A stretch of DNA of 57,814 nucleotides. Source: Blastocatellia bacterium (GTDB taxonomy: Bacteria; Acidobacteriota; Blastocatellia; RBC074). The DNA lies in NCBI GenBank assembly GCA_044221525.1, contig JBGAPB010000003.1, positions 1-57,814 of the forward strand, read 5' to 3'. Each line of letters begins with the position of its first letter. Positions within the stretch are counted from its first letter, which is position 1. A model generated the notes under the pieces. The model saw only the letters and a program-made list of their open reading frames with translations, did no database searches and was not told the origin of the DNA. The translations under genes and the position numbers were made by a program. Below, piece after piece: positions 1 to 57,814 of the stretch.

Positions 1-1
1 C

Positions 2-859
2 GTCACGCCGGATTATTTCCGCGCGATGAGCATTCCGCTGATGCGTGGCCGCACGGTCAGCGAAAGCGATACGCTCGAAAACCCACGCGTCGCCATACTC
101 AGCGAAGCGATGGCCAAACGGCTTTTCGGCTACTCTGATCCAATCGGCAAACGCATCCATCCCAGCCGCCTGAACCCTGGGCAGATTGCCGAACCCGACC
201 GCTGGACGAATGTTTCTAACTGGACGGAAATTATAGGTGTGGCAGCAGACGTGAAGAGCTTGAACCTTGATCCACAGGTTGAAACAAATGTTTATGTGCC
301 TTACTGGCAATGGCCTATGCAATCTCCGACGCTGGCCGTGCGGACAATCGGCAACCCGGCCAATCTGACCGCAGCCATCACCGTCGAAGTCAAAGCCCTG
401 AACAAGGGACTGCCCGCGCCTAAAGTCCAAACAATGAAGGAACGTTTGGCCGATGTAGTCGCCGAACCTCGGTTTCAAACCTTGCTGCTGAGCCTGTTCG
501 GACTGGTCACAATCCTGCTGGTAAGCGCAGGTGTTTACGGAGTGGTGTCTTATTCCGTCGCTCAACGCACACATGAAATCGGCATTCGCATGGCTTTGGG
601 CGCGCCGCCGCAGGCCGTGCTGAAACTGATAATCGGCCATGGCATGAAGCTGGCGTTATGCGGAATTGCTGTGGGGCTGGCTGGGGCCTGGGCTTTAACG
701 CGCTTATTGAAAACGCTGCTGTTCGGTGTCAGTGTGACTGACCCATTATCGTTTGCGCTGGCGGCGTTGTTGCTGATAGGAGTGGTGTTGGTCGCCTGTT
801 ATCTGCCTGCGCGTCGAGCCGCGCAGGTTGTACCGCTTGAAGCCTTGCGGCACCAGTAA
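2..859 (+). CDS. ABC transporter permease (MacB/FtsX, acidobacterial duplicated orphan permease ADOP type), 5'-truncated by window edge
   Basis: Frame is open to the window start (VTPDYFRAMSIPLMRGR). FtsX signature SYSVAQRTHEIGIRMALGA, several TM helices and C-terminal ACYLPARRAAQVVPLEALR. Confidence 0.9.
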   Translation, partial: VTPDYFRAMSIPLMRGRTVSESDTLENPRVAILSEAMAKRLFGYSDPIGKRIHPSRLNPGQIAEPDRWTNVSNWTEIIGVAADVKSLNLDPQVETNVYVPYWQWPMQSPTLAVRTIGNPANLTAAITVEVKALNKGLPAPKVQTMKERLADVVAEPRFQTLLLSLFGLVTILLVSAGVYGVVSYSVAQRTHEIGIRMALGAPPQAVLKLIIGHGMKLALCGIAVGLAGAWALTRLLKTLLFGVSVTDPLSFALAALLLIGVVLVACYLPARRAAQVVPLEALRHQ

Positions 860-870
860 GCACAGAATCT

Positions 871-1938
871 ATGCCTGACTTCAAAAATTCACATCGCTTA
901 TTGCTTGAACTAACGGTGGTTCTGGCAGCGCTCATCGTTACCGGATGCCGGAACTCACAGGAGAGTCAATTGCCACAAACTGCATTGGCACGGGTCGAAA
1001 CCGTGCCTCGATCCGAAACCATAGTCTCGTCGCAATGGGTGAAAGCCTTGCTGGACTTTCAAACATCTAATGGCAAAACGGCTCGCCCGGCAAATTACTT
1101 CAACGATCGAGCAGTGATTTTGGAAGCAAGCTGGGCAAAGCCTGAAAAAGCCAAAGATTATCTGGCTGGTCATATTCCTTCGGCAATTCACCTGAACACA
1201 GACGACGTGGAAAACGGTTTTCCGCGATGGTTGCTAAAGCCGGTAAACGAACTTCATGAAGTCATCGGCAAACTTGGCATCACTCACGAAACAACTGTCG
1301 TCGTTTACAGCAAACAGACGATTGCAGCAGCTCGTTTGTGGTGGGTGCTGATGTATGCGGGAGTTTCGGACGTTCGTTTTCTGAACGGAGGCGTTGAAGC
1401 CTGGACGGCGGCTGGCTTTCCGGCTGAAACGGCCATTGGGACTCCGCAGCCAGTCACGTTTTCAGCCAAAGTGCGCGAAGAGTTTTTGGCTACGACCGAC
1501 TATGTTCGCGCTCATCTTGGCACAAACAATGTTCAACTGGCTGACGTTCGCAGCCGCGAAGAATTCCTCGGCCAGATCAGCGGTTATGATTACATCAACT
1601 TCAAAGGCCGTCTTCCCGGTTCGATCAACATAGGAAATGCCGATGATTCAGCCAGGCTTTACCAAAACCCGGACGGCACGCTTCGCAACTTCGGCGAAAT
1701 TCAAACTATGTGGAATCAGGCCGGAGTCGAAAAGAACGGCGAAGTGATTTTTTACTGCGGCAGTGGGTGGCGATCCAGTCTGGCGTTTCTGTATGCCTGG
1801 GCGATAGGCTTCAAACACATTCGCAACTATTCGGACGGATGGGCTGGTTGGAGCACAAATTACATCGCAGATGACAACGCCAAAGGCGGAACTCCAGGCT
1901 GGCGGCAGCAACGCTCACCGAACCCCATAATCGAGTGA
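871..1938 (+). CDS. Rhodanese-family sulfurtransferase lipoprotein (YnjE-like)
   Basis: Lipobox-like IVTG|C. Tandem rhodanese motifs YLAGHIPSA, AAARLWWVL, LNGG..W, DVRS.EEF.G, GRLPGS and NYSDGWAGWS. Active-site loop CGSGWRS resembles the CGTGWR loop of E. coli YnjE. Confidence 0.85.
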   Translation: MPDFKNSHRLLLELTVVLAALIVTGCRNSQESQLPQTALARVETVPRSETIVSSQWVKALLDFQTSNGKTARPANYFNDRAVILEASWAKPEKAKDYLAGHIPSAIHLNTDDVENGFPRWLLKPVNELHEVIGKLGITHETTVVVYSKQTIAAARLWWVLMYAGVSDVRFLNGGVEAWTAAGFPAETAIGTPQPVTFSAKVREEFLATTDYVRAHLGTNNVQLADVRSREEFLGQISGYDYINFKGRLPGSINIGNADDSARLYQNPDGTLRNFGEIQTMWNQAGVEKNGEVIFYCGSGWRSSLAFLYAWAIGFKHIRNYSDGWAGWSTNYIADDNAKGGTPGWRQQRSPNPIIE

Positions 1939-1961
1939 ACGTTAAAAAGCGGCAGCCAGAT

Positions 1962-3212
1962 TTATTTGCGAGTCCTGGATGATCGGGTTTGAGTTGATCG
2001 CGCCAAAGCGATTTCGCACAGCGGCTGATTTAGCTTCAACTCCACAGGAGGATCGTTCGGCTGGTTGCGGTTGTTGTCGGAATTGTCCACGTAAGCCGTC
2101 ACTTCGATTCGAGTGCCTCGCGGAAGCTGAACCGGCTGTTTGAAAAAGTAAGCCGGTTGCCAATCGAAATGGTAATCGCGGGCGACGATCAAAACCTCGA
2201 TTGTGCCGTCCGGGCGATAAGCCGTGGCTTCGACGGATTTGGCAAAAGGAAACAGCAGCGGACGAATAGAAATCGCTTCGGCAGTTTGAGGCACGATCAT
2301 CGAAGCTTTGACGACGTGGTTTTCAGCGCCAGCCGGAACAACGGTTAATTCCGGCGCAATCGTTACATTCCCGATAGATTTGCTTGCCGGAGTTTTGGCA
2401 AAGTAAAGCGCAACCCGGCTGCGGTCGGTCACGGCTTCGCCTGTGCTGTGGTAACGAACCTGCAAAATAATTTGCTCCCCGGGTTTTAACTGTCGGCCAG
2501 TTCCTTCCGGCAACCGAGTCGCCATTTGACCCGGAACCCACACGCCAAGAGTTTCTCCGGCTCTGCCGCAAGCAGACATTTTGACGTTTGGCGAAATCGG
2601 CTTGTTGCTGAACAAATGGAAAGATGCACTTTGAACAACCTCTCCGTTGCCTGGTTGAAAATCAATCGCTGACAGAACGCTGGACTCTTTCAGGTTGGTC
2701 GGCAAAACGACGCAACGAGTTTCGTCATCGCCTTCGGCATCCAGCTTCACTTCTTCGGATTGCAAAACCAAATCCGGCTCGCCCAACGACCAGCCACCAC
2801 CGTTAATCAAGTGTTCAATTTCATGTTGAGGGTAATCTTTGGCTTCTCCACGCGGAGCGCCGCCTTCAATCCACGAAATCAGCAATTCGACATTTCGCTG
2901 AGTCAAAACATAATCGTGCTGGAATCGCCCATAACCTTTGACGGCCTGGAAAGGCATCATGCGTTTTTCCAGGACTTCTTCCTTGATGGCCTTGGCCCAG
3001 GGGCGGGCTTCTTCATAAGTCGTCAGTGGAATATCGGCTTTGATCTTGTTCGGAGCGTGACAGCCCAGGCAATTGCGTTCAAGAATTCGAATGACTTCCT
3101 TGTTGAACATCACCTTTGTCGTGATTGGTTCGTGGGTGCTGCCCGTGCGAGTTGAAAGAAAGAAGGCGGTGAAAACTAAAAAAGCGATTACTGAAAGGCG
3201 ACGATTGGACAT
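1962..3212 (-). CDS. Secreted cytochrome c + PHM-fold protein, degenerate paralog lacking copper ligands
   Basis: Probable start is ATG at 3212 (GGAGG at 3226-3230) rather than 3284. Signal peptide, CLGCH heme motif, shared family motifs (RPWAKAIKE, WIEGGAP, YHFDWQPAY, DNSDNN). The HH, QxHY, HMH and EM positions read QS, QVRY, LLF and PL. Confidence 0.75.
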   Translation of the reverse strand: MSNRRLSVIAFLVFTAFFLSTRTGSTHEPITTKVMFNKEVIRILERNCLGCHAPNKIKADIPLTTYEEARPWAKAIKEEVLEKRMMPFQAVKGYGRFQHDYVLTQRNVELLISWIEGGAPRGEAKDYPQHEIEHLINGGGWSLGEPDLVLQSEEVKLDAEGDDETRCVVLPTNLKESSVLSAIDFQPGNGEVVQSASFHLFSNKPISPNVKMSACGRAGETLGVWVPGQMATRLPEGTGRQLKPGEQIILQVRYHSTGEAVTDRSRVALYFAKTPASKSIGNVTIAPELTVVPAGAENHVVKASMIVPQTAEAISIRPLLFPFAKSVEATAYRPDGTIEVLIVARDYHFDWQPAYFFKQPVQLPRGTRIEVTAYVDNSDNNRNQPNDPPVELKLNQPLCEIALARSTQTRSSRTRK

Positions 3213-3361
3213 AGCGATTATCAAACCTCCTATCTTAAAACAGTCCGAACATTGAAGTAACAACCGGCAAAACCAAACCGGCAACGACCAGAACTACAAG
3301 AATCCAGATGACGGTTTTAACGAACTTTTGATTTCTCATTGATTGGCTCTCCACCAATAGA

Positions 3362-3399
3362 ATAGGCCACAGATCAACGCGCGTGCAATCTGTGGCCTA
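3362..3399 (-). terminator. Stem-loop between the fourth and fifth array genes (terminator or mRNA-stabilising hairpin)
   Basis: Inverted repeat taggccacagat...atctgtggccta about 30 nt downstream of the 3431 stop. The U-tract is weak. Confidence 0.5.
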
Positions 3400-3430
3400 C
3401 AGGTTCGGAGCTTCAGCCCTTCAGGCTGCC

Positions 3431-4699
3431 TTATTGTTGACCGCTGGTAATCGCAGCAGGCTTTTCGACCGGTTTGGCCGGATTCGAATTGTCACTGTAA
3501 TAGCTCAACCAGCCAATCATCATTTCCTCCCAGGTTTGATCGCCCCACTTCACGTCTTTGGTCGGATCAGGGTTGTACTTGTTGGCTTTTGAGTTGTCGT
3601 AATGCGCCGTGCATTCGATCTTGGTTCCTTTCGGAATGGCGACAGGTTCTTTCGGCACGTAATAAGTCTGCCAGTTGAAATCGTACTTCGGCACGTTCAA
3701 CAGAATTTTTGAAGTCCCGTCGGGGAAGTGCGCTTTGACTTCAAAATCTTTGCCGCGCAAATGCATGTGCGGCATAAAGCTGGTGATGTGCGTGTCTTCG
3801 GCAAAAGTGTAAAACGATTTCACTTCGTGGTTGTCGGCTCCGGCTGGAATCTTGAAACCGGTGTTGAGCACTGGGCGCGTCAAGACTTGATGCTTTGGAG
3901 CTTCTTTTGCGTACTTCAAACCGATGGTTGTCACGTCGGTCATTGCTTTGCCGCTGGGCGTGTAATGCAACTGGAAGTAGAGAGTTGCGCCAGCAGGAAC
4001 TTTTTTGGCGAAGCCTTCCGGGAACTTGGCAGGTTGTTCGCCCGGAGCGAAGCCAGCCAGCAAGTTGCCATCTGTGCGCGTCGGATTCTTTGGGTCCTGA
4101 ATGAAGACGATGACGTGGTGCATCGCTTCGCGACCAGTCGAGCGAATCTCAGCCGCCGTTACCCAACGATCTTCCGTGAAGTTGGTAGGAACTTTGACAT
4201 ATTGGTAAGCGACGACCCCTGTTGCCGGGATTTTCTGTTCAGGAATTGAAAAGGTCTCGTCAGGTTTTCCAATGTTCCAACCGGCGACGAATTTCGGAGC
4301 GGGAGGCAAATCCTTGGCATTGCCTTCGACGGCTCCACCGTCAACCCAAGCGACAATCTTGTCAATTTCGGCTTGCGGCAACCGGCGGTCGTTGATCCAT
4401 TCGCCGTGATTTGGGTCTGCATGCCAGGGCGGCATGGCTTTGCCTGCCACTTGTTCTTTTATGGATTTCGCCCAGGGACGAACTTCCTTGAAGCTCATCA
4501 CTGAAAACGGCGCGATTTCGCCAGCGCGATGACATTCGGCGCAGCTTTTGAAAAAGATCGGCGCGATGTCTTTGCTGAAGGTGACTTCCTTGGCGGCTGA
4601 CTTGTTTTTGGTTTCGTTGGCGCTGATGGTTGGCTGCATGATTAACCCAACTGCCGCCAGCGCGAACAAGATTGCAAAGAGATTCAATGCCCGTTTCAT
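3431..4699 (-). CDS. Secreted cytochrome c-fused copper type II (PHM/DBH-like) monooxygenase, short form
   Basis: Signal peptide; CAECH; MHH (CuH); FQLHY (third CuH His); MPHMH and WEEMMIG (CuM His-x-His plus Met); YDFNWQTYY. Confidence 0.8.
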   Translation of the reverse strand: MKRALNLFAILFALAAVGLIMQPTISANETKNKSAAKEVTFSKDIAPIFFKSCAECHRAGEIAPFSVMSFKEVRPWAKSIKEQVAGKAMPPWHADPNHGEWINDRRLPQAEIDKIVAWVDGGAVEGNAKDLPPAPKFVAGWNIGKPDETFSIPEQKIPATGVVAYQYVKVPTNFTEDRWVTAAEIRSTGREAMHHVIVFIQDPKNPTRTDGNLLAGFAPGEQPAKFPEGFAKKVPAGATLYFQLHYTPSGKAMTDVTTIGLKYAKEAPKHQVLTRPVLNTGFKIPAGADNHEVKSFYTFAEDTHITSFMPHMHLRGKDFEVKAHFPDGTSKILLNVPKYDFNWQTYYVPKEPVAIPKGTKIECTAHYDNSKANKYNPDPTKDVKWGDQTWEEMMIGWLSYYSDNSNPAKPVEKPAAITSGQQ

Positions 4700-4727
4700 A
4701 ATTATTTCTCCAGATTGGATGTGTTGC

Positions 4728-5060
4728 CTAGCTCAATTCCAGGCAACCAAGTAAGTTGTCAACACTAAATTCAGCTATCAACTTGTAGTTAGTTTCAAGA
4801 ATCCGCTGGATATTGCCAGTTGCCGTATTGCCGCAACGCAGCCAAATGATCTTTGGCGGAAAACCATAAACCTGCGATAGCCACTCAAAATCGGCGTCTT
4901 GCGTCACGACGATAAAATTGTTTTCTTTTGCGTACTGCCAAATGATTTTGTCATCCCGTTGTGCCATTCCCAACAAGCGAACGTGAGTTGAACCCGGAAA
5001 CAGGTCCGCAAGTTGTTTAACAAGTCTGAATGAAAGATTCTGGTCGAACAACAACTTCAT
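4728..5060 (-). CDS. DUF5615 / PIN-like toxin (VapC45-like)
   Basis: Probable start MKLLFDQNLS at 5060. Motifs D..IW.YA, VVTQDADF and GFPPKIIWLRCGN are typical of this PIN-like family. Lies directly downstream of a DUF433 gene. Confidence 0.85.
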   Translation of the reverse strand: MKLLFDQNLSFRLVKQLADLFPGSTHVRLLGMAQRDDKIIWQYAKENNFIVVTQDADFEWLSQVYGFPPKIIWLRCGNTATGNIQRILETNYKLIAEFSVDNLLGCLELS

Positions 5061-5070
5061 TCTTCTTGCC

Positions 5071-5298
5071 TCACGCATGAGCGTATGCAGTTTGCCGCTC
5101 TCGCTGAGCGGCAAACTGCAGGCTGGCCAGAATATCTTCTTCAGTCAATTCAGGAAAGTCATCAAGAATCTCTTGATGACTCATGCCTGAAGCCAGCCAC
5201 CCAAGCACATCGGCAACCGCGATTCGCATTCCTCGAATGCATGGCTTTCCGCCACGCTTACCGGGTTCGATTGTGATGATTTCTTTTAGGTCAATCAT
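5071..5298 (-). CDS. DUF433 family antitoxin
   Basis: ITIEPGKRGGKPCIRGMRIAVADVLGWLASGMSHQEILDDFPELTEEDILASLQFAA matches the DUF433 pattern. Start is ATG 5298 or TTG 5310. Confidence 0.9.
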   Translation of the reverse strand: MIDLKEIITIEPGKRGGKPCIRGMRIAVADVLGWLASGMSHQEILDDFPELTEEDILASLQFAAQRERQTAYAHA

Positions 5299-5306
5299 AA
5301 TTTTGC

Positions 5307-6968
5307 TCAATTGTCGCTGCTTGCGGCAGGTTCAGCTTTCTTCTTTGCTTTAATCGTGCGATTGCCCAATTCGATGGCGGCTTCAATGATCTCGCCTTTT
5401 TCGTTTCTGGTAAAGGTCACGTAGTTCTGAATCTCGCGGATGAAGAATTTATTTTCAGCTTCGGGCAGCATTTCGATTCGGGGCTGTCCGGCAATTTCCG
5501 CAAAAAGTTGATTGCCGACTTGAACCACGCTCATCTTCATCAGTCCGGCGTCATATTTGCCAACGAAGGCTGCCAGAGCTTTGGCGTCCATTCCCGGAAC
5601 GGCTTTGCGTTCGGGGATGAAGTCAATGTAACCGATCAGCATTTCGTCATAAGTCGGATCGCCCCAGCGAACATCTTTGGTCGGATCGGGGTTGTATTTG
5701 TTTTTCGCCGAATTGTCGAAAGTCGCGGTGACCTGAATCTTGGTGCCTTTGGGTAGCAGTTTCGGCTGTTTGAAAGCGTAGTTGGTCTGCCAGCCAAAAT
5801 CGTAATTCGGCACGTTCAACAGGATTTCAGTTTTGCCGTCGGGATAAGTCGCCCGGTATTCCATTGCCGCGCCTCTGTAATGCATGTGCGGCATCAAACC
5901 GTAAACCGTAATGTCTTCTTTCGGTTGCCAGCAAGCGGTGGCTTTGTGCGCAGCGGCTCCGGCAGGAATTTTGAAGAAGATGTTTTCGATGCCGCGCTTG
6001 ATCATCCTCTTTTTAGGCGGCTCTTTTGAAAAAATCAGGCCGATGGTCGAGCGGTCTTTCTGAACCGAACCGGCGACTTTGGAGTAATGAATTTGGAGGA
6101 TCAGCGTTGAACCGGCGGGGATTTTTTTGGCCACACCGGGATCAAAAACTTCGGGCGGCATGCCAGGAGCATAACCTGCAATCACGTCTCCGGCGTCGTC
6201 TTCGCCAAATTTACCGTTGCATCCGTCATCGTTGACCTTGGCGTCCATCTTGACGCGACGCAGATAACCTTCGCGGAAGAAAACGGAATTCGGCCCGTCG
6301 TCTTCGTCAAACATTTTCTGCAATTCTTCAGGGCTGAGTTTGGCGTAATCCTTTCCACCAGGAGGCGCAACGAAAGCCAGAATATGGTGCACTACGCGGC
6401 GATTGCCTGGACGCGCCTCTGCCATTTGCACGTACTTGTCTTCGGTGAAACCAGTTGGTATGGCGAAGTACTGATATTCATCCGGCCCACTGGCCGCCAA
6501 AGTGAACTCTTCGCGCATTTCCAGAACCGCGTCGGGTTTGCCAATGCGCCAGCCTTCGACAAACTTCGGAGCCGCAGGCAAATCTTTGGGATTCCCCTCG
6601 GCAGCTCCACCGTCCACCCAGGAAGCTATAGTTTCAATTTCGGCTTCAGTCAGTCGGCGGTCGTTTTTGAATTCTCCGACATGCGGATCGGCATGCCAGG
6701 GAGGCATTTCCTTGCTGATAACCTTTTCCTTGATGGACTTGGCCCAAGGGCGAACTTCTTTGAAACTCAAAACCGAAAACGGAGCGGTTTCGCCTGCGCG
6801 ATGACATTCAGCGCAGGATTTGAAAAAGATCGGCGCAACATCTTTGGTAAAGGTGACGTTTCTGGCCGAAGTTTTTTTGGTTCCATCGGCTTGAATTGTT
6901 TGGGTTGTAAAGATCGCCAGCGCACTAAAAAGCACGCATATCGAAACAAATAAAATTGTCTTCCTCAT
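5307..6968 (-). CDS. Secreted cytochrome c-fused copper type II monooxygenase with C-terminal DUF3471-like domain
   Basis: Signal peptide; CAECH; VVHH; LQIHY; MPHMH; YDEMLIG. Tail LAAFVGKY...GNQLFAEIAGQPRIEMLPEAENKFF...VTFTRNEKGEI. Confidence 0.8.
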   Translation of the reverse strand: MRKTILFVSICVLFSALAIFTTQTIQADGTKKTSARNVTFTKDVAPIFFKSCAECHRAGETAPFSVLSFKEVRPWAKSIKEKVISKEMPPWHADPHVGEFKNDRRLTEAEIETIASWVDGGAAEGNPKDLPAAPKFVEGWRIGKPDAVLEMREEFTLAASGPDEYQYFAIPTGFTEDKYVQMAEARPGNRRVVHHILAFVAPPGGKDYAKLSPEELQKMFDEDDGPNSVFFREGYLRRVKMDAKVNDDGCNGKFGEDDAGDVIAGYAPGMPPEVFDPGVAKKIPAGSTLILQIHYSKVAGSVQKDRSTIGLIFSKEPPKKRMIKRGIENIFFKIPAGAAAHKATACWQPKEDITVYGLMPHMHYRGAAMEYRATYPDGKTEILLNVPNYDFGWQTNYAFKQPKLLPKGTKIQVTATFDNSAKNKYNPDPTKDVRWGDPTYDEMLIGYIDFIPERKAVPGMDAKALAAFVGKYDAGLMKMSVVQVGNQLFAEIAGQPRIEMLPEAENKFFIREIQNYVTFTRNEKGEIIEAAIELGNRTIKAKKKAEPAASSDN

Positions 6969-6989
6969 AGCTTCTCCCTCTATTCGTTG

Positions 6990-8678
6990 TTATTTGTTTT
7001 CGCCGCCAACGGCAGGCTTGTTGACCTTCTTGGCTTTGATCTTTTGCTGACCGAAACTGGCCTGCAACTCTATCACTTCGCCTTGTTCATTTTTGGTGAA
7101 GATGACTTCAGCGCCTTCGGCCTCCTTAAAGTAAAACGTCGTTTCGGACTGAGGAGTTGCAGGAAGAGCCGGATTATTGGGGAGAATAAAAAACAAGGTG
7201 TTGCCTTCGCGGGTGATGCTGATTTTCGGCCCCAGGCTGGCGGCGTATTCGCCTACGTAACTATCCAGCATTTGCGACGACAGTTTGGCTACAGCGCGTT
7301 CGACAGGTTTTGGACGGGCGTAATCCACAAAACCAACCAGCATTTCGTCGTAAGTCGGTTCGCCGAATCGAATGGTTTTGGTCGGATCAGGATTGAGTTT
7401 GTTTTTTGCCGAGTTGTCGAAAACCGCCGTCACAACCATCTTCGCGCCTTTCGGCAGGGCGACGGGCTGTTTCAAGTTGTAGAGCGTCTGCCAGTTGAAA
7501 TTGTAGTGCTCAACATTGAGCAGCGTTTCGCGTTTGCCATCGGGAAAAACAGCTTCGTATTTCATGGCTTTGCCGCGCACGTGCATATGCGGCATGTAAC
7601 CGACCAACTCCACATCACGGCGCAAAGTGAAGCAGGCATTGGCTGTATGGTTTTCGGCTCCGGCTGGTATGGCGAACAGGTCGTTGACGATCAGCAGAGT
7701 CTCAATTTGTTTTTCGACCGGCTGTTTGGCAAAGATAATCGCCATGCTGGTGCGATCTTTTTCGACCTTGCCGGTGGTCTTGGCGTAATGCATCTGGAAA
7801 ATCAGGTTTGATCCGGCTGGAATCTTTTTCGCCGTGCCGAGTGGATAAATATCCGCATTGCGACCTGGCGCATAAGTCGAAAGCAGCATTGAACTCCCTC
7901 CGCCGCCGCCTGAATTGCGACCGCCTTCGCAGCCGTCATTGATAACTGGAGCTTCAGGTTTGGTGCGATGCACGGTTCCGTCGGTAAACATCCATCGCCC
8001 GCGTTGGCTTTGAATAACGGAAATCGGATTGTGAACATCGCCGCCGTCTTTCTTCGCCTGATCCTGAGCCATCTTGAACATCATTGGCGTTTCGACAAAA
8101 GCCACTGCGTGATGCACAACTCGTTTGTTGCCTGGGCGAAATTCCGAAGCCTGAACCCATTTGTCTTCCGTGAAGCCTGTCGGCACGCGAAAGTAGATGT
8201 AATCATCAGCGCCTTTTTCTGCCAGAGTGAATTCCTGCGGCATTGGCAAAACTATGTCGGGCGTGCCTATTTCCCAAGTCGTTGCGGGATTGGGCACATT
8301 CGGCAAATCCTTCGGATTCCCTTCTTTGGCTCCGCCATCAACCCAGGCTGAGATGGCGTCAATTTCAACTTGAGTCAGTCGCATCTCATTTGAGAATTGT
8401 CCGAAGTGCGCGTCGGCATGCCAGGGAGGCATTTCGCGCGTCACGACTTTTTCCTTGATGGATTTCGCCCACGGACGCACGTCCTTGTAGCTCAAGACGG
8501 AAAACGGCGCGATGTCGTCAGGCTTGTGGCATTGGGCGCAGTTTTTGAACAGGATCGGCGCAATGTCTTTGGTAAAGGTGACGGTTTTAGGTGTCGTGCT
8601 GGCGTCGGTTGACCGCAGTGCAACCATTACGGCTGCGAAACAAATGGCAGCGATGAGTAAGAAGCGTGATCTGTTCAT
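6990..8678 (-). CDS. Secreted cytochrome c-fused copper type II monooxygenase with C-terminal DUF3471-like domain
   Basis: Probable start MNRSRFLL at 8678 (AAGGA upstream). CAQCH; VVHH; FQMHY; MPHMH; YDEMLVG; tail LDSYVGEY...ITREGNTLF...PQSETTFY. Confidence 0.8.
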   Translation of the reverse strand: MNRSRFLLIAAICFAAVMVALRSTDASTTPKTVTFTKDIAPILFKNCAQCHKPDDIAPFSVLSYKDVRPWAKSIKEKVVTREMPPWHADAHFGQFSNEMRLTQVEIDAISAWVDGGAKEGNPKDLPNVPNPATTWEIGTPDIVLPMPQEFTLAEKGADDYIYFRVPTGFTEDKWVQASEFRPGNKRVVHHAVAFVETPMMFKMAQDQAKKDGGDVHNPISVIQSQRGRWMFTDGTVHRTKPEAPVINDGCEGGRNSGGGGGSSMLLSTYAPGRNADIYPLGTAKKIPAGSNLIFQMHYAKTTGKVEKDRTSMAIIFAKQPVEKQIETLLIVNDLFAIPAGAENHTANACFTLRRDVELVGYMPHMHVRGKAMKYEAVFPDGKRETLLNVEHYNFNWQTLYNLKQPVALPKGAKMVVTAVFDNSAKNKLNPDPTKTIRFGEPTYDEMLVGFVDYARPKPVERAVAKLSSQMLDSYVGEYAASLGPKISITREGNTLFFILPNNPALPATPQSETTFYFKEAEGAEVIFTKNEQGEVIELQASFGQQKIKAKKVNKPAVGGENK

Positions 8679-8720
8679 TGCCTTTTCCTTGTTCAAAGAA
8701 TTCAGTTGGTAGCCCCAAAA

Positions 8721-8777
8721 GCAGAAAGCGGATTGGGAATCCAAAAACACCCCAATCCGCAATCCGCAATCTGCAAT
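8721..8777 (-). terminator. Hairpin plus heptamer (CAATCCG) tandem repeat between first and second array genes; possible internal terminator/attenuator
   Basis: 10-bp inverted repeat gcggattggg (8728-8737) / cccaatccgc (8751-8760), followed on the minus strand by tttctgctttt. Repeat caatccg-caatccg-caatctg at 8753-8773. Confidence 0.5.
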
Positions 8778-8783
8778 TGAAAG

Positions 8784-10448
8784 TTACTGGCCGCTGCCTC
8801 CGGCAGTTGCCTCTTTTGCCTTCTTAGCGCGCATATTACCGATGATGGCCTCTGCCACTTCGCCCTTTTCGTCTTTAACGATTACCAGATCAGTATCGGA
8901 GTTTTGCAGGAAGAACTGCGTCTCGGACATCGGGGAGAAAACCATCTTTGGCTGCATGGGAACTTGCACAACCAGATTGTTTCCTTCGCGTGTCACTGCG
9001 GCAAACACACCTGGGCGAACTTCGTACTTGCCGGTGTATTTATCTAGCACTTGCGGGTCGAGCTTGGCCACGGGCGGCATCTCAGTGACGTAATCAATGA
9101 AGCCCATCATCATCTCGTCGTAAGTAGGTTCACCGTGGCGAATGTCTTTGGTCGGATCAGGGTTGAATTTGTTTTTCGCGGAGTTGTCAAAATAACCCGT
9201 CACCATCAACCGGCTGCCTGCTGGCAAACGCTTCGGTTGTGTCAGCAGGTAGTTGGTCTGCCAGGCGAAGTCATACGCCGGAACGTTCAACAGAACTTCG
9301 GACTTTCCGTCTGGATAGAAAACTTTGTATTCCATCGCTTTGCCGCGCAAGTGCATGTGCGGCTCCAGAGCGTAAAGCGTGGTGTCGCGTTTGAATGTTC
9401 GGCAAGCCGTCACTTTGTGGTTCTCGGCTCCGGCAGGAATTTTGAAGAAGATGTTGGCGATGTTGTTTGTCGTCACCAAACGTTGCGGCGGTTCTTTGGC
9501 AAAAACCAGGCCGATCATTGAACGATCTTTTTCAACCTGGGTATTGCCCAACGTCTGATTGGAGTAATGAATTTGGAATCGTATGGTTGCGCCAGCCGGA
9601 ATTTTGCGCGCCGTGCCAGCAGCGTAAACGTCAGGATTGCGCCCCGGAGCATATCCGACCAGCATATTGTCTCCGCCGCCGCGACGACCATTCGGGCCAC
9701 AGCCGTCGTCTTCGACAGGCTGATCGGCTTTCATTCGCATCAGGAAACCATCGCGGTAAAACGGCGAATTTTTCAGAGACATTTCCATTAGCTTCTGGCG
9801 CTGCTCAGGATTCCCGGCCATCGTCGGAGCGCCTTTCGGCACTATGAATGCGATGATGTGGTGAACGATCTTGCGATTGCCAGGGCGGGCTTCTGCCATT
9901 GTGATGTATCGGTCTTCGGTGAAATTCGTCGGCACGTCAAAGTACTGATATTCATCGGCTCCGGGCTTGTAAGTGTACTCTTCGGGAATCTGAACGATCA
10001 TATCGGGCGTCGTAATTCCCCAACCTTCGGTAAACTTCGGAGCAGGCGGCAAATCTTTGGCGTTGCCTTCGACCGCGCCGCCATCCACCCACGAAACTAT
10101 GGTGTCAATTTCGGCCTGCGTCAGAGACGGGTTGTTTTTGAATTCGCCGAAATGCGGATCGGCGTGCCAAGGCGGCATGACTCGATTGGCAACTTTCTCC
10201 TTGATGGATTTAGCCCACGGACGGACGTCTTTGTAAGCCAGAGCCGAAAACGGCGCGCTTTCGCCAGGGCGATGGCACTCCGCGCAGCTTTTGTAAAAGA
10301 TTGGCGCGATGTCTTTGGTAAAGGTGACGTTTTTCCCGACGTTCTTGGTGTTGGTGTTGTCGGCTTTGGTCGTGGAGATGTAGGCAAATCCTACGACCAG
10401 GCTCAAGGCGATAGCCGTGACGAACGAAGAAATTCTCTTGATCCGCAT
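8784..10448 (-). CDS. Secreted cytochrome c-fused copper type II monooxygenase with C-terminal DUF3471-like domain (first gene of array)
   Basis: Signal peptide; CAECH; IVHH; FQIHY; EPHMH; YDEMMMG; tail LDKYTGKY...VTREGNNLVVQVPMQPKMVFSPMSETQFF. Confidence 0.8.
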   Translation of the reverse strand: MRIKRISSFVTAIALSLVVGFAYISTTKADNTNTKNVGKNVTFTKDIAPIFYKSCAECHRPGESAPFSALAYKDVRPWAKSIKEKVANRVMPPWHADPHFGEFKNNPSLTQAEIDTIVSWVDGGAVEGNAKDLPPAPKFTEGWGITTPDMIVQIPEEYTYKPGADEYQYFDVPTNFTEDRYITMAEARPGNRKIVHHIIAFIVPKGAPTMAGNPEQRQKLMEMSLKNSPFYRDGFLMRMKADQPVEDDGCGPNGRRGGGDNMLVGYAPGRNPDVYAAGTARKIPAGATIRFQIHYSNQTLGNTQVEKDRSMIGLVFAKEPPQRLVTTNNIANIFFKIPAGAENHKVTACRTFKRDTTLYALEPHMHLRGKAMEYKVFYPDGKSEVLLNVPAYDFAWQTNYLLTQPKRLPAGSRLMVTGYFDNSAKNKFNPDPTKDIRHGEPTYDEMMMGFIDYVTEMPPVAKLDPQVLDKYTGKYEVRPGVFAAVTREGNNLVVQVPMQPKMVFSPMSETQFFLQNSDTDLVIVKDEKGEVAEAIIGNMRAKKAKEATAGGSGQ

Positions 10449-10516
10449 TTTCTTTAGCTCCCTCTCTGCGATAGTTAGTGTTGAAATTCAGGGTGTAAGC
10501 CCGCGATTGCGGGCAA

Positions 10517-10545
10517 AATTTACGGGTAAACTCAGGCTTAGTCAA
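10517..10545 (-). promoter_or_regulatory. Putative sigma70 promoter of the monooxygenase array
   Basis: Minus strand TTGACT (10545-10540), 17-nt spacer, TAAATT (10522-10517), about 70 nt upstream of the 10448 start. Confidence 0.6.
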
Positions 10546-10583
10546 CCAATCTTGTCCAATCTGCTCAATAACTTCCCGCGATT

Positions 10584-10661
10584 CTGACCGACGGGTCAGT
10601 GTAATTAGTTGACCGGTCGGACAGTTACCGCCACAGAACTGAATGAGCGTTCAATCAGTTT
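10584..10661. promoter_or_regulatory. Cluster of palindromic operator-like sites
   Basis: CTGACC-gacg-GGTCAG (10584-10599), related TTGACC-ggtc-GGACAG (10609-10624), and near-palindrome AACTGAATGAGCGTTCAATCAGTT (10638-10661). Confidence 0.5.
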
Positions 10662-10700
10662 TTTTCTTTGCCAGTGAGTGAACAAGACGGCTTGCAGGTT

Positions 10701-13001
10701 TCACTCGCGGGGTTTCTTTTCTTGCCTGTTCCAGTCTGGCGGTTCGACACCCAGCAAGTGATGAACAAAGAAGTCGTAACGCTTTTTGTCACCGTAAGTT
10801 CCTCCGGACGTGTGGCTGGCTCCGGGAATTATCAGCAGATCGAATTGTTTATCAGCTTTGATCAGGGCGTTGACCACCTGCATTGTTGAAGCCGGATCAA
10901 CGTTTGTATCCAGTTCACCAAGAATCAGCAGCAGCTTGCCTTGCAATTTGTGTGCGTTGTCCACGTTTGAAGCAGCGGCGTATTCCGGCCCCAGCGGCCA
11001 ACCCATCCATTGTTCATTCCACCAAATCTTGTCCATACGGTTGTCGTGACAACCGCAAGCTGAAACGCAGACTTTGTAAAACTCAGGATGGAAGAGAAGC
11101 CCGCCCAAAGAGCTTTGGCCGCCTGCCGATGTGCCGTAGATGCCTACGCGGGTGATGTCGTAATAGCGGTACTTCGCCGCTACTGCCTGATGCCACAAGA
11201 TTCGGTCTGGAAAACCGGCATCGCCCAGGTTTTTCCAGGCTACGTCGTGAAAAGCTTTTGAGCGATTCGACGTTCCCATCCCGTCAACCTGCACGACTAT
11301 GAAACCGAGTTCCGCCAGCGACTGCATCGGGTTCCACGGCGTGAAAACCTTTGGCACGAATGAGCTGTGCGGCCCGGCGTAAATGTTTTCGATAACAGGA
11401 TATTTTTTCAGTGGATCGAAATTCGATGGCCGGTAAATAATTCCCCAAATTTCAGTCTTGCCATCGCGCCCCAGCGAAGTAAAAACTTCTGGCGCTTTCC
11501 AGCCAGCTTTGGCCAGCTCAGTAATGTCACCGTGTTCAAGCTCCGACAGCAGTTTGTTGTCCGCCGTGCTGCGAAGTTCTGAAATCGCTGGCAGGTCTAC
11601 GCGCGACCATGTGTCCACGTAAAACTTCATGTCCGAAGAGAAAACTAAGTTGTGATTGCCGTCGGCTTCGGTCAGAGCGGTCAACCCAGTTCCATCAAAA
11701 TTGATCCGAAAGTAATGAATGAAGTACGGGTCTTTGCCCGGATGCATTCCGCTGGCTTGAAACCAGATTTGGCGTTTTTCCTCGTCAACCTTGTCCACGC
11801 CGCGAACCACCCAGTTGCCTTTGGTAATCTGATTTTTCACTTTGCCTGTTACGCCGTCGTAAAGGTAAAGATGGTTCCAGCCGTCGCGTTCAGACATCCA
11901 AATGACTTCTTTGCCGTCGGCCAAATCGTTGCGATATTTCTTGCTGGAATAGGTAAAAAAAGTTTTCGGTTCTTCGCTGATGAATGCGCGTGGTTTGCCA
12001 CTTGCGGCGTCAACCTCAATTACGCGGTAAACCTGATGGCCGCGCTGGTTGTATTCAAAAGTAAAGGCTCGATTGTCTTTGCGCCATTCGATGCGTGAAA
12101 GTTGATAAGGGTTCGGGAACAGAACGTTATCAACAGCCAACGCCTTTTTGCTTTCAACGTGGAAAAGCATTGGCTGAGGCTGGTCCAGCGCATCGCCGGG
12201 CTTCGCATAATCCATTGCATAATACTTCGGCTGAGTTTGATCGGCGGGCGAGGACTCCACGTATTGAATCTTTCGACTGTAACCCTGACGCACTCGATAA
12301 GCTGCAATCATCTTGGAATCGGGCGACCAAACCAGCGAAGCCAACGCGTAATAATTCCCTTCCGATCCATCAAAGCTAAGCGCCGAGCCTTCGCGTTTGC
12401 CTTTGGCGCGAATCCAGACGTTAAAGTTATTGATCCATGCTTCCCACTTTCCATCCGGTGAAACTTTGGCTTCGGCCTGCGGAAAGTTGTAACGCGGCCC
12501 AGGAATACCAATGCTAAGCGGAATGCCGCCTCCGCGCCGTTGTCCACGCTCGTCAGGCGCTTTTTTGACCGAATAATCTGTCAGGTCACAGCGCCAGCGA
12601 GCTTCGGCAATATTGAATTCAATAGCGCGTTCGTCATCAACAAAGGTGATTTCGCTGAATGGAAGTTTCAGCGCAGATGGCTTTTCTCTTTCGTTGGGTA
12701 AAACAGCAATCAAAGCCTCGGCAAGCTTTGCGTGATCGAAGGCGGGTTTCTTTTCCAAAGTTTCGGCGTTGACGAGAATGAACTCATTGCCGCCTTTGAC
12801 GGCTTTGCGATACCAGAATCTGGTGGTTTTGCCGATCCAGTTGGCGGGTTCAGGCACGTTGACGGCCAAACCGACCATCTTGTTACGAAGCCCATTGGCA
12901 CGCTCGTAATCGGCCTGAGTTCCCTGCGCTTGGCCCAAAATTGGCAGCAGCAGGCTGAAACAAAAAACGGTTGATAACAAAAATGGGATTCTGCTTTTCA
13001 C
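10701..13001 (-). CDS. Secreted S9 family peptidase (dipeptidyl peptidase IV-like, DPPIV_N propeller + Peptidase_S9)
   Basis: GTG start with AGGAGG RBS; signal peptide; [12 protein letters not shown]; IYAGP; nucleophile GTSAGG; Asp in GELDTNV; His in PGASH. Confidence 0.92.
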
Positions 13002-13079
13002 GTTGTGTTCCTCCTAAAAGCGCGAAATTGACACGGCAAACACAACGACGCTGACAAAGCAAAAAACCAATTTGTTTGT

Positions 13080-13130
13080 ATTGTGGTTGCGGTGACTTCC
13101 GCTGGGCGCGAAGTATACCGCAACCACAAT
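13080..13130 (-). terminator. Long hairpin downstream of the polysaccharide locus
   Basis: 14-bp perfect arms attgtggttgcggt / accgcaaccacaat plus inner acttc/gaagt pairing, about 30 nt after the 13158 stop. Confidence 0.6.
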
Positions 13131-13157
13131 TGAATTCACTGTCAGTGATGACAGCGG

Positions 13158-15983
13158 TTAACGTTTGAACGAAGCCGTAACTGGGGTTGAACCAATTACC
13201 ATCACGGCATTTGCGACAGTGCCGTTTAGCTGATCTATCCACGCGGCCGTAACCAGAGGATAAACCGGCCTTGAACTGCTGTTGTAAAACAGCACACCGT
13301 TTTTGTAATAACTGACGACTCCATCTTGAATGGCCACGCGAAGTGTATCGCCTGGTTGATAAGGCACTTCGGTTTTATAAACTCCGAGTTCAAACACGGC
13401 TGCTTCGCCATTGCCAAGCATGATTGAAAAATCCAGGTTATTGGTCGTAACGCTCTTGCTTCCAAGCATTAGCCCAACCCACCTTTGCTTGTCGCCTTCA
13501 ATAGCAGTGAACTCAACATACCCGTCGCCCGACGAAATCTTTTGCTTGGAGTTGGCAGACGAACGACAGCCATCACAGCCCCAGGTTTTCTTCAACACAT
13601 TGCCAAGGAGTGAGACCCCTCTCAAGTTCGTCCACGTCACTGTTGTGCCTACGACGGAAACCGCAGTCGTGGTGAAGCTGAAGTTGCCTGAAACAGCAAG
13701 GTTTCCAGCCGCATCACGCGATTTGACGCGGAAATTATAAAGCGTTCCCGCCCCTAAACCGCTCAAAGCCATCGAATGGCCGGTTACGCGACTGGTGTTA
13801 ATTGCCGTCGTTTGGCCATAAGAAGTCGTCTGGCCAAATTCGATCTGCGAATCTGAGGCCTCGTTGGTAGCCCAGTTGATAGTCGCCGCTGACGTAGTAA
13901 TTGAAACCGCCGCCACTCCGCTTATGACAGGTGGCGTAGTGTCCGCTACAGGCGGCGGAGGTGCCGGGGTTGGTGTTGGCGTCGGCGTTGGAGTCGGCGT
14001 CGGTGTTGGTGTTGGCTTAATTGCGATAGTTCGAAAAGTGAAGTTTGGCGATACAGCCAACGTGCCAGTGCTGGTTTGCGATTTGACGCGGTAGTTGTAA
14101 ACCGTGTCGGCTGCCAGACCACTGATAATTTCAACGTGACTGGTCAGCAAAGTTGGGTTGAGCACTGTTTGCTTTCCATAAGTGCTGGTTGTGCCATATT
14201 CGATCTGGCTGTCTGTAAACTGATTAGTCGTCCAGGCAATCGTCGCACTGGACTCGGTTATAGAAGCTGCAACTACATTGGTGATAGCCAGTGCGGGCGT
14301 AGGACTCGGGGATGGACTTGGTGTAGGGGTCGGTGTTGTCAATCCAGTCACGCGCCCCAGGTCTTGCCCGTCAGTCCCTGCATTGTGATAAGCACTGGTT
14401 GTCGTCAGCCGGTAATCCCCTCCGGCGAAGTTAACAAAGCCAATTCCACTCAATGGCGATGGAAAAAAATTCCCGGTCGGGTAAATCGTCGCTGAGCCGC
14501 CAGCCAAAATATTTTTACTAAAGGTGGCCCCTGGGAAATACGTGCTGATCGTTCCATTACCCGGAGCCATGTTGTCTCCTATAACGCCATATAAATTGTG
14601 AGAGCTGATATTGTTTGTGTAAACAAAATTCGGGTTTGCCAATCCGTAGGCAGTTATCACATTCCCGCTGTGAATAATTGTGTTGTGATCCACCACAACA
14701 TCAGGCGAATTGGTTAGCTGCAAAAACCGCCCGTGCGTTCCTCCCCATTTAGCGCCATCAATGTCATCCCACAAATTATTGCGGATCAGCAAGCGTTGTA
14801 ATTGATCGCTGATTTGAAGGTTATCTTTCCCCAGCAGATTGATCCCTGCGCCACTGTGCCTAACAGTATTATTCGTAAAAGTCACATCACGCGTCACAGA
14901 CCAGGGAGCCGTGCCATCCTGATTTACACTTTTCAAAACCACTGCAAAACCATCCTGAGCGTCTGCCCAGTTGTTTTCCATCAGGTTTCCGTCAATCAAA
15001 ACTCGCTGGGCATTTTTCAATTCAAACAGGTTCTTAATAGACCAGTGAAGCCCGGCATAGCTGGGGTCTCCAGCTTTCCATTTCAACGGCTTGTAAAGGT
15101 GGTTATTCCGAAATTCAATATCGGAAGGAATCAACCCTGAAATGGACGGATCGGCACCACCAAGCATAAAGTTTTCGCCAGAACCTTCCAGGTAATTATT
15201 GACGATCTTAAATGGGCCTGGGCCATTCCATCCGCCAATCGCCTGAGTATCAAAACCTACTCCGTGGATTTCAGAAATGAACGAATCAATAATTGCGGTA
15301 CGGCCGCTGTTTAAGCCAATGCCGCGCGATACATCACCCGTGGGATTTCCATGAATGTAGCAACGATCAATAATCAGGTCTTGTGGCACCAGGCTCATTG
15401 AATTTTGCGCACCGGAACCGTCGCCTAAATTTACAATTCCATAATTCAACGCTGCACTAGATTGGATTCCGATTTCCAGACCAATCAAACGGTAATTATG
15501 TGCTCCCGGCATTGTCCGAATCGCGGCTTCGGTATTTGGAGTCATAATCTTTGGCATTAAACCAGAGTTTTGTGGCGCGATGCGTGTGCCTTGGGCAGGT
15601 AGATTGCTATCAGGCGTCGAAGTGCGTATTACAATCCAGCCAGTTCCCGACTTATTGGGCAAAGTAAAATTGCCGGTAAATGTAGCGCCGGCCTGCAACG
15701 AAATCGTGTCGCCAGGCACTGCTTGATTAATCGCCGCTTGCAAATCACCACCAGCATTGACTGTGATTGTGCGACCTATCGGAGGCGTGTAGTTGGTATC
15801 GAGTGAAATGCGTGGCAACTCAGGGGTTGCCGCTACTGCAGCAGCGATAACTCGCGCGTTCATCCCAGTAATACTTGCGATTGAACTGAAAATCTTATTG
15901 GAGTTAAAGGATAAACACTGGATTAACAGTGTAAAAAAGAAAACCCATTTGATCGTCAGTCGTGTTTTGCTTCCACTTTTCAT
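13158..15983 (-). CDS. Secreted right-handed beta-helix (pectin-lyase fold) protein with Pro/Thr linkers, two Fn3-like repeats and a C-terminal beta-sandwich domain
   Basis: Probable ATG at 15983 after GAGG. GDLQAAINQAVPGDTISLQAGATFTGNF cap, Asn-ladder repeats, PT repeats, two related ~90-aa Fn3-like units (SATIAWTTN...SQIEYG...YNYRVKS and AATINWATN...SQIEFG...YNFRVKS). Confidence 0.75.
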   Translation of the reverse strand: MKSGSKTRLTIKWVFFFTLLIQCLSFNSNKIFSSIASITGMNARVIAAAVAATPELPRISLDTNYTPPIGRTITVNAGGDLQAAINQAVPGDTISLQAGATFTGNFTLPNKSGTGWIVIRTSTPDSNLPAQGTRIAPQNSGLMPKIMTPNTEAAIRTMPGAHNYRLIGLEIGIQSSAALNYGIVNLGDGSGAQNSMSLVPQDLIIDRCYIHGNPTGDVSRGIGLNSGRTAIIDSFISEIHGVGFDTQAIGGWNGPGPFKIVNNYLEGSGENFMLGGADPSISGLIPSDIEFRNNHLYKPLKWKAGDPSYAGLHWSIKNLFELKNAQRVLIDGNLMENNWADAQDGFAVVLKSVNQDGTAPWSVTRDVTFTNNTVRHSGAGINLLGKDNLQISDQLQRLLIRNNLWDDIDGAKWGGTHGRFLQLTNSPDVVVDHNTIIHSGNVITAYGLANPNFVYTNNISSHNLYGVIGDNMAPGNGTISTYFPGATFSKNILAGGSATIYPTGNFFPSPLSGIGFVNFAGGDYRLTTTSAYHNAGTDGQDLGRVTGLTTPTPTPSPSPSPTPALAITNVVAASITESSATIAWTTNQFTDSQIEYGTTSTYGKQTVLNPTLLTSHVEIISGLAADTVYNYRVKSQTSTGTLAVSPNFTFRTIAIKPTPTPTPTPTPTPTPTPAPPPPVADTTPPVISGVAAVSITTSAATINWATNEASDSQIEFGQTTSYGQTTAINTSRVTGHSMALSGLGAGTLYNFRVKSRDAAGNLAVSGNFSFTTTAVSVVGTTVTWTNLRGVSLLGNVLKKTWGCDGCRSSANSKQKISSGDGYVEFTAIEGDKQRWVGLMLGSKSVTTNNLDFSIMLGNGEAAVFELGVYKTEVPYQPGDTLRVAIQDGVVSYYKNGVLFYNSSSRPVYPLVTAAWIDQLNGTVANAVMVIGSTPVTASFKR
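13960..14016 (-). repeat. Coding Pro-Thr dipeptide repeat (linker)
   Basis: Encodes KPTPTPTPTPTPTPTPTPAP with mixed codons. A second PT/PS linker lies at about 14293-14340. Confidence 0.85.
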
Positions 15984-16570
15984 TGGCACCTCAAAAATAT
16001 GATGGAAAGGCAGAACAACTTGCCCTAACCCAGTTTTGTTATTGGATAGAAGGGGAATTTTGCGATTTTAGGGTCGGATGCTTTACGGCGAGCCAACTAA
16101 TACGGGGTGTATCAGCACGCCAAGGCGGGAGAAAAAGGGCTATACGGCACGCGCTGTTTGGGCAAACAGACAATTACCGCGTCAGACAACTTACTTCAAG
16201 CCTAGTAATTTTGGGGGAAAACAGAAAATAACAAATCAGAGAGACGAATTGGCGAGAGAGAGCAACCGTCAATTCAAATTTTACAAGTGGTGAGAAGAAG
16301 GGATCAACAAGACGGGCGGATTATACTTAATGAGAAAGGCTTGTAAAGCGGTTTTTGCCAAGCGCTGAATTTTGCCCTGACTGAAGATGGCTGTCGTATT
16401 TTCAGAAAGGGCCCATCGTGAGGAAATAGTTTTCATCAAAGACCACTTCTAAGTCATTTGATTTGGACACCTTAGTCTGCCTGGCTTTTTGGGACGAAGC
16501 GGTTTTATCGCCAGCCAGTCCAGGGTGTCCCGTTTTCTGCGTCAGACCGACCTAAGCCATCTGGGTGTAT

Positions 16571-17416
16571 TCATCGCTGAGCTGCAAAAACGTATTCGTT
16601 ACAGCCAAGGCTTCCGGCATTAGTAGTCAACTTATTTAGAATAAAGCCTCTTTGCCTAAAGAAGTTGAAAATCTCTTCAGGTTTAGCCACCTCAAACGGG
16701 TAACCGCCGATCCAATCTATTAGGTCATGCCAGTAACTCATGCCTCGATCAGCGCGTTCGGCATAGTTAATGACATAATCAAAATACTGCCCAGGGTTCC
16801 CCTTCAAGCAGGCAAAAGCCAGAAACTTCAATTCTCGCGGCCCCATCACAAGAGCGGTGTAGATCGGGCGAATAGGTTCTGGCAGCTTGTTGTATATGCG
16901 CTTGAGTGTTGTCCAGCGGCGGCTCCATCCACCCTGATCGTTGTAAATAGCGATAAACAATTTTCCATTGTTGGCAACCAGAGGTGTTACATTTTCAATT
17001 GCCTGCCACATTGCACCTGTGTGATGGAGTACTCCCCAAGAGTAAACAACATCAAAGTGTCCCAAACCAGCCAAATAATCTTTGTCCAAGGCCGAAGCAT
17101 TTTCGACTTTCCATTGGGGATCATGAGGAAAATAGCGACTTCTAAGTTCAACAGTACAAGCCACTGATTTTGGGTCGTAATCGAAGGAATGAACCTTTGC
17201 ACCCAACCGTCTTGCTGCCAGGCTGAATAAGCCGCTACCGGAACCTACATCAAGAAATGTCTTGTTCTCCAGATTTTCGACTTCAAGCATTTCACACAAC
17301 GAGCGTTCCGCCAGGTTAATGCGATCTTCGTTCAACACAGACAAAAATTTCGACCAGTTTTCGCCAAAAGAGAAGCGGTCTCCGGCTTTGATTTCTTCAG
17401 AATGTAATTGACTCAT
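16571..17416 (-). CDS. Class I SAM-dependent methyltransferase (UbiG-like)
   Basis: FLDVGSGSGLFS motif I; FDVVYSWGVLHHTG; GKLFIAIY. Confidence 0.88.
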   Translation of the reverse strand: MSQLHSEEIKAGDRFSFGENWSKFLSVLNEDRINLAERSLCEMLEVENLENKTFLDVGSGSGLFSLAARRLGAKVHSFDYDPKSVACTVELRSRYFPHDPQWKVENASALDKDYLAGLGHFDVVYSWGVLHHTGAMWQAIENVTPLVANNGKLFIAIYNDQGGWSRRWTTLKRIYNKLPEPIRPIYTALVMGPRELKFLAFACLKGNPGQYFDYVINYAERADRGMSYWHDLIDWIGGYPFEVAKPEEIFNFFRQRGFILNKLTTNAGSLGCNEYVFAAQR

Positions 17417-17497
17417 ATTTATCCAGAATTATTGAATTTTGTTGTGGGCACAACTTTAGAAAGTAAAAAGATACTTGTTGCAGACATGGCCGAAAAG

Positions 17498-19228
17498 TCA
17501 CATCCGAACTTTTCCACAGAAAGTTTTGGGCGACGGATTTGAGCGAATCGCGGGTAAACGGGTTACCGTTTTGAGCATAGCTTTCCCAATGGCATCAAAG
17601 TCACATCCAATGTCCTTTCCATCAGTACCAGCCAATCTGTAAGGGCTGGAAGCCGCTAGCCGATAAATCCCCTCCGCAGCATTCACGAACAAAGCATCAT
17701 TGAACGATGCGGGGAAAAAATTATTAACCGGATAGAAATTGCTTATTGCTCCAGCCAGGAAATTCCTGCTGAATATCGCATTCGGCATATAAGTGCTAAG
17801 CGTTTCAACTCCGCTTCCTTGTCCATCGCCTTTCACTCCATACTCGTTATGGGCGCTGAGGTTATTCGTATAAACGAAATTCTGACTAGCCATGCCATAA
17901 ACCGAAATAACATGTCCGGTATGAATCACTGTGTTGTGATCTACCGTCAACTCGGAAACATCGCTCAACTGCAGAAAAATCCCTGGAGATGAACGCCAAC
18001 GTATTCCGTCCAGGTTTTCCCAAAAGTTATTACGAACCAATACTCTGTGCATCGAACCTGAGTCTTCAAACTCATCATGCCCCAAAAGGTTCAATCCATT
18101 CTGGCTATTTCGCACTATATTATTCACGAAAGTTACATCCTGCGTCACTGACCATGGCGCATTGCCATCCTGATTTTCACTCTTGAAAACCAAAGCAAAC
18201 CCTACTTGGGCATCCACCCAATTATTTTCAAATACATTGCCTTCTATTAGCAATCGCTGGGAGTTCTTCAATTCCAGCAAATTCTTTACCGTCCAGTGAA
18301 TACCAGCATATTCTGGCGCTCCGACACGCCAGATCATGGGTTTATAAAAATGATTACCACGGATTTCAATGTCCGAAGGAACCAATCCGTTGATGAATGG
18401 ATCTGCTCCACCAAACATGATGTTTTCGCCAGAAGCTTCCAGATAATTGTTGACCAGCTTATAAGGACCAGGGCCATTCCAACCGCAAATTGCCTGGGTA
18501 TCAAACCCCAGTCCGTGAATTTCAGAAATGTACGAATCAATCACAGCGGTACGCTCGGAGTTAAGCGCAATTCCGCGAACCACATTAGTCGCTCTATCAC
18601 CATGAATATAGCAACGATCAATAATCAGATCGTGCGGAATAAAATCTATCTGATTCTGAGAACTGGCTCCTTCTCCCAATCTGACAATTCCATAGCTGTA
18701 ATCCACATCCGCAGCAATTGTGACTTCCAGCCCGATCAAACGGTAATGATGCGCATTGTCTGCCGTCCCTATTGCAGAAACGGCATTGGGGGAAATAATC
18801 TTCGGTAAAACATCAGATTTTTCAGGAGTAACTCTGGTTCCTGGTGATGGCAAACAGGCATCTGGTGAAGCAGAGCGAATAACAATCCATTTATCTTCAT
18901 TACCCAATCTATCCCAAATTTTATTTGGCAAAATAAAATTACCAACAAAGGTTGCACCTGGCTGAATAGCAATGATATCACCGGGGTTAGCCATATCAAT
19001 TGCCGATTGCAAGTCCTCTCCCTCCGAAACGCTGATCGTTCGCCCCTGCGGCGGAGTGTAAGTGGTATCCAAAAACCTGCGAGGTAGTTCTGGGGTGGCA
19101 TCAACTGGTGCTGAATTCTGAGAATCCAATCCTAGCTTGCCAAAGCCTGAGTGGTCAGTGCTTACAAACCTGACCGACATTATCACTGTCCAAAATACTA
19201 AAACTCCCAGTCTGATTGAAGCGTTCAT
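17498..19228 (-). CDS. Secreted right-handed beta-helix protein (paralog of 13158 and 19334)
   Basis: Shared motifs ATPELPR, DRCYIHG, RGIALNS, DTQAICGWNGPGP, NNYLEASGENIMFGGADP, KNLLELKN, NQDGNAPWS, GTDGKDIG. Confidence 0.75.
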   Translation of the reverse strand: MNASIRLGVLVFWTVIMSVRFVSTDHSGFGKLGLDSQNSAPVDATPELPRRFLDTTYTPPQGRTISVSEGEDLQSAIDMANPGDIIAIQPGATFVGNFILPNKIWDRLGNEDKWIVIRSASPDACLPSPGTRVTPEKSDVLPKIISPNAVSAIGTADNAHHYRLIGLEVTIAADVDYSYGIVRLGEGASSQNQIDFIPHDLIIDRCYIHGDRATNVVRGIALNSERTAVIDSYISEIHGLGFDTQAICGWNGPGPYKLVNNYLEASGENIMFGGADPFINGLVPSDIEIRGNHFYKPMIWRVGAPEYAGIHWTVKNLLELKNSQRLLIEGNVFENNWVDAQVGFALVFKSENQDGNAPWSVTQDVTFVNNIVRNSQNGLNLLGHDEFEDSGSMHRVLVRNNFWENLDGIRWRSSPGIFLQLSDVSELTVDHNTVIHTGHVISVYGMASQNFVYTNNLSAHNEYGVKGDGQGSGVETLSTYMPNAIFSRNFLAGAISNFYPVNNFFPASFNDALFVNAAEGIYRLAASSPYRLAGTDGKDIGCDFDAIGKAMLKTVTRLPAIRSNPSPKTFCGKVRM

Positions 19229-19333
19229 GGGGATTTTCTCTTTTTATTAACAACTATTTGATTATTCAAGCAAACTTCATCTTACCCCAAGTATTACCAG
19301 AGTGCGAGTAGGTATTCAGCCGTTTTCGGTCAT

Positions 19334-20974
19334 TCATTTGATAACCTCACTCGTGGATTTCATGACTTCAGCCAAGTCACATCCAGGGTCTTTGCCATCC
19401 AACCCAGCCCCCTTATAAGCCTTATGCATGGTAAGTCGGAATCCTCCGCCACTACGATCTATCAAACAGACCTCAGCAAGCGTTTTCGGGAAGTAATTTT
19501 TCGGAGGATAATTAGCGTTCGATCCGCCCGCTATCACATTTCCGGCAAAAACTGCTCCGGGCATATATTTGCTCAGTGTCGAATTCCCAACCCCGGTTCC
19601 ATCTCCTTTCACTCCATATTCGTTGTGAGCAAGCAGGTTATTCGTAAAAACAAAATTCAAGCTCGGAGCATCATAAGTAGTAACCATCGAACCTGTATGT
19701 AGCACAGTGTTACTATCAAAAACGACATCGAGAGCATCGCTGATAAGCAAAAACCATCCATTTGTCTTTCCCCAACGCTGGCCATCAATATCATCCCAAA
19801 GATTGTTACGAATCGTTACCCGCTTCATTGCGTCTCCCAACTGATTCGGCACGCGCCCCAAAATATTGATAGCGGCGCCACTGTGACGAACAATATTGTT
19901 AATGAAGGTTACGTCGCGCGTGACCGACCACGGTGCGCCCCCATCCTGATTGACGCTCTTGAGCAGCACGGCATAACCCTGCTGAGCGTCTGCCCAATTG
20001 TTTTCCAGCACATTTGCTTCAATAAGGACTCGCTGTGCGTTTTTCAATTCCAACAGATTCTTGATCGTCCAGTGAATCCCTGCATACTCCGGTTCGTCCA
20101 CTTTCCAACGCAATGGCTTGAAAAGATGGTTACGACGGAATTCCACATCCGAAGGAATCAATCCATTAATAGACGGGTCAGCACCACCTAACATGAAGTT
20201 TTCTCCAGCACCTTCCAGGTAATTATTGACGATCTTGAATGGTCCAGGGCCGTTCCAACCACAGATTGCCTGAGTATCAATGCCTATACCGTGACATTCC
20301 GAAATGTATGAATCAATCACAGCGGTGCGCGCGCTATTCAACGCAATACCTCGTGAGACGTTACCTTTTTCATTTCCATGAATGTAGCAACGGTCCACAA
20401 CAAAATCAGTAGGCACTTTATCCAACAACTTCTGTTCATTGGAACCATCACCTAACCTGACGATGCCATAGTTAGTTTGCACCCCATCGCGAACTGCAAT
20501 TTCTAAACCAATCAGTCGGTAATGATGGCTACCGGCTGCAGTCGAAATTGCGCCATCGGGATTCGGCGTGACTATCTTCGCCAGTAATTTTGAATGCTGG
20601 GGCAAAACTCTCGTACCCGGCGGAGGCAATTCGTCATCGGTCGCAGAACTACGAATTACTATCCAATCTGCGCCTTTTTTGGCAGGCAGCCAGAAATTGC
20701 CGGTAAAAGTCGCACCAGCTTTCAGAGTAATGACATCACCTGGCAAAGCGCGATTTAGAGCAGCCTGAAAGTCACCACCTTCATTGACAGCAATGGTTCT
20801 GCCCTTCGGTGATAAGTAATCAGTGTTCAGCATCACGCGCGGTAGCTCCGGGGTTGCCGCCACAGTTATCATCCGCGCCCGTGCTGGGTTACTTTCTGCA
20901 TAGCGAGCAACCAGCCATCCAACGACGGAAATCGCCAAAGCAAGCGTCAGATATTTGATCGTTAATCGTTTCAT
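19334..20974 (-). CDS. Secreted right-handed beta-helix protein (paralog of 13158 and 17498)
   Basis: N-terminal signal/TM segment and the same motif series as the other two paralogs. Confidence 0.75.
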   Translation of the reverse strand: MKRLTIKYLTLALAISVVGWLVARYAESNPARARMITVAATPELPRVMLNTDYLSPKGRTIAVNEGGDFQAALNRALPGDVITLKAGATFTGNFWLPAKKGADWIVIRSSATDDELPPPGTRVLPQHSKLLAKIVTPNPDGAISTAAGSHHYRLIGLEIAVRDGVQTNYGIVRLGDGSNEQKLLDKVPTDFVVDRCYIHGNEKGNVSRGIALNSARTAVIDSYISECHGIGIDTQAICGWNGPGPFKIVNNYLEGAGENFMLGGADPSINGLIPSDVEFRRNHLFKPLRWKVDEPEYAGIHWTIKNLLELKNAQRVLIEANVLENNWADAQQGYAVLLKSVNQDGGAPWSVTRDVTFINNIVRHSGAAINILGRVPNQLGDAMKRVTIRNNLWDDIDGQRWGKTNGWFLLISDALDVVFDSNTVLHTGSMVTTYDAPSLNFVFTNNLLAHNEYGVKGDGTGVGNSTLSKYMPGAVFAGNVIAGGSNANYPPKNYFPKTLAEVCLIDRSGGGFRLTMHKAYKGAGLDGKDPGCDLAEVMKSTSEVIK

Positions 20975-20997
20975 TGTTCGCCACCTGAATTTACTGC

Positions 20998-22149
20998 TTA
21001 AACAAAATGCTTCTTGAGCTTCAAAAATGGTCCTTCAATGAAGCGTTGGGAAAAAAGCGCAATCGCAAAAGAAACTATCAGTATCATCACTCCGCGAATG
21101 GTTACCCATCCGAAACTGCCGAAGCGAGCATAAAGTTTTTCGTTATGCTTGACCGTCAGGCTGTAAATCGCATCACCCACAGAAAGATGAATGAGATACA
21201 GACAATAGCTTAACTTACCGCTTATATCTGCGAATCTTGTGCGTAACAACAATGTCATCGCTGTTCCTCGCAAGACAACGACCGTAAGAACAAAAGCCCC
21301 AAAAACCAGTATCACCTGAGTGTAACGCAAACCCACACCAACAGCCGTTTTACCCATAATACCGTATGGCATTCCCACAACTGCTATCACCGCCGAGCCA
21401 ACCAGCATCACCCCGGCCAACCGGAGTGAGTTTCGTAAAGTTGCCTTGTCAGAACGCATCCAAATAGCTAACAAAGCCCCCATTGCCAGCCCGTCAAAGC
21501 GAAACCAGGAGTAACTGTATACTTCAGCGTCGATACTCATGCCGCGCGTAACTCCCCACCACCGTAGCGCAGGCGTCAATGTCACGATAATTACAGCCAG
21601 AATCGTCAAATTACGACGGCTGAGATATTTAACCAAAAATGGCCACAGCAAATAAAAATGCTCTTCTATGCAAAGTGACCAAAACACCCCTGGACCATGA
21701 GGCGCTTGCACGCCAAAGCCTTCCGCAAAATTGGCCAGGAAAACCAAACTTAAAAGAAAGTAAGCTGCATTTTCATAAAAATAGCTCATCACGAAAATGC
21801 ACAGGTAGAAAACGGGGAGAATGCGTAAAACACGTCGCCAGTAAAAAGTACGGAAATAGTTTTTCTTATGCTTTGAGTCGAGCAAGATACCGCTAATCAA
21901 GAACCCAGAAAGGATAAAAAACAGATCAACTCCCAACCAACCATGACTTATGATTTGGTAAATCAGTCGCGGCATTCGATCATAAGTATCGTCTGGAACC
22001 TTGAATCCCCAGTACAGATGCCCTATCAGCACCATCCAGATGGCAATTGCGCGTATGCCATCCAGTTCTTGTATGTGCTGGCCAATCAACGCCATCTTTG
22101 TTTGTGATTTGGCGGTTTCGTGCGGTTTAGTGTCAAGAACGGCTTCCAT
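20998..22149 (-). CDS. Acyltransferase family 3 (OafA-like O-acyltransferase)
   Basis: ELDGIRAIAI..V..H, GWLGVDLFFILSGFLI, FYWRRVLRILP, FWSLCIEEHFYLLWP, GKLSYCLYLIH, IEGP; multiple TM helices. Confidence 0.92.
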   Translation of the reverse strand: MEAVLDTKPHETAKSQTKMALIGQHIQELDGIRAIAIWMVLIGHLYWGFKVPDDTYDRMPRLIYQIISHGWLGVDLFFILSGFLISGILLDSKHKKNYFRTFYWRRVLRILPVFYLCIFVMSYFYENAAYFLLSLVFLANFAEGFGVQAPHGPGVFWSLCIEEHFYLLWPFLVKYLSRRNLTILAVIIVTLTPALRWWGVTRGMSIDAEVYSYSWFRFDGLAMGALLAIWMRSDKATLRNSLRLAGVMLVGSAVIAVVGMPYGIMGKTAVGVGLRYTQVILVFGAFVLTVVVLRGTAMTLLLRTRFADISGKLSYCLYLIHLSVGDAIYSLTVKHNEKLYARFGSFGWVTIRGVMILIVSFAIALFSQRFIEGPFLKLKKHFV

Positions 22150-22257
22150 AACAGAATTTCCTGCTCCGCTTCCTGCTACAGGATCGAGTTTTAGGACGGT
22201 ATTAAGCCTGTTATTTTACTGAATAGCAGGTTTATAAATTTAACTCAGATTCGGTTT

Positions 22258-23505
22258 TTAAGTTGCCTTGCTCTGCATAATTGTGCGGAGTTTATAATTA
22301 CGGTACTGGTGCGGATCGCCGGAATGGCCGTCTACCGCCGCCAATACGATGTTAAAAGCTTCCCGGGCACTGGCAAAGTGAACCTTGAATTCTCCTGTGC
22401 GTGCGGAATGTTCCATCACTTTACCTAAAGAACGACAAATGGTTTCACCAATGATCGCGTCCTGATCTTGTTCGAAAAAGGCATGGCAGAAAAGTTTAAT
22501 GAAAATCCACTCGGCACGCCCACGAACTGAAATTCCAGCGCTTCGCCAATTCCTCACCCTATCCAAATTCACTGGGTAATTCGCAGCTAACACCCCATTG
22601 TCAATTTTGGGAAACGGTATTCCGTAATGCCGGTAACGCCAATCCAAAACTAAAGGCCCCGTCATCAGAATGGGTAACTTCAGCGAATCGCCGACCGATA
22701 AGTCGGCTCCTGACCTATGAGGCAAAGGTTCTTGCAAAGGACGCCCACATTGGTAAATTGCATTGATGCGCGGCACCTGCGAAGCATATGGAATTGTAGG
22801 CAGTGTCAAATCAAGATAACATCCGGTATCAGCTAAAATCTGCATTTCTTCGTCAACACCGCAACAACGACCACCGTCCATGTTACCCAACGCAAAATTG
22901 CCATGAGTGAATGAGTACACGGGAGTATCGCTGCCCGGCATTCGTGAAAGCAGGTAATGCTTTTCAGCCAATAAGTCACGAAATTTTACCAGCGTTTGTC
23001 GTAAGTTCTGTGCAGTATCCGGCTGCTCGACGCCGTGATGCAGATGGATTTCGACTTCACCAAATCCTTCTGCTTGTAATTCAGCCAATTGCTCCAGCAA
23101 ATTTTCTTGATACTGTTCTGCCGGATAGTAATTGGTATGACGAAACGGAGTACCGTTACTGTCTTGAACGGAGCGCCCAATGGAAATCGCTTTCCGTCGC
23201 CATTGTTGCACCCGACGTTTCTGGGCCGCAAAATCCAAATCCTCCCCGCTTATTTTCCATGCGGGTTCATAATGGTTGGCCACCACCAAAATTAGATGGC
23301 ACTCTTTCGACGAATCAAAACCTCTTAACAACTCTCCTGCTCTCCACATCGGATAACGCAACAGGGTCGGCAATGAGGTTCTGAGTTTCTCTAAGTTTTT
23401 AGTTTTGCCTCTATTAGTTCGTTCTTGTTCGATCATGACTTGTTCACCCAAACCTGCTTTCGGTCGTTCAACCTTAAATAGGTCACGGAGATGGGTTACA
23501 AGCAA
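22258..23505 (-). CDS. Conserved hypothetical His-rich protein, possibly deacetylase/GH57-like barrel
   Basis: Long ORF in operon context with motifs NHYEP, HTNYYP, EVEIHLHH, FTHGNFAL, CCGVDEE and FASAREAFN. Start position uncertain. Confidence 0.55.
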   Translation of the reverse strand: MLVTHLRDLFKVERPKAGLGEQVMIEQERTNRGKTKNLEKLRTSLPTLLRYPMWRAGELLRGFDSSKECHLILVVANHYEPAWKISGEDLDFAAQKRRVQQWRRKAISIGRSVQDSNGTPFRHTNYYPAEQYQENLLEQLAELQAEGFGEVEIHLHHGVEQPDTAQNLRQTLVKFRDLLAEKHYLLSRMPGSDTPVYSFTHGNFALGNMDGGRCCGVDEEMQILADTGCYLDLTLPTIPYASQVPRINAIYQCGRPLQEPLPHRSGADLSVGDSLKLPILMTGPLVLDWRYRHYGIPFPKIDNGVLAANYPVNLDRVRNWRSAGISVRGRAEWIFIKLFCHAFFEQDQDAIIGETICRSLGKVMEHSARTGEFKVHFASAREAFNIVLAAVDGHSGDPHQYRNYKLRTIMQSKAT

Positions 23506-23780
23506 CGACGTATCACCCTGACAGAATTAAAATGGCCACTATTCAAAACCTTTGTTGGTTAATGACATCAAGGTAATATAGCAAATCGCCTGCGCTAGTA
23601 TTACCAATAATTTCTGTCATCAGGGTTCCTCGTCGAAGCCTGATTCTGTTAATCTTATTTTGGGGACTTTTTTTACTGAGTACCTGTAGAGGTTGTTTTT
23701 CATCGGGCATTAACTCGGGGAATAAATCTTATCAGGCTTAGTTTGATAGTTGATTTAATCATTCATTATTTCTTTGTTAT

Positions 23781-24932
23781 TCAGATAACCGACCTATCCG
23801 CGATATTCTCAGATAGGTTTTCACCAAATAGGCCTTCTCCGACCAGGCTCTGGTAAAGCCCGATCCACGATCGGCGCTCTCTTGCCAAGCCATATTTGTC
23901 GCACTCTTTTAGTGCTTGTTGAATAATCTTTTCCGCCAGCGACTGATCTTCCAACAATCGAATAGCAGCGTTTGCCATTTCGATATGATCGTTTAACCCA
24001 ATCAGCAAACCTGTCTCTTCGTGTCTTAGAATGTGTGGAATACCTCCGGCTTCTGTCGTTACTACGGGCATTCCAACTGAGTAACTTTCTAAGATCGAGC
24101 TTGGCATGTTGTCCAGATTTGGCGCATTCAAATAGATGTCTGCTCGGTCGTAAAGCGCCGGCATTTGGTCGAATTCAACCCGGCCAATGAATTCGACTCC
24201 CTTCAATTCCAACTTAACGGCCAAAGCTTCTAACTCGGGACGCAGGCTTCCATCGCCAGCAACAATCAACCGCGATTCAGGGTAACGTCGCTGAATCAAT
24301 TCAAACGCAAGCAATATACAAGCTACGTTGTACAGTGGTTCGTGCAGACGATTTGACAGAAAGACGGGCTGTAATGGTTTTCGTTCGCGAAAATAAAACT
24401 GTGCCAAGTCGATCGAATTGGAAATAATTTCTGCTTTTAATCCGAATTTCGAAAAAACACTTTGCAAGTATCCCGACTGAACGACAATGGCGGTTGCCCA
24501 TTTCATCGTGGGAACAGCCGTTAGCGGCCAGTTTTTCAGATGGTCTTCGGCTTCACCGCTATGGTAATTGAGCACGCTTTTTTTTCCATAAATTTTAGCA
24601 ATCAACAGCGCAGGCATGACCGAAAGCAAATACGAATAATAAGAAGCTGAAAAAACGTGCAATACATCGCATCGCCTGACGTGAAACAACAGCAGCGCCC
24701 AATACCATAACGAAGTTACCACAGTCCGAACGTATTTGATTTGCTGCAACCATTTCAGCCCGCCCGGCAATCGTGGATTGTGCGGAACAAATGATGCCGT
24801 GAAACCCGGCTCCCGGTTTAACCAATCAAGCAACAACGAAGCTCTATGCGATTGCCCACCAAGAATATCCAAGGAAGGAGCCGCAACCAGAATTCGTATA
24901 GGTGCGTTCTTATCTGGAAATTCTTTTTTCAC
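23781..24932 (-). CDS. Glycosyltransferase family 4
   Basis: GT-B motifs DVLHVFSAS, AGDGSLRPEL, DNMPSSILESYSVGMPVVTTEAGGI and ETGLLI. Confidence 0.9.
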   Translation of the reverse strand: MKKEFPDKNAPIRILVAAPSLDILGGQSHRASLLLDWLNREPGFTASFVPHNPRLPGGLKWLQQIKYVRTVVTSLWYWALLLFHVRRCDVLHVFSASYYSYLLSVMPALLIAKIYGKKSVLNYHSGEAEDHLKNWPLTAVPTMKWATAIVVQSGYLQSVFSKFGLKAEIISNSIDLAQFYFRERKPLQPVFLSNRLHEPLYNVACILLAFELIQRRYPESRLIVAGDGSLRPELEALAVKLELKGVEFIGRVEFDQMPALYDRADIYLNAPNLDNMPSSILESYSVGMPVVTTEAGGIPHILRHEETGLLIGLNDHIEMANAAIRLLEDQSLAEKIIQQALKECDKYGLARERRSWIGLYQSLVGEGLFGENLSENIADRSVI

Positions 24933-26125
24933 CTGTTTGCCCCTTTAACTTCTTTTTGGTATGCGCCCGTTGATAACCAAGAATGCTGTGATTGGCTTGC
25001 CAGCAATCGTTCATACAACAACTGCGTTCGATTAAGTAGTGCTGAATCGGAAAACCGATCTTCGACTATTCGCCGAGCCAATTTACCCATTGAACGAGCA
25101 CGCGCCGAATCGCTCAATAATTCAATAATTCTGGATGCCATCAACCTGTCATCACCTGCTGGAACTACAAAACCGGTTTCAGCTTCCAAGACGGCTTCGC
25201 GCGCGCCACCGACATCAGTCACAACCACTGGCAACTCAGCAGCCATGTATTCGATTATCGCGTTAGAAAACCCCTCGGAAATCGAACTCAATACTCCTAT
25301 GTCGGAAACCCCCAGCAATTCCGCAACCCGCGCGCAGCGCCCCAGGAAATAAACATCCTGAGCTAAACCAAGTTTTGCCGCCTGCTGATGTAATGGTTCC
25401 AACAACTCGCCTTCTCCTGCCAAGCAGAATGCTGCACCTGGCACGGCGGCACGTACTTTTTGAGCGGCACGTAAAAAAGTCGAATGGTCTTTTACCGAAC
25501 GCAAATTAGCGACGATTGTTACCAACTGTTTGCCAACAGCTTGCGGCATTCCCAATTCCACCAACAATTCAGCGCGACGAGTTTCTGAGCATCGCACGTA
25601 CCGATCGAGTTGAAGCCCGTTATAACTGGTTACAACTTTTTGCTCTGGCACCCCTTCAGCAATCAACTCTTCACGCACGGTTTCGCAGTTTGCGATTACT
25701 TTCTGGGCTAGTCTGTAAGAGCCTCGCTCTATGTAACGGCTGAACGCCGAACGTTCAGCTCCTTCGCGCCTCGCGGCTATCCTGACAGGCACACCAGCTA
25801 ATGCTGCTCCGAGCATTCCGAAAATGTTGGTGTAATAATCTGAAGATTGAACAACTGATACCTCTAACTGGCGAAGATGCTTTACGAAACGGTTAACTTG
25901 CAACGCGAAGTTGGAGTCAAAAAAACTCGTCAATGGAAAAGCAGGAATCTCTTCTACTCCAAGTGATTCAACATCCGCGCGCAAAATACCTTGACCATTC
26001 AAACACGCGACACGAACGTCATACACTCCGCTTTTGTGCAACAAGCGGGTCAACTGGACGGCTTGGCGCTCCGATCCTCCCTGGTTGAAGCTGTCGAGAA
26101 GTTGTAAGACTCTAGGTTTCGTCAT
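24929..26125 (-). CDS. Glycosyltransferase family 4
   Basis: GGSERQ, VANLRSVKDH, SISEGFSNAIIEYMAAELPVVVTDVGGARE. Confidence 0.92.
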   Translation of the reverse strand: MTKPRVLQLLDSFNQGGSERQAVQLTRLLHKSGVYDVRVACLNGQGILRADVESLGVEEIPAFPLTSFFDSNFALQVNRFVKHLRQLEVSVVQSSDYYTNIFGMLGAALAGVPVRIAARREGAERSAFSRYIERGSYRLAQKVIANCETVREELIAEGVPEQKVVTSYNGLQLDRYVRCSETRRAELLVELGMPQAVGKQLVTIVANLRSVKDHSTFLRAAQKVRAAVPGAAFCLAGEGELLEPLHQQAAKLGLAQDVYFLGRCARVAELLGVSDIGVLSSISEGFSNAIIEYMAAELPVVVTDVGGAREAVLEAETGFVVPAGDDRLMASRIIELLSDSARARSMGKLARRIVEDRFSDSALLNRTQLLYERLLASQSQHSWLSTGAYQKEVKGANR

Positions 26126-26129
26126 CTAT

Positions 26130-28100
26130 TTATCCAATCGCCGACATTGCCCGCGCTCCAACCGCCAATTGCCTCAGATTCATCTGTTTGGCACCGGCAA
26201 AACTCTGCTCCGGTTTCCGATCAATAAATGAGCGATGCCACAACTCAAGAGTCAGTAACCCCCATAAATGCAGCGAATTATCGCGGCGGCCACGACTATG
26301 TTCGTTCAATAAATCACGAACGGCACGCGGATTCAGCAGGCCGCGTTCACGCGCACGTTGGTCGGTCAAAGTGTCATGCAACATTTCCCGTAATTCATTG
26401 TTAAGCCATTTTTTCAGTGGCACTCCAAATCCCATCTTCGGTCGGTTGATGATTTCACTTGGAATCAAATCGCTCATTGCCAGCTTCAAAATATGCTTTG
26501 TCGTCTTACCGCGCAGCTTCAACGAGGCAGGTATGGTCTGGACAAACTCAATCAATTTGCTATCCAGCAAAGGAACACGCGCTTCAATCGAATGTGCCAT
26601 ACTCATTCGATCAACCTTGGTCAGAATATCGCCCGGTAAATAGGTCTTGCTGTCCAGATATAGCAGACGATCAATCTGACTGGTTGAAACCGGAATATCA
26701 AAAATTTGTTCAAAAGCGGCAGACGAATTGCGCCCGTTTAGCCCTTTTTGCATCGAGCCTGCAAGCAGATTGCGTTTGGCCGTATCTCCGAAATAAGAGA
26801 GGCTATCCACAAACCGCGCACCGCCATCCAGTGACACATTACGCAGAAACTGCTTGCCATAAACTGCCCGCGGCAGCATCCGGCTTAGCGGCAACATCAC
26901 GCCGCGTCTAAACCAGCGCGGGATTTGTTCAAAACCATTTCTTCCTTGATGAATCAGGTAACGTTCATAACCGCCAAACAACTCATCGCCACCATCCCCT
27001 GACAACACAACTGTCACATGCTCTCGCGCCAGTTTAGACACAACATAGGTTGGAATACTGGAAGCATCGGCAAATGGTTCGTCGTGATGCCAGACTATTT
27101 CTTCAACCAGGCGACAAACATCCGGGGTAACAACAAATTCGTGATGATCAGTTTTATAACGTTCGGCAGTCAGGCGAGCGTATTTGAGTTCGTCAAAATT
27201 TGCTTCGCTGAATCCTATGGAAAAGGTTTTAACCGGCTGCTCAGTAGCTCGCGCCATCATCGCCACAACAGTGCTTGAATCCACGCCGCCCGAAAGAAAT
27301 GCGCCTAACGGTACTTCGCTAACCAGCCGCACTCGAACGGCTTCGTCAATCAGTTCTCGCAATCTTTCGACGTAATAGCTTTCCGGCTGTTCCGGCGTTT
27401 GGGCGCTGCCCTCGTAATTAAAATCCCAGTAACAGCGGGTCGTTACTCGTCCATCCTGAAAAGTCAGCGTATGCCCCGGTGGCAGTTTGTGTATCCCCCG
27501 AAAGGCCGTTGCCGGGTCTGGAACATAACCAAAAGTCAGGTAATCCGAGATCGCTTCCAGATTCGGATTGCGCTCAAGCCCTGGAAATTGCAGCAGGGAT
27601 TTAATTTCAGAACCAAAAACAAAAGCCCCATCTGTCATCGTGTAATGCAGCGGTTTTTTTCCCGTTCGATCACGAGCAATAAAAAGCTTGTTTTGGCGTC
27701 TGTCCCATATGGCAAAGCCGAACATTCCGCGCAAACGCTCGACACATCGCTCGCCTTCTTCTTCGTACAAATGAACTATGGTTTCAGTGTCGGAGTGAGT
27801 TTTGAAGCTATGGCCACGAGCAACCAGCGTAGCTCGCAATTCGGCAAAGTTGTAAATCTCTCCGTTAAAGACAATCCAGACCGATCCATCTTCGTTTGAA
27901 ATCGGCTGATGCCCTGTCGCTACATCAATGATCGAAAGCCTGCGCATACCTATGGCCAGTCCACCTTCGACGTGATAACCCGCATCGTCCGGCCCACGAT
28001 GTGTGATGACATCGCACATCTGTTCAATCAACCGATGTTCAGCCAAGGGGGATGACGTTCCCGATCTACCAGCCCTGAAGTACCCAGCAATTCCACACAT
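26130..28100 (-). CDS. asnB: Asparagine synthase (glutamine-hydrolysing)-like amidotransferase
   Basis: Start MCGIAG at 28100 (Ntn Cys2). HRGPDD, RRLSIID, FNGEIYN, LSGGVDSS, SGDGGDELFGGY, KVDRMSMAHSIEARVPLLD. Confidence 0.95.
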   Translation of the reverse strand: MCGIAGYFRAGRSGTSSPLAEHRLIEQMCDVITHRGPDDAGYHVEGGLAIGMRRLSIIDVATGHQPISNEDGSVWIVFNGEIYNFAELRATLVARGHSFKTHSDTETIVHLYEEEGERCVERLRGMFGFAIWDRRQNKLFIARDRTGKKPLHYTMTDGAFVFGSEIKSLLQFPGLERNPNLEAISDYLTFGYVPDPATAFRGIHKLPPGHTLTFQDGRVTTRCYWDFNYEGSAQTPEQPESYYVERLRELIDEAVRVRLVSEVPLGAFLSGGVDSSTVVAMMARATEQPVKTFSIGFSEANFDELKYARLTAERYKTDHHEFVVTPDVCRLVEEIVWHHDEPFADASSIPTYVVSKLAREHVTVVLSGDGGDELFGGYERYLIHQGRNGFEQIPRWFRRGVMLPLSRMLPRAVYGKQFLRNVSLDGGARFVDSLSYFGDTAKRNLLAGSMQKGLNGRNSSAAFEQIFDIPVSTSQIDRLLYLDSKTYLPGDILTKVDRMSMAHSIEARVPLLDSKLIEFVQTIPASLKLRGKTTKHILKLAMSDLIPSEIINRPKMGFGVPLKKWLNNELREMLHDTLTDQRARERGLLNPRAVRDLLNEHSRGRRDNSLHLWGLLTLELWHRSFIDRKPEQSFAGAKQMNLRQLAVGARAMSAIG

Positions 28101-28102
28101 AA

Positions 28103-29587
28103 TTAGGCCACCTTTGCTCCTTTTGAGGCCCGACGGGCGCCCATTTTGATTGTCGCCTGCCACAACGCTCCGACTTTATGTGGCTTCCACAATGCTCCGC
28201 CGTTGGTTTGAGTCTTCTTTAATTGCTCATTTATATGCGTTGCAACCAGCGCCAGGCTTTCACCGGCAGCTAATCGGTTGCGAGCATAGATTCGACAAAA
28301 TCCTATTGATTGGGCGACTGGATAATAGAGATACCAAAAGTACTGAATCGAAGAGAAGGCGCTGCAAACGTAATAAGCTATCAAAACCGATTGCAATCCG
28401 ACACTGATGTAAAATGCTTCTTTATCCTCATCGGTCACTCCGTCTCTAAAATCTTTTTCGAATCGCCAAAGCCTTTGAAAAGGTGCGATGCAGATAATGA
28501 GGTAAGCTATCAATCCCAATACCCCAAGTTCGACTGAGACCTCCACGTAAGCGTTGTGTGCCCTTTCTTCGTTAATAGACAGAAAATGGTAATTGCTCAA
28601 CCCCACACCAAATGGCCGCGCAATAACCAATTTGACTCCGCGCTTGAGAAGCTCTTTACGTTGATATGATGAACCGGTCTTATCCTGATCACTATTAAAG
28701 ATTGTCAGAATTCTTTTTCCGAACCCGCCTGGAGAAGCCACAGTAACCAAGCCGACAATCAACAGCGAAACAAAAATCATCTTGACTCTTTTGCCTCGCC
28801 CTAGTTTCCAGGCCATAAATGCACCTGAAGCAACCAAGCCCAAAAACGCTCCGCGCGAATAAGTGATCAAAACACTAAGAATAAATAGCCCTGTGCAACC
28901 AAAGTAAACCCAACGTGCGATTCCCTTGCGGCTTATTCCCAAAACAAACGACAAAGGGATCAGCATATCCAATGCACTGGCAAGGTCATTCGGATTACCA
29001 AACATCCCACCGCCAACTCCAATGATTCGTGTCAGACCTCCTCCCGCCACCATCATCGTGCCAGCCATATAATTTTGAACAGCGAAATAGGAAATCCAGA
29101 CCCCACCAGCAATAACAAGATTGAAAATAGACAGTAATCGTTTACGCGTATCAATCAGGTTGGCCATTAATATAAAGATCACAACTACTTTGCTGAACGT
29201 GTCGTTGAACGACTCCCAGGCTTCTGATGGGGATAGCGATACCGGCAACAACACCAGGCAAAGTAAGACCAGCACCATGATCATCTTAACTTCAATCGGA
29301 GGAATACTCAGCGATTCGCCATTGCTGAGCTTGCCCATGACGTAAGTACCCATAGCGAAAATGGCCACGACCTTGATTATCTGAAGCGTGCCAAAAATTT
29401 CCGGGAACAATTCATTGGGGCGCAGGTACAAGAGCAATGTAAATAAATACGTTGCTTTGAAAGCTAAGCTATGGCTGCCCGCGTTTTGAATATCGGGCAA
29501 TCCGTAATGCTGCGCAGAGACAGACACAGTCGCTTCACCGTTCGATGAAACTGTTTCTACATTTTGAGTCCGTCTAAACAAATTCAT
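28103..29587 (-). CDS. O-antigen ligase/polymerase (Wzy_C) family membrane protein
   Basis: Many TM helices; GMFGNPNDLA, TYSRGAFLGL, PFGVG, AHNAYVEVSVELGVLG. Confidence 0.85.
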   Translation of the reverse strand: MNLFRRTQNVETVSSNGEATVSVSAQHYGLPDIQNAGSHSLAFKATYLFTLLLYLRPNELFPEIFGTLQIIKVVAIFAMGTYVMGKLSNGESLSIPPIEVKMIMVLVLLCLVLLPVSLSPSEAWESFNDTFSKVVVIFILMANLIDTRKRLLSIFNLVIAGGVWISYFAVQNYMAGTMMVAGGGLTRIIGVGGGMFGNPNDLASALDMLIPLSFVLGISRKGIARWVYFGCTGLFILSVLITYSRGAFLGLVASGAFMAWKLGRGKRVKMIFVSLLIVGLVTVASPGGFGKRILTIFNSDQDKTGSSYQRKELLKRGVKLVIARPFGVGLSNYHFLSINEERAHNAYVEVSVELGVLGLIAYLIICIAPFQRLWRFEKDFRDGVTDEDKEAFYISVGLQSVLIAYYVCSAFSSIQYFWYLYYPVAQSIGFCRIYARNRLAAGESLALVATHINEQLKKTQTNGGALWKPHKVGALWQATIKMGARRASKGAKVA

Positions 29588-29613
29588 ATTAACAACAATT
29601 ACCCGTTACTGTG

Positions 29614-31155
29614 TTATTTGGTTTCAGCCGCCGAAGAAATTCCGATTCGTACAACACCGAATTGATAGAACTTTTGCCACAAAGCGTACAGTTTCAGCCG
29701 TTCTTCCTGAGTAACTGCTCCTGAAACAAACAAGGCAATCAGATAAATAATTCCATAGCTCAACGTACCAACTACCAATATCAATTGAACCGGCAAACCG
29801 GCCATTGTCAATTTCATTGATTCTGTAGCCAATGCTGCAATCAATACTGCTAACACTAATCGCCACAAAGAGACAAAGTATTTCAAATCCGACAATGTCA
29901 GCTTCAGTCGCCGTCCGATTGCAACAAGTGTCACGCTGGCATCGAATAGCCGTGTCACAGCAACCGCAGCAATCACGCCGACCATTCCACCGACCTTCAA
30001 TCCGATATAAAGCGCAGCAACAGTAGTTGGTAACAGTATCAAACAGAACTTGATGCGAAAGTACCTAAGCTCAGGAAAAGCACGAAGCAACGCTCCAATA
30101 AGTAAAACGTACAACAATAGGTTAAACAGGTTAACCGCAAAAATTGACGTGGCTTCCACGTAAGTTTTGGTGAACAGAGTAAGAATGAATTCCCTCCGCA
30201 ACACAAACAACATTGAACAAATAGGAAAGAAGGCAAATGCAAGCATCCGCACCGATCCAGTCCAGACTTTCATAATCTGGCTCAAGGCCCCGTCATTCTC
30301 CAATCGTGAAATTTCCGGCAACAGAACTGTCTCCATGCCGTCAATCATCACTTGTAAGACAGGTAGCTGAAAACATCCAATTGAATAAATAGCGAACTGC
30401 GCCGGTGTGAAGTGCGCTGAAACGAAATAATTATGGAGGTCGAATTGAATGACATATACGATGCTACCAATACCAAAAGGCAATGCATTGCCCAATTGCG
30501 CTTTGAACAACGGCCAATCGAAGCCTCTCCAAAAATCGCCAAATCGCCGTCTCAGGTAAGTCAGATACACCGAACAATGAACAATTCCGATGATCAAGGC
30601 AGCAATCAGCATTGCACGAACGCTGCCACCAATGATTGCTGCTGCAACCAGTAACGAGGTTTTCATTAACTGTATCAACACCGTCGCAACCGCAGACCAG
30701 CGAATATCACCATTCGCAATCGGAACACATTCCAGATTCAATCCTACCAACCACAGAAGAATGGCTCCGCCCAGCAAAGGCATAACTGGAACCAATCCTT
30801 CGCCGTTCATGATTGGCGTTACCCAACGCGGAAAACACACAAACAACAATGCCACCACCGAGCCAACGCTCAGGTAAAAAACCAGTACATTCAGCACTAC
30901 CTGGGATTTACGGTCAGGTTCCCTGGGAGTGAAGTAATATGTCGTAGCTGCGACTTGCAACCCCAGTAAAGAAAGACTGGTGGTTAAAATCTGAAACGCC
31001 TGTCTGTACAGCCCCATTTGCTCTGGATGAAACAAGCGAGTCAGGATTAGCGGTAGGGCCAAAGCCATTGCAAAAGCAATGCTCTTAGCCGCCACCATCC
31101 AGATCGCTTGCCCAGCAAAACTTTTTGGTTCCACCGTAGCTTTCGAAAAACTCAT
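29614..31155 (-). CDS. Oligosaccharide flippase (Wzx-like, MOP superfamily)
   Basis: About 12-14 hydrophobic segments; LPLILTRLF.PEQMGLY and FTPAQFAIYSIG. Start uncertain (31155 avoids overlap with the upstream gene). Confidence 0.85.
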   Translation of the reverse strand: MSFSKATVEPKSFAGQAIWMVAAKSIAFAMALALPLILTRLFHPEQMGLYRQAFQILTTSLSLLGLQVAATTYYFTPREPDRKSQVVLNVLVFYLSVGSVVALLFVCFPRWVTPIMNGEGLVPVMPLLGGAILLWLVGLNLECVPIANGDIRWSAVATVLIQLMKTSLLVAAAIIGGSVRAMLIAALIIGIVHCSVYLTYLRRRFGDFWRGFDWPLFKAQLGNALPFGIGSIVYVIQFDLHNYFVSAHFTPAQFAIYSIGCFQLPVLQVMIDGMETVLLPEISRLENDGALSQIMKVWTGSVRMLAFAFFPICSMLFVLRREFILTLFTKTYVEATSIFAVNLFNLLLYVLLIGALLRAFPELRYFRIKFCLILLPTTVAALYIGLKVGGMVGVIAAVAVTRLFDASVTLVAIGRRLKLTLSDLKYFVSLWRLVLAVLIAALATESMKLTMAGLPVQLILVVGTLSYGIIYLIALFVSGAVTQEERLKLYALWQKFYQFGVVRIGISSAAETK

Positions 31156-31177
31156 AACTTGCAACCAAGCAACAACG

Positions 31178-32491
31178 TTACCAACAGATTCCCTGATAGC
31201 CGCCGCCGTTACTCTCACCTTTCAACATACCAACCAAGTCAATGAACAGTCGTCCATTATTTAGCCTATGTTTTAACTCCTTAAATTCCTCTTCTCTCTT
31301 ACCGATAACGACGATTTCGGATGAATCAACCACTTCCTGTAACTCACGCCTCAGGAGCGAAGAGATATGCGGAATTTCGCGTTCGATGTAATCTTTGTTC
31401 GCGCCAACCAGCTGTGCCAATTGAACGTCTCTGTCGTAAATTTGTAGCTTTAACCCTTTACCAATCAATGCCTCAACCAGAGAGACCATTGGGCTTTCTC
31501 TCAAATCATCAGTTCCTGACTTAAAACTCAACCCTAAAATGCCAACACTCTTGCGACCAGAACTCAGAACCATGTCCACAGTCCGCTCTACTTGTTGGCG
31601 GTTGCTGGGCAAAATCGAGCTAAGAACTGGAACTTCAACATCCAGTTCTTTTGCCTTGTAATTAATCGCGCGCAAATCTTTCGGCAAACAAGAACCGCCA
31701 AAGGCAAACCCGGGCTTGAAATAGGCGGACGAAATGTTCAGCTTTGTGTCCTGGCAGAAAATGTCCATGACTCTGTGACTGTCGGCTCCAAGTTTCTTGC
31801 AAAGGTTCCCAATTTCATTGGCAAAAGTAACTTTTAGTGCATGAAAACAATTACTGGTGTATTTCACCATCTCAGCTTCTTTAATGCCTACAGTAATAAC
31901 CGGCGCGTCCAGATGCTTATAAAGCTGGCTGATCTGATCGGCGGCTTTTTCGTCATCAGACCCAATCAACGTAAAAGGTGGGTGATGAAAATCGTAAATA
32001 GAACTGCCTTCTCGTAAAAATTCCGGGTTGATGGCAACACCAAAATCAACACCTGCCAGTTTGCCAGAACTGGCCTCAAGCGTGGGAATAACCGTGCTTT
32101 CAATAGAACCAGGAAGCATCGTGCTGCGAATGACGATGACATGGTAACGATTGGCTGATGCCAGAGCTTCGCCAATCTGTTGGCAGGCGCGTTTAATATA
32201 GGTTAAATCTAAACTGCCATTGGGCTGACTTGGAGTCCCAACGCAAACCAGAGATAAATCTGTAGCGGCAATTGCATTTTTTGTTTCAGTTGTCGCCGAC
32301 AACAAATTTTTTCTCACCACTTCTGCCATCAAATCGCTAATGCCCGGCTCAATGATCGGACTGTGCCCGCCATTAATCATTTCCACCTTTAGTTGGTTGA
32401 GGTCAGCTCCGACAATTTCGTGCCCGGCCTGAGCCAGACATGCCGCTGAAACACATCCAACATATCCCAATCCGATTACACTAACCTTCAT
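31178..32491 (-). CDS. algD: GDP-mannose 6-dehydrogenase-like nucleotide-sugar dehydrogenase
   Basis: GLGYVG, CVGTPS, NPEFLREG, catalytic PGFAFGGSCLPKD, GLSFKSGTDDLRESP and C-terminal GICW all resemble Pseudomonas AlgD more than typical Ugd. Confidence 0.8.
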   Translation of the reverse strand: MKVSVIGLGYVGCVSAACLAQAGHEIVGADLNQLKVEMINGGHSPIIEPGISDLMAEVVRKNLLSATTETKNAIAATDLSLVCVGTPSQPNGSLDLTYIKRACQQIGEALASANRYHVIVIRSTMLPGSIESTVIPTLEASSGKLAGVDFGVAINPEFLREGSSIYDFHHPPFTLIGSDDEKAADQISQLYKHLDAPVITVGIKEAEMVKYTSNCFHALKVTFANEIGNLCKKLGADSHRVMDIFCQDTKLNISSAYFKPGFAFGGSCLPKDLRAINYKAKELDVEVPVLSSILPSNRQQVERTVDMVLSSGRKSVGILGLSFKSGTDDLRESPMVSLVEALIGKGLKLQIYDRDVQLAQLVGANKDYIEREIPHISSLLRRELQEVVDSSEIVVIGKREEEFKELKHRLNNGRLFIDLVGMLKGESNGGGYQGICW

Positions 32492-32579
32492 TACTCTTAC
32501 TCTCCTAAATAAATTTGAGACAATTTTTGATCAGCAGCTTCGTGTTGAAAACAATCTGGAGCCGCAAGGAAATACTTCT

Positions 32580-34187
32580 TCAATTTCTATGGAATTTTAC
32601 GCCACTCTCTCTACCGGTATCAGTTTCAGTATTAGGCAAGCTTGTAATCCGATAAACCACAAAGTCAGCGTTTACATACTCTTTGCGAAGAAGGTTCATA
32701 TTCCTACTAACAAACCCTTGCAAAAATGCTTGATCATATGGTTCCTCGCCGTTTGGACCAACAACAATGTGAGTAGCGCGAATTTTGTCGAAATACTCCC
32801 ATATTTTTCCATCACTCTCTCTTCTCGGATAAAATGACGATTTCCTTTCAGTAAGCAGGGCTAATGCTCTTGGCTTGGTAAATATAATTACGTCATTCTC
32901 GGTTGTTTGCTTTTTGATGTAGTCAAAAATATCAGCAGCTTCGGTCTTTGTAATTCCATTTGGAATTTCGTTATAGTTCTGGGAGCTATAACTGAGAGCG
33001 TATGTAGCAATAATAGCCAAAGCAATAACGGCAATAACGCATTTCCTGACTCCGCCGTTATCTGGCAAAGCCATTACACCTTGCAATGCATAGAACATGT
33101 AAAAAGGAACTATTGGCAGCACATATCGAATACCGCCGGTCATCGGCACAATAACTATGCTAATAGCATAAAGGGCAACAAATACTTCCAGGAAAGTTGC
33201 TTTCCGTCTGGTCTGTGCCAGAAAACCAACGACTGCCAGTACAGAAACCAAAACGGCAAGGTTTATGCGAAACAGCTTACTGTAACTGTTATCCCAAAGC
33301 TCTGTCAGTGAAAATGTATAGCGCGGTATATTTTGCCAAATGAAAATCATCCAGTTGTACAAGAAATTTTGTGAGCCTGCCTGCACCTGCTCGACGTAAC
33401 TGCGATCACTCCTCAAAGCAAAAGATTGAATTATAATCAACGCAATAGTTACGGTAGCGACCCCGATGGAATACAGCGACGGCCAGGATAGCTTTCGATT
33501 ACGAAAAAGATCGTAAAGCACCAGACAAGGCAGCAGTACTAATCCAACGCTTCTGGTCCCGTATGCCAAATAAAATGAAATACCAGTGGCAAAGACATAA
33601 GCGAGCTTGGGCAACCCAATGGCGCTTGATTTATAGAACTTACAAACAATATAGACACTTAGATTTACCGCCGCGCAAAACAGCATCTCCGATTCAATCC
33701 TATCCTTTAGATTCCAAAAATACGGATTGAGGCCCACCATTATCAGTAAAATGGCTTGCTGCTTAACTGTGAGGTAATCTTTCAGAATCCTCGTCAGTAA
33801 CCAGAGCGAAAACATGAAGGCCAGAGTTACCGCGACCTTCATCGCCATCAGGTTCATGCCGAATAACCAATAAACCGGTGTTAAGAAAAGAGGAAAAATC
33901 GGTGGGTAAGACCCTGGCCCGACATAGGATGGCAAATAAAGGTAATTGAATCTGTCGTACTCAACTCCCTCTACGATATTCTTTGCGTGTTGTATGTAGA
34001 CAGCGTAATCGTCTCCCCAGTAATGCCCTTGCCTGATTGTCGCCAGATAAAAAAAACCGATTGAAAGAATAACCAGAAAAATTAACTGGCTACTTTTTAC
34101 TTTGGAATCGGTGACGGCAGCAAACCGCCCAGACGGGTTGTTACCAAAATGTGATTTGTCAAATAACTCAACAACTATTTCAGACAT
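32580..34187 (-). CDS. GT-C fold (ArnT/PMT-like) membrane glycosyltransferase
   Basis: Acidic WGDDYAVY after the first TM helix, YPPIFP, ESE, TRSVG, RYVLP; multiple TM helices and a C-terminal extracytoplasmic domain. Confidence 0.7.
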   Translation of the reverse strand: MSEIVVELFDKSHFGNNPSGRFAAVTDSKVKSSQLIFLVILSIGFFYLATIRQGHYWGDDYAVYIQHAKNIVEGVEYDRFNYLYLPSYVGPGSYPPIFPLFLTPVYWLFGMNLMAMKVAVTLAFMFSLWLLTRILKDYLTVKQQAILLIMVGLNPYFWNLKDRIESEMLFCAAVNLSVYIVCKFYKSSAIGLPKLAYVFATGISFYLAYGTRSVGLVLLPCLVLYDLFRNRKLSWPSLYSIGVATVTIALIIIQSFALRSDRSYVEQVQAGSQNFLYNWMIFIWQNIPRYTFSLTELWDNSYSKLFRINLAVLVSVLAVVGFLAQTRRKATFLEVFVALYAISIVIVPMTGGIRYVLPIVPFYMFYALQGVMALPDNGGVRKCVIAVIALAIIATYALSYSSQNYNEIPNGITKTEAADIFDYIKKQTTENDVIIFTKPRALALLTERKSSFYPRRESDGKIWEYFDKIRATHIVVGPNGEEPYDQAFLQGFVSRNMNLLRKEYVNADFVVYRITSLPNTETDTGRESGVKFHRN

Positions 34188-34216
34188 TGGGGATACCTCT
34201 ACATCTTTGATCGCTG

Positions 34217-35554
34217 TTATTGCTGTTTTGCCGCAAGGGAAAGACCCTTTGCGTTTTCAGCTGGAAAGCATTGACTGTCATGCTTTTCGCCGTTAAGAGA
34301 CGCGATTGACCTCTCTTCGACGGCCTGATTATCACAGGCTTGTTGGCAAATTTCGGCGAACTGAGCTGCAACTCGCCCCCAGCCGAATTTCTCTCTGATG
34401 CTGAAAGCCGCTCTGTTACCCAATTCGGCAGCAAAACCGGAATCGGACAGAATTCGAATAACTGCTTTGGCAAAAGCTTCGGGGGTATCAGCAATCAACA
34501 ACTCTTCGCCGTCCCTGATCGGCAAACCTTCAGCGCCGACAGTGGTTGAAACCATTGGCATTTCCATCGCCAGGGCTTCATAAATTTTCAGGCGCGTACC
34601 ACCGCCAATGCGGATTGGAACGATGTAAGCGGCTGCCTTTTCCATAAAGGGCCTGACATCGTCTACGCGACCAGTGACTACAACGGATGAGTCGCGCTGG
34701 CTTAATTCCATCAACTCGCGTCCGGGTTTGCGACCGACAACCGTTAGTTTGACGCTTGGAACTTTGATGCGAATCAGCGGCAGAACTTCGTCACAAAACC
34801 ATTTGATCGCGTCCACATTCGGCAGCCAGTCCATTGAACCTGTGAAAACCAGGCTGCCAGCTTCAGGCTGTGCGTACGAACTTGGACAAAAGAAGTCGGT
34901 ATCAACTCCGGTCGGAACATCTGTGACTGCTTCGATTCCATAATCGCGCCGCATCGTTTCGCTGTCTTCGCGCGAAACAGCAATGACATGGTCATATCGC
35001 TGACATTCAGCTTTCTCCAGAGCGCGCATTTTTTTCCACTGCCAATAAAGGTAAAGCCGTTTCAAAGGGTTGGCCTGGGTTTCGTAATGGCGCTGCCAGA
35101 TAACGGCTTCGACGTTGTGTTGGAAAAGCACAGTTGCGCAACCCAGGTTTTCCGGCAGATTAATGCTTGGGGGCAGAAAGTCGCAGACAACAACGTCTGG
35201 CTGATCCTGCTCAACGCGCTTAATTATTTCTCGCCGCAATTCGACTGATTCGTACTTTTTGACTGCGTAAGGCAGCCGCGAAAACAGATTTCCAAACAGT
35301 TCAAAATAAAAACCGACAGAAAATTTGGCGCGAGTGTGATGCGGAATAGTAACCAGTTCCTGACAATACTCTTCAGCCTTTTGCCGCGAATCAGGCGAAG
35401 CCGTGCCGTCATCCAGTGTCAGGTAAGTAACGTGATGATCACGTTTAAGCTGCTTCAGCATTTCATAGGTGCGAATTTTCCCGCCCTTATCCACGGGATG
35501 CAGCAATTCGGTTTTGATCCAAAGTATCTTCAACAAACGACTCCTGTTTTCCAT
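34217..35554 (-). CDS. Glycosyltransferase family 4
   Basis: GGKIRTY, HNVEA, PTGVD, FTGSMDWLPNVD, PIRIGGGTRLKIYEALAM..P.VSTTVGAEG. Confidence 0.92.
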   Translation of the reverse strand: MENRSRLLKILWIKTELLHPVDKGGKIRTYEMLKQLKRDHHVTYLTLDDGTASPDSRQKAEEYCQELVTIPHHTRAKFSVGFYFELFGNLFSRLPYAVKKYESVELRREIIKRVEQDQPDVVVCDFLPPSINLPENLGCATVLFQHNVEAVIWQRHYETQANPLKRLYLYWQWKKMRALEKAECQRYDHVIAVSREDSETMRRDYGIEAVTDVPTGVDTDFFCPSSYAQPEAGSLVFTGSMDWLPNVDAIKWFCDEVLPLIRIKVPSVKLTVVGRKPGRELMELSQRDSSVVVTGRVDDVRPFMEKAAAYIVPIRIGGGTRLKIYEALAMEMPMVSTTVGAEGLPIRDGEELLIADTPEAFAKAVIRILSDSGFAAELGNRAAFSIREKFGWGRVAAQFAEICQQACDNQAVEERSIASLNGEKHDSQCFPAENAKGLSLAAKQQ

Positions 35555-37510
35555 CTAGGCCGCGGCATAAGCAACACGCTTTGCCTGTTCTGCCGGTTCA
35601 GTCAAATCTTGTTCTTCGCCATCAATGAAGCGACGCTGCCAGATTTCAAAATTGATCAACATCCACAAACGCTCGGAGTGGTTTTCTCCTGCCTGATGAC
35701 GCGCTGCCAGATTTCGCACAAAGTCCGGTTCGAAGATTCCTCGCTCCGATGCGCGCGCACCAAGTACATATTCATCAACCAGATGCCGAAATTCACCGCG
35801 CAACCAGGCTCCGATCGGAACCGGGAAGCCCATCTTTTTTCGATTCAGAATTTCGGCTGGAATTTTGTCCGCCATCGCCCGCCGCAAGATGTATTTCGTA
35901 GTCAGCCCACGCAACTTCATCCGTTCCGGCAAGCGCGCGGCAAATTCAACCAGTTTGTGATCCAGAAACGGCACGCGACTTTCGATGGAAGCGGCCATGC
36001 TCATTTGATCCTGCTTCATCAGAAGTTCGTGCAGATAAGTTTTCATATCCGCCGCCAGCAATTGATCCAGCATGGTCACCGCGTCCGTTTCGCCCATCAG
36101 TGCCAGCGAGGTTCTGTAAGGATCGCTTTCTCCCATCCGGGCGCGAGTTTCAGCCGTAAACAATCCCTGCTGACGGCTGCGCGAAAAGACAGAGAAGTTA
36201 TCAAAGTAAATGCTTTCAATATCCGAGGGCACGCACAGAAAAGTCCGCGCCAGTTTTTGCCGAACCGCCGAAGCCCCGTTGCCATTTTCAATGGCTCTTT
36301 TGACCAGTTTACGCAGCGACGCAGGAGTAAAATTTTTATAGACTCTACCCAGCGAAAGGTTGTAAATCGTCTTGCGATATTTGTCGTAACCGGCCAGCAG
36401 TTCGTCGCTGCCTTCGCCGGTCAGCACAACCTTGACGTGCTCGGCGGCCAGCTTTGAAACGAAGTAAAGCGGTATGCTGGACGGATGCGCGATTGGTTCA
36501 TCTTCCTGATAAACCATTGCGGGCAGGGCGTCGAAAAACTGCTGTGGGCTGACAACTATATCGTGATGCTCGGTTCCAAAGGCGCGAGAAGCCATTCGGG
36601 CATATTCCAACTCGTTGGCTTCGCGTTCAGCAAAAGCAACCGAAAAGGTTTTGATCGGATCGCTAACCAATTTACTCATTGCACCAGCAATGGCAGTTGA
36701 ATCAATCCCACCGGACAGAAACATCCCCAACGGCACGTCGGCCATCAGCCGCAACCGAACGGATTCGCGGAAAAGCTGGTCAAACTGCTCTATGTATTCA
36801 TTATCGCTGAGTGGGGCTTCGTCTTTAGAGAAACTCAAATCCCAGAACTGTTCGATCTCAACTCGCCCTTCCTGCCAAACCAATGTGTGGCCGGGCGGCA
36901 ATCTGCGGACTCCGCGAAAAAGCGTTTCGTCGCCAGAGGTGTAACGGTTTGCCGAAAAATCAGCCAGCGCGTCGTAATTCAGGTCGGGTTTGACCGCGCG
37001 CGCAGCAATCAGAGCCTTGATCTCTGACGCAAAATGCAGCACTCCATCATTCGACAAGGTGTAATAAACCGGCTTGATGCCCATGCGGTCACGAGCCAAA
37101 ACCAAACGACGCTGTTTGGCATCCCAGATGGCGAAAGCGAACATCCCGCGCAGATGCTGAACCGCGGTCGTGCCAAACTCTTCATAAAGGTGAATTATCG
37201 TTTCAGTGTCGCTGGATGTGCGATAACAATGGCCGCGAGATTCCAGCATCGGACGGTGGTCGTTGTGATTGTAAACCTCGCCGTTGAAAACAATCTGAAC
37301 CTGGCCATCTTCGTTGGTCATCGGTTGATGCCCACCGCCCAGATCAACAATCGAAAGCCGCCTGTGCCCAAGCCCGATGCCGCCATCTATAAAGCTTCCG
37401 GCATCGTCCGGGCCTCGGTGCGTCAAGGTGTCGCGCATTCGCTTCAACAATGATTCATCAACTCGGCGATTTAGTTTTTGAGGTACGGCGATGCCGCAAA
37501 TTCCACACAT
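35555..37510 (-). CDS. asnB: Asparagine synthase (glutamine-hydrolysing)-like amidotransferase, second copy
   Basis: MCGICG, HRGPDD, HRRLSIVD, FNGEVYN, LSGGIDS, TGEGSDELLAGY, KQDQMSMAASIESRVPFLD. Confidence 0.95.
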   Translation of the reverse strand: MCGICGIAVPQKLNRRVDESLLKRMRDTLTHRGPDDAGSFIDGGIGLGHRRLSIVDLGGGHQPMTNEDGQVQIVFNGEVYNHNDHRPMLESRGHCYRTSSDTETIIHLYEEFGTTAVQHLRGMFAFAIWDAKQRRLVLARDRMGIKPVYYTLSNDGVLHFASEIKALIAARAVKPDLNYDALADFSANRYTSGDETLFRGVRRLPPGHTLVWQEGRVEIEQFWDLSFSKDEAPLSDNEYIEQFDQLFRESVRLRLMADVPLGMFLSGGIDSTAIAGAMSKLVSDPIKTFSVAFAEREANELEYARMASRAFGTEHHDIVVSPQQFFDALPAMVYQEDEPIAHPSSIPLYFVSKLAAEHVKVVLTGEGSDELLAGYDKYRKTIYNLSLGRVYKNFTPASLRKLVKRAIENGNGASAVRQKLARTFLCVPSDIESIYFDNFSVFSRSRQQGLFTAETRARMGESDPYRTSLALMGETDAVTMLDQLLAADMKTYLHELLMKQDQMSMAASIESRVPFLDHKLVEFAARLPERMKLRGLTTKYILRRAMADKIPAEILNRKKMGFPVPIGAWLRGEFRHLVDEYVLGARASERGIFEPDFVRNLAARHQAGENHSERLWMLINFEIWQRRFIDGEEQDLTEPAEQAKRVAYAAA

Positions 37511-37559
37511 TGCTTTCTACCTTGCCCGCTCCCTATCGGTTGCGGTCTTGACCAGATTT

Positions 37560-40085
37560 TCAAGCCATTGCCAACTGAGCCAGCTTCAATTGCCAGCCGC
37601 TTTTATCTCTTTCAAACGACGCGCGACGAACTCGGCGCTCCAGCAAAAATCCTGTGCCGTTGATCACGACACGATTAACCGGCGAATGAAAAACCATATC
37701 GAACTTATTCGTGCCCTTCAGACTGATTTCCAGCAAATCCTTGCGAAATTCCATTGAGCAGTGGCTCACAATAGTTGGTGAAACAAAATCCAGATAATCA
37801 CGAATTTCCAACTCCTGGCCAAAAATCAATCCGGCGTGGGCGGCTTTGCCACCCAAAATGCGAAGCCAGGCCAGAGCACCAGCAGCGGTAAGAAATCCGC
37901 TGTTAAGCCGGCTGGCCTGATCACCAATCAAGATTGTGTCTTGTGTGTTTCCAAGTGAAACCTTGAAACCGCCTTCGCCAAGCGGGGAAACGGCTTGGCG
38001 GCTGAAACTAACCGGTCTTTTAGAGCTGGTGGGGACAATCAGTGTCGCAAAGGATTGAACCCCTTTGCCTGAGGCAGAAACCGAGGCCATTGGCGCAACC
38101 TGACACTGGCCATAACAACGCGAAATCCAACCTTGTTTTACTTCAGCAGAAGGTTCCGTCGTTCCAAACGAAGTAAGGACTAAACCGCAGTTATTCGCCG
38201 ACCTTACTTCGACCCGATTTTCTTTGACCGAAGCCCGACAATCCGGCGAAAAGTGATAATTTATTGCATAACTGTGATGTTCGCGCGCATCGAACCTGTC
38301 TCTAACAATCAGGTAAGACGGCATCGGCGATTCCACGCTCGATTTCATCATCAACACTTCGCGCGCGTGCTTCACCGGATCAGCCAGTCGCTGGTAACCG
38401 TTATGTGAGCCTGAGAAATAACCGATATTTTCTGTCGTGATAATTTCACCCAGCTTGCTTTCCGCAACGTGGCTCCACGAAAAAGGCCCTGAAGGAACCG
38501 ACTGCGACTGACCATCAACTTCCGCAGTATTGTGAGCCGCTGTCGAACGAAAGTAATCTCTCCATTCGGCTTTGCCCGTGTAAGTCAATGTCCCGCTATC
38601 GGTTAACCACTGAACGCCACCGGCTGCAAATTCCAATGCCAGTGCATCGGCATGCGCATGACCACATCCCAAACTGCCGTGCGGGCCGCAATCAATCAAC
38701 AAATAACCCGATTCAAACAACCAGCCGTCGCGCATAACAATGTAACCGCTTTCGGAAAATTCCTGAGTAAGTTTGCTCGGCAATTGGGCATTAACTTTGT
38801 CGAACTCCGTCACTCCTGCCGGTCCCAGCAACCACAAAGTTTCGACAGCCGCTTCCCCAGCAATGAATTTCCAATCACTGCGCCCGGCGATTGCTGAGCC
38901 AGTTGCCAGTGTGTCGCGGAAATCATCGCCACGCCGAACCCCTAACATCACCAAACGCCCCCCATCGTCATCGCCTACCAACGAAGATGAACCATTGGGC
39001 CGCGTAATCCACATGAGGTGATCCATCATCTTTGACAAATTCTGTTCTAATTCCGGCGGCAACCCAGAGCGCGACGCACGACCAAGCAACAACAGATGCA
39101 TGTAAAAATCAGCGGTATAACGGTGATAATAACTGGCCTGTTCAAAGTAAACGCCGTCACCGCGAATTTGCGTGTAAAGCTGATCCTGCAAAATCTTCAG
39201 TCCCAGCGAGCGCCAGTGTTCGGAACTTTTCAACTCAGGCAAAGCGACTCCCAGATAAAACAGGCTCAGGGCTTCGCCGGTCAGGTGTGTGTTGGGGCTG
39301 AAGTAAAGCGATAGATATTTTTCGACGTGGTTGCCAAACAGAGTCAGAAATTTCAGAAATCTGAGCGTGAACTCCGGCGTCAATTTTTGGGAGCCTGCAA
39401 ACAGATGCAACGCCCACAACCAAGAAATTGCACGAAAGCCAACCTCCAGACTGCTGGCCCAGTTAATACCGCGGCCGGGCGGATTGGCATCCATCCACGA
39501 CGAAGCCAAGCCAACAAATGCTTCGGCATAAGCTTCGCTGCCAGTCATCCAATAAGCCTGCCCCAGAGTGACAAAGAATTGATGGCGATTGAGTTCCCAG
39601 GTTACTTTTTTGTCGCCCGCCACCGCCGGATTCAGATAATTTACCTTGCTCCAATGCACCAACGGGGTTCGCTTCCCCGTCACCGGCTCAAAATGCCAGT
39701 CAACTGGATTTCCGAAACTCAAGCCGCTGTAACCTAGCAGATCAAACTTTCCGGCAATAACTCTGTCAGCACGCTCAAGAATCGCGTCACGTTGACCGGC
39801 AAAACGCGTCGTCATCAACGCTGTAATTTCTGCCCGATGAGCCAGCGAAGGAAAAAAAGTCTGCACCCCGGAATTCCTGATCCGCTCAGCTATTAAATAG
39901 GCGGTTACTTCAGCCGACGACTGCCGAGCTGATGGCTGTATAGCCCGAAGCCAATCCGCGTCACCCATCCCAGTCCATACTGTCAATTGCTCGCGTATAC
40001 GGGACAATTCCTGACCACCGCGAACGCGAATCTCACGCATGCTTTTGCCGCGCAACTTCCCCAGATTTTTAAGAGATCTAACCAT
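37560..40085 (-). CDS. Heparinase II/III family polysaccharide lyase
   Basis: WELNRHQF, GINW, SPNTHLTGEA, DGVYFEQASYYH, GDDDGG, GHAHADAL, DSGTLTY, YFRSTAAHNT, HNGY. Confidence 0.88.
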   Translation of the reverse strand: MVRSLKNLGKLRGKSMREIRVRGGQELSRIREQLTVWTGMGDADWLRAIQPSARQSSAEVTAYLIAERIRNSGVQTFFPSLAHRAEITALMTTRFAGQRDAILERADRVIAGKFDLLGYSGLSFGNPVDWHFEPVTGKRTPLVHWSKVNYLNPAVAGDKKVTWELNRHQFFVTLGQAYWMTGSEAYAEAFVGLASSWMDANPPGRGINWASSLEVGFRAISWLWALHLFAGSQKLTPEFTLRFLKFLTLFGNHVEKYLSLYFSPNTHLTGEALSLFYLGVALPELKSSEHWRSLGLKILQDQLYTQIRGDGVYFEQASYYHRYTADFYMHLLLLGRASRSGLPPELEQNLSKMMDHLMWITRPNGSSSLVGDDDGGRLVMLGVRRGDDFRDTLATGSAIAGRSDWKFIAGEAAVETLWLLGPAGVTEFDKVNAQLPSKLTQEFSESGYIVMRDGWLFESGYLLIDCGPHGSLGCGHAHADALALEFAAGGVQWLTDSGTLTYTGKAEWRDYFRSTAAHNTAEVDGQSQSVPSGPFSWSHVAESKLGEIITTENIGYFSGSHNGYQRLADPVKHAREVLMMKSSVESPMPSYLIVRDRFDAREHHSYAINYHFSPDCRASVKENRVEVRSANNCGLVLTSFGTTEPSAEVKQGWISRCYGQCQVAPMASVSASGKGVQSFATLIVPTSSKRPVSFSRQAVSPLGEGGFKVSLGNTQDTILIGDQASRLNSGFLTAAGALAWLRILGGKAAHAGLIFGQELEIRDYLDFVSPTIVSHCSMEFRKDLLEISLKGTNKFDMVFHSPVNRVVINGTGFLLERRVRRASFERDKSGWQLKLAQLAMA

Positions 40086-40278
40086 GACTAGCTTCCAATC
40101 ACCGTTCCACTTTCACTTTCCGCCTTGAACGCAAATGCATAAGCGCAGAAGATTTCAGGCAAGCATTTGGAAAATAAACAAACTCCATCTTCTGCCTCTC
40201 AATATCCGTCTTTATGATTTATGTTTTTCTACTTACCGACGAACCTGCGGGGTTAAAGAATTGGTTCAATCGAGGCAA

Positions 40279-40306
40279 CACTTAAACCCAGTACTGGGCT
40301 TAAGTG
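40279..40306. promoter_or_regulatory. 28-bp near-perfect palindrome, candidate operator
   Basis: CACTTAAACCCAGT-ACTGGGCTTAAGTG has 13 of 14 base pairs and no loop; it lies in the ~420-bp gap upstream of the heparinase-like gene. Confidence 0.5.
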
Positions 40307-40508
40307 CAGGTTGGGGATGTTCAATGCTCACCTTGCGTTTGTGTTGGAGCAACTTAAAAAGCAGGTGAGACGATATTCCGGGATCTCCCCCAGCCCCAGG
40401 TCAACCGCCTCACCAATCGCAGCACGTCACCCCCATTTCGACACGCGACGCGCCTGCGAAATTCTTAGCTTTTAACAAGCAATATCTTCGTCCGCTTTTA
40501 TATCAATC

Positions 40509-41708
40509 TTATCTAGCCAAACCATCAGCGCTCTTCGTTTGCCTTCTACCTTCGCGCATAGGCTCCCAAACAACCTGAGTATCTCCACTAATGAAGCGTA
40601 TAACTCCGGCAATTGAGGCAATATTGACCAGCACAAAATAATAAGGAATAGCTAAAAACCCTATCTTCACTTTCAACCGTTCGGCAACCCATCCAGCAGC
40701 AGCCGACAAGTAAAAAGTAGTTTGGAGGACAAAAGCGTAATAATAAAAAGGCGACTGTTCCATTAACAAACAATTGGTCACCAATGCTCCAATCAAAAAT
40801 ACCGAAACCAGGTACCGCATCGCCTTATGGGAAAACATCTGAAAAGCAAACATCCCATGTTGGGAAAAACTGAACACCTGACGATAACTGTTTAAGACGC
40901 GAAGTGTTTGAGAAATAACACGGACTCTCATCCGAAGCTCATCTTGTCCGCGATTGTTAGTGTCTTCGGTTGAGATGGCCTCGGGTTCATAAACTGTCCT
41001 TAATCCCTGCAACTGAATTTCAGTGGCAATCACAAAATCATCAATCATCTGATTGGCCAATCGAACCTGACAAATTCGTCGTACAGCATACAAACACCCG
41101 CTAACACCAATCAGCGAACCAAGCCTGCTCTCACATTTCTTCAAAAACTTTTCGTATCCCCAGTACGAGCGACAACCTTGTCCAACGGCGGTTGATGCGC
41201 GATCAACGTAAACAAGTTGACCAGCCACACAACCGACATCAGGGTCGGCAAAACTACGCACAATCTTTCGCAATGCATCGTGCTCATAAATTGTTGTAGC
41301 ATCGGAAAATACGAGAATCTCGCCAGATGAAATTTTCGCGGCTCGCTGTTGCGCACGTGTCTTTCCGTGGCGCAACTCTTGCCGATGCAAAATTACTCCT
41401 TGTTCGGCGTAACTCCGCACAGTGTCGTCAGTGCCATCGTCAGAACAATCAGACGCTACAATGATCTCAAGCTTATCTTTCGGGTAATCCAGCGAAAGCA
41501 TGTTGTCCAGTTTCGCCGGCAAATCACGCTCTTCGTTATAAGCCGCGATGATTACCGACACGCTAGGCGTAAAATCATCTTTGCGTACCGGACGTGAAAA
41601 TAAACGGCTGAGCATAAATATCAGCACAGGATAACCAAAATAGGTATAAGCTACTAAGCTTAGAGAGAACCAAAAAAAGAATTTTTCAACGACCATAAGA
41701 CACCTCAC
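40509..41708 (-). CDS. Glycosyltransferase family 2 (membrane-anchored)
   Basis: VSVIIAAYNEE, ASDCSDDGT, FSDA, GVSGCLYAVR, IDDF, RMRVR; N- and C-terminal TM helices. Confidence 0.92.
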   Translation of the reverse strand: MRCLMVVEKFFFWFSLSLVAYTYFGYPVLIFMLSRLFSRPVRKDDFTPSVSVIIAAYNEERDLPAKLDNMLSLDYPKDKLEIIVASDCSDDGTDDTVRSYAEQGVILHRQELRHGKTRAQQRAAKISSGEILVFSDATTIYEHDALRKIVRSFADPDVGCVAGQLVYVDRASTAVGQGCRSYWGYEKFLKKCESRLGSLIGVSGCLYAVRRICQVRLANQMIDDFVIATEIQLQGLRTVYEPEAISTEDTNNRGQDELRMRVRVISQTLRVLNSYRQVFSFSQHGMFAFQMFSHKAMRYLVSVFLIGALVTNCLLMEQSPFYYYAFVLQTTFYLSAAAGWVAERLKVKIGFLAIPYYFVLVNIASIAGVIRFISGDTQVVWEPMREGRRQTKSADGLAR

Positions 41709-41768
41709 TTGGGGGGCCGAGCATTCACTCGACTATCCATCCTACTTATTAGCGTTGTTACAATTTCA

Positions 41769-42554
41769 CTACACTCGTCCCAAAACCAGGAATGACAAAA
41801 ACTGTGCAAATCCAAGCGAACTAGTGACCTTGGTCATTTTCTTTTGGAAATTGCCATTTACTATCACAGTATCACCAGCCCTAACCAAAATATTCTCTTC
41901 TGGTCCTGCTTTGCCATCCAGTATTTTCTTAACATTTATCTTTCTCTTTTGCATTACTCCACTGTTGTCGGGACGCAAAAGAACGACATCGCTACGATTT
42001 GCAGTTTCCGTAAAACCGCCAGTCGAGTTGATCGCTTCAAGGATCGTCATTGGTCTTGCGATAACCACAATCGAAGGCGCTTTAACTTCGCCTAACACGC
42101 CTATTTTTGCACTCTGGGCTTCTTCTAAAGAAACACTTACCTTTGGGTTGATAACATATTCGCTGAAATCAATAGTAAGCTTCTTCTCTAATTGCGGAAC
42201 TGTAAATCCGACTGCTTCAATATCTCCAACCAAGGGGTGGTAAATGCGCCCAACCGGCGAGACCTTTATCTTCTGAAACGAATAATCAGGTTGACCAAGT
42301 ACGCGTATTGCAATTTCATCCCCTGGTCCAAGGCGATAAGTGTCGTAAAAAGTTCTATAAATAGTCTTGAAGTATCCATCTTCCGGTTCGGGATTGACTG
42401 CAGCTTTTGCACGCTCGTCAGGCTGTTTCACTTGGGTCTCTGACTGTGACTGGCCGACAACGACAAAGACTCCTAGAAGACACAAAACCGAAACAAACCT
42501 TGGGACAAAAAAAACATCCTTAGATAAGTTATTCGAGCTATTACCAAAAATCAT
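41769..42554 (-). CDS. Polysaccharide biosynthesis/export protein (Wza/OPX family; Poly_export + SLBB)
   Basis: YRLGPGDEIAIRV, VSPVGRIYHPLVGDI, INPKVSV, VLGEVKAP, EAINSTGGF, GDTVIV; C-terminal amphipathic helix. Confidence 0.88.
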   Translation of the reverse strand: MIFGNSSNNLSKDVFFVPRFVSVLCLLGVFVVVGQSQSETQVKQPDERAKAAVNPEPEDGYFKTIYRTFYDTYRLGPGDEIAIRVLGQPDYSFQKIKVSPVGRIYHPLVGDIEAVGFTVPQLEKKLTIDFSEYVINPKVSVSLEEAQSAKIGVLGEVKAPSIVVIARPMTILEAINSTGGFTETANRSDVVLLRPDNSGVMQKRKINVKKILDGKAGPEENILVRAGDTVIVNGNFQKKMTKVTSSLGFAQFLSFLVLGRV

Positions 42555-42617
42555 TTTACTTCCTTAAACTAGTGCCTTCGGTTGTAAACCGGAGACAGCC
42601 TGAATAACTCTGCCCGC

Positions 42618-43493
42618 TCAATTACTCTGGATTCGGTTCAACACGACTCCAAATACATCTTCCTGCGACAGTTGCTCAATTGCTTTTGCCATCTGTGCCG
42701 TTTTGGTTGCTCCTTGTCTAACTACCACCAAAGCAGTGTCAACCAATTTGATCAACATACTGCAATCAGCACGATCCAACAGTGGCGGTGAATCAAATAA
42801 TATGAAGTCGTAATTTGGGTCTAATATCTCAAGCATTTCCTGCAGTGCGGGCGACGTAAGTATCTCAACTGCATTATCAACTCGTTCACGAGTTGGAAGC
42901 ACATGAAACCCCCCAGGTAAAACTTTAGTAATTGCCGCACCGGGCGGTAAGCTGCGCCCATAAGCTTCTGCCAACCCAATTTGTGACTCGATTCCCAGCA
43001 ACCTCGTAACCGAAGGCCTAACAAAGTCAGTATCAACTATCAACACACGCTTACCAGCGCGAGCTATCGCTCCCGCCAGATTGATCAGCACACTCGTCCT
43101 GCCTTCACTTTTCTGCGCTGAAGTTATCAAAACACGTTTAAACAATCGCTCTGATGTTCCAGCAATCAACCTCAAAGCAAGCATGTCATATTGCTCACAA
43201 GCTCCTAGATCATGTTCATTTAGAGTGACTAAGTGCGGAGCAACGTGAAAAAAATTTAGCGATACTTCACGGGCTGGTTGAGCCAAAGCTTCGCGGCGAG
43301 TTCGCAGTCCATTGGGATCCCGCCCTTCCAGCTTTCCAGAGTTGTGAGAAGACATCGCGTAATACTTGAAATCGAATTTATCAAGGGCTTGATTCACAGT
43401 GTTTTCTTCACCCCCTTTCGATTCTTCACGAAATGGTTTAGTGCGGCGGGGTTCACTAATCCTGTTCGTCACAACTTCTAACCTGTTTTCCAT
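42618..43493 (-). CDS. CpsD/CapB-family BY tyrosine kinase-like protein with atypical motifs
   Basis: ITSAQKSEGRTS (Walker A with Arg in place of Lys), LIVDTDFVRPS, ILFDSPPLL, GVVLN; no C-terminal Tyr cluster. Confidence 0.85.
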   Translation of the reverse strand: MENRLEVVTNRISEPRRTKPFREESKGGEENTVNQALDKFDFKYYAMSSHNSGKLEGRDPNGLRTRREALAQPAREVSLNFFHVAPHLVTLNEHDLGACEQYDMLALRLIAGTSERLFKRVLITSAQKSEGRTSVLINLAGAIARAGKRVLIVDTDFVRPSVTRLLGIESQIGLAEAYGRSLPPGAAITKVLPGGFHVLPTRERVDNAVEILTSPALQEMLEILDPNYDFILFDSPPLLDRADCSMLIKLVDTALVVVRQGATKTAQMAKAIEQLSQEDVFGVVLNRIQSN

Positions 43494-43525
43494 TTTCTAA
43501 CTCCTGCCTACCATTAACTTGCATT

Positions 43526-45118
43526 TTATTTTGCAATTATCTGGAAGACTTGAAACTTCTTTAAGAGAATGGCCAACACCGGCACCAGCATGGCCGCTAG
43601 CAGTAAAACACCCAATGCGCGTACTAAAATAAGTTTTCGATTATGCCTGCTTTCTGACGGAGTAAGTGTTTCCGGAATTAACCCGATAACCGGCGCCCCA
43701 AGTAGGTACTCTACGTCACGTTCATCCTGTATCATCATTAACCTTGGAGCTTCAACAACAAAAGCTGCCATAAGCCCAACAAATATGGCCATTACACAAG
43801 CCACAAGCATCAACTTTAGGCGATTGGGTGAAACCGGAGATGATGGCATAGCAGCTTTGTCTACTACCTGAAATAAACCGGATTTTGCATCAGTTCTGGC
43901 AGCTCCTAAACGACGTAACGAATCACGTTTTTCCATCAGAGAACCGTATCGGTTAAATAACAAACTATATTCGTCTGCGCCGTCAGCTTCTTTTGAACCG
44001 TCATTAGGTAGCAAATTACTACCTGTTCCTCCAGAAGCAATTTCGGCTGGAGAAACATTGATATCAGATGGTAATAAAGCCAAAGCCTGTCGTTTTCTTT
44101 CCAATTCACGCTTAGTGAGCTCTAGTTCGGTGTCTAATATGACGAGCTGGCGCCTAAAATCACGCAACTCGCGTATTTCAGGATATGCTGCGCTTAAGTC
44201 AGCCTGCCCTCCAGTATTCTCTAGCTGAGCTAACTGGCGGTTAAATTCGGCAATCTGCGCCTGTGTCTGAATAACTTTTGAATTTTTGTCAGTATATTGT
44301 GATTTCTGCTCTTTTAGCTGCGCTTCAAGCATAACCTTCTGCGAGAGCAAAACTCCATATGCACTACTACCTCGCGCAGAATCATTGGAGCTTAGCGGTG
44401 TAGCCTTGACAAGTTTTTCCTGCTCACTAATCTGCCGCTGCTGATCTGCAATACGTTTATTTAAACTCAGCTCTTTGTCGCCCAAAGTTTCTATTGCGGA
44501 CATCAACGATGCTTTCTGACTCCGAAGCACACTCAAGCTCCTTGCAGACAACGCACCAGAGGTCCTCTGCTGGCTGATTTGCTTTAACCGCCCTTCGACT
44601 TCATTAATGTCTGAATCCAGACTGCTAATCTCGTTTGCGCTTCGCTTCTCCAGCATCTCATTTGTATCGCTGAAGTAAGAAACCAAATCATTTGTCACCT
44701 GCATTGCCAACGCAGGGTCGTTATTTTTATATGTTATCGTGAACGATGTTGGAAACTGAGGGTAATATTCACGCAGTTTAGTTACTATATTCAAATCTCG
44801 GCGCAGCATGCCTATAGCCGTTTCCATATCCGTCTTATCACCATAAAGCTTATACCGCTTGATTATGGGTTCAAGATTTGCGCGACTCTGCATATATTGA
44901 TTCACTGCAGCAAGTTGGACATCTATAGCACTTTTCTCATCGCTGGATTGAACCGATATTGCAACCAACGCGCTCGATTCATATACGTTACGGACCGGTG
45001 ACATGGCGTTATATGCCGCGAGCATTACTGCTGTCGAAAATAAGATGATTAGTAGCTTACGCCGCCACAACATCTGCAAGTATTCAATTATAGTTCGCGG
45101 CCTAAGACTACCCATCAC
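43526..45118 (-). CDS. Polysaccharide chain-length determinant (Wzz/GumC/Wzc N-terminal-like)
   Basis: LWRRKLLI + TM, YESSALV, long coiled coil, FQVVDKAAMPSSPVSPNR + TM, LGAPVIGLIP. Confidence 0.88.
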   Translation of the reverse strand: MMGSLRPRTIIEYLQMLWRRKLLIILFSTAVMLAAYNAMSPVRNVYESSALVAISVQSSDEKSAIDVQLAAVNQYMQSRANLEPIIKRYKLYGDKTDMETAIGMLRRDLNIVTKLREYYPQFPTSFTITYKNNDPALAMQVTNDLVSYFSDTNEMLEKRSANEISSLDSDINEVEGRLKQISQQRTSGALSARSLSVLRSQKASLMSAIETLGDKELSLNKRIADQQRQISEQEKLVKATPLSSNDSARGSSAYGVLLSQKVMLEAQLKEQKSQYTDKNSKVIQTQAQIAEFNRQLAQLENTGGQADLSAAYPEIRELRDFRRQLVILDTELELTKRELERKRQALALLPSDINVSPAEIASGGTGSNLLPNDGSKEADGADEYSLLFNRYGSLMEKRDSLRRLGAARTDAKSGLFQVVDKAAMPSSPVSPNRLKLMLVACVMAIFVGLMAAFVVEAPRLMMIQDERDVEYLLGAPVIGLIPETLTPSESRHNRKLILVRALGVLLLAAMLVPVLAILLKKFQVFQIIAK

Positions 45119-45165
45119 AACCTCTTAAATTCAAAATACAAATTACTCTTACTCAAGTCACTTAA

Positions 45166-45318
45166 TCAGTAGGGTCTTTCCTTTCTTTTCATCCATTGCC
45201 TTGCTCCCTGTACGGCAACGAGTAATAAAGACCCCAGAACCATCATCAGCACCGGCCCAGACAAATAAGTGATTCGCGCTGCATTAATCAATATATTAGT
45301 GATAATCTCCAACAACAT
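45166..45318 (-). CDS. Putative 50-aa membrane peptide resembling a stand-alone PEP-CTERM-type sorting tail
   Basis: Hand translation MLLEIITNILINAARITYLSGPVLMMVLGSLLLVAVQGARQWMKRKERPY (below the ORF-track length cut-off): Pro, then a hydrophobic stretch with LG, then a basic tail. Fills the gap before the wzz-like gene; no clear RBS. Confidence 0.45.
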   Translation of the reverse strand: MLLEIITNILINAARITYLSGPVLMMVLGSLLLVAVQGARQWMKRKERPY

Positions 45319-45375
45319 AATTATTAACTAGAAAGAAGCTTAGCTACCTATGCGACTCAGATGAAATGTATTATC

Positions 45376-46092
45376 TCATTCACCGCCAACAGAAGGTTGC
45401 TCTGCTAATCCATGTTGATAAGCATAGAGGGCTAATTCAAAACGATTTTTTAAATTGAGTTTGTCGTAAATGGATGTAAGGTGGTGCCGTACAGTGGCTT
45501 CGCAAACAAATAACCTACTAGCGATCTGTTTGTTTTGCAGCCGTTCGCCGATCAACACAACGACTTCTCGCTCTCGTTCCGTTAGTTTTGTGATATTTCG
45601 ACTGCTTGGCTGAGAATGAATTCCTTCACCCGATCTCATTTTTTCTTGCCACATCTCCCGTAATAATCGGGCCATTGTCACACTTTCGATCCAAGCTTCT
45701 CCGGCTTTAACTTTTTCAATTGCTTTAGTCAAAACCTCAGGCGAATCGGTTTTGAAGACTAAGCCCATAGCCCCAAGGCCAAAGGCTCTATAATGAGCTT
45801 CTGGATTCCATTCTCCAGTAAAAACTAGTACTCGCCCGCCATCCGCAACAGCAATCAGATCAGGTATTGTGTCAATGCTACAATCTCCGCCATGTTCATG
45901 GTCTAGCAAAATTATATCAGGACGGCACCGTTCAATAGCTGTTATAGCTTGAGAGTAGTTTGAAGCCTCTCCTACCACTTCTACTTCCGGCTTACTTTCA
46001 ATTAATAAACGTAAACCGAACCTGACACATTCTTGATTCTGAATCAGTAATACTCGCACGGGCTTCAGACTGGGGGATAACTCTGTTTTCAA
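45376..46092 (-). CDS. NarL/LuxR-family response regulator with atypical receiver acidic pocket
   Basis: TTG start after AAGGAGG. REC with LLIQNQE...ILLD...VFT...VFK; HTH LTEREREVVVLIGERLQNKQIASRLFVCEATVRHH. Confidence 0.88.
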   Translation of the reverse strand: MKTELSPSLKPVRVLLIQNQECVRFGLRLLIESKPEVEVVGEASNYSQAITAIERCRPDIILLDHEHGGDCSIDTIPDLIAVADGGRVLVFTGEWNPEAHYRAFGLGAMGLVFKTDSPEVLTKAIEKVKAGEAWIESVTMARLLREMWQEKMRSGEGIHSQPSSRNITKLTEREREVVVLIGERLQNKQIASRLFVCEATVRHHLTSIYDKLNLKNRFELALYAYQHGLAEQPSVGGE

Positions 46093-46411
46093 GACTCGCC
46101 TCCTTGCTTAATGATAAATAACAGACAAAATTCACCTGTGTTTCAGAGTAGAAAAGTTACGGCCAACTCTTCATTATCTTATGCTGTGGGGCACTTTTCA
46201 GGACAACTTGGGGACGTTTGAATAGATCGTTCAATAAATACTAGTAGGACTGATTATTATTAAAACACTCTAGAGCCTTACTTAACACCTACCTGCCAAT
46301 TCTTACTTTTCATCAACTTGCCTTCCTGAAAGAAAAACAAAGAGACATGGGTAGATAATCTCACCCTGAGTGGAACTTCTCTACGGCTTAAATCTAATTG
46401 ACTCCTAACAG

Positions 46412-47071
46412 TCATATGCCTTGAAGCCATCCTTGGTTAAGGGCATAACGCACCAACTCGGCTCGGCTATTCAAGCCTAACTTCTCAATTAATCTGGCTT
46501 TATAAGTTTCAATGGTCTTTGCACTTAAGTCTAGTTGACCTGCAATTTCTTTGTTGCTATATCCCAAGGCAATCAACTTTAAGACCTCTTTCTCACGATC
46601 ACTTAGCCTGCTTCCTGGAATTTCATCCTTTACTTTAGCCGCAGGATTATTAACCAAAGTGGTAACAATTTTCCCAGCCAGTGTCGGATCTAAATAAGCT
46701 CCACCAGAAGCTACAACTCGGATCGCATGCGCCAGCTCTTCACCAGCAGTCTTTTTGAGCAAATATCCTGCAGCGCCAGTTTGAAACAATTGACGCAAGT
46801 AACCGCTAGCTTCATGTACTGTCAGAATCAAAACTTTAGTTCGAGGGCAGAGTTGCTTTATACGTTCCATAACTTGTATTCCGTTCAAATCTGGCAACGT
46901 AATATCAAGAATCATAACATCTGGTTCAAGGTCTTTTGCCTGCAATAAGGCATTTCGCCCATCTCCGGCCTCGCCTATTACCTCCATATCTACTTGCTCG
47001 GCGACCAGTGCTCTTAATCCCTTTCGAACAATTGGGTGATCATCAACTAGAAAGATTCCCAACTTTGACAT
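46412..47071 (-). CDS. NarL/NreC-family response regulator
   Basis: LVDDHPIVRKG, ILDITLPDLNG, ILT, GYLLK; HTH LSDREKEVLKLIALGYSNKEIAGQLDLSAKTIETYK. Confidence 0.93.
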   Translation of the reverse strand: MSKLGIFLVDDHPIVRKGLRALVAEQVDMEVIGEAGDGRNALLQAKDLEPDVMILDITLPDLNGIQVMERIKQLCPRTKVLILTVHEASGYLRQLFQTGAAGYLLKKTAGEELAHAIRVVASGGAYLDPTLAGKIVTTLVNNPAAKVKDEIPGSRLSDREKEVLKLIALGYSNKEIAGQLDLSAKTIETYKARLIEKLGLNSRAELVRYALNQGWLQGI

Positions 47072-47074
47072 AAT

Positions 47075-47974
47075 TTACCTTTTCTTTTTGGGATTAAGTG
47101 GAATACTTAATTTCACAGATGTTCCATTGCCTTTAACTGAAACAACCTCAAATGTTCCAAAGAACAAATCAACTCTTTCTTGCATACCTAGTATGCCCAA
47201 ACACTTACCACCGTTCTTACTGCTTTTCACTAATGAAGTGTCGAATCCACAACCATCGTCTGTTACGCTAACTATTAAATGGTCTTTTAAACACAATAAA
47301 ATCACAAAAACATTTCGCGCCCAAGCATGCTTAGAAACATTGGTTAAGGCTTCTTGAATAATTCTATAAACTCCAGTTTCTACTAATTCATGCAATCTTT
47401 GCTTATCAAGCCCTGAGCACTGAAAATCTACTTTGATACCAGTACTTACCGACCATTTTTCAAAAAGACTCAATAAAGCTGCTTGCAAACCTAAATCATC
47501 TAAAATAAGAGGGCGTAGCCCCAATGCAATATCATGCACTTGCTGATTAATCTGACTTACAATCATCTGCAGATGCTCTAATTGAAAATTTGCTTTTGAT
47601 TTAGAACAAAATTCTTTCTTCAATGAGCAAAGTCCAAGAGCTAAGGCTGTAAGGTCTTGCCCCATTTGATCATGAAGCTCTCTTGCTAAACGCTTACGCT
47701 CAAGCTCTCTTATAGCGTCAAATTCTAGTAATAATTGAAACCGCGATATTTTATCTTGCTTATAGCTCGCGCTGCCCCTTGGGTAGTTAAGCTGCCCACG
47801 TTGCTTAATAGATACCTCTGGGCTGTATCTAGTTTGGCAAATTTCTTTTTTCGCTAATGCTTTGAGCATTTTAAATAATTTACAAACTAGAGCGACTTTC
47901 AACAAAAGCACCGCTAATAAAAGAGCCTGCACATTCTTAGTAGTTACCTGCACAAGCACAAAAACAGAATGCAA
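47075..47974 (-). CDS. HisKA_3 sensor histidine kinase with little or no sensory domain
   Basis: ERKRLARELHDQMGQ H-box, LRPLILDDLGL, EALTNVSKHA, DDGCGFD, LGILGMQERV, GNGT. Start uncertain. Confidence 0.85.
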   Translation of the reverse strand: MHSVFVLVQVTTKNVQALLLAVLLLKVALVCKLFKMLKALAKKEICQTRYSPEVSIKQRGQLNYPRGSASYKQDKISRFQLLLEFDAIRELERKRLARELHDQMGQDLTALALGLCSLKKEFCSKSKANFQLEHLQMIVSQINQQVHDIALGLRPLILDDLGLQAALLSLFEKWSVSTGIKVDFQCSGLDKQRLHELVETGVYRIIQEALTNVSKHAWARNVFVILLCLKDHLIVSVTDDGCGFDTSLVKSSKNGGKCLGILGMQERVDLFFGTFEVVSVKGNGTSVKLSIPLNPKKKR

Positions 47975-48328
47975 TAAGAATCTTTATTGCTGATTTCGGC
48001 TGTCGCTCTAGTGAATTACTAGACAAAATCTAAGCTATTATTATTCCGCTCAACTAGACTACAATTGAACTGGCAATAATGTAGTCAATCCACCACTTCT
48101 TGTCAAGAAGAAATGTCGGCTAAAAACCTACAGGCTGTAAAATTTGTCTTACATACCCCACGGCCATGGCGCCGAATAGCCGTCAGAGAAAACATAGCCA
48201 TCAAATAGCCATAAAGATGCCTGCCCCAGAAAATATTGATAATAAAGCACTTAATTTAATAACACACAAAATTGAGACACACTATTCGAAGGCTTGGTGA
48301 AACCTCTATGTTTAATTATTAGAGAATC

Positions 48329-48363
48329 CTGTCCTACAACTTCTCCATAAGCTTGTAGGACAG
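48329..48363. promoter_or_regulatory. 11-bp inverted repeat, candidate response-regulator site
   Basis: CTGTCCTACAA-N13-TTGTAGGACAG, with related half-sites nearby in the same intergenic region. Confidence 0.5.
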
Positions 48364-48441
48364 AACTGCCACCACACTGTCAAAGAGATGACTTGTAAGA
48401 CGATGGCAATCATTAGAATGAGGCTAGGTAAGACTTGCACA

Positions 48442-49686
48442 TTATGCTGTACCAAATTTCCTGCTTGCTAATTGTTGTATAAGTTCAAAATACAAATGAA
48501 AGTGGGCTTCTTTACACCACCACTGAAGAAAGGCTTGGTACCCCTTTTCGCCAAACTCATTTCTAATGCTTGGCGAAGCTGCTATGTGATTTATTGCTGA
48601 CAACAATTCTTCGTCGTCGCGATAAACAAACCCACCGCCGCTGTCGTGGACAACCTCTGGTAAAGCCCCAAGGTCACGAACAATGACAGGTGTTTTTCTA
48701 GCAAAAGATTCTATGATTATGATTCCGAAGGTTTCATAGGTAAGAGAAGGGACAAGGCAGGCAAGCGAGTGAAAATACAAAGCGCCGAGTTCTCGCTGAG
48801 GTAATGCGCCAAGGAATTTTATGCGTGGGTTATCTGCTGCCAAAGCGCGCAGTTGGTCTCCAAAAAGTCCTGTTCCTGCGACTAAAAGGTCATACTCTTC
48901 TACGCGCTTCCAGGCTTCAATCAAAGTTTGCAACCCCTTGATTTCTTCCAATCGCCCAACAAAAAGAAAATACGGACGTTCTTGCGGACGTGGTCCGGGG
49001 TTTTGCCAATCTTGATCCACTCGGTCAATAAAATAAGGAAGATGCCCCACGGGTTGAGGAAATCCGCGTTTGGCATGCATGTCGGCTGTAAAGCGGCTGG
49101 GCGAAACGAATTGGTCAATATGCTTGCTGGTTCTTTCCAGCATTCCAGTGTATCGCCAAAGCTGAGGAGGGCGTTTCGCCCGGATTGTGCAACGCAAACA
49201 CTCAGGCTTTTCGCAAGGACGGCTATTAAATTTCCATAGCACATGCATAGGACAAATCAGCCAATGCTCGTGAGTGGTGTAAAGCTTGATAGCGTTTCCG
49301 TGTTCCGGCTCCCAAGTCAGAAGCTCTGGCCCAAGCAATGATGTGTTGTGGTAATGCAGAACATCGTAGGGTTTACTGGCGAGTAATTCGCGTATGGCAT
49401 GTTGTTTCAAATACGGGCGGCCGGTTTGCTGAGTTAACAAAGGCGATAACCACTTGTAACCGCTTCGCAAACCATGCACTTTCACATTTGGATGGTCGGC
49501 GAATTTTATTTCCGGTTCCCCCGGATGAAGCAGATGGTAAGAGTCAATGCAATGAACTACGTCAACGTGGTGACCTTCGTCGCCCAGCGCATGGCAAAGC
49601 CGATGCAGATACATCGCATCGCCGCCAAAACTGTATGGTGGGTAGAATGTGGTGAAGTGTAAGAAGTTAAGAGGCCGATTTGTCAC
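48442..49686 (-). CDS. Glycosyltransferase family 4
   Basis: YPPYSFGG, THEHWLICP..C..C insertion, FVGRLEEIKG, PSLTYETFGIIIIESFARKTPVI. Confidence 0.9.
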   Translation of the reverse strand: MTNRPLNFLHFTTFYPPYSFGGDAMYLHRLCHALGDEGHHVDVVHCIDSYHLLHPGEPEIKFADHPNVKVHGLRSGYKWLSPLLTQQTGRPYLKQHAIRELLASKPYDVLHYHNTSLLGPELLTWEPEHGNAIKLYTTHEHWLICPMHVLWKFNSRPCEKPECLRCTIRAKRPPQLWRYTGMLERTSKHIDQFVSPSRFTADMHAKRGFPQPVGHLPYFIDRVDQDWQNPGPRPQERPYFLFVGRLEEIKGLQTLIEAWKRVEEYDLLVAGTGLFGDQLRALAADNPRIKFLGALPQRELGALYFHSLACLVPSLTYETFGIIIIESFARKTPVIVRDLGALPEVVHDSGGGFVYRDDEELLSAINHIAASPSIRNEFGEKGYQAFLQWWCKEAHFHLYFELIQQLASRKFGTA

Positions 49687-50852
49687 GCAATCACCTGCCT
49701 TATCAACCCTATCATTTGCCGGGCGGCGGCTTCCCAGGTCAAATCAGCGGCCGCGGTCAAACCCGCTGTTCGCATTTGTTGACGCAAACTTTCAGATTCC
49801 AGAACACGAGTCAATGCGGCATCCAATTCTTCCTGGTTTGCAGGGTTGATAAAAATCCCCCCTTCGCCAAGAAGTCCCGGCAAGGGGCTGGCTGTTGTAG
49901 CAATAACCGGGCAACCACAAGCAGCGGCTTCGATGGCGGGCAAACCGAACCCTTCGATTAACGAAGGCAGCACCAATACACTAGCAAAATTCAGCAAGGC
50001 AACCAGTTCTTCGTCTGGCAGGTAACCTGTGAAAATAACCCGACTGGCGATGCCGAGTTCTGAGGTTTGGTGTTTGATCCCGGCATGGCAACTGTGAAAG
50101 ACCTCTTTTTCGTATTCACCAACCATCACCAGAGTTGCATCTGAAAAGCTGGGGTGTTCGACAACTTTGGCAAACGCCGTAACCAGCGATTCCAAATTCT
50201 TGTGCGGGCTGAAACCTCCCACATAAACGACCGTGCGATCAGTGCCGTTAATTCCCAAATCAATTAACCGCTTTGTCGGGCCAGGGTCAGGCAAAACTCT
50301 AAAAACAGGGTCGCTGGCTTCGCCAACGACGAAAACTTTGTCAGGCGAAGTCTTGAAATGTTTCAATATGCCCTGTCGTGAATAGTCAGAAACCGTCACT
50401 ATGGCATCGGCCTGCCAGCGCCCAAGCGCGACTTTGCTTTTCCAAAACATACGCGAAGTGAAATTTGGCAGCGTCAGTTGCGGATAAGTTTCAGCAATCA
50501 CATCGTGGATCATGACGATTTTTTTGGCGCGACTGATGACCGGAACATAGCTGTAAACGGTCGGAAACAGCAACAGATCGAAGCTGGAATCAGACATTGC
50601 GCGGCTCATGCGCAGCATGTCCATTGCTGAGCGGTGACCATTGGCAGCAGTGGCAACAGCGGTCGGAGCGTCAGTGCTGACCATCTGAACTTTGGCTTCC
50701 GGCGGCATCTTGTCGCCTAAGTCAACCGAGTCAACAAACAAAGTGTATTGATTGCCACTGTCCAGCGGGATCAGCGCATTCAGCAAAGCCCGTGCGTGAC
50801 GACCATAGCCACGATTATTCTGCCGACTTGTTGCATCAACACCAATTTTCAT
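49683..50852 (-). CDS. Glycosyltransferase family 4 (mannosyltransferase-like group 1)
   Basis: MKIGVDA, MIHDVI, TVSDYS, YVGGFSPHKN, PSLIEGFGLPAIEAAACGCPVI. Confidence 0.92.
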   Translation of the reverse strand: MKIGVDATSRQNNRGYGRHARALLNALIPLDSGNQYTLFVDSVDLGDKMPPEAKVQMVSTDAPTAVATAANGHRSAMDMLRMSRAMSDSSFDLLLFPTVYSYVPVISRAKKIVMIHDVIAETYPQLTLPNFTSRMFWKSKVALGRWQADAIVTVSDYSRQGILKHFKTSPDKVFVVGEASDPVFRVLPDPGPTKRLIDLGINGTDRTVVYVGGFSPHKNLESLVTAFAKVVEHPSFSDATLVMVGEYEKEVFHSCHAGIKHQTSELGIASRVIFTGYLPDEELVALLNFASVLVLPSLIEGFGLPAIEAAACGCPVIATTASPLPGLLGEGGIFINPANQEELDAALTRVLESESLRQQMRTAGLTAAADLTWEAAARQMIGLIRQVIA

Positions 50853-50911
50853 ACAGCTTTCCTCTCAAGGGGCAGACCTCCCAATACATAAGCTCTACAG
50901 AGCACTCGCGT

Positions 50912-51877
50912 CTACAAAATCGTTTGATACCAGGCAATCGCTTCCTTCAGGCCTTCTTCAAGCGAATACTTCGATTGCCAGCCGAGCATGCTTTTGGCTT
51001 TGGCGCAGCTCAGATATTGTTTCTGAATCTCGCGACTGGCTTCATTCATGACTTTAGGAACCAAGTGCGTTTTGCCTGTTAGTTTCAGAATTTCATTAAC
51101 TAATTCAAGCACCGACACCGGAGTTTCAGTGCTGAAATTGAACGCCTGACCGTTGAACTTTTCATCCGGTAAGCTTTCCGCCAAAGTCAGATAAGCGTCA
51201 ACCGCATCACGAACGTAAAAGTAATCTCTGATGAATTTGCCGTCACTGCGAATGATCGGAGCTTCAGCGCGCAACACAGAGCGGATAGTTCCGGGAATCA
51301 ACCGGTTGAAATTCAAATCCCCTCCGCCAAAAAGGTTGCCGCAGCGGGTAATCGCCACAGGTGTTTGGTAAGTGTGAAAGTAAGAAAGCGCGACGAACTC
51401 CGAGCAGCTTTTTGAAACGTCGTAAGGGTAACGACTCTGCATAGGCGCGTCTTCCGTGTAAGGCAACTGCTCCTGTTCGCCGTAGGCTTTGTCGCTGGAA
51501 GCGACAACGACTCGCACGACTTTCGGATTGACGCGACAGGCTTCCATCAGATTCCACGTTCCGCGAATGTTCGCCTCAAATGTCGAAAGCGGCGCACGCA
51601 AAGCAGTGCCAACAATCGTTTGCGCGCCAAGATGAAAGACCGAATCAATTTCGTATTCGTTCAGCGCGCGCGCCAGCGTGTCGTAATTTTCCAGTTCGCC
51701 GCGAACGGCGTTTACTCGCCCGACTGCTCCTGAATTCACCAGACGGCTTTCAGGAACCCAATCTCGTATCAGACAAGTGACGTTCGCTCCGCGCCGCAAC
51801 AACTCTTCGGTCATCCACGACCCCAGCAAGCCTGTCGCTCCGGTGACAAAGACATTACGGCGATTCCAAAAATTCAT
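50912..51877 (-). CDS. rfbG: CDP-glucose 4,6-dehydratase-like NAD-dependent epimerase/dehydratase
   Basis: Probable start MNFWNRR at 51877 (ATGA overlap with rfbF stop). TGATGLLGSW, FHLGAQ, SSDKAY, YDVSK, RCGNLFGGGD, RLIP; adjacent to rfbF. Confidence 0.75.
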   Translation of the reverse strand: MNFWNRRNVFVTGATGLLGSWMTEELLRRGANVTCLIRDWVPESRLVNSGAVGRVNAVRGELENYDTLARALNEYEIDSVFHLGAQTIVGTALRAPLSTFEANIRGTWNLMEACRVNPKVVRVVVASSDKAYGEQEQLPYTEDAPMQSRYPYDVSKSCSEFVALSYFHTYQTPVAITRCGNLFGGGDLNFNRLIPGTIRSVLRAEAPIIRSDGKFIRDYFYVRDAVDAYLTLAESLPDEKFNGQAFNFSTETPVSVLELVNEILKLTGKTHLVPKVMNEASREIQKQYLSCAKAKSMLGWQSKYSLEEGLKEAIAWYQTIL

Positions 51878-52644
51878 TCCCAAACTTTCCAAGGTGCCCT
51901 CCCGTCGCTCCACAATGATTCAAGTAAAAGTTTTTCGCGTAAGGTATCCATAGGTTGCCAAAATCCCTCGTGCCGAAAGACCATTAACTGCTGGTCAGCG
52001 GCCAGCCGTTCCAGTGGTTCGCGTTCCAGCACCGTTTGATCGTCGGCCAGGTAATCGAAAATGCCCGGCTCAAAAACGAAGAAACCGCCATTGATCCAGC
52101 CTTCGCCGGTTTGGGGCTTTTCGCGAAAATGGGTGACCCTGTCGCCATCCAATATCAGTTCGCCGAACCGAGCAGGAGGTCGTACAGCCGTAACCGTCGC
52201 CAGTTTGCCGTGGGAGCGATGAAACTCCACCAACGAGCGAACATCCACGCTACCCAGACTGTCGCCGTATGTCACTAAAAAAGCTTCGTCTCCGATCAAT
52301 CGCTTGAGCGCCAAAATTCGTCCGCCTGTCATTGCATCCAAACCGGTATCAATTGCTCCAATGCGCCAATCCAATCGGTTGGGATTGACGATCTTCATCG
52401 AACGGTCGCTGAGGTTGATGACGTAATCGCTGTTATGAATGAAGTAGTTGTGAAAATACTCCTTGATGATTTCGCCCTTGTAACCGCAAGCCACCAGAAA
52501 ATCCTTGAAGCCGTGATGGGCGTAAATGTTCATGATGTGCCACAGCATCGGCTTACCGCCGATTTCGACCATCGGCTTCGGACGAACCGTAGTTTCTTCG
52601 GCCAGCCGCGTGCCGCGACCACCAGCTAAAATCACAACTTGCAT
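51874..52644 (-). CDS. rfbF: Glucose-1-phosphate cytidylyltransferase
   Basis: MQVVILAGGRGTRLAEET..PKPMVEIGGKPMLWHIM, CGYKG, DTG...TGGR, TYGD, WINGGFFV, GFWQPMDTLREK, APWKVW. Confidence 0.95.
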   Translation of the reverse strand: MQVVILAGGRGTRLAEETTVRPKPMVEIGGKPMLWHIMNIYAHHGFKDFLVACGYKGEIIKEYFHNYFIHNSDYVINLSDRSMKIVNPNRLDWRIGAIDTGLDAMTGGRILALKRLIGDEAFLVTYGDSLGSVDVRSLVEFHRSHGKLATVTAVRPPARFGELILDGDRVTHFREKPQTGEGWINGGFFVFEPGIFDYLADDQTVLEREPLERLAADQQLMVFRHEGFWQPMDTLREKLLLESLWSDGRAPWKVWE

Positions 52645-52645
52645 T

Positions 52646-53896
52646 TCACACCACCGTCGTTTCAGGAATCGGAATGATAAATTTGCCGCCGCGAGCTTTG
52701 TATTCACTTTGCTGGCGCATAATTTCCTCACCAAAGTTCCAGGCCAGAATCAACAGATAATCCGGCTGCTGTTCCAGCAAAGTCGAAACCGGCAAAACCG
52801 GTATGTGCATTCCAGGCGTGTACATCCCCAACTTCATCGGATTTTTGTCCACCACATAAGGCAGCAAGTCAGTCGTGATCTGGCAGTAATTCAGCAACGT
52901 GTTCCCCTTGGCAGCCGCGCCATAACCGGCGACCGTTTTGCCTTCGGCTTTCAAGCTAGTCAACAAATCAAGCAACGATTCGCGGCTGCGTTCGACGCTT
53001 TTGGCCAATTGTTCGTATCGCCCCAAACTGGTGAAGCCTTTGCTTTTCTCTTCTGCTGCCCAATCCAAAACCTGAGCCGAATGGTTCTGATGAACTTCCT
53101 GATGTCCGGCGTGCATTCTCAAAGAGCCACCATGAATCGGGACGTGATCCATTCTGACAATCACCAGTCCGGCGAATTCGCACAAACGCATCAGCGAGTT
53201 GACTGAAAAATAACAGAGATGTTCGTGATAAATCGTGTCGTATTCCGTACGGTTGAGCAGGTCACCCAGGTAAGGCATCTCGATGATGACCAAACCGTCT
53301 TCGCCAATAACTGCTTTGCAGCCGCGCAGAAAATCCTGTGTGTCGTCAACGTGAGCCAGCACGTTGTTGCCTATGACGGCTTTGGCCGCGCCATACTCCG
53401 CGCGAATTCTCTGAGCAGTGGCAAGGTTGAAAAATTCATTAACCGTCTCAACCCCGTTTGCGCGAGCCATTGCCGCAACATTGGTCGCCGGATCAACTCC
53501 AAGAGTTTTAACACCAAGTTCCTGAAAACACCGCAACAGACTGCCATCGTTGCTGGCGACTTCAATCACCAGATCATCAGCCGTCAACCGCTGCATTTCA
53601 GTCACCGACTTGGCGTAGCCACGATTGTGCTGAGCAATGGTTTCAGAAGTTCCGGTCACGTAAAGGTAATGACGAAACAGAACTTCAGGGTCAACCACGT
53701 CGGGGATTTGCACCAGCGAACAGGTTTCGCAGAAATGCGTGTCGAGTGGAAAGAATTGCTCCTCAACGAATTCGTCCGGTGACTTCAAGAAAGAATTCGC
53801 CAGAGGTTGCGACCCTAAAGGCAAAAAAAGCCTGAGGTTCTTTTCACCACAGGCTCGACAAGTTTCTCTTCGATGATAAACAGGTGATTTAGACAT
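52646..53896 (-). CDS. NDP-hexose C3-methyltransferase family (Zn-binding, SAM-dependent)
   Basis: CRAC...PLANSF...CETCSLVQ zinc site, EVASNDG, NNVLAHV, DTIYHEH, HGGSLR, YGAAAKGNTLLN, LAWNF. Confidence 0.92.
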   Translation of the reverse strand: MSKSPVYHRRETCRACGEKNLRLFLPLGSQPLANSFLKSPDEFVEEQFFPLDTHFCETCSLVQIPDVVDPEVLFRHYLYVTGTSETIAQHNRGYAKSVTEMQRLTADDLVIEVASNDGSLLRCFQELGVKTLGVDPATNVAAMARANGVETVNEFFNLATAQRIRAEYGAAKAVIGNNVLAHVDDTQDFLRGCKAVIGEDGLVIIEMPYLGDLLNRTEYDTIYHEHLCYFSVNSLMRLCEFAGLVIVRMDHVPIHGGSLRMHAGHQEVHQNHSAQVLDWAAEEKSKGFTSLGRYEQLAKSVERSRESLLDLLTSLKAEGKTVAGYGAAAKGNTLLNYCQITTDLLPYVVDKNPMKLGMYTPGMHIPVLPVSTLLEQQPDYLLILAWNFGEEIMRQQSEYKARGGKFIIPIPETTVV

Positions 53897-53939
53897 ATAA
53901 AATTGGTGCAGTACCGCGCGCGTGAGCAAGCGGCGAAGT

Positions 53940-54688
53940 TCAGGCGGCGATGCGCGCCTTGTCGGTCTTTGGCGTCGAGTTCAGGTTTCGACGCCACCTG
54001 GGCATTTCGGTAGAAAAGCGAAAGATCATCAGGTTGCGCAGAAATTCCCAGCAGGTCATTACACGAACATGAGAAAGTCCGTTGCCACGCATCCGGGCGA
54101 AGACGTTGAACTCGAGCACGCGCAACCCCAAGTAATGAGCCTTGATGACGATTTCGGGGTCCAGAAACCAATTCTTCGATTTCAAATCCATCGCCATAAT
54201 CACATCGCGCGGCAGGATTTTCGGGCTACCGTTCACGTCAATCGAACCTAGCCGAGGCCACAACGCGCGCACCATCAAGTTGTACGTGACCGAAACAACT
54301 TTGCGCCATAAACCGTCCATTCGGAATCGTCGCCGAACTTTGGCCAGCACGTTGCCGTTTGTGGTTTTAATCGTGTCGAAAAGCGCAACCACGTCTTCGG
54401 CATCAACTTGTCCGTCGCACGGAATCATCCCAATCCAGGGAGCGCGGCAAAGCTTGATTCCGGTCAGGATGCCGTTGCCATATCCTTCGTTGATTTCGAC
54501 GCGGTGGTAAACATCTCGCCGGTTCGGTCGCGCGAACCGTTATCCACTGCAATCAGTTCCAGCCGGATGCCGGCGTTTTTGAACGCCGCGGTGAATCTGG
54601 GAATGGTGTAACCGATGATGTCCTGTTCGTTGTAACAAGGCATCACGAAGGAAAGTTCAGGTTCTGAAACGCGTGTATAAGCTTCCAT
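53940..54688 (-). pseudogene. DPM1-like GT2 glycosyltransferase split by an out-of-frame deletion (pseudogene or assembly error)
   Basis: N-part LSFVMPCYNEQ...VDNGSRDRTGE and C-part VYHRVEINEGYGNGILTG...CDGQ...D.E are in different frames, joined at about 54512/54513. Span 749 nt is not a multiple of 3. Confidence 0.8.
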
Positions 54689-54754
54689 GATCAAACTCCG
54701 AATAGAATGTCTGTTGGTTGCGTCCGGGATAAGCCGGAAAGATTCACAGTGCGC

Positions 54755-55729
54755 TTACCTGGCAAGCACGCTTGAATTTGCCTGCTCGAAATTTTTTGTT
54801 CGCTGAATACCTTCGGCAATGCCTGTCGGTGGAATCCAACTGATCGTCCGCCGCAAAAGATCAACTGTGACGTTGTCGTGTTGCATCTCTTCCGAACGAG
54901 TTGGAATCAAGCCGAACTGCAATTTGTTTTCGGGGATGTTCAGGGCTGAAGCCGCAGTTTCGACGAAGTTGCGAACAGTCGTCAATCGTCCCGTAGCTAG
55001 ATTCACAATTTCGCCCGGCTGCAATTCAGAAACCGCCAGACGCAACAATCCTTCGGCAACATCTTCGACGTAAGTAAAATCCCTCTTCTGTTCGCCAACG
55101 GTCAGTGGCAAAGTTTCGCCACTGGCTGCGGCTTTGAGTAACGACGGAAACAAACGCCCATCGTGTTCACCCGGGCCGTAAACAGTAAACAAACGAGCGG
55201 TGATGCCTTTGACGCCGAGTTTGCGGCAAAACTGTGACAAGAGGTTTGTGCCCATCAGCTTGGATTGGCCGTAAAGTGTGGTCGGATTGGGCGCTGAATC
55301 TTCGGCCAGATTGCCGCCGATTTCTCCGTATTCCAGAGCCGAACCGACATGAACTATCTGCTGTCCCGGCCAGTCCGGGTTTGGATTTAACGCCATCGCC
55401 TTGCAGATGGCCTCAACCAAATCGGCATTGATTCGGTAAGCCGCCTCTTCGTCCCGCTCTGAACGATCAACCCCGTAACCCGCCAGATTGAAAACAGCAT
55501 CGGGTCTGATCTTTGCAATCAATTCGCCGACTGAATCCAGACGAAGCAGGTCGGCTTCAATAATTTCACCGCTAATTTCGTAATCGGAAAAAACTCGCCT
55601 CGCTGATTCCGAATCACGAACTATCAGGCAAGGCCGCGCTCCAATCTGACAAACCAGCCGGGAAACCCATCGGCCAATAAAGCCTGAAGCCCCTAAAACA
55701 AAGACTCGCGTTTCTGAATTCAAAACCAC
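54755..55729 (-). CDS. NAD-dependent epimerase/4-ketoreductase (extended SDR)
   Basis: LGASGFIGRW, FNLAGYG, GSALEYG, YGQSK, RLFTVYGP, RDFTYVEDVA. Confidence 0.88.
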   Translation of the reverse strand: MVLNSETRVFVLGASGFIGRWVSRLVCQIGARPCLIVRDSESARRVFSDYEISGEIIEADLLRLDSVGELIAKIRPDAVFNLAGYGVDRSERDEEAAYRINADLVEAICKAMALNPNPDWPGQQIVHVGSALEYGEIGGNLAEDSAPNPTTLYGQSKLMGTNLLSQFCRKLGVKGITARLFTVYGPGEHDGRLFPSLLKAAASGETLPLTVGEQKRDFTYVEDVAEGLLRLAVSELQPGEIVNLATGRLTTVRNFVETAASALNIPENKLQFGLIPTRSEEMQHDNVTVDLLRRTISWIPPTGIAEGIQRTKNFEQANSSVLAR

Positions 55730-55746
55730 TTTTCGTTAGCTACTTT

Positions 55747-55810
55747 GGAGTGCTGCGCCTTTGGCGTAGCTTTGATAATCGTAAGACACGCCAAAGGGGC
55801 GAAACGCTCC
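55747..55810. repeat. REP-like inverted doublet / stem-loop
   Basis: GGAG-t-gctgcgcc-ttt-ggcgtagc hairpin followed by a degenerate inverted copy (acgccaaaggggcgaaacgctcc). Confidence 0.35.
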
Positions 55811-55814
55811 ATTT

Positions 55815-57814
55815 TCAATTCACAGCGATGGAAGTCAGGTTGGTAGTTTTTCGGTTTAACTTAATAGCAACAGGAACCGAATTGCCGACGGGGGCATTTG
55901 CAGGAATAACAACGTTCAATTGCCACAAGCCGACAAAACCAGGTGTCAATCCGCTGAAACTGACCGTCGCGGGGACACCTCCAATTGTGACAATCGGCGT
56001 CGCCTGAGTTGCATAAGTCGGACTGGCAGGGGTCGCCGCTCCCGAAGTCGGCGTCAAAGCCTGCCCATTGTCCACATTCTTGAACTGGCCGCCGGGGCCG
56101 TTGGCAAAGAAAGTTACAACTCGCCCGCGCGCTTCAGGTCTGGCTATTGAGTTTTGCGCCGGGTCGCCGTTGAGCGAAAAATCCTGATTGATGGCGACCG
56201 CCTGGCCTTTGCCTGTGGCGGCAATCGTGAATACGCCCGGAGCCACCGTGCCAACAATCAGGTAGCCGGTAGCAACTGTCAGGTTGTTGTTAAGAATTTC
56301 AACTTTCGCCAGACCTGCCTGAGTCTGATACGGAACCTGATAGTTGATTTGAAAAGCTCCTGCGCCTTGCCCGCCGCCCACGCCGACGAAAAACAGATCA
56401 GGTAGCCGGTAGCAACTGTCAGGTTGTTGTTAAGAATTTCAACTTTCGCCAGACCTGCCTGAGTCTGATACGGAACCTGATAGTTGATTTGAAAAGCTCC
56501 TGCGCCTTGCCCGCCGCCCACGCCGACGAAAAACAGAGGAGCCAGAACGTTGTTCACCCTCACTGAAACATTCGACAGCGTGGTCGGCAGCGGAGTTGAA
56601 CTTGCCGACACCGTGACATTGGTTCCAACCGGAAAGCCCGTTCCGAATGCGGCTTCGATCTGGCCCGGCGAACTGGCCCTGGCATAGCTGGAAGCATCAA
56701 CCGAAATCACTGCTGGCGAAGATTTGCCGTAAACCGTGATCACGCCATCGCGCGGTATGTTGGTGGTCAGCGATTGCCCGGCGCTGATTGTCGCGTCGGC
56801 AGCATCAATATCGTATTGAGTGGGTGTGGTGTATTTGATTCCGTAGGTTCCTGCTGGCAAGCCCTGAAAAACCAGGTTGCCGCCGCCAAAAGCCCTGGTC
56901 ACAACGACAAATTTCCCGTCAGTGTTGACGAAGGCCGCAGGTTCATAAGCGCCGACCGTAGAGGTGGCGTTGATACGCAACGCTCCGGCGCGGATAAAGC
57001 GAAAGTATTGCCGCAGGAATTTCCCACGGCTTCCGAAAGTCAGCGTGGGACTGTTTGGATTGCTGTCGTGGACGTCGTAATAGGCGCTGCCATCGTCGCT
57101 GCCTCCAAGCGGGAAGGCCAACGCGAATTGCTCCCAGGAAGAATTGTTTGCAATCGTCAGGTCTGCGTGCAGATCGTGGTAAGTCCCTCCGATGTATTCC
57201 AGGTGAGCAGTGTCAATCTTGTATTGCGCCCCTCGGCTGGCAAATCCCTGCAATGCTGAATCAGTCGCTCCGCCGTACCTATGATAAGAAACTTCGGAAA
57301 TGAACTGTGTAACTCCGGGAATTTGAATCAACTGATCGAAGTAAGGCAGCGAGTTGAACATACTGGTGCAGGACGGAGCGACGAAATCCGGGTTGAAACC
57401 GTTTGCCTTCAAACGATTCCCTGCGGCAACCAGGCAATTGCCGATCTGTGTTCCATTCCAATTGGCTTCTGTGTCCGGTTCCAGAATCATTTCGACCGAA
57501 TCAGGCACAAAACCATATTTGTCGCGCAGATGAAGAAATGTAGCCAGAATGAATTCTCCGAACTCTTCGGGCGCGTTTTTGTGCTCAAAAGTCGAAGATT
57601 TGAAATCAACGTTGCAAAGATTCAGATAAAGCTTTTCGCCCCGGGCAGCCAGACGCTGTTTGATCGGGATGACGACATTTTCAATATTGAAATCTATTTC
57701 AGCGAACTGAAAACCATTAGGGTTGATGACCTGTGAATCATTGTTGTCGTTGATGATTTCATAAAAATGGTTTTTGTAATCGTCAAAATTGATCTGCCCG
57801 TTGACGTAACGGGT
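55815..57814 (-). CDS. Glycoside hydrolase clan A (GH30-like) domain + TIGR03437-like C-terminal domain; frameshifted by a 140-bp duplication and 5'-truncated by the window edge
   Basis: Frame is open from 57814 (TRYVNGQINFDD...). ILEPD, SYHRY and HLEY motifs. C-terminal VDASSY..PGQI.AAFGT, LPTTL.NVSV.VN..APLFFV, QINYQVP, APGVFT, GQAVAINQD, VTIGG, FSGLTPGFVGLWQLNVVIP. Removing one duplicate copy restores a single ORF. Confidence 0.75.
56257..56536. repeat. Exact 140-bp tandem duplication
   Basis: 56257-56396 is identical to 56397-56536 (atcaggtagccggtagc...gccgacgaaaaacag). Confidence 0.97.

What the first reader, a model, noticed from the sequence alone, without database searches (positions are those of the whole stretch)
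1962..10448. Tandem array of five secreted cytochrome c-dicopper (PHM/DBH-like) monooxygenases: candidate uncharacterised periplasmic oxidation system
Seen: five co-oriented paralogs under one promoter, each with a signal peptide, an N-terminal CxxCH followed by MPPW/MMPF (likely distal heme Met), and a two-subdomain module. Four carry HH, Q-x-H-Y, P-H-M-H and (D/E)EM in the same order. Known: this is the CuH (His,His,His) / CuM (His-x-His,Met) ligand set of peptidylglycine alpha-hydroxylating monooxygenase and dopamine beta-monooxygenase, which use ascorbate as reductant. Inference: the fused heme c replaces ascorbate and wires the Cu centre to periplasmic electron carriers, and the paralogs are a substrate-diversified set of extracytoplasmic hydroxylases. 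I know of no biochemical characterisation of such bacterial heme-c fusions, but cannot check the literature here.
Basis: partly seen in the sequence, partly recalled or inferred. Interest (0 to 1): 0.88.

Follow-up and report, generated by a model that had tools for sequence, protein, structure and literature searches.

The report
Bacterial heme-tethered PHM/DBH-like copper monooxygenase array
Five neighbouring genes of a soil/wastewater acidobacterium encode secreted proteins that join a c-type cytochrome to the two-copper catalytic core known from the animal enzymes that make amidated peptide hormones and noradrenaline; they belong to a very large bacterial family that nobody seems to have studied at the bench.

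Summary
The sequence features are real. Five minus-strand paralogs (A 8784-10448, B 6990-8678, C 5307-6968, D 3431-4699, E 1962-3212) each have a signal-peptide-like N-terminus, CxxCH and an invariant Met. A-D carry HH, QxHY, PHMH and (D/E)EM.

A family profile aligns all six residues with the copper ligands of human DBH (E 2.7e-8). A confident model of D (pLDDT 90.3) matches DBH and PHM at Z 21-23; the next fold scores Z 9.

- A DUF433/DUF5615 toxin-antitoxin-like pair interrupts the array.
- A single promoter is not shown.
- E is not a decaying copy. It belongs to a conserved copper-ligand-less subfamily, which follows a D-type gene in seven genomes.
- The family is not special to this locus: 17,819 cluster representatives, 13 copies in this genome, a patchy spread across Acidobacteriota, Planctomycetota and Verrucomicrobiota, and no conserved partner gene.

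Ten literature searches found no characterised bacterial member.

The best reading is periplasmic heme-c-fed dicopper monooxygenases with unknown substrates. Homology is solid, but catalysis and the electron route are inferred. This is a new variant of a known kind, of high interest.

The parts
8784..10448 (-). Paralog A, 554 aa: signal-peptide-like N-terminus, cytochrome c module, PHM/DBH-like two-domain core, C-terminal DUF3471-like domain
   Evidence: ORF. Pfam: Cu2_monoox_C 26.3 bits (cut-off 23), DUF3471 28.8 (cut-off 29.3), Cytochrome_CBB3 21.7 (cut-off 27). Motifs: CAECH nt 10272-10286, MPPW 10167-10178, VHH 9858-9866, QIHY 9564-9575, PHMH 9351-9362, DEMM 9108-9119.
6990..8678 (-). Paralog B, 562 aa from the ATG at 8678 (the ORF is open to 8762): same architecture as A
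   Evidence: Pfam: Cu2_monoox_C 39.8 bits covering profile positions 8-153 of 157, DUF3471 30.5 bits (over cut-off). Motifs: CAQCH 8526-8540, MPPW 8421-8432, VHH 8109-8117, QMHY 7785-7796, PHMH 7581-7592, DEML 7338-7349.
5307..6968 (-). Paralog C, 553 aa: same architecture as A
   Evidence: Pfam: Cu2_monoox_C 22.5 bits (just under cut-off 23), DUF3471 28.5. Motifs: CAECH 6801-6815, MPPW 6696-6707, VHH 6384-6392, QIHY 6084-6095, PHMH 5880-5891, DEML 5637-5648.
5071..5310 (-). DUF433 gene (antitoxin-like), inserted in the array; not a family member
   Evidence: Pfam DUF433 89.7 bits, cut-off 23.6. Overlaps the stop of C by 4 nt. Absent from the arrays in L008, L010, L011 and L087.
4728..5114 (-). 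DUF5615 / PIN-like gene (toxin-like), inserted in the array; probable start near 5060
   Evidence: Pfam DUF5615 123.3 bits, cut-off 23.8; PIN_10 18.6 bits.
3431..4699 (-). Paralog D, 422 aa: minimal form (cytochrome c module plus PHM/DBH-like core, no C-terminal domain); this is the protein that was modelled
   Evidence: Pfam Cu2_monoox_C 25.1 bits. AF2 model with alignment A2: pLDDT 90.3, pTM 0.84. DBH 4zel Z 22.9, and PHM 6ala Z 22.3 with rmsd 2.6 over 249 residues. Motifs: CAECH 4529-4543, MPPW 4424-4435, MHH 4115-4123, QLHY 3962-3973, PHMH 3761-3772, EEMM 3518-3529.
1962..3212 (-). Paralog E, 416 aa from the ATG at 3212 (the ORF is open to 3284): heme motif kept, all copper-ligand motifs replaced; member of a conserved 'E-type' subfamily
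   Evidence: CLGCH 3057-3071 and MMPF 2949-2960 are kept. QVRY 2451-2462, PLLF 2250-2261 and CEIA 2007-2018 stand in place of the ligand motifs, and there is no HH. HEPITT 3117-3134 follows the hydrophobic N-terminus directly. No Pfam copper-domain hit. The top 120 relatives are at least 57% identical: 120 of 120 have CxxCH, 0 of 120 have HH, PHxH..G or a C-terminal EEM, and 108 of 120 have HEP[IV][TS].
10449..10700 (-). 252-bp intergenic region upstream of A with one promoter-like match (10545-10517)
   Evidence: TTGACT-17-TAAATT, 9 of 12 matches. This is a consensus match only, and the number of such sites in the region is not above the shuffled expectation.

Best explanation
A-D are exported enzymes in which a mono-heme c-type cytochrome domain is fused to the N-terminus of a PHM/DBH-type 'non-coupled' two-copper monooxygenase core.

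Proposed mechanism (inferred):
- The heme c domain is matured in the periplasm by the System II machinery.
- It takes single electrons from periplasmic carriers and passes them to the three-His CuH site.
- The His-x-His/Met CuM site binds O2 and hydroxylates a C-H bond of an extracytoplasmic substrate.
- The tethered heme therefore does the job that ascorbate does for the animal enzymes.

The substrate is unknown and is not peptidyl-glycine in the PHM sense. The tandem array is a lineage-specific expansion of a very large family, and the copies differ in an insertion in the N-domain and in a C-terminal DUF3471-like domain.

E is a conserved copper-ligand-less relative that keeps the heme. It most likely works as an accessory cytochrome or scaffold next to the D-type enzyme, not as a catalyst.

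Shown: homology, fold, ligand conservation, export signals, the presence of heme-attachment genes, and the size and spread of the family.
Inferred: copper and heme occupancy, the electron path, O2 chemistry, the role of E, and diversification of substrates.
For: Homology and fold:
- Pfam Cu2_monoox_C is over cut-off in A, B and D, and 0.5 bit under in C.
- A paralog on contig C357 also matches the N-terminal model Cu2_monooxygen, at 27.7 bits against a cut-off of 30.
- The 49-sequence profile A2 hits PHM (1opm/1phm) at E 1e-9 and DBH at 2.4e-8. The alignment places VHH on VHH, QvHY on QVHY and PHmHlrGk on HTHHLGK.
- The 120-sequence profile A4 hits DBH 4zel at E 2.7e-8. The alignment also places eEM on EEM.
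- The model of D has pLDDT 90.3.
- In Foldseek, the 26 rows listed at ranks 1-31 are all PHM or DBH, with E down to 3.7e-14.
- In VIA, 26 PHM/DBH entries score Z 17.8-22.9, and the next family (PNGase F) scores Z 9.3.

Conservation:
- CxxCH, the Met-Pro of MPPW, HH, the His of QxHY and E-M are invariant in 120 of 120 sequences that are 31-57% identical to B.
- 12 of 13 paralogs in this genome keep every motif.

Export and heme attachment:
- The N-termini look like signal peptides.
- The genome has ResB and CcsA/ResC genes.

Cytochrome c identity:
- Cytochrome c models are over cut-off in relatives, at 37.1 and 34.1 bits.

Self-contained design:
- No neighbour gene family occurs in more than 10 of 80 related loci.

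Presence in RNA libraries:
- Contigs from metatranscriptome libraries of 3 studies lie on all five genes, and one contig bridges the A/B junction. This is weak evidence, because contigs cannot prove transcription.
Against: - No copper, heme or activity data exist for any member that I could find.
- I could not obtain model coordinates. The convergence of the ligands into two sites and the heme-CuH distance therefore rest on homology only.
- The window's own cytochrome c Pfam scores are below cut-off: 17.1-21.7 against 27.
- The Pfam N-domain model does not hit the five proteins at E <= 0.01.
- Many relatives carry an extra N-terminal AhpC/TSA-like domain: 9 of 10 long relatives scanned. That domain has a single GTxCP cysteine. 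It hints at peroxide or thiol chemistry that a plain monooxygenase model does not explain.
- One paralog elsewhere in the genome lies behind an ECF sigma factor and a Metal_resist gene. That would also fit a stress or metal role.
- The residue aligned with the peptide-carboxylate-binding Arg of PHM is not Arg, so the animal substrates give no guide.
Confidence: 0.6

Rival explanations
1. The proteins are electron sinks rather than monooxygenases. The heme c feeds the copper sites to reduce O2, H2O2, superoxide or a nitrogen oxide in the periplasm, for detoxification or as an auxiliary oxidase, and no organic substrate is hydroxylated.
For: - 9 of 10 long relatives scanned have a fused AhpC/TSA-Redoxin domain. 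It has a peroxiredoxin-like single Cys rather than a CxxC.
- One paralog in the own genome follows an ECF sigma factor, a putative anti-sigma gene and a Metal_resist gene.
- There is no conserved substrate-supplying or product-using neighbour.
- PHM crystals bind nitrite, azide and CO at copper, going by the titles of the PDB entries listed.
Against: - The complete ligand set, and the Gln of QxHY, are the ones used by enzymes whose O2 reduction is tightly coupled to C-H hydroxylation (established knowledge of PHM/DBH).
- Relatives carry varied C-terminal substrate-type domains: alpha/beta hydrolase, GDSL lipase, CBM48 and IPT/TIG. Together with the many divergent paralogs per genome (13, 17 and 32), this looks like diversification over substrates, which a single small-molecule reductase would not need.
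Confidence: 0.2
2. They are true bacterial peptidylglycine alpha-hydroxylating enzymes. They oxidise C-terminal glycine of exported peptides for amidation or oxidative peptide breakdown, working with peptidases such as the DPP IV-like enzyme encoded upstream.
For: - PHM ties with DBH as the best sequence and structure match.
- An S9/DPP IV peptidase gene lies 252 bp upstream on the same strand.
- One relative has a fused S9/S33-type hydrolase domain (P0134).
Against: - The position aligned with PHM's carboxylate-binding Arg, two residues before the first His of HxH, is Leu/Met in the profile and E or M in A-D.
- DBH, which does not act on peptides, scores equally well.
- No neighbour family is found in more than 10 of 80 related loci, so the peptidase neighbourhood is not conserved.
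- I did not look for a PAL-type lyase partner.
Confidence: 0.08
3. They are non-catalytic copper- and heme-binding proteins that buffer or sense periplasmic copper or redox state. The PHM-like core serves only as a metal-binding scaffold.
For: - E-type proteins show that the scaffold is kept under selection without the copper sites.
- One paralog lies next to a Metal_resist gene.
Against: - Strict invariance of six ligands arranged as two distinct sites, plus the bridging Gln, in 120 of 120 relatives is what a catalytic centre shows.
- Copper buffering proteins normally use Met- or His-rich motifs, not this geometry (established knowledge).
- Thirteen to 32 copies per genome are not expected for a sensor.
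Confidence: 0.07

Closest known systems
Peptidylglycine alpha-hydroxylating monooxygenase (PHM, catalytic core of PAM; PDB 1phm, 1opm, 6ala)
   Same: - Two-domain beta-sandwich fold: Z 17.8-22.3, rmsd 2.6-4.0 over 229-261 residues.
- The HH, QxHY and HxH..GK motifs align.
- The Pfam C-terminal domain model matches.
   Different: - Bacterial and exported by a signal peptide.
- An N-terminal c-type heme domain is present.
- D has a single non-heme cysteine, so the disulfides of the animal enzyme (recalled) cannot be conserved.
- The residue at PHM's substrate-carboxylate Arg is not Arg.
- Only 13-16% identity in the structural alignments.
- The reductant is presumably heme c, not ascorbate.
Dopamine beta-hydroxylase / tyramine beta-monooxygenase / MOXD (PDB 4zel)
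   Same: - Best structural match, Z 22.9, rmsd 3.0 over 274 residues.
- Best profile match, E 2.7e-8. The alignment covers VHH, xHY, HTH..G and EEM, that is, all six copper ligands.
- DBH is also a multidomain protein with an extra N-terminal domain before the catalytic core. That this is a DOMON domain is stated in the review passage read.
   Different: - The extra domain here is a CxxCH cytochrome c, not DOMON.
- There is no dimerisation domain.
- A-C instead end in a DUF3471-like domain.
- The organism and cellular compartment differ, and the substrate is unknown.
Copper enzymes with a tethered or partner cytochrome: cytochrome-c-fused copper nitrite reductases, and the cellobiose dehydrogenase cytochrome domain feeding LPMOs (both recalled from the literature, not seen in any call)
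   Same: The design principle: a heme domain supplies single electrons to a mononuclear copper site in an extracytoplasmic enzyme, which removes the need for a small-molecule reductant.
   Different: The folds of the copper domains are unrelated (cupredoxin; LPMO immunoglobulin-like). This is a functional analogy only, and I made no sequence or structure comparison.
PNGase F and related glycan amidases (PDB 1png, 7zgn)
   Same: Same double beta-sandwich superfold: Z 8.2-9.3.
   Different: The match is far weaker than to PHM/DBH. PNGase F is not a copper enzyme (recalled), and the family here keeps the PHM/DBH ligands.

Membership tests
Copper type II ascorbate-dependent monooxygenases (PHM/DBH/TBH; Pfam PF01082 + PF03712) | Two beta-sandwich domains in the PHM arrangement | tested here: met
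   Model of D has pLDDT 90.3. Foldseek ranks 1-31 are all PHM or DBH. VIA gives Z 21-23 over residues 144-414, and the next fold scores Z 9.3. Only D was modelled.
Copper type II ascorbate-dependent monooxygenases (PHM/DBH/TBH; Pfam PF01082 + PF03712) | CuH site: His-His pair plus a third His in the N-domain | tested here: met
   A-D: (V/M)HH and QxHY align with VHH and QVHY/VHY of PHM and DBH and are invariant in 120 of 120 relatives. E does not meet this: it has VVQS and QVRY.
Copper type II ascorbate-dependent monooxygenases (PHM/DBH/TBH; Pfam PF01082 + PF03712) | CuM site: His-x-His plus Met in the C-domain | tested here: met
   A-D: PHMH..G aligns with HTH..G, and (D/E)EM aligns with EEM of DBH. 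E-M is invariant and H-M-H is at least 90% conserved. E does not meet this: it has PLLF and CEIA. Metal binding itself was not tested.
Copper type II ascorbate-dependent monooxygenases (PHM/DBH/TBH; Pfam PF01082 + PF03712) | Pfam C-terminal domain model (PF03712) over its curated cut-off of 23 bits | tested here: met
   A 26.3, B 39.8, D 25.1. C scores 22.5, just under. E has no hit.
Copper type II ascorbate-dependent monooxygenases (PHM/DBH/TBH; Pfam PF01082 + PF03712) | Pfam N-terminal domain model (PF01082) over its curated cut-off of 30 bits | tested here: not met
   None of the five hits it at E <= 0.01. The paralog on C357 reaches 27.7 bits. The N-domain is nevertheless covered by the profile-to-PDB alignments and by the structural match.
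Copper type II ascorbate-dependent monooxygenases (PHM/DBH/TBH; Pfam PF01082 + PF03712) | Ascorbate as physiological reductant; 2 Cu per chain; O2-dependent C-H hydroxylation | not testable with these tools
   Needs purified protein. The fused heme domain suggests a different reductant.
PHM proper (peptidylglycine specificity) | Arg two residues before the first His of HxH, which binds the substrate carboxylate (residue role recalled) | tested here: not met
   In the PHM alignment the Arg of YRVHTH faces Leu of the profile. A has E there, and B, C and D have M.
Class I-type c cytochromes | CxxCH heme-attachment motif | tested here: met
   Present in 5 of 5 window paralogs, 13 of 13 genome paralogs, and invariant in 120 of 120 relatives.
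Class I-type c cytochromes | Distal Met ligand | tested here: inconclusive
   An invariant Met-Pro (MPPW/MMPF) lies about 36 residues after CxxCH. Ligation to heme was not shown.
Class I-type c cytochromes | Curated cytochrome c HMM over cut-off | tested here: not met
   In the window proteins Cytochrome_CBB3 scores 17.1-21.7 against 27, and Haem_bd 16.5-21.4 against 27. Relatives P0121 and P0124 score 37.1 and 34.1. Profile A2 also hits the heme domain of hydrazine synthase alpha (E 2.7e-4) and a mono-heme cytochrome c, 4rlr (E 0.0028).
Class I-type c cytochromes | Export and a heme-ligation system in the genome | tested here: met
   The N-termini look like signal peptides. ResB scores 162.1 bits, and CcsA/ResC-type Cytochrom_C_asm scores 140 and 119.3 bits.
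DUF3471 (PF11954) | Model over its cut-off of 29.3 bits | tested here: inconclusive
   B scores 30.5 (over). A scores 28.8 and C 28.5 (just under). Many close homologs carry the precomputed domain. A single-sequence PDB search with the C-terminal 105 residues of A gave only chance-level hits.
DUF433/DUF5615 (PIN-like) two-gene module | Both domain models over cut-off in adjacent genes | tested here: met
   DUF433 89.7 bits and DUF5615 123.3 bits. The genes are 10 nt apart, or overlap, depending on the start chosen. Toxin-antitoxin activity was not tested.

The most novel reading that the evidence does not exclude
The family is a previously unrecognised bacterial class of periplasmic C-H-hydroxylating copper enzymes powered directly by respiratory-chain electrons through a built-in cytochrome c. 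In role it would be a bacterial counterpart of the LPMO/cytochrome partnership, used to attack recalcitrant extracytoplasmic organic matter.

Within it, the E-type proteins are dedicated partners of the D-type enzymes. They keep the heme, have lost both copper sites, and have gained a new site built from the invariant first residue of the mature protein (His in HEPITT). That site could be a histidine-brace-like copper site or an N-terminal heme ligand as in cytochrome f. They also carry an invariant C-terminal Cys.
Probability: 0.18. Interest if true: 0.88.

Novelty: new variant of a known kind. Interest (0 to 1): 0.72.

Why it matters
PHM, DBH and their relatives are the textbook 'non-coupled binuclear copper' monooxygenases, and they have been studied only in animals. 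How electrons reach CuH, and how they then cross to CuM, is still debated.

A bacterial family with the same six ligands and a covalently tethered one-electron donor would offer:
- a natural system in which electron delivery can be triggered and followed optically;
- a source of robust, disulfide-poor enzymes for biocatalytic C-H hydroxylation;
- an unexplored oxidative activity in Acidobacteriota, Planctomycetota and Verrucomicrobiota, phyla that dominate soils and wastewater and whose extracellular chemistry is poorly known.

The scale of the family argues for an ecologically significant role: 17,819 representatives at 50% clustering and up to 32 matches in a 3.9-Mb genome.

The conserved copper-less E-type partner is a ready-made case of pseudoenzyme evolution.

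Tried and rejected
- **Single-sequence AlphaFold of D**: pLDDT 39.6, unusable. It was replaced by the alignment-based model.
- **Single-sequence phmmer of B against PDB**: only a chance hit, an scFv at E 0.49.
- **NCBIfam**: no family for five of the six proteins scanned, and one far-below-cut-off hit for D (16 bits against 200).
- **C-domain-only profile A3** (11 paralogs) against PDB: DBH only at E 0.96, so it did not place the Met ligand. The 120-sequence profile did.
- **C-terminal DUF3471-like part of A against PDB**: only chance-level kinase hits at E 0.41.
- **Promoter/terminator scan**: 5 promoter-like sites against 5.7 expected, and 15 terminator-like sites against 14.2 expected. It says nothing about operon structure.
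- **Conserved gene neighbours.** My ORF calling and clustering of the 80 related loci found the family in 70 loci. No other cluster was found in more than 10 loci.
  - I annotated representatives of four neighbour clusters by Pfam: cytochrome c plus PQQ-type propeller (10 loci), a mixed TPR/sulfatase cluster (8), a TonB-type outer-membrane barrel (7), and one with no family (4).
  - One 9-locus cluster consists of antisense shadow ORFs.
  - A functional link to the upstream S9/DPP IV peptidase is therefore not supported by synteny.
- **Complex prediction of D with E**: verdict 'no answer', ipSAE 0.05 and 0.01 against a mark of 0.32. This is neither for nor against binding.
- **Protein Atlas look-up of E**: only 'hypothetical protein' clusters of Acidobacteriota, some members with Cu2_monoox_C or cytochrome c hits. 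Nothing new.
- **RNA contigs**: 4 of 30 bins had no cover in run X16, and most bins had none in X17, X18 and X20. Contigs cannot show absence, starts, ends or strand.
- **Literature.** Ten searches found no paper on a bacterial cytochrome-c-fused PHM/DBH-like enzyme.
  - One search was badly designed: the phylum names swamped it.
  - Of one review (PMC12164859) I read only the passages found for four terms. It has no occurrence of 'prokaryot', and 'bacteria' occurs only in the context of RiPP antibiotics.
  - I did not ask for supplements.
  - A characterisation in a subscription journal would have been missed.
- **Considered and rejected:**
  - E as a decaying pseudogene. Rejected because 120 relatives at 57% identity or more keep an open frame, the heme motif and new invariant residues.
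  - The array as a recent local duplication. Rejected because D-type and E-type orthologs at 58-60% and 44-50% identity occupy the same relative positions in other genomes.

Full report
**What is in the sequence**

Between 1962 and 10448 the minus strand carries five long ORFs whose products are paralogs. In alignment A1 they are 50, 55, 51 and 31% identical to the first. I call them:

| Paralog | Coordinates | Length |
|---|---|---|
| A | 8784-10448 | 554 aa |
| B | 6990-8678 | 562 aa, counted from the internal ATG |
| C | 5307-6968 | 553 aa |
| D | 3431-4699 | 422 aa |
| E | 1962-3212 | 416 aa, counted from the internal ATG |

- All five begin with ATG behind a purine-rich stretch.
- All five have 2-3 basic residues followed by a strongly hydrophobic 12-residue window, as Sec signal peptides do. 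I ran no dedicated signal-peptide predictor.
- All five have CxxCH at residues 47-59 and, about 36 residues later, MPPW (A-D) or MMPF (E).
- A-D then carry (V/M)HH, Q-x-H-Y, P-H-M-H and (D/E)EM in that order.
- E has VVQS, QVRY, PLLF and CEIA at the aligned positions.

Two things do not hold as written.

*The array is not contiguous.* Between C and D sit a DUF433 gene (5071-5310; 89.7 bits) and a DUF5615/PIN-like gene (4728-5114; 123.3 bits). This is a toxin-antitoxin-like pair, and it is absent from the equivalent arrays of other genomes.

*'One promoter' is not shown.*
- Consensus promoter and terminator matches are no more frequent than in shuffled sequence.
- The gaps are 105 (A-B), 21 (B-C), -4, 10, 28 and 218 bp (D-E).
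- Short gaps are compatible with co-transcription of A to D.
- Contigs from RNA libraries bridge the A/B junction (7948-8841) and the DUF433-DUF5615/C junction (4828-5707). One contig covers the 5' part of E plus 182 nt upstream (2813-3394). Contigs cannot prove a single transcript, or even transcription.

**What the proteins are**

*Pfam.* Pfam finds the C-terminal domain of the copper type II ascorbate-dependent monooxygenases in A, B and D over the curated cut-off (26.3, 39.8 and 25.1 bits against 23). C scores 22.5, and E has no hit. A-C have a DUF3471-like C-terminal domain (28.5-30.5 bits against 29.3). Cytochrome c models score below cut-off (17.1-21.7 against 27).

*Profile searches against PDB.*
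- A profile of 49 family members (A2) finds PHM (1opm, 1phm and others) at E about 1e-9 and human DBH at 2.4e-8. The printed alignment puts the family's vHH on PHM's VHH, lqvhY on LQVHY and PhmhlrGk on HTHHLGK.
- A profile of 120 members (A4) finds DBH at E 2.7e-8. That alignment runs through VHH, xHY, HTH..G and on to eEM over EEM. All six copper ligands of DBH are therefore matched at the sequence-profile level.

*Structure.*
- An AlphaFold2 model of D built on A2 is confident: pLDDT 90.3, pTM 0.84. The cytochrome module forms three helices.
- Foldseek lists only PHM and DBH in the 26 rows at ranks 1-31, with E down to 3.7e-14.
- The second-look aligner gives DBH Z 22.9 (rmsd 3.0 over 274 residues) and PHM Z up to 22.3 (rmsd 2.6 over 249), spanning model residues 144-414. 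The next family, PNGase F, reaches Z 9.3.
- I had no access to coordinates. That the ligands converge into two sites, and how far the heme lies from CuH, rest on homology and not on measurement.

*Conservation.* In the 120 sequences of A4, which are 31-57% identical to B, these are invariant: the two Cys and the His of CxxCH, the Met-Pro of MPPW, both His of HH, the His of QxHY, and the Glu-Met of EM. His-Met-His is at least 90% conserved.

*Heme attachment.* The genome has the System II cytochrome c maturation genes: ResB at 162 bits, and CcsA/ResC-type matches at 140 and 119 bits.

**The family at large**

- *Size.* D finds 17,819 cluster representatives (50% clustering) at E <= 0.001, 11,021 at <= 1e-10 and 3,236 at <= 1e-30. 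A finds 7,972 proteins among the 8,000 candidates scored.
- *Names.* The sources call these proteins 'thiol-disulfide isomerase', 'mono/diheme cytochrome c family protein', 'DUF3471 domain-containing protein' or 'hypothetical protein'. One JGI name mentions the copper monooxygenase domain. Automatic annotation has thus seen the domains, but no function is attached.
- *Source organism.* The closest named homologs are from Blastocatellia and other Acidobacteriota. That points to a Blastocatellia-like source for the window.
- *Copies in this genome.* The genome is a bin of 395 contigs, 80% complete. It has 13 copies, five here and eight elsewhere, and 12 of the 13 keep every motif.
- *Control genomes.* PF03712 rings in 0 of 14 well-known control genomes.
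- *Spread within the phylum.* In an even sample of the phylum, 14 of 61 genomes (G000 included; one of them, G024, is flagged unpublished) have a match at E <= 1e-10. Match counts are 13, 17 and 32 in three genomes and 1-6 in the rest. The distribution is therefore patchy, with lineage-specific expansions.
They came from Acidobacteriota, Planctomycetota (including Rhodopirellula europaea), Verrucomicrobiota, Nitrospirales, Armatimonas, Methylococcaceae and others.
- *Habitat.* The window's DNA is held by wastewater, activated-sludge, bioreactor and plastisphere metagenomes. Twenty of the 24 listed runs hold it at least in part, and these belong to 11 studies.

*Architectures vary.*
- Of 150 representatives, 62 have the short N-terminus seen here, and 82 have at least 90 extra residues before the heme motif.
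- Of 10 long representatives scanned, 9 carry an AhpC/TSA-Redoxin domain there. That domain has a single Cys in a GTxCP motif plus a later conserved GC. It lacks the [WFY]CxxC motif typical of thiol-disulfide oxidoreductases (typicality recalled).
- C-terminal additions include ankyrin repeats, alpha/beta hydrolase, GDSL lipase, CBM48, EF-hands and IPT/TIG.

*Neighbours.*
- My ORF clustering recovered the family in 70 of the 80 related loci. No other cluster occurs in more than 10 of the 80 loci. The commonest is a cytochrome c plus PQQ-type propeller protein.
- The S9/DPP IV peptidase upstream of A is therefore not a conserved partner.
- One paralog elsewhere in this genome follows an ECF sigma factor, an unassigned small gene and a Metal_resist gene.

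**The fifth paralog**

E is not a wreck.
- Its relatives form a subfamily of their own. The best 120 clusters are 57-100% identical to E, are all unnamed, and have no precomputed Pfam domain.
- All 120 keep CxxCH. None has HH, PHxH..G or a C-terminal EEM. 108 have HEP[IV][TS] at about residue 26-36, directly after the hydrophobic N-terminus.
- In an alignment of 29 of them, His27, the CxxCH residues, Met85 and Cys399 are invariant, and His99 and Cys167 are at least 90% conserved.

Its position is conserved too.
- In L007, L008, L010, L011 and L082 and in G050 (L087), as in the window, a D-type gene (58-60% identical to D) is followed directly by an E-type gene (44-50% identical to E). That makes seven genomes.
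- In L012 and L019 an E-type gene closes the array behind another type.
- Arrays of 4-6 copies exist in L007, L008, L010, L011, L012 and L087. 21 of 70 loci have two or more copies.

The array is therefore an old, maintained arrangement: several long forms, then D, then E. A structure-prediction test of D-E binding gave no verdict, so a physical pairing remains a hypothesis based on gene order alone.

**How it most likely works**

*Shown:*
- exported proteins;
- a c-type heme motif with an invariant candidate distal Met;
- a PHM/DBH-fold core with both copper sites intact in A-D.

*Inferred from what is established for PHM and DBH:*
- CuH accepts one electron at a time.
- CuM binds O2 and abstracts a hydrogen from a C-H bond.
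- The Gln of QxHY belongs to the network between the sites.

*Inferred from the fusion:* there is no ascorbate in a bacterial periplasm, so the tethered heme c is the electron entry point. It would be reduced by soluble cytochromes or other periplasmic carriers.

The substrate is open.
- The residue facing PHM's carboxylate-binding Arg is Glu or Met in A-D.
- DBH matches as well as PHM does.
- The variety of paralogs and of appended domains suggests many substrates, but nothing here tests that.

The AhpC/TSA-type domain of many relatives, and the ECF/metal-resistance neighbourhood of one paralog, keep a rival alive in which the copper sites merely reduce O2, peroxide or nitrogen oxides.

My odds:
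- about 0.9 that A-D are heme-c-bearing homologs of PHM/DBH with functional copper sites;
- about 0.6 that they are monooxygenases fed through the heme;
- 0.2 for a reductase or detoxification role;
- less than 0.1 each for true peptidylglycine hydroxylases and for non-catalytic metal binders.

**Comparison with the known, and novelty**

The catalytic core belongs to the PHM/DBH superfamily by fold, ligands and the Pfam C-domain. It fails three membership features:
- the Pfam N-domain model;
- the PHM substrate Arg;
- the animal enzymes' disulfides, where D has one non-heme Cys.

It also adds a cytochrome c domain that no characterised member has. Functionally it resembles copper enzymes with tethered or partner cytochromes (cytochrome-fused nitrite reductases, and cellobiose dehydrogenase with LPMOs). 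That resemblance is recalled, not tested.

Ten literature searches and the passages read from one review turned up no bacterial member. The library lacks most subscription journals, so this is absence in what I could search, not proof.

I rate it a new variant of a known kind. It is of high interest to copper enzymology and to the biology of Acidobacteriota, Planctomycetota and Verrucomicrobiota. That interest is tempered because the domain composition is already visible in automatic annotations, and because function rests on inference.

Noticed in passing
window 4728-5310 (-): A DUF433 / DUF5615 (PIN-like) two-gene module, typical of toxin-antitoxin pairs, is inserted between paralogs C and D. 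The equivalent arrays in L008, L010, L011 and L087 lack it.
   Followed up: partly
window 1962-3212 (-); relatives P0271-P0390; L008:12025-13287, L011:13425-14717, L019:8686-10017: E-type subfamily: heme motif kept and all copper ligands lost. His27 (HEPITT, probably the first residue of the mature protein) and Cys399 (PLC) are invariant, and His99 and Cys167 are at least 90% conserved. This could be a new metal or heme-ligand site.
   Followed up: partly
window 10701-13001 (-): A DPP IV-type S9 peptidase (DPPIV_N 171 bits, Peptidase_S9 151 bits) lies 252 bp upstream of A on the same strand. No neighbour family was conserved across related loci.
   Followed up: partly
window 13158-29587 (-) and probably further: A long run of co-oriented genes for surface polysaccharide synthesis: two GT1/GT4 glycosyltransferases, a Wzy_C O-antigen ligase-like protein, Acyl_transf_3, asparagine synthase, a methyltransferase, two beta-helix proteins and a 943-aa Fn3-bearing protein. 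GC drops to 0.43-0.48 over much of 14-48 kb, against about 0.51 in the array.
   Followed up: partly
window 2-859 (+) and 871-1938 (+): The 3' part of a MacB/FtsX-type ABC permease gene and a two-domain rhodanese gene converge on the end of the array.
   Followed up: partly
L002 (G000:C266) 3746-6751: Another paralog of the same genome sits directly behind an ECF sigma factor, a small unassigned gene (a possible anti-sigma factor) and a Metal_resist (PF13801) gene. This suggests envelope- or metal-stress control of at least that copy.
   Followed up: partly
relatives P0121, P0131, P0134, P0135, P0147, P0194, P0200, P0229, P0258: Many family members carry an N-terminal AhpC/TSA-Redoxin domain. 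It has a single Cys in GTxCP and a second conserved Cys (GC) just before the cytochrome module, and it has no CxxC. The name 'thiol-disulfide isomerase' given by some sources probably comes from this domain.
   Followed up: partly
L087 (G050:C5) 10783-12420 (-): In G050 a 545-aa AhpC/TSA-Redoxin protein with a CPTC motif is encoded just upstream of the five-gene array. This is a single case.
   Followed up: no
L061:9228-11156, L029:7279-9096 and 8 further loci: Cytochrome c plus PQQ-type beta-propeller proteins are the commonest neighbours of family members (10 of 80 loci). They are possible periplasmic electron sources, but the association is weak.
   Followed up: partly
G000:C121:4700-6574 (L001) and G000:C326:18828-20339 (L003): The C121 paralog matches profile positions 208-324 twice within one ORF, which suggests an internal duplication. 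The C326 paralog matches in two pieces, which suggests an insertion between the two domains.
   Followed up: no
window 8784-10448, 6990-8678, 5307-6968: The long forms A-C share an insertion of about 45 residues between HH and QxHY that D and E lack. They also share two extra Cys (aa 250 and 346-349), which could form a disulfide.
   Followed up: no
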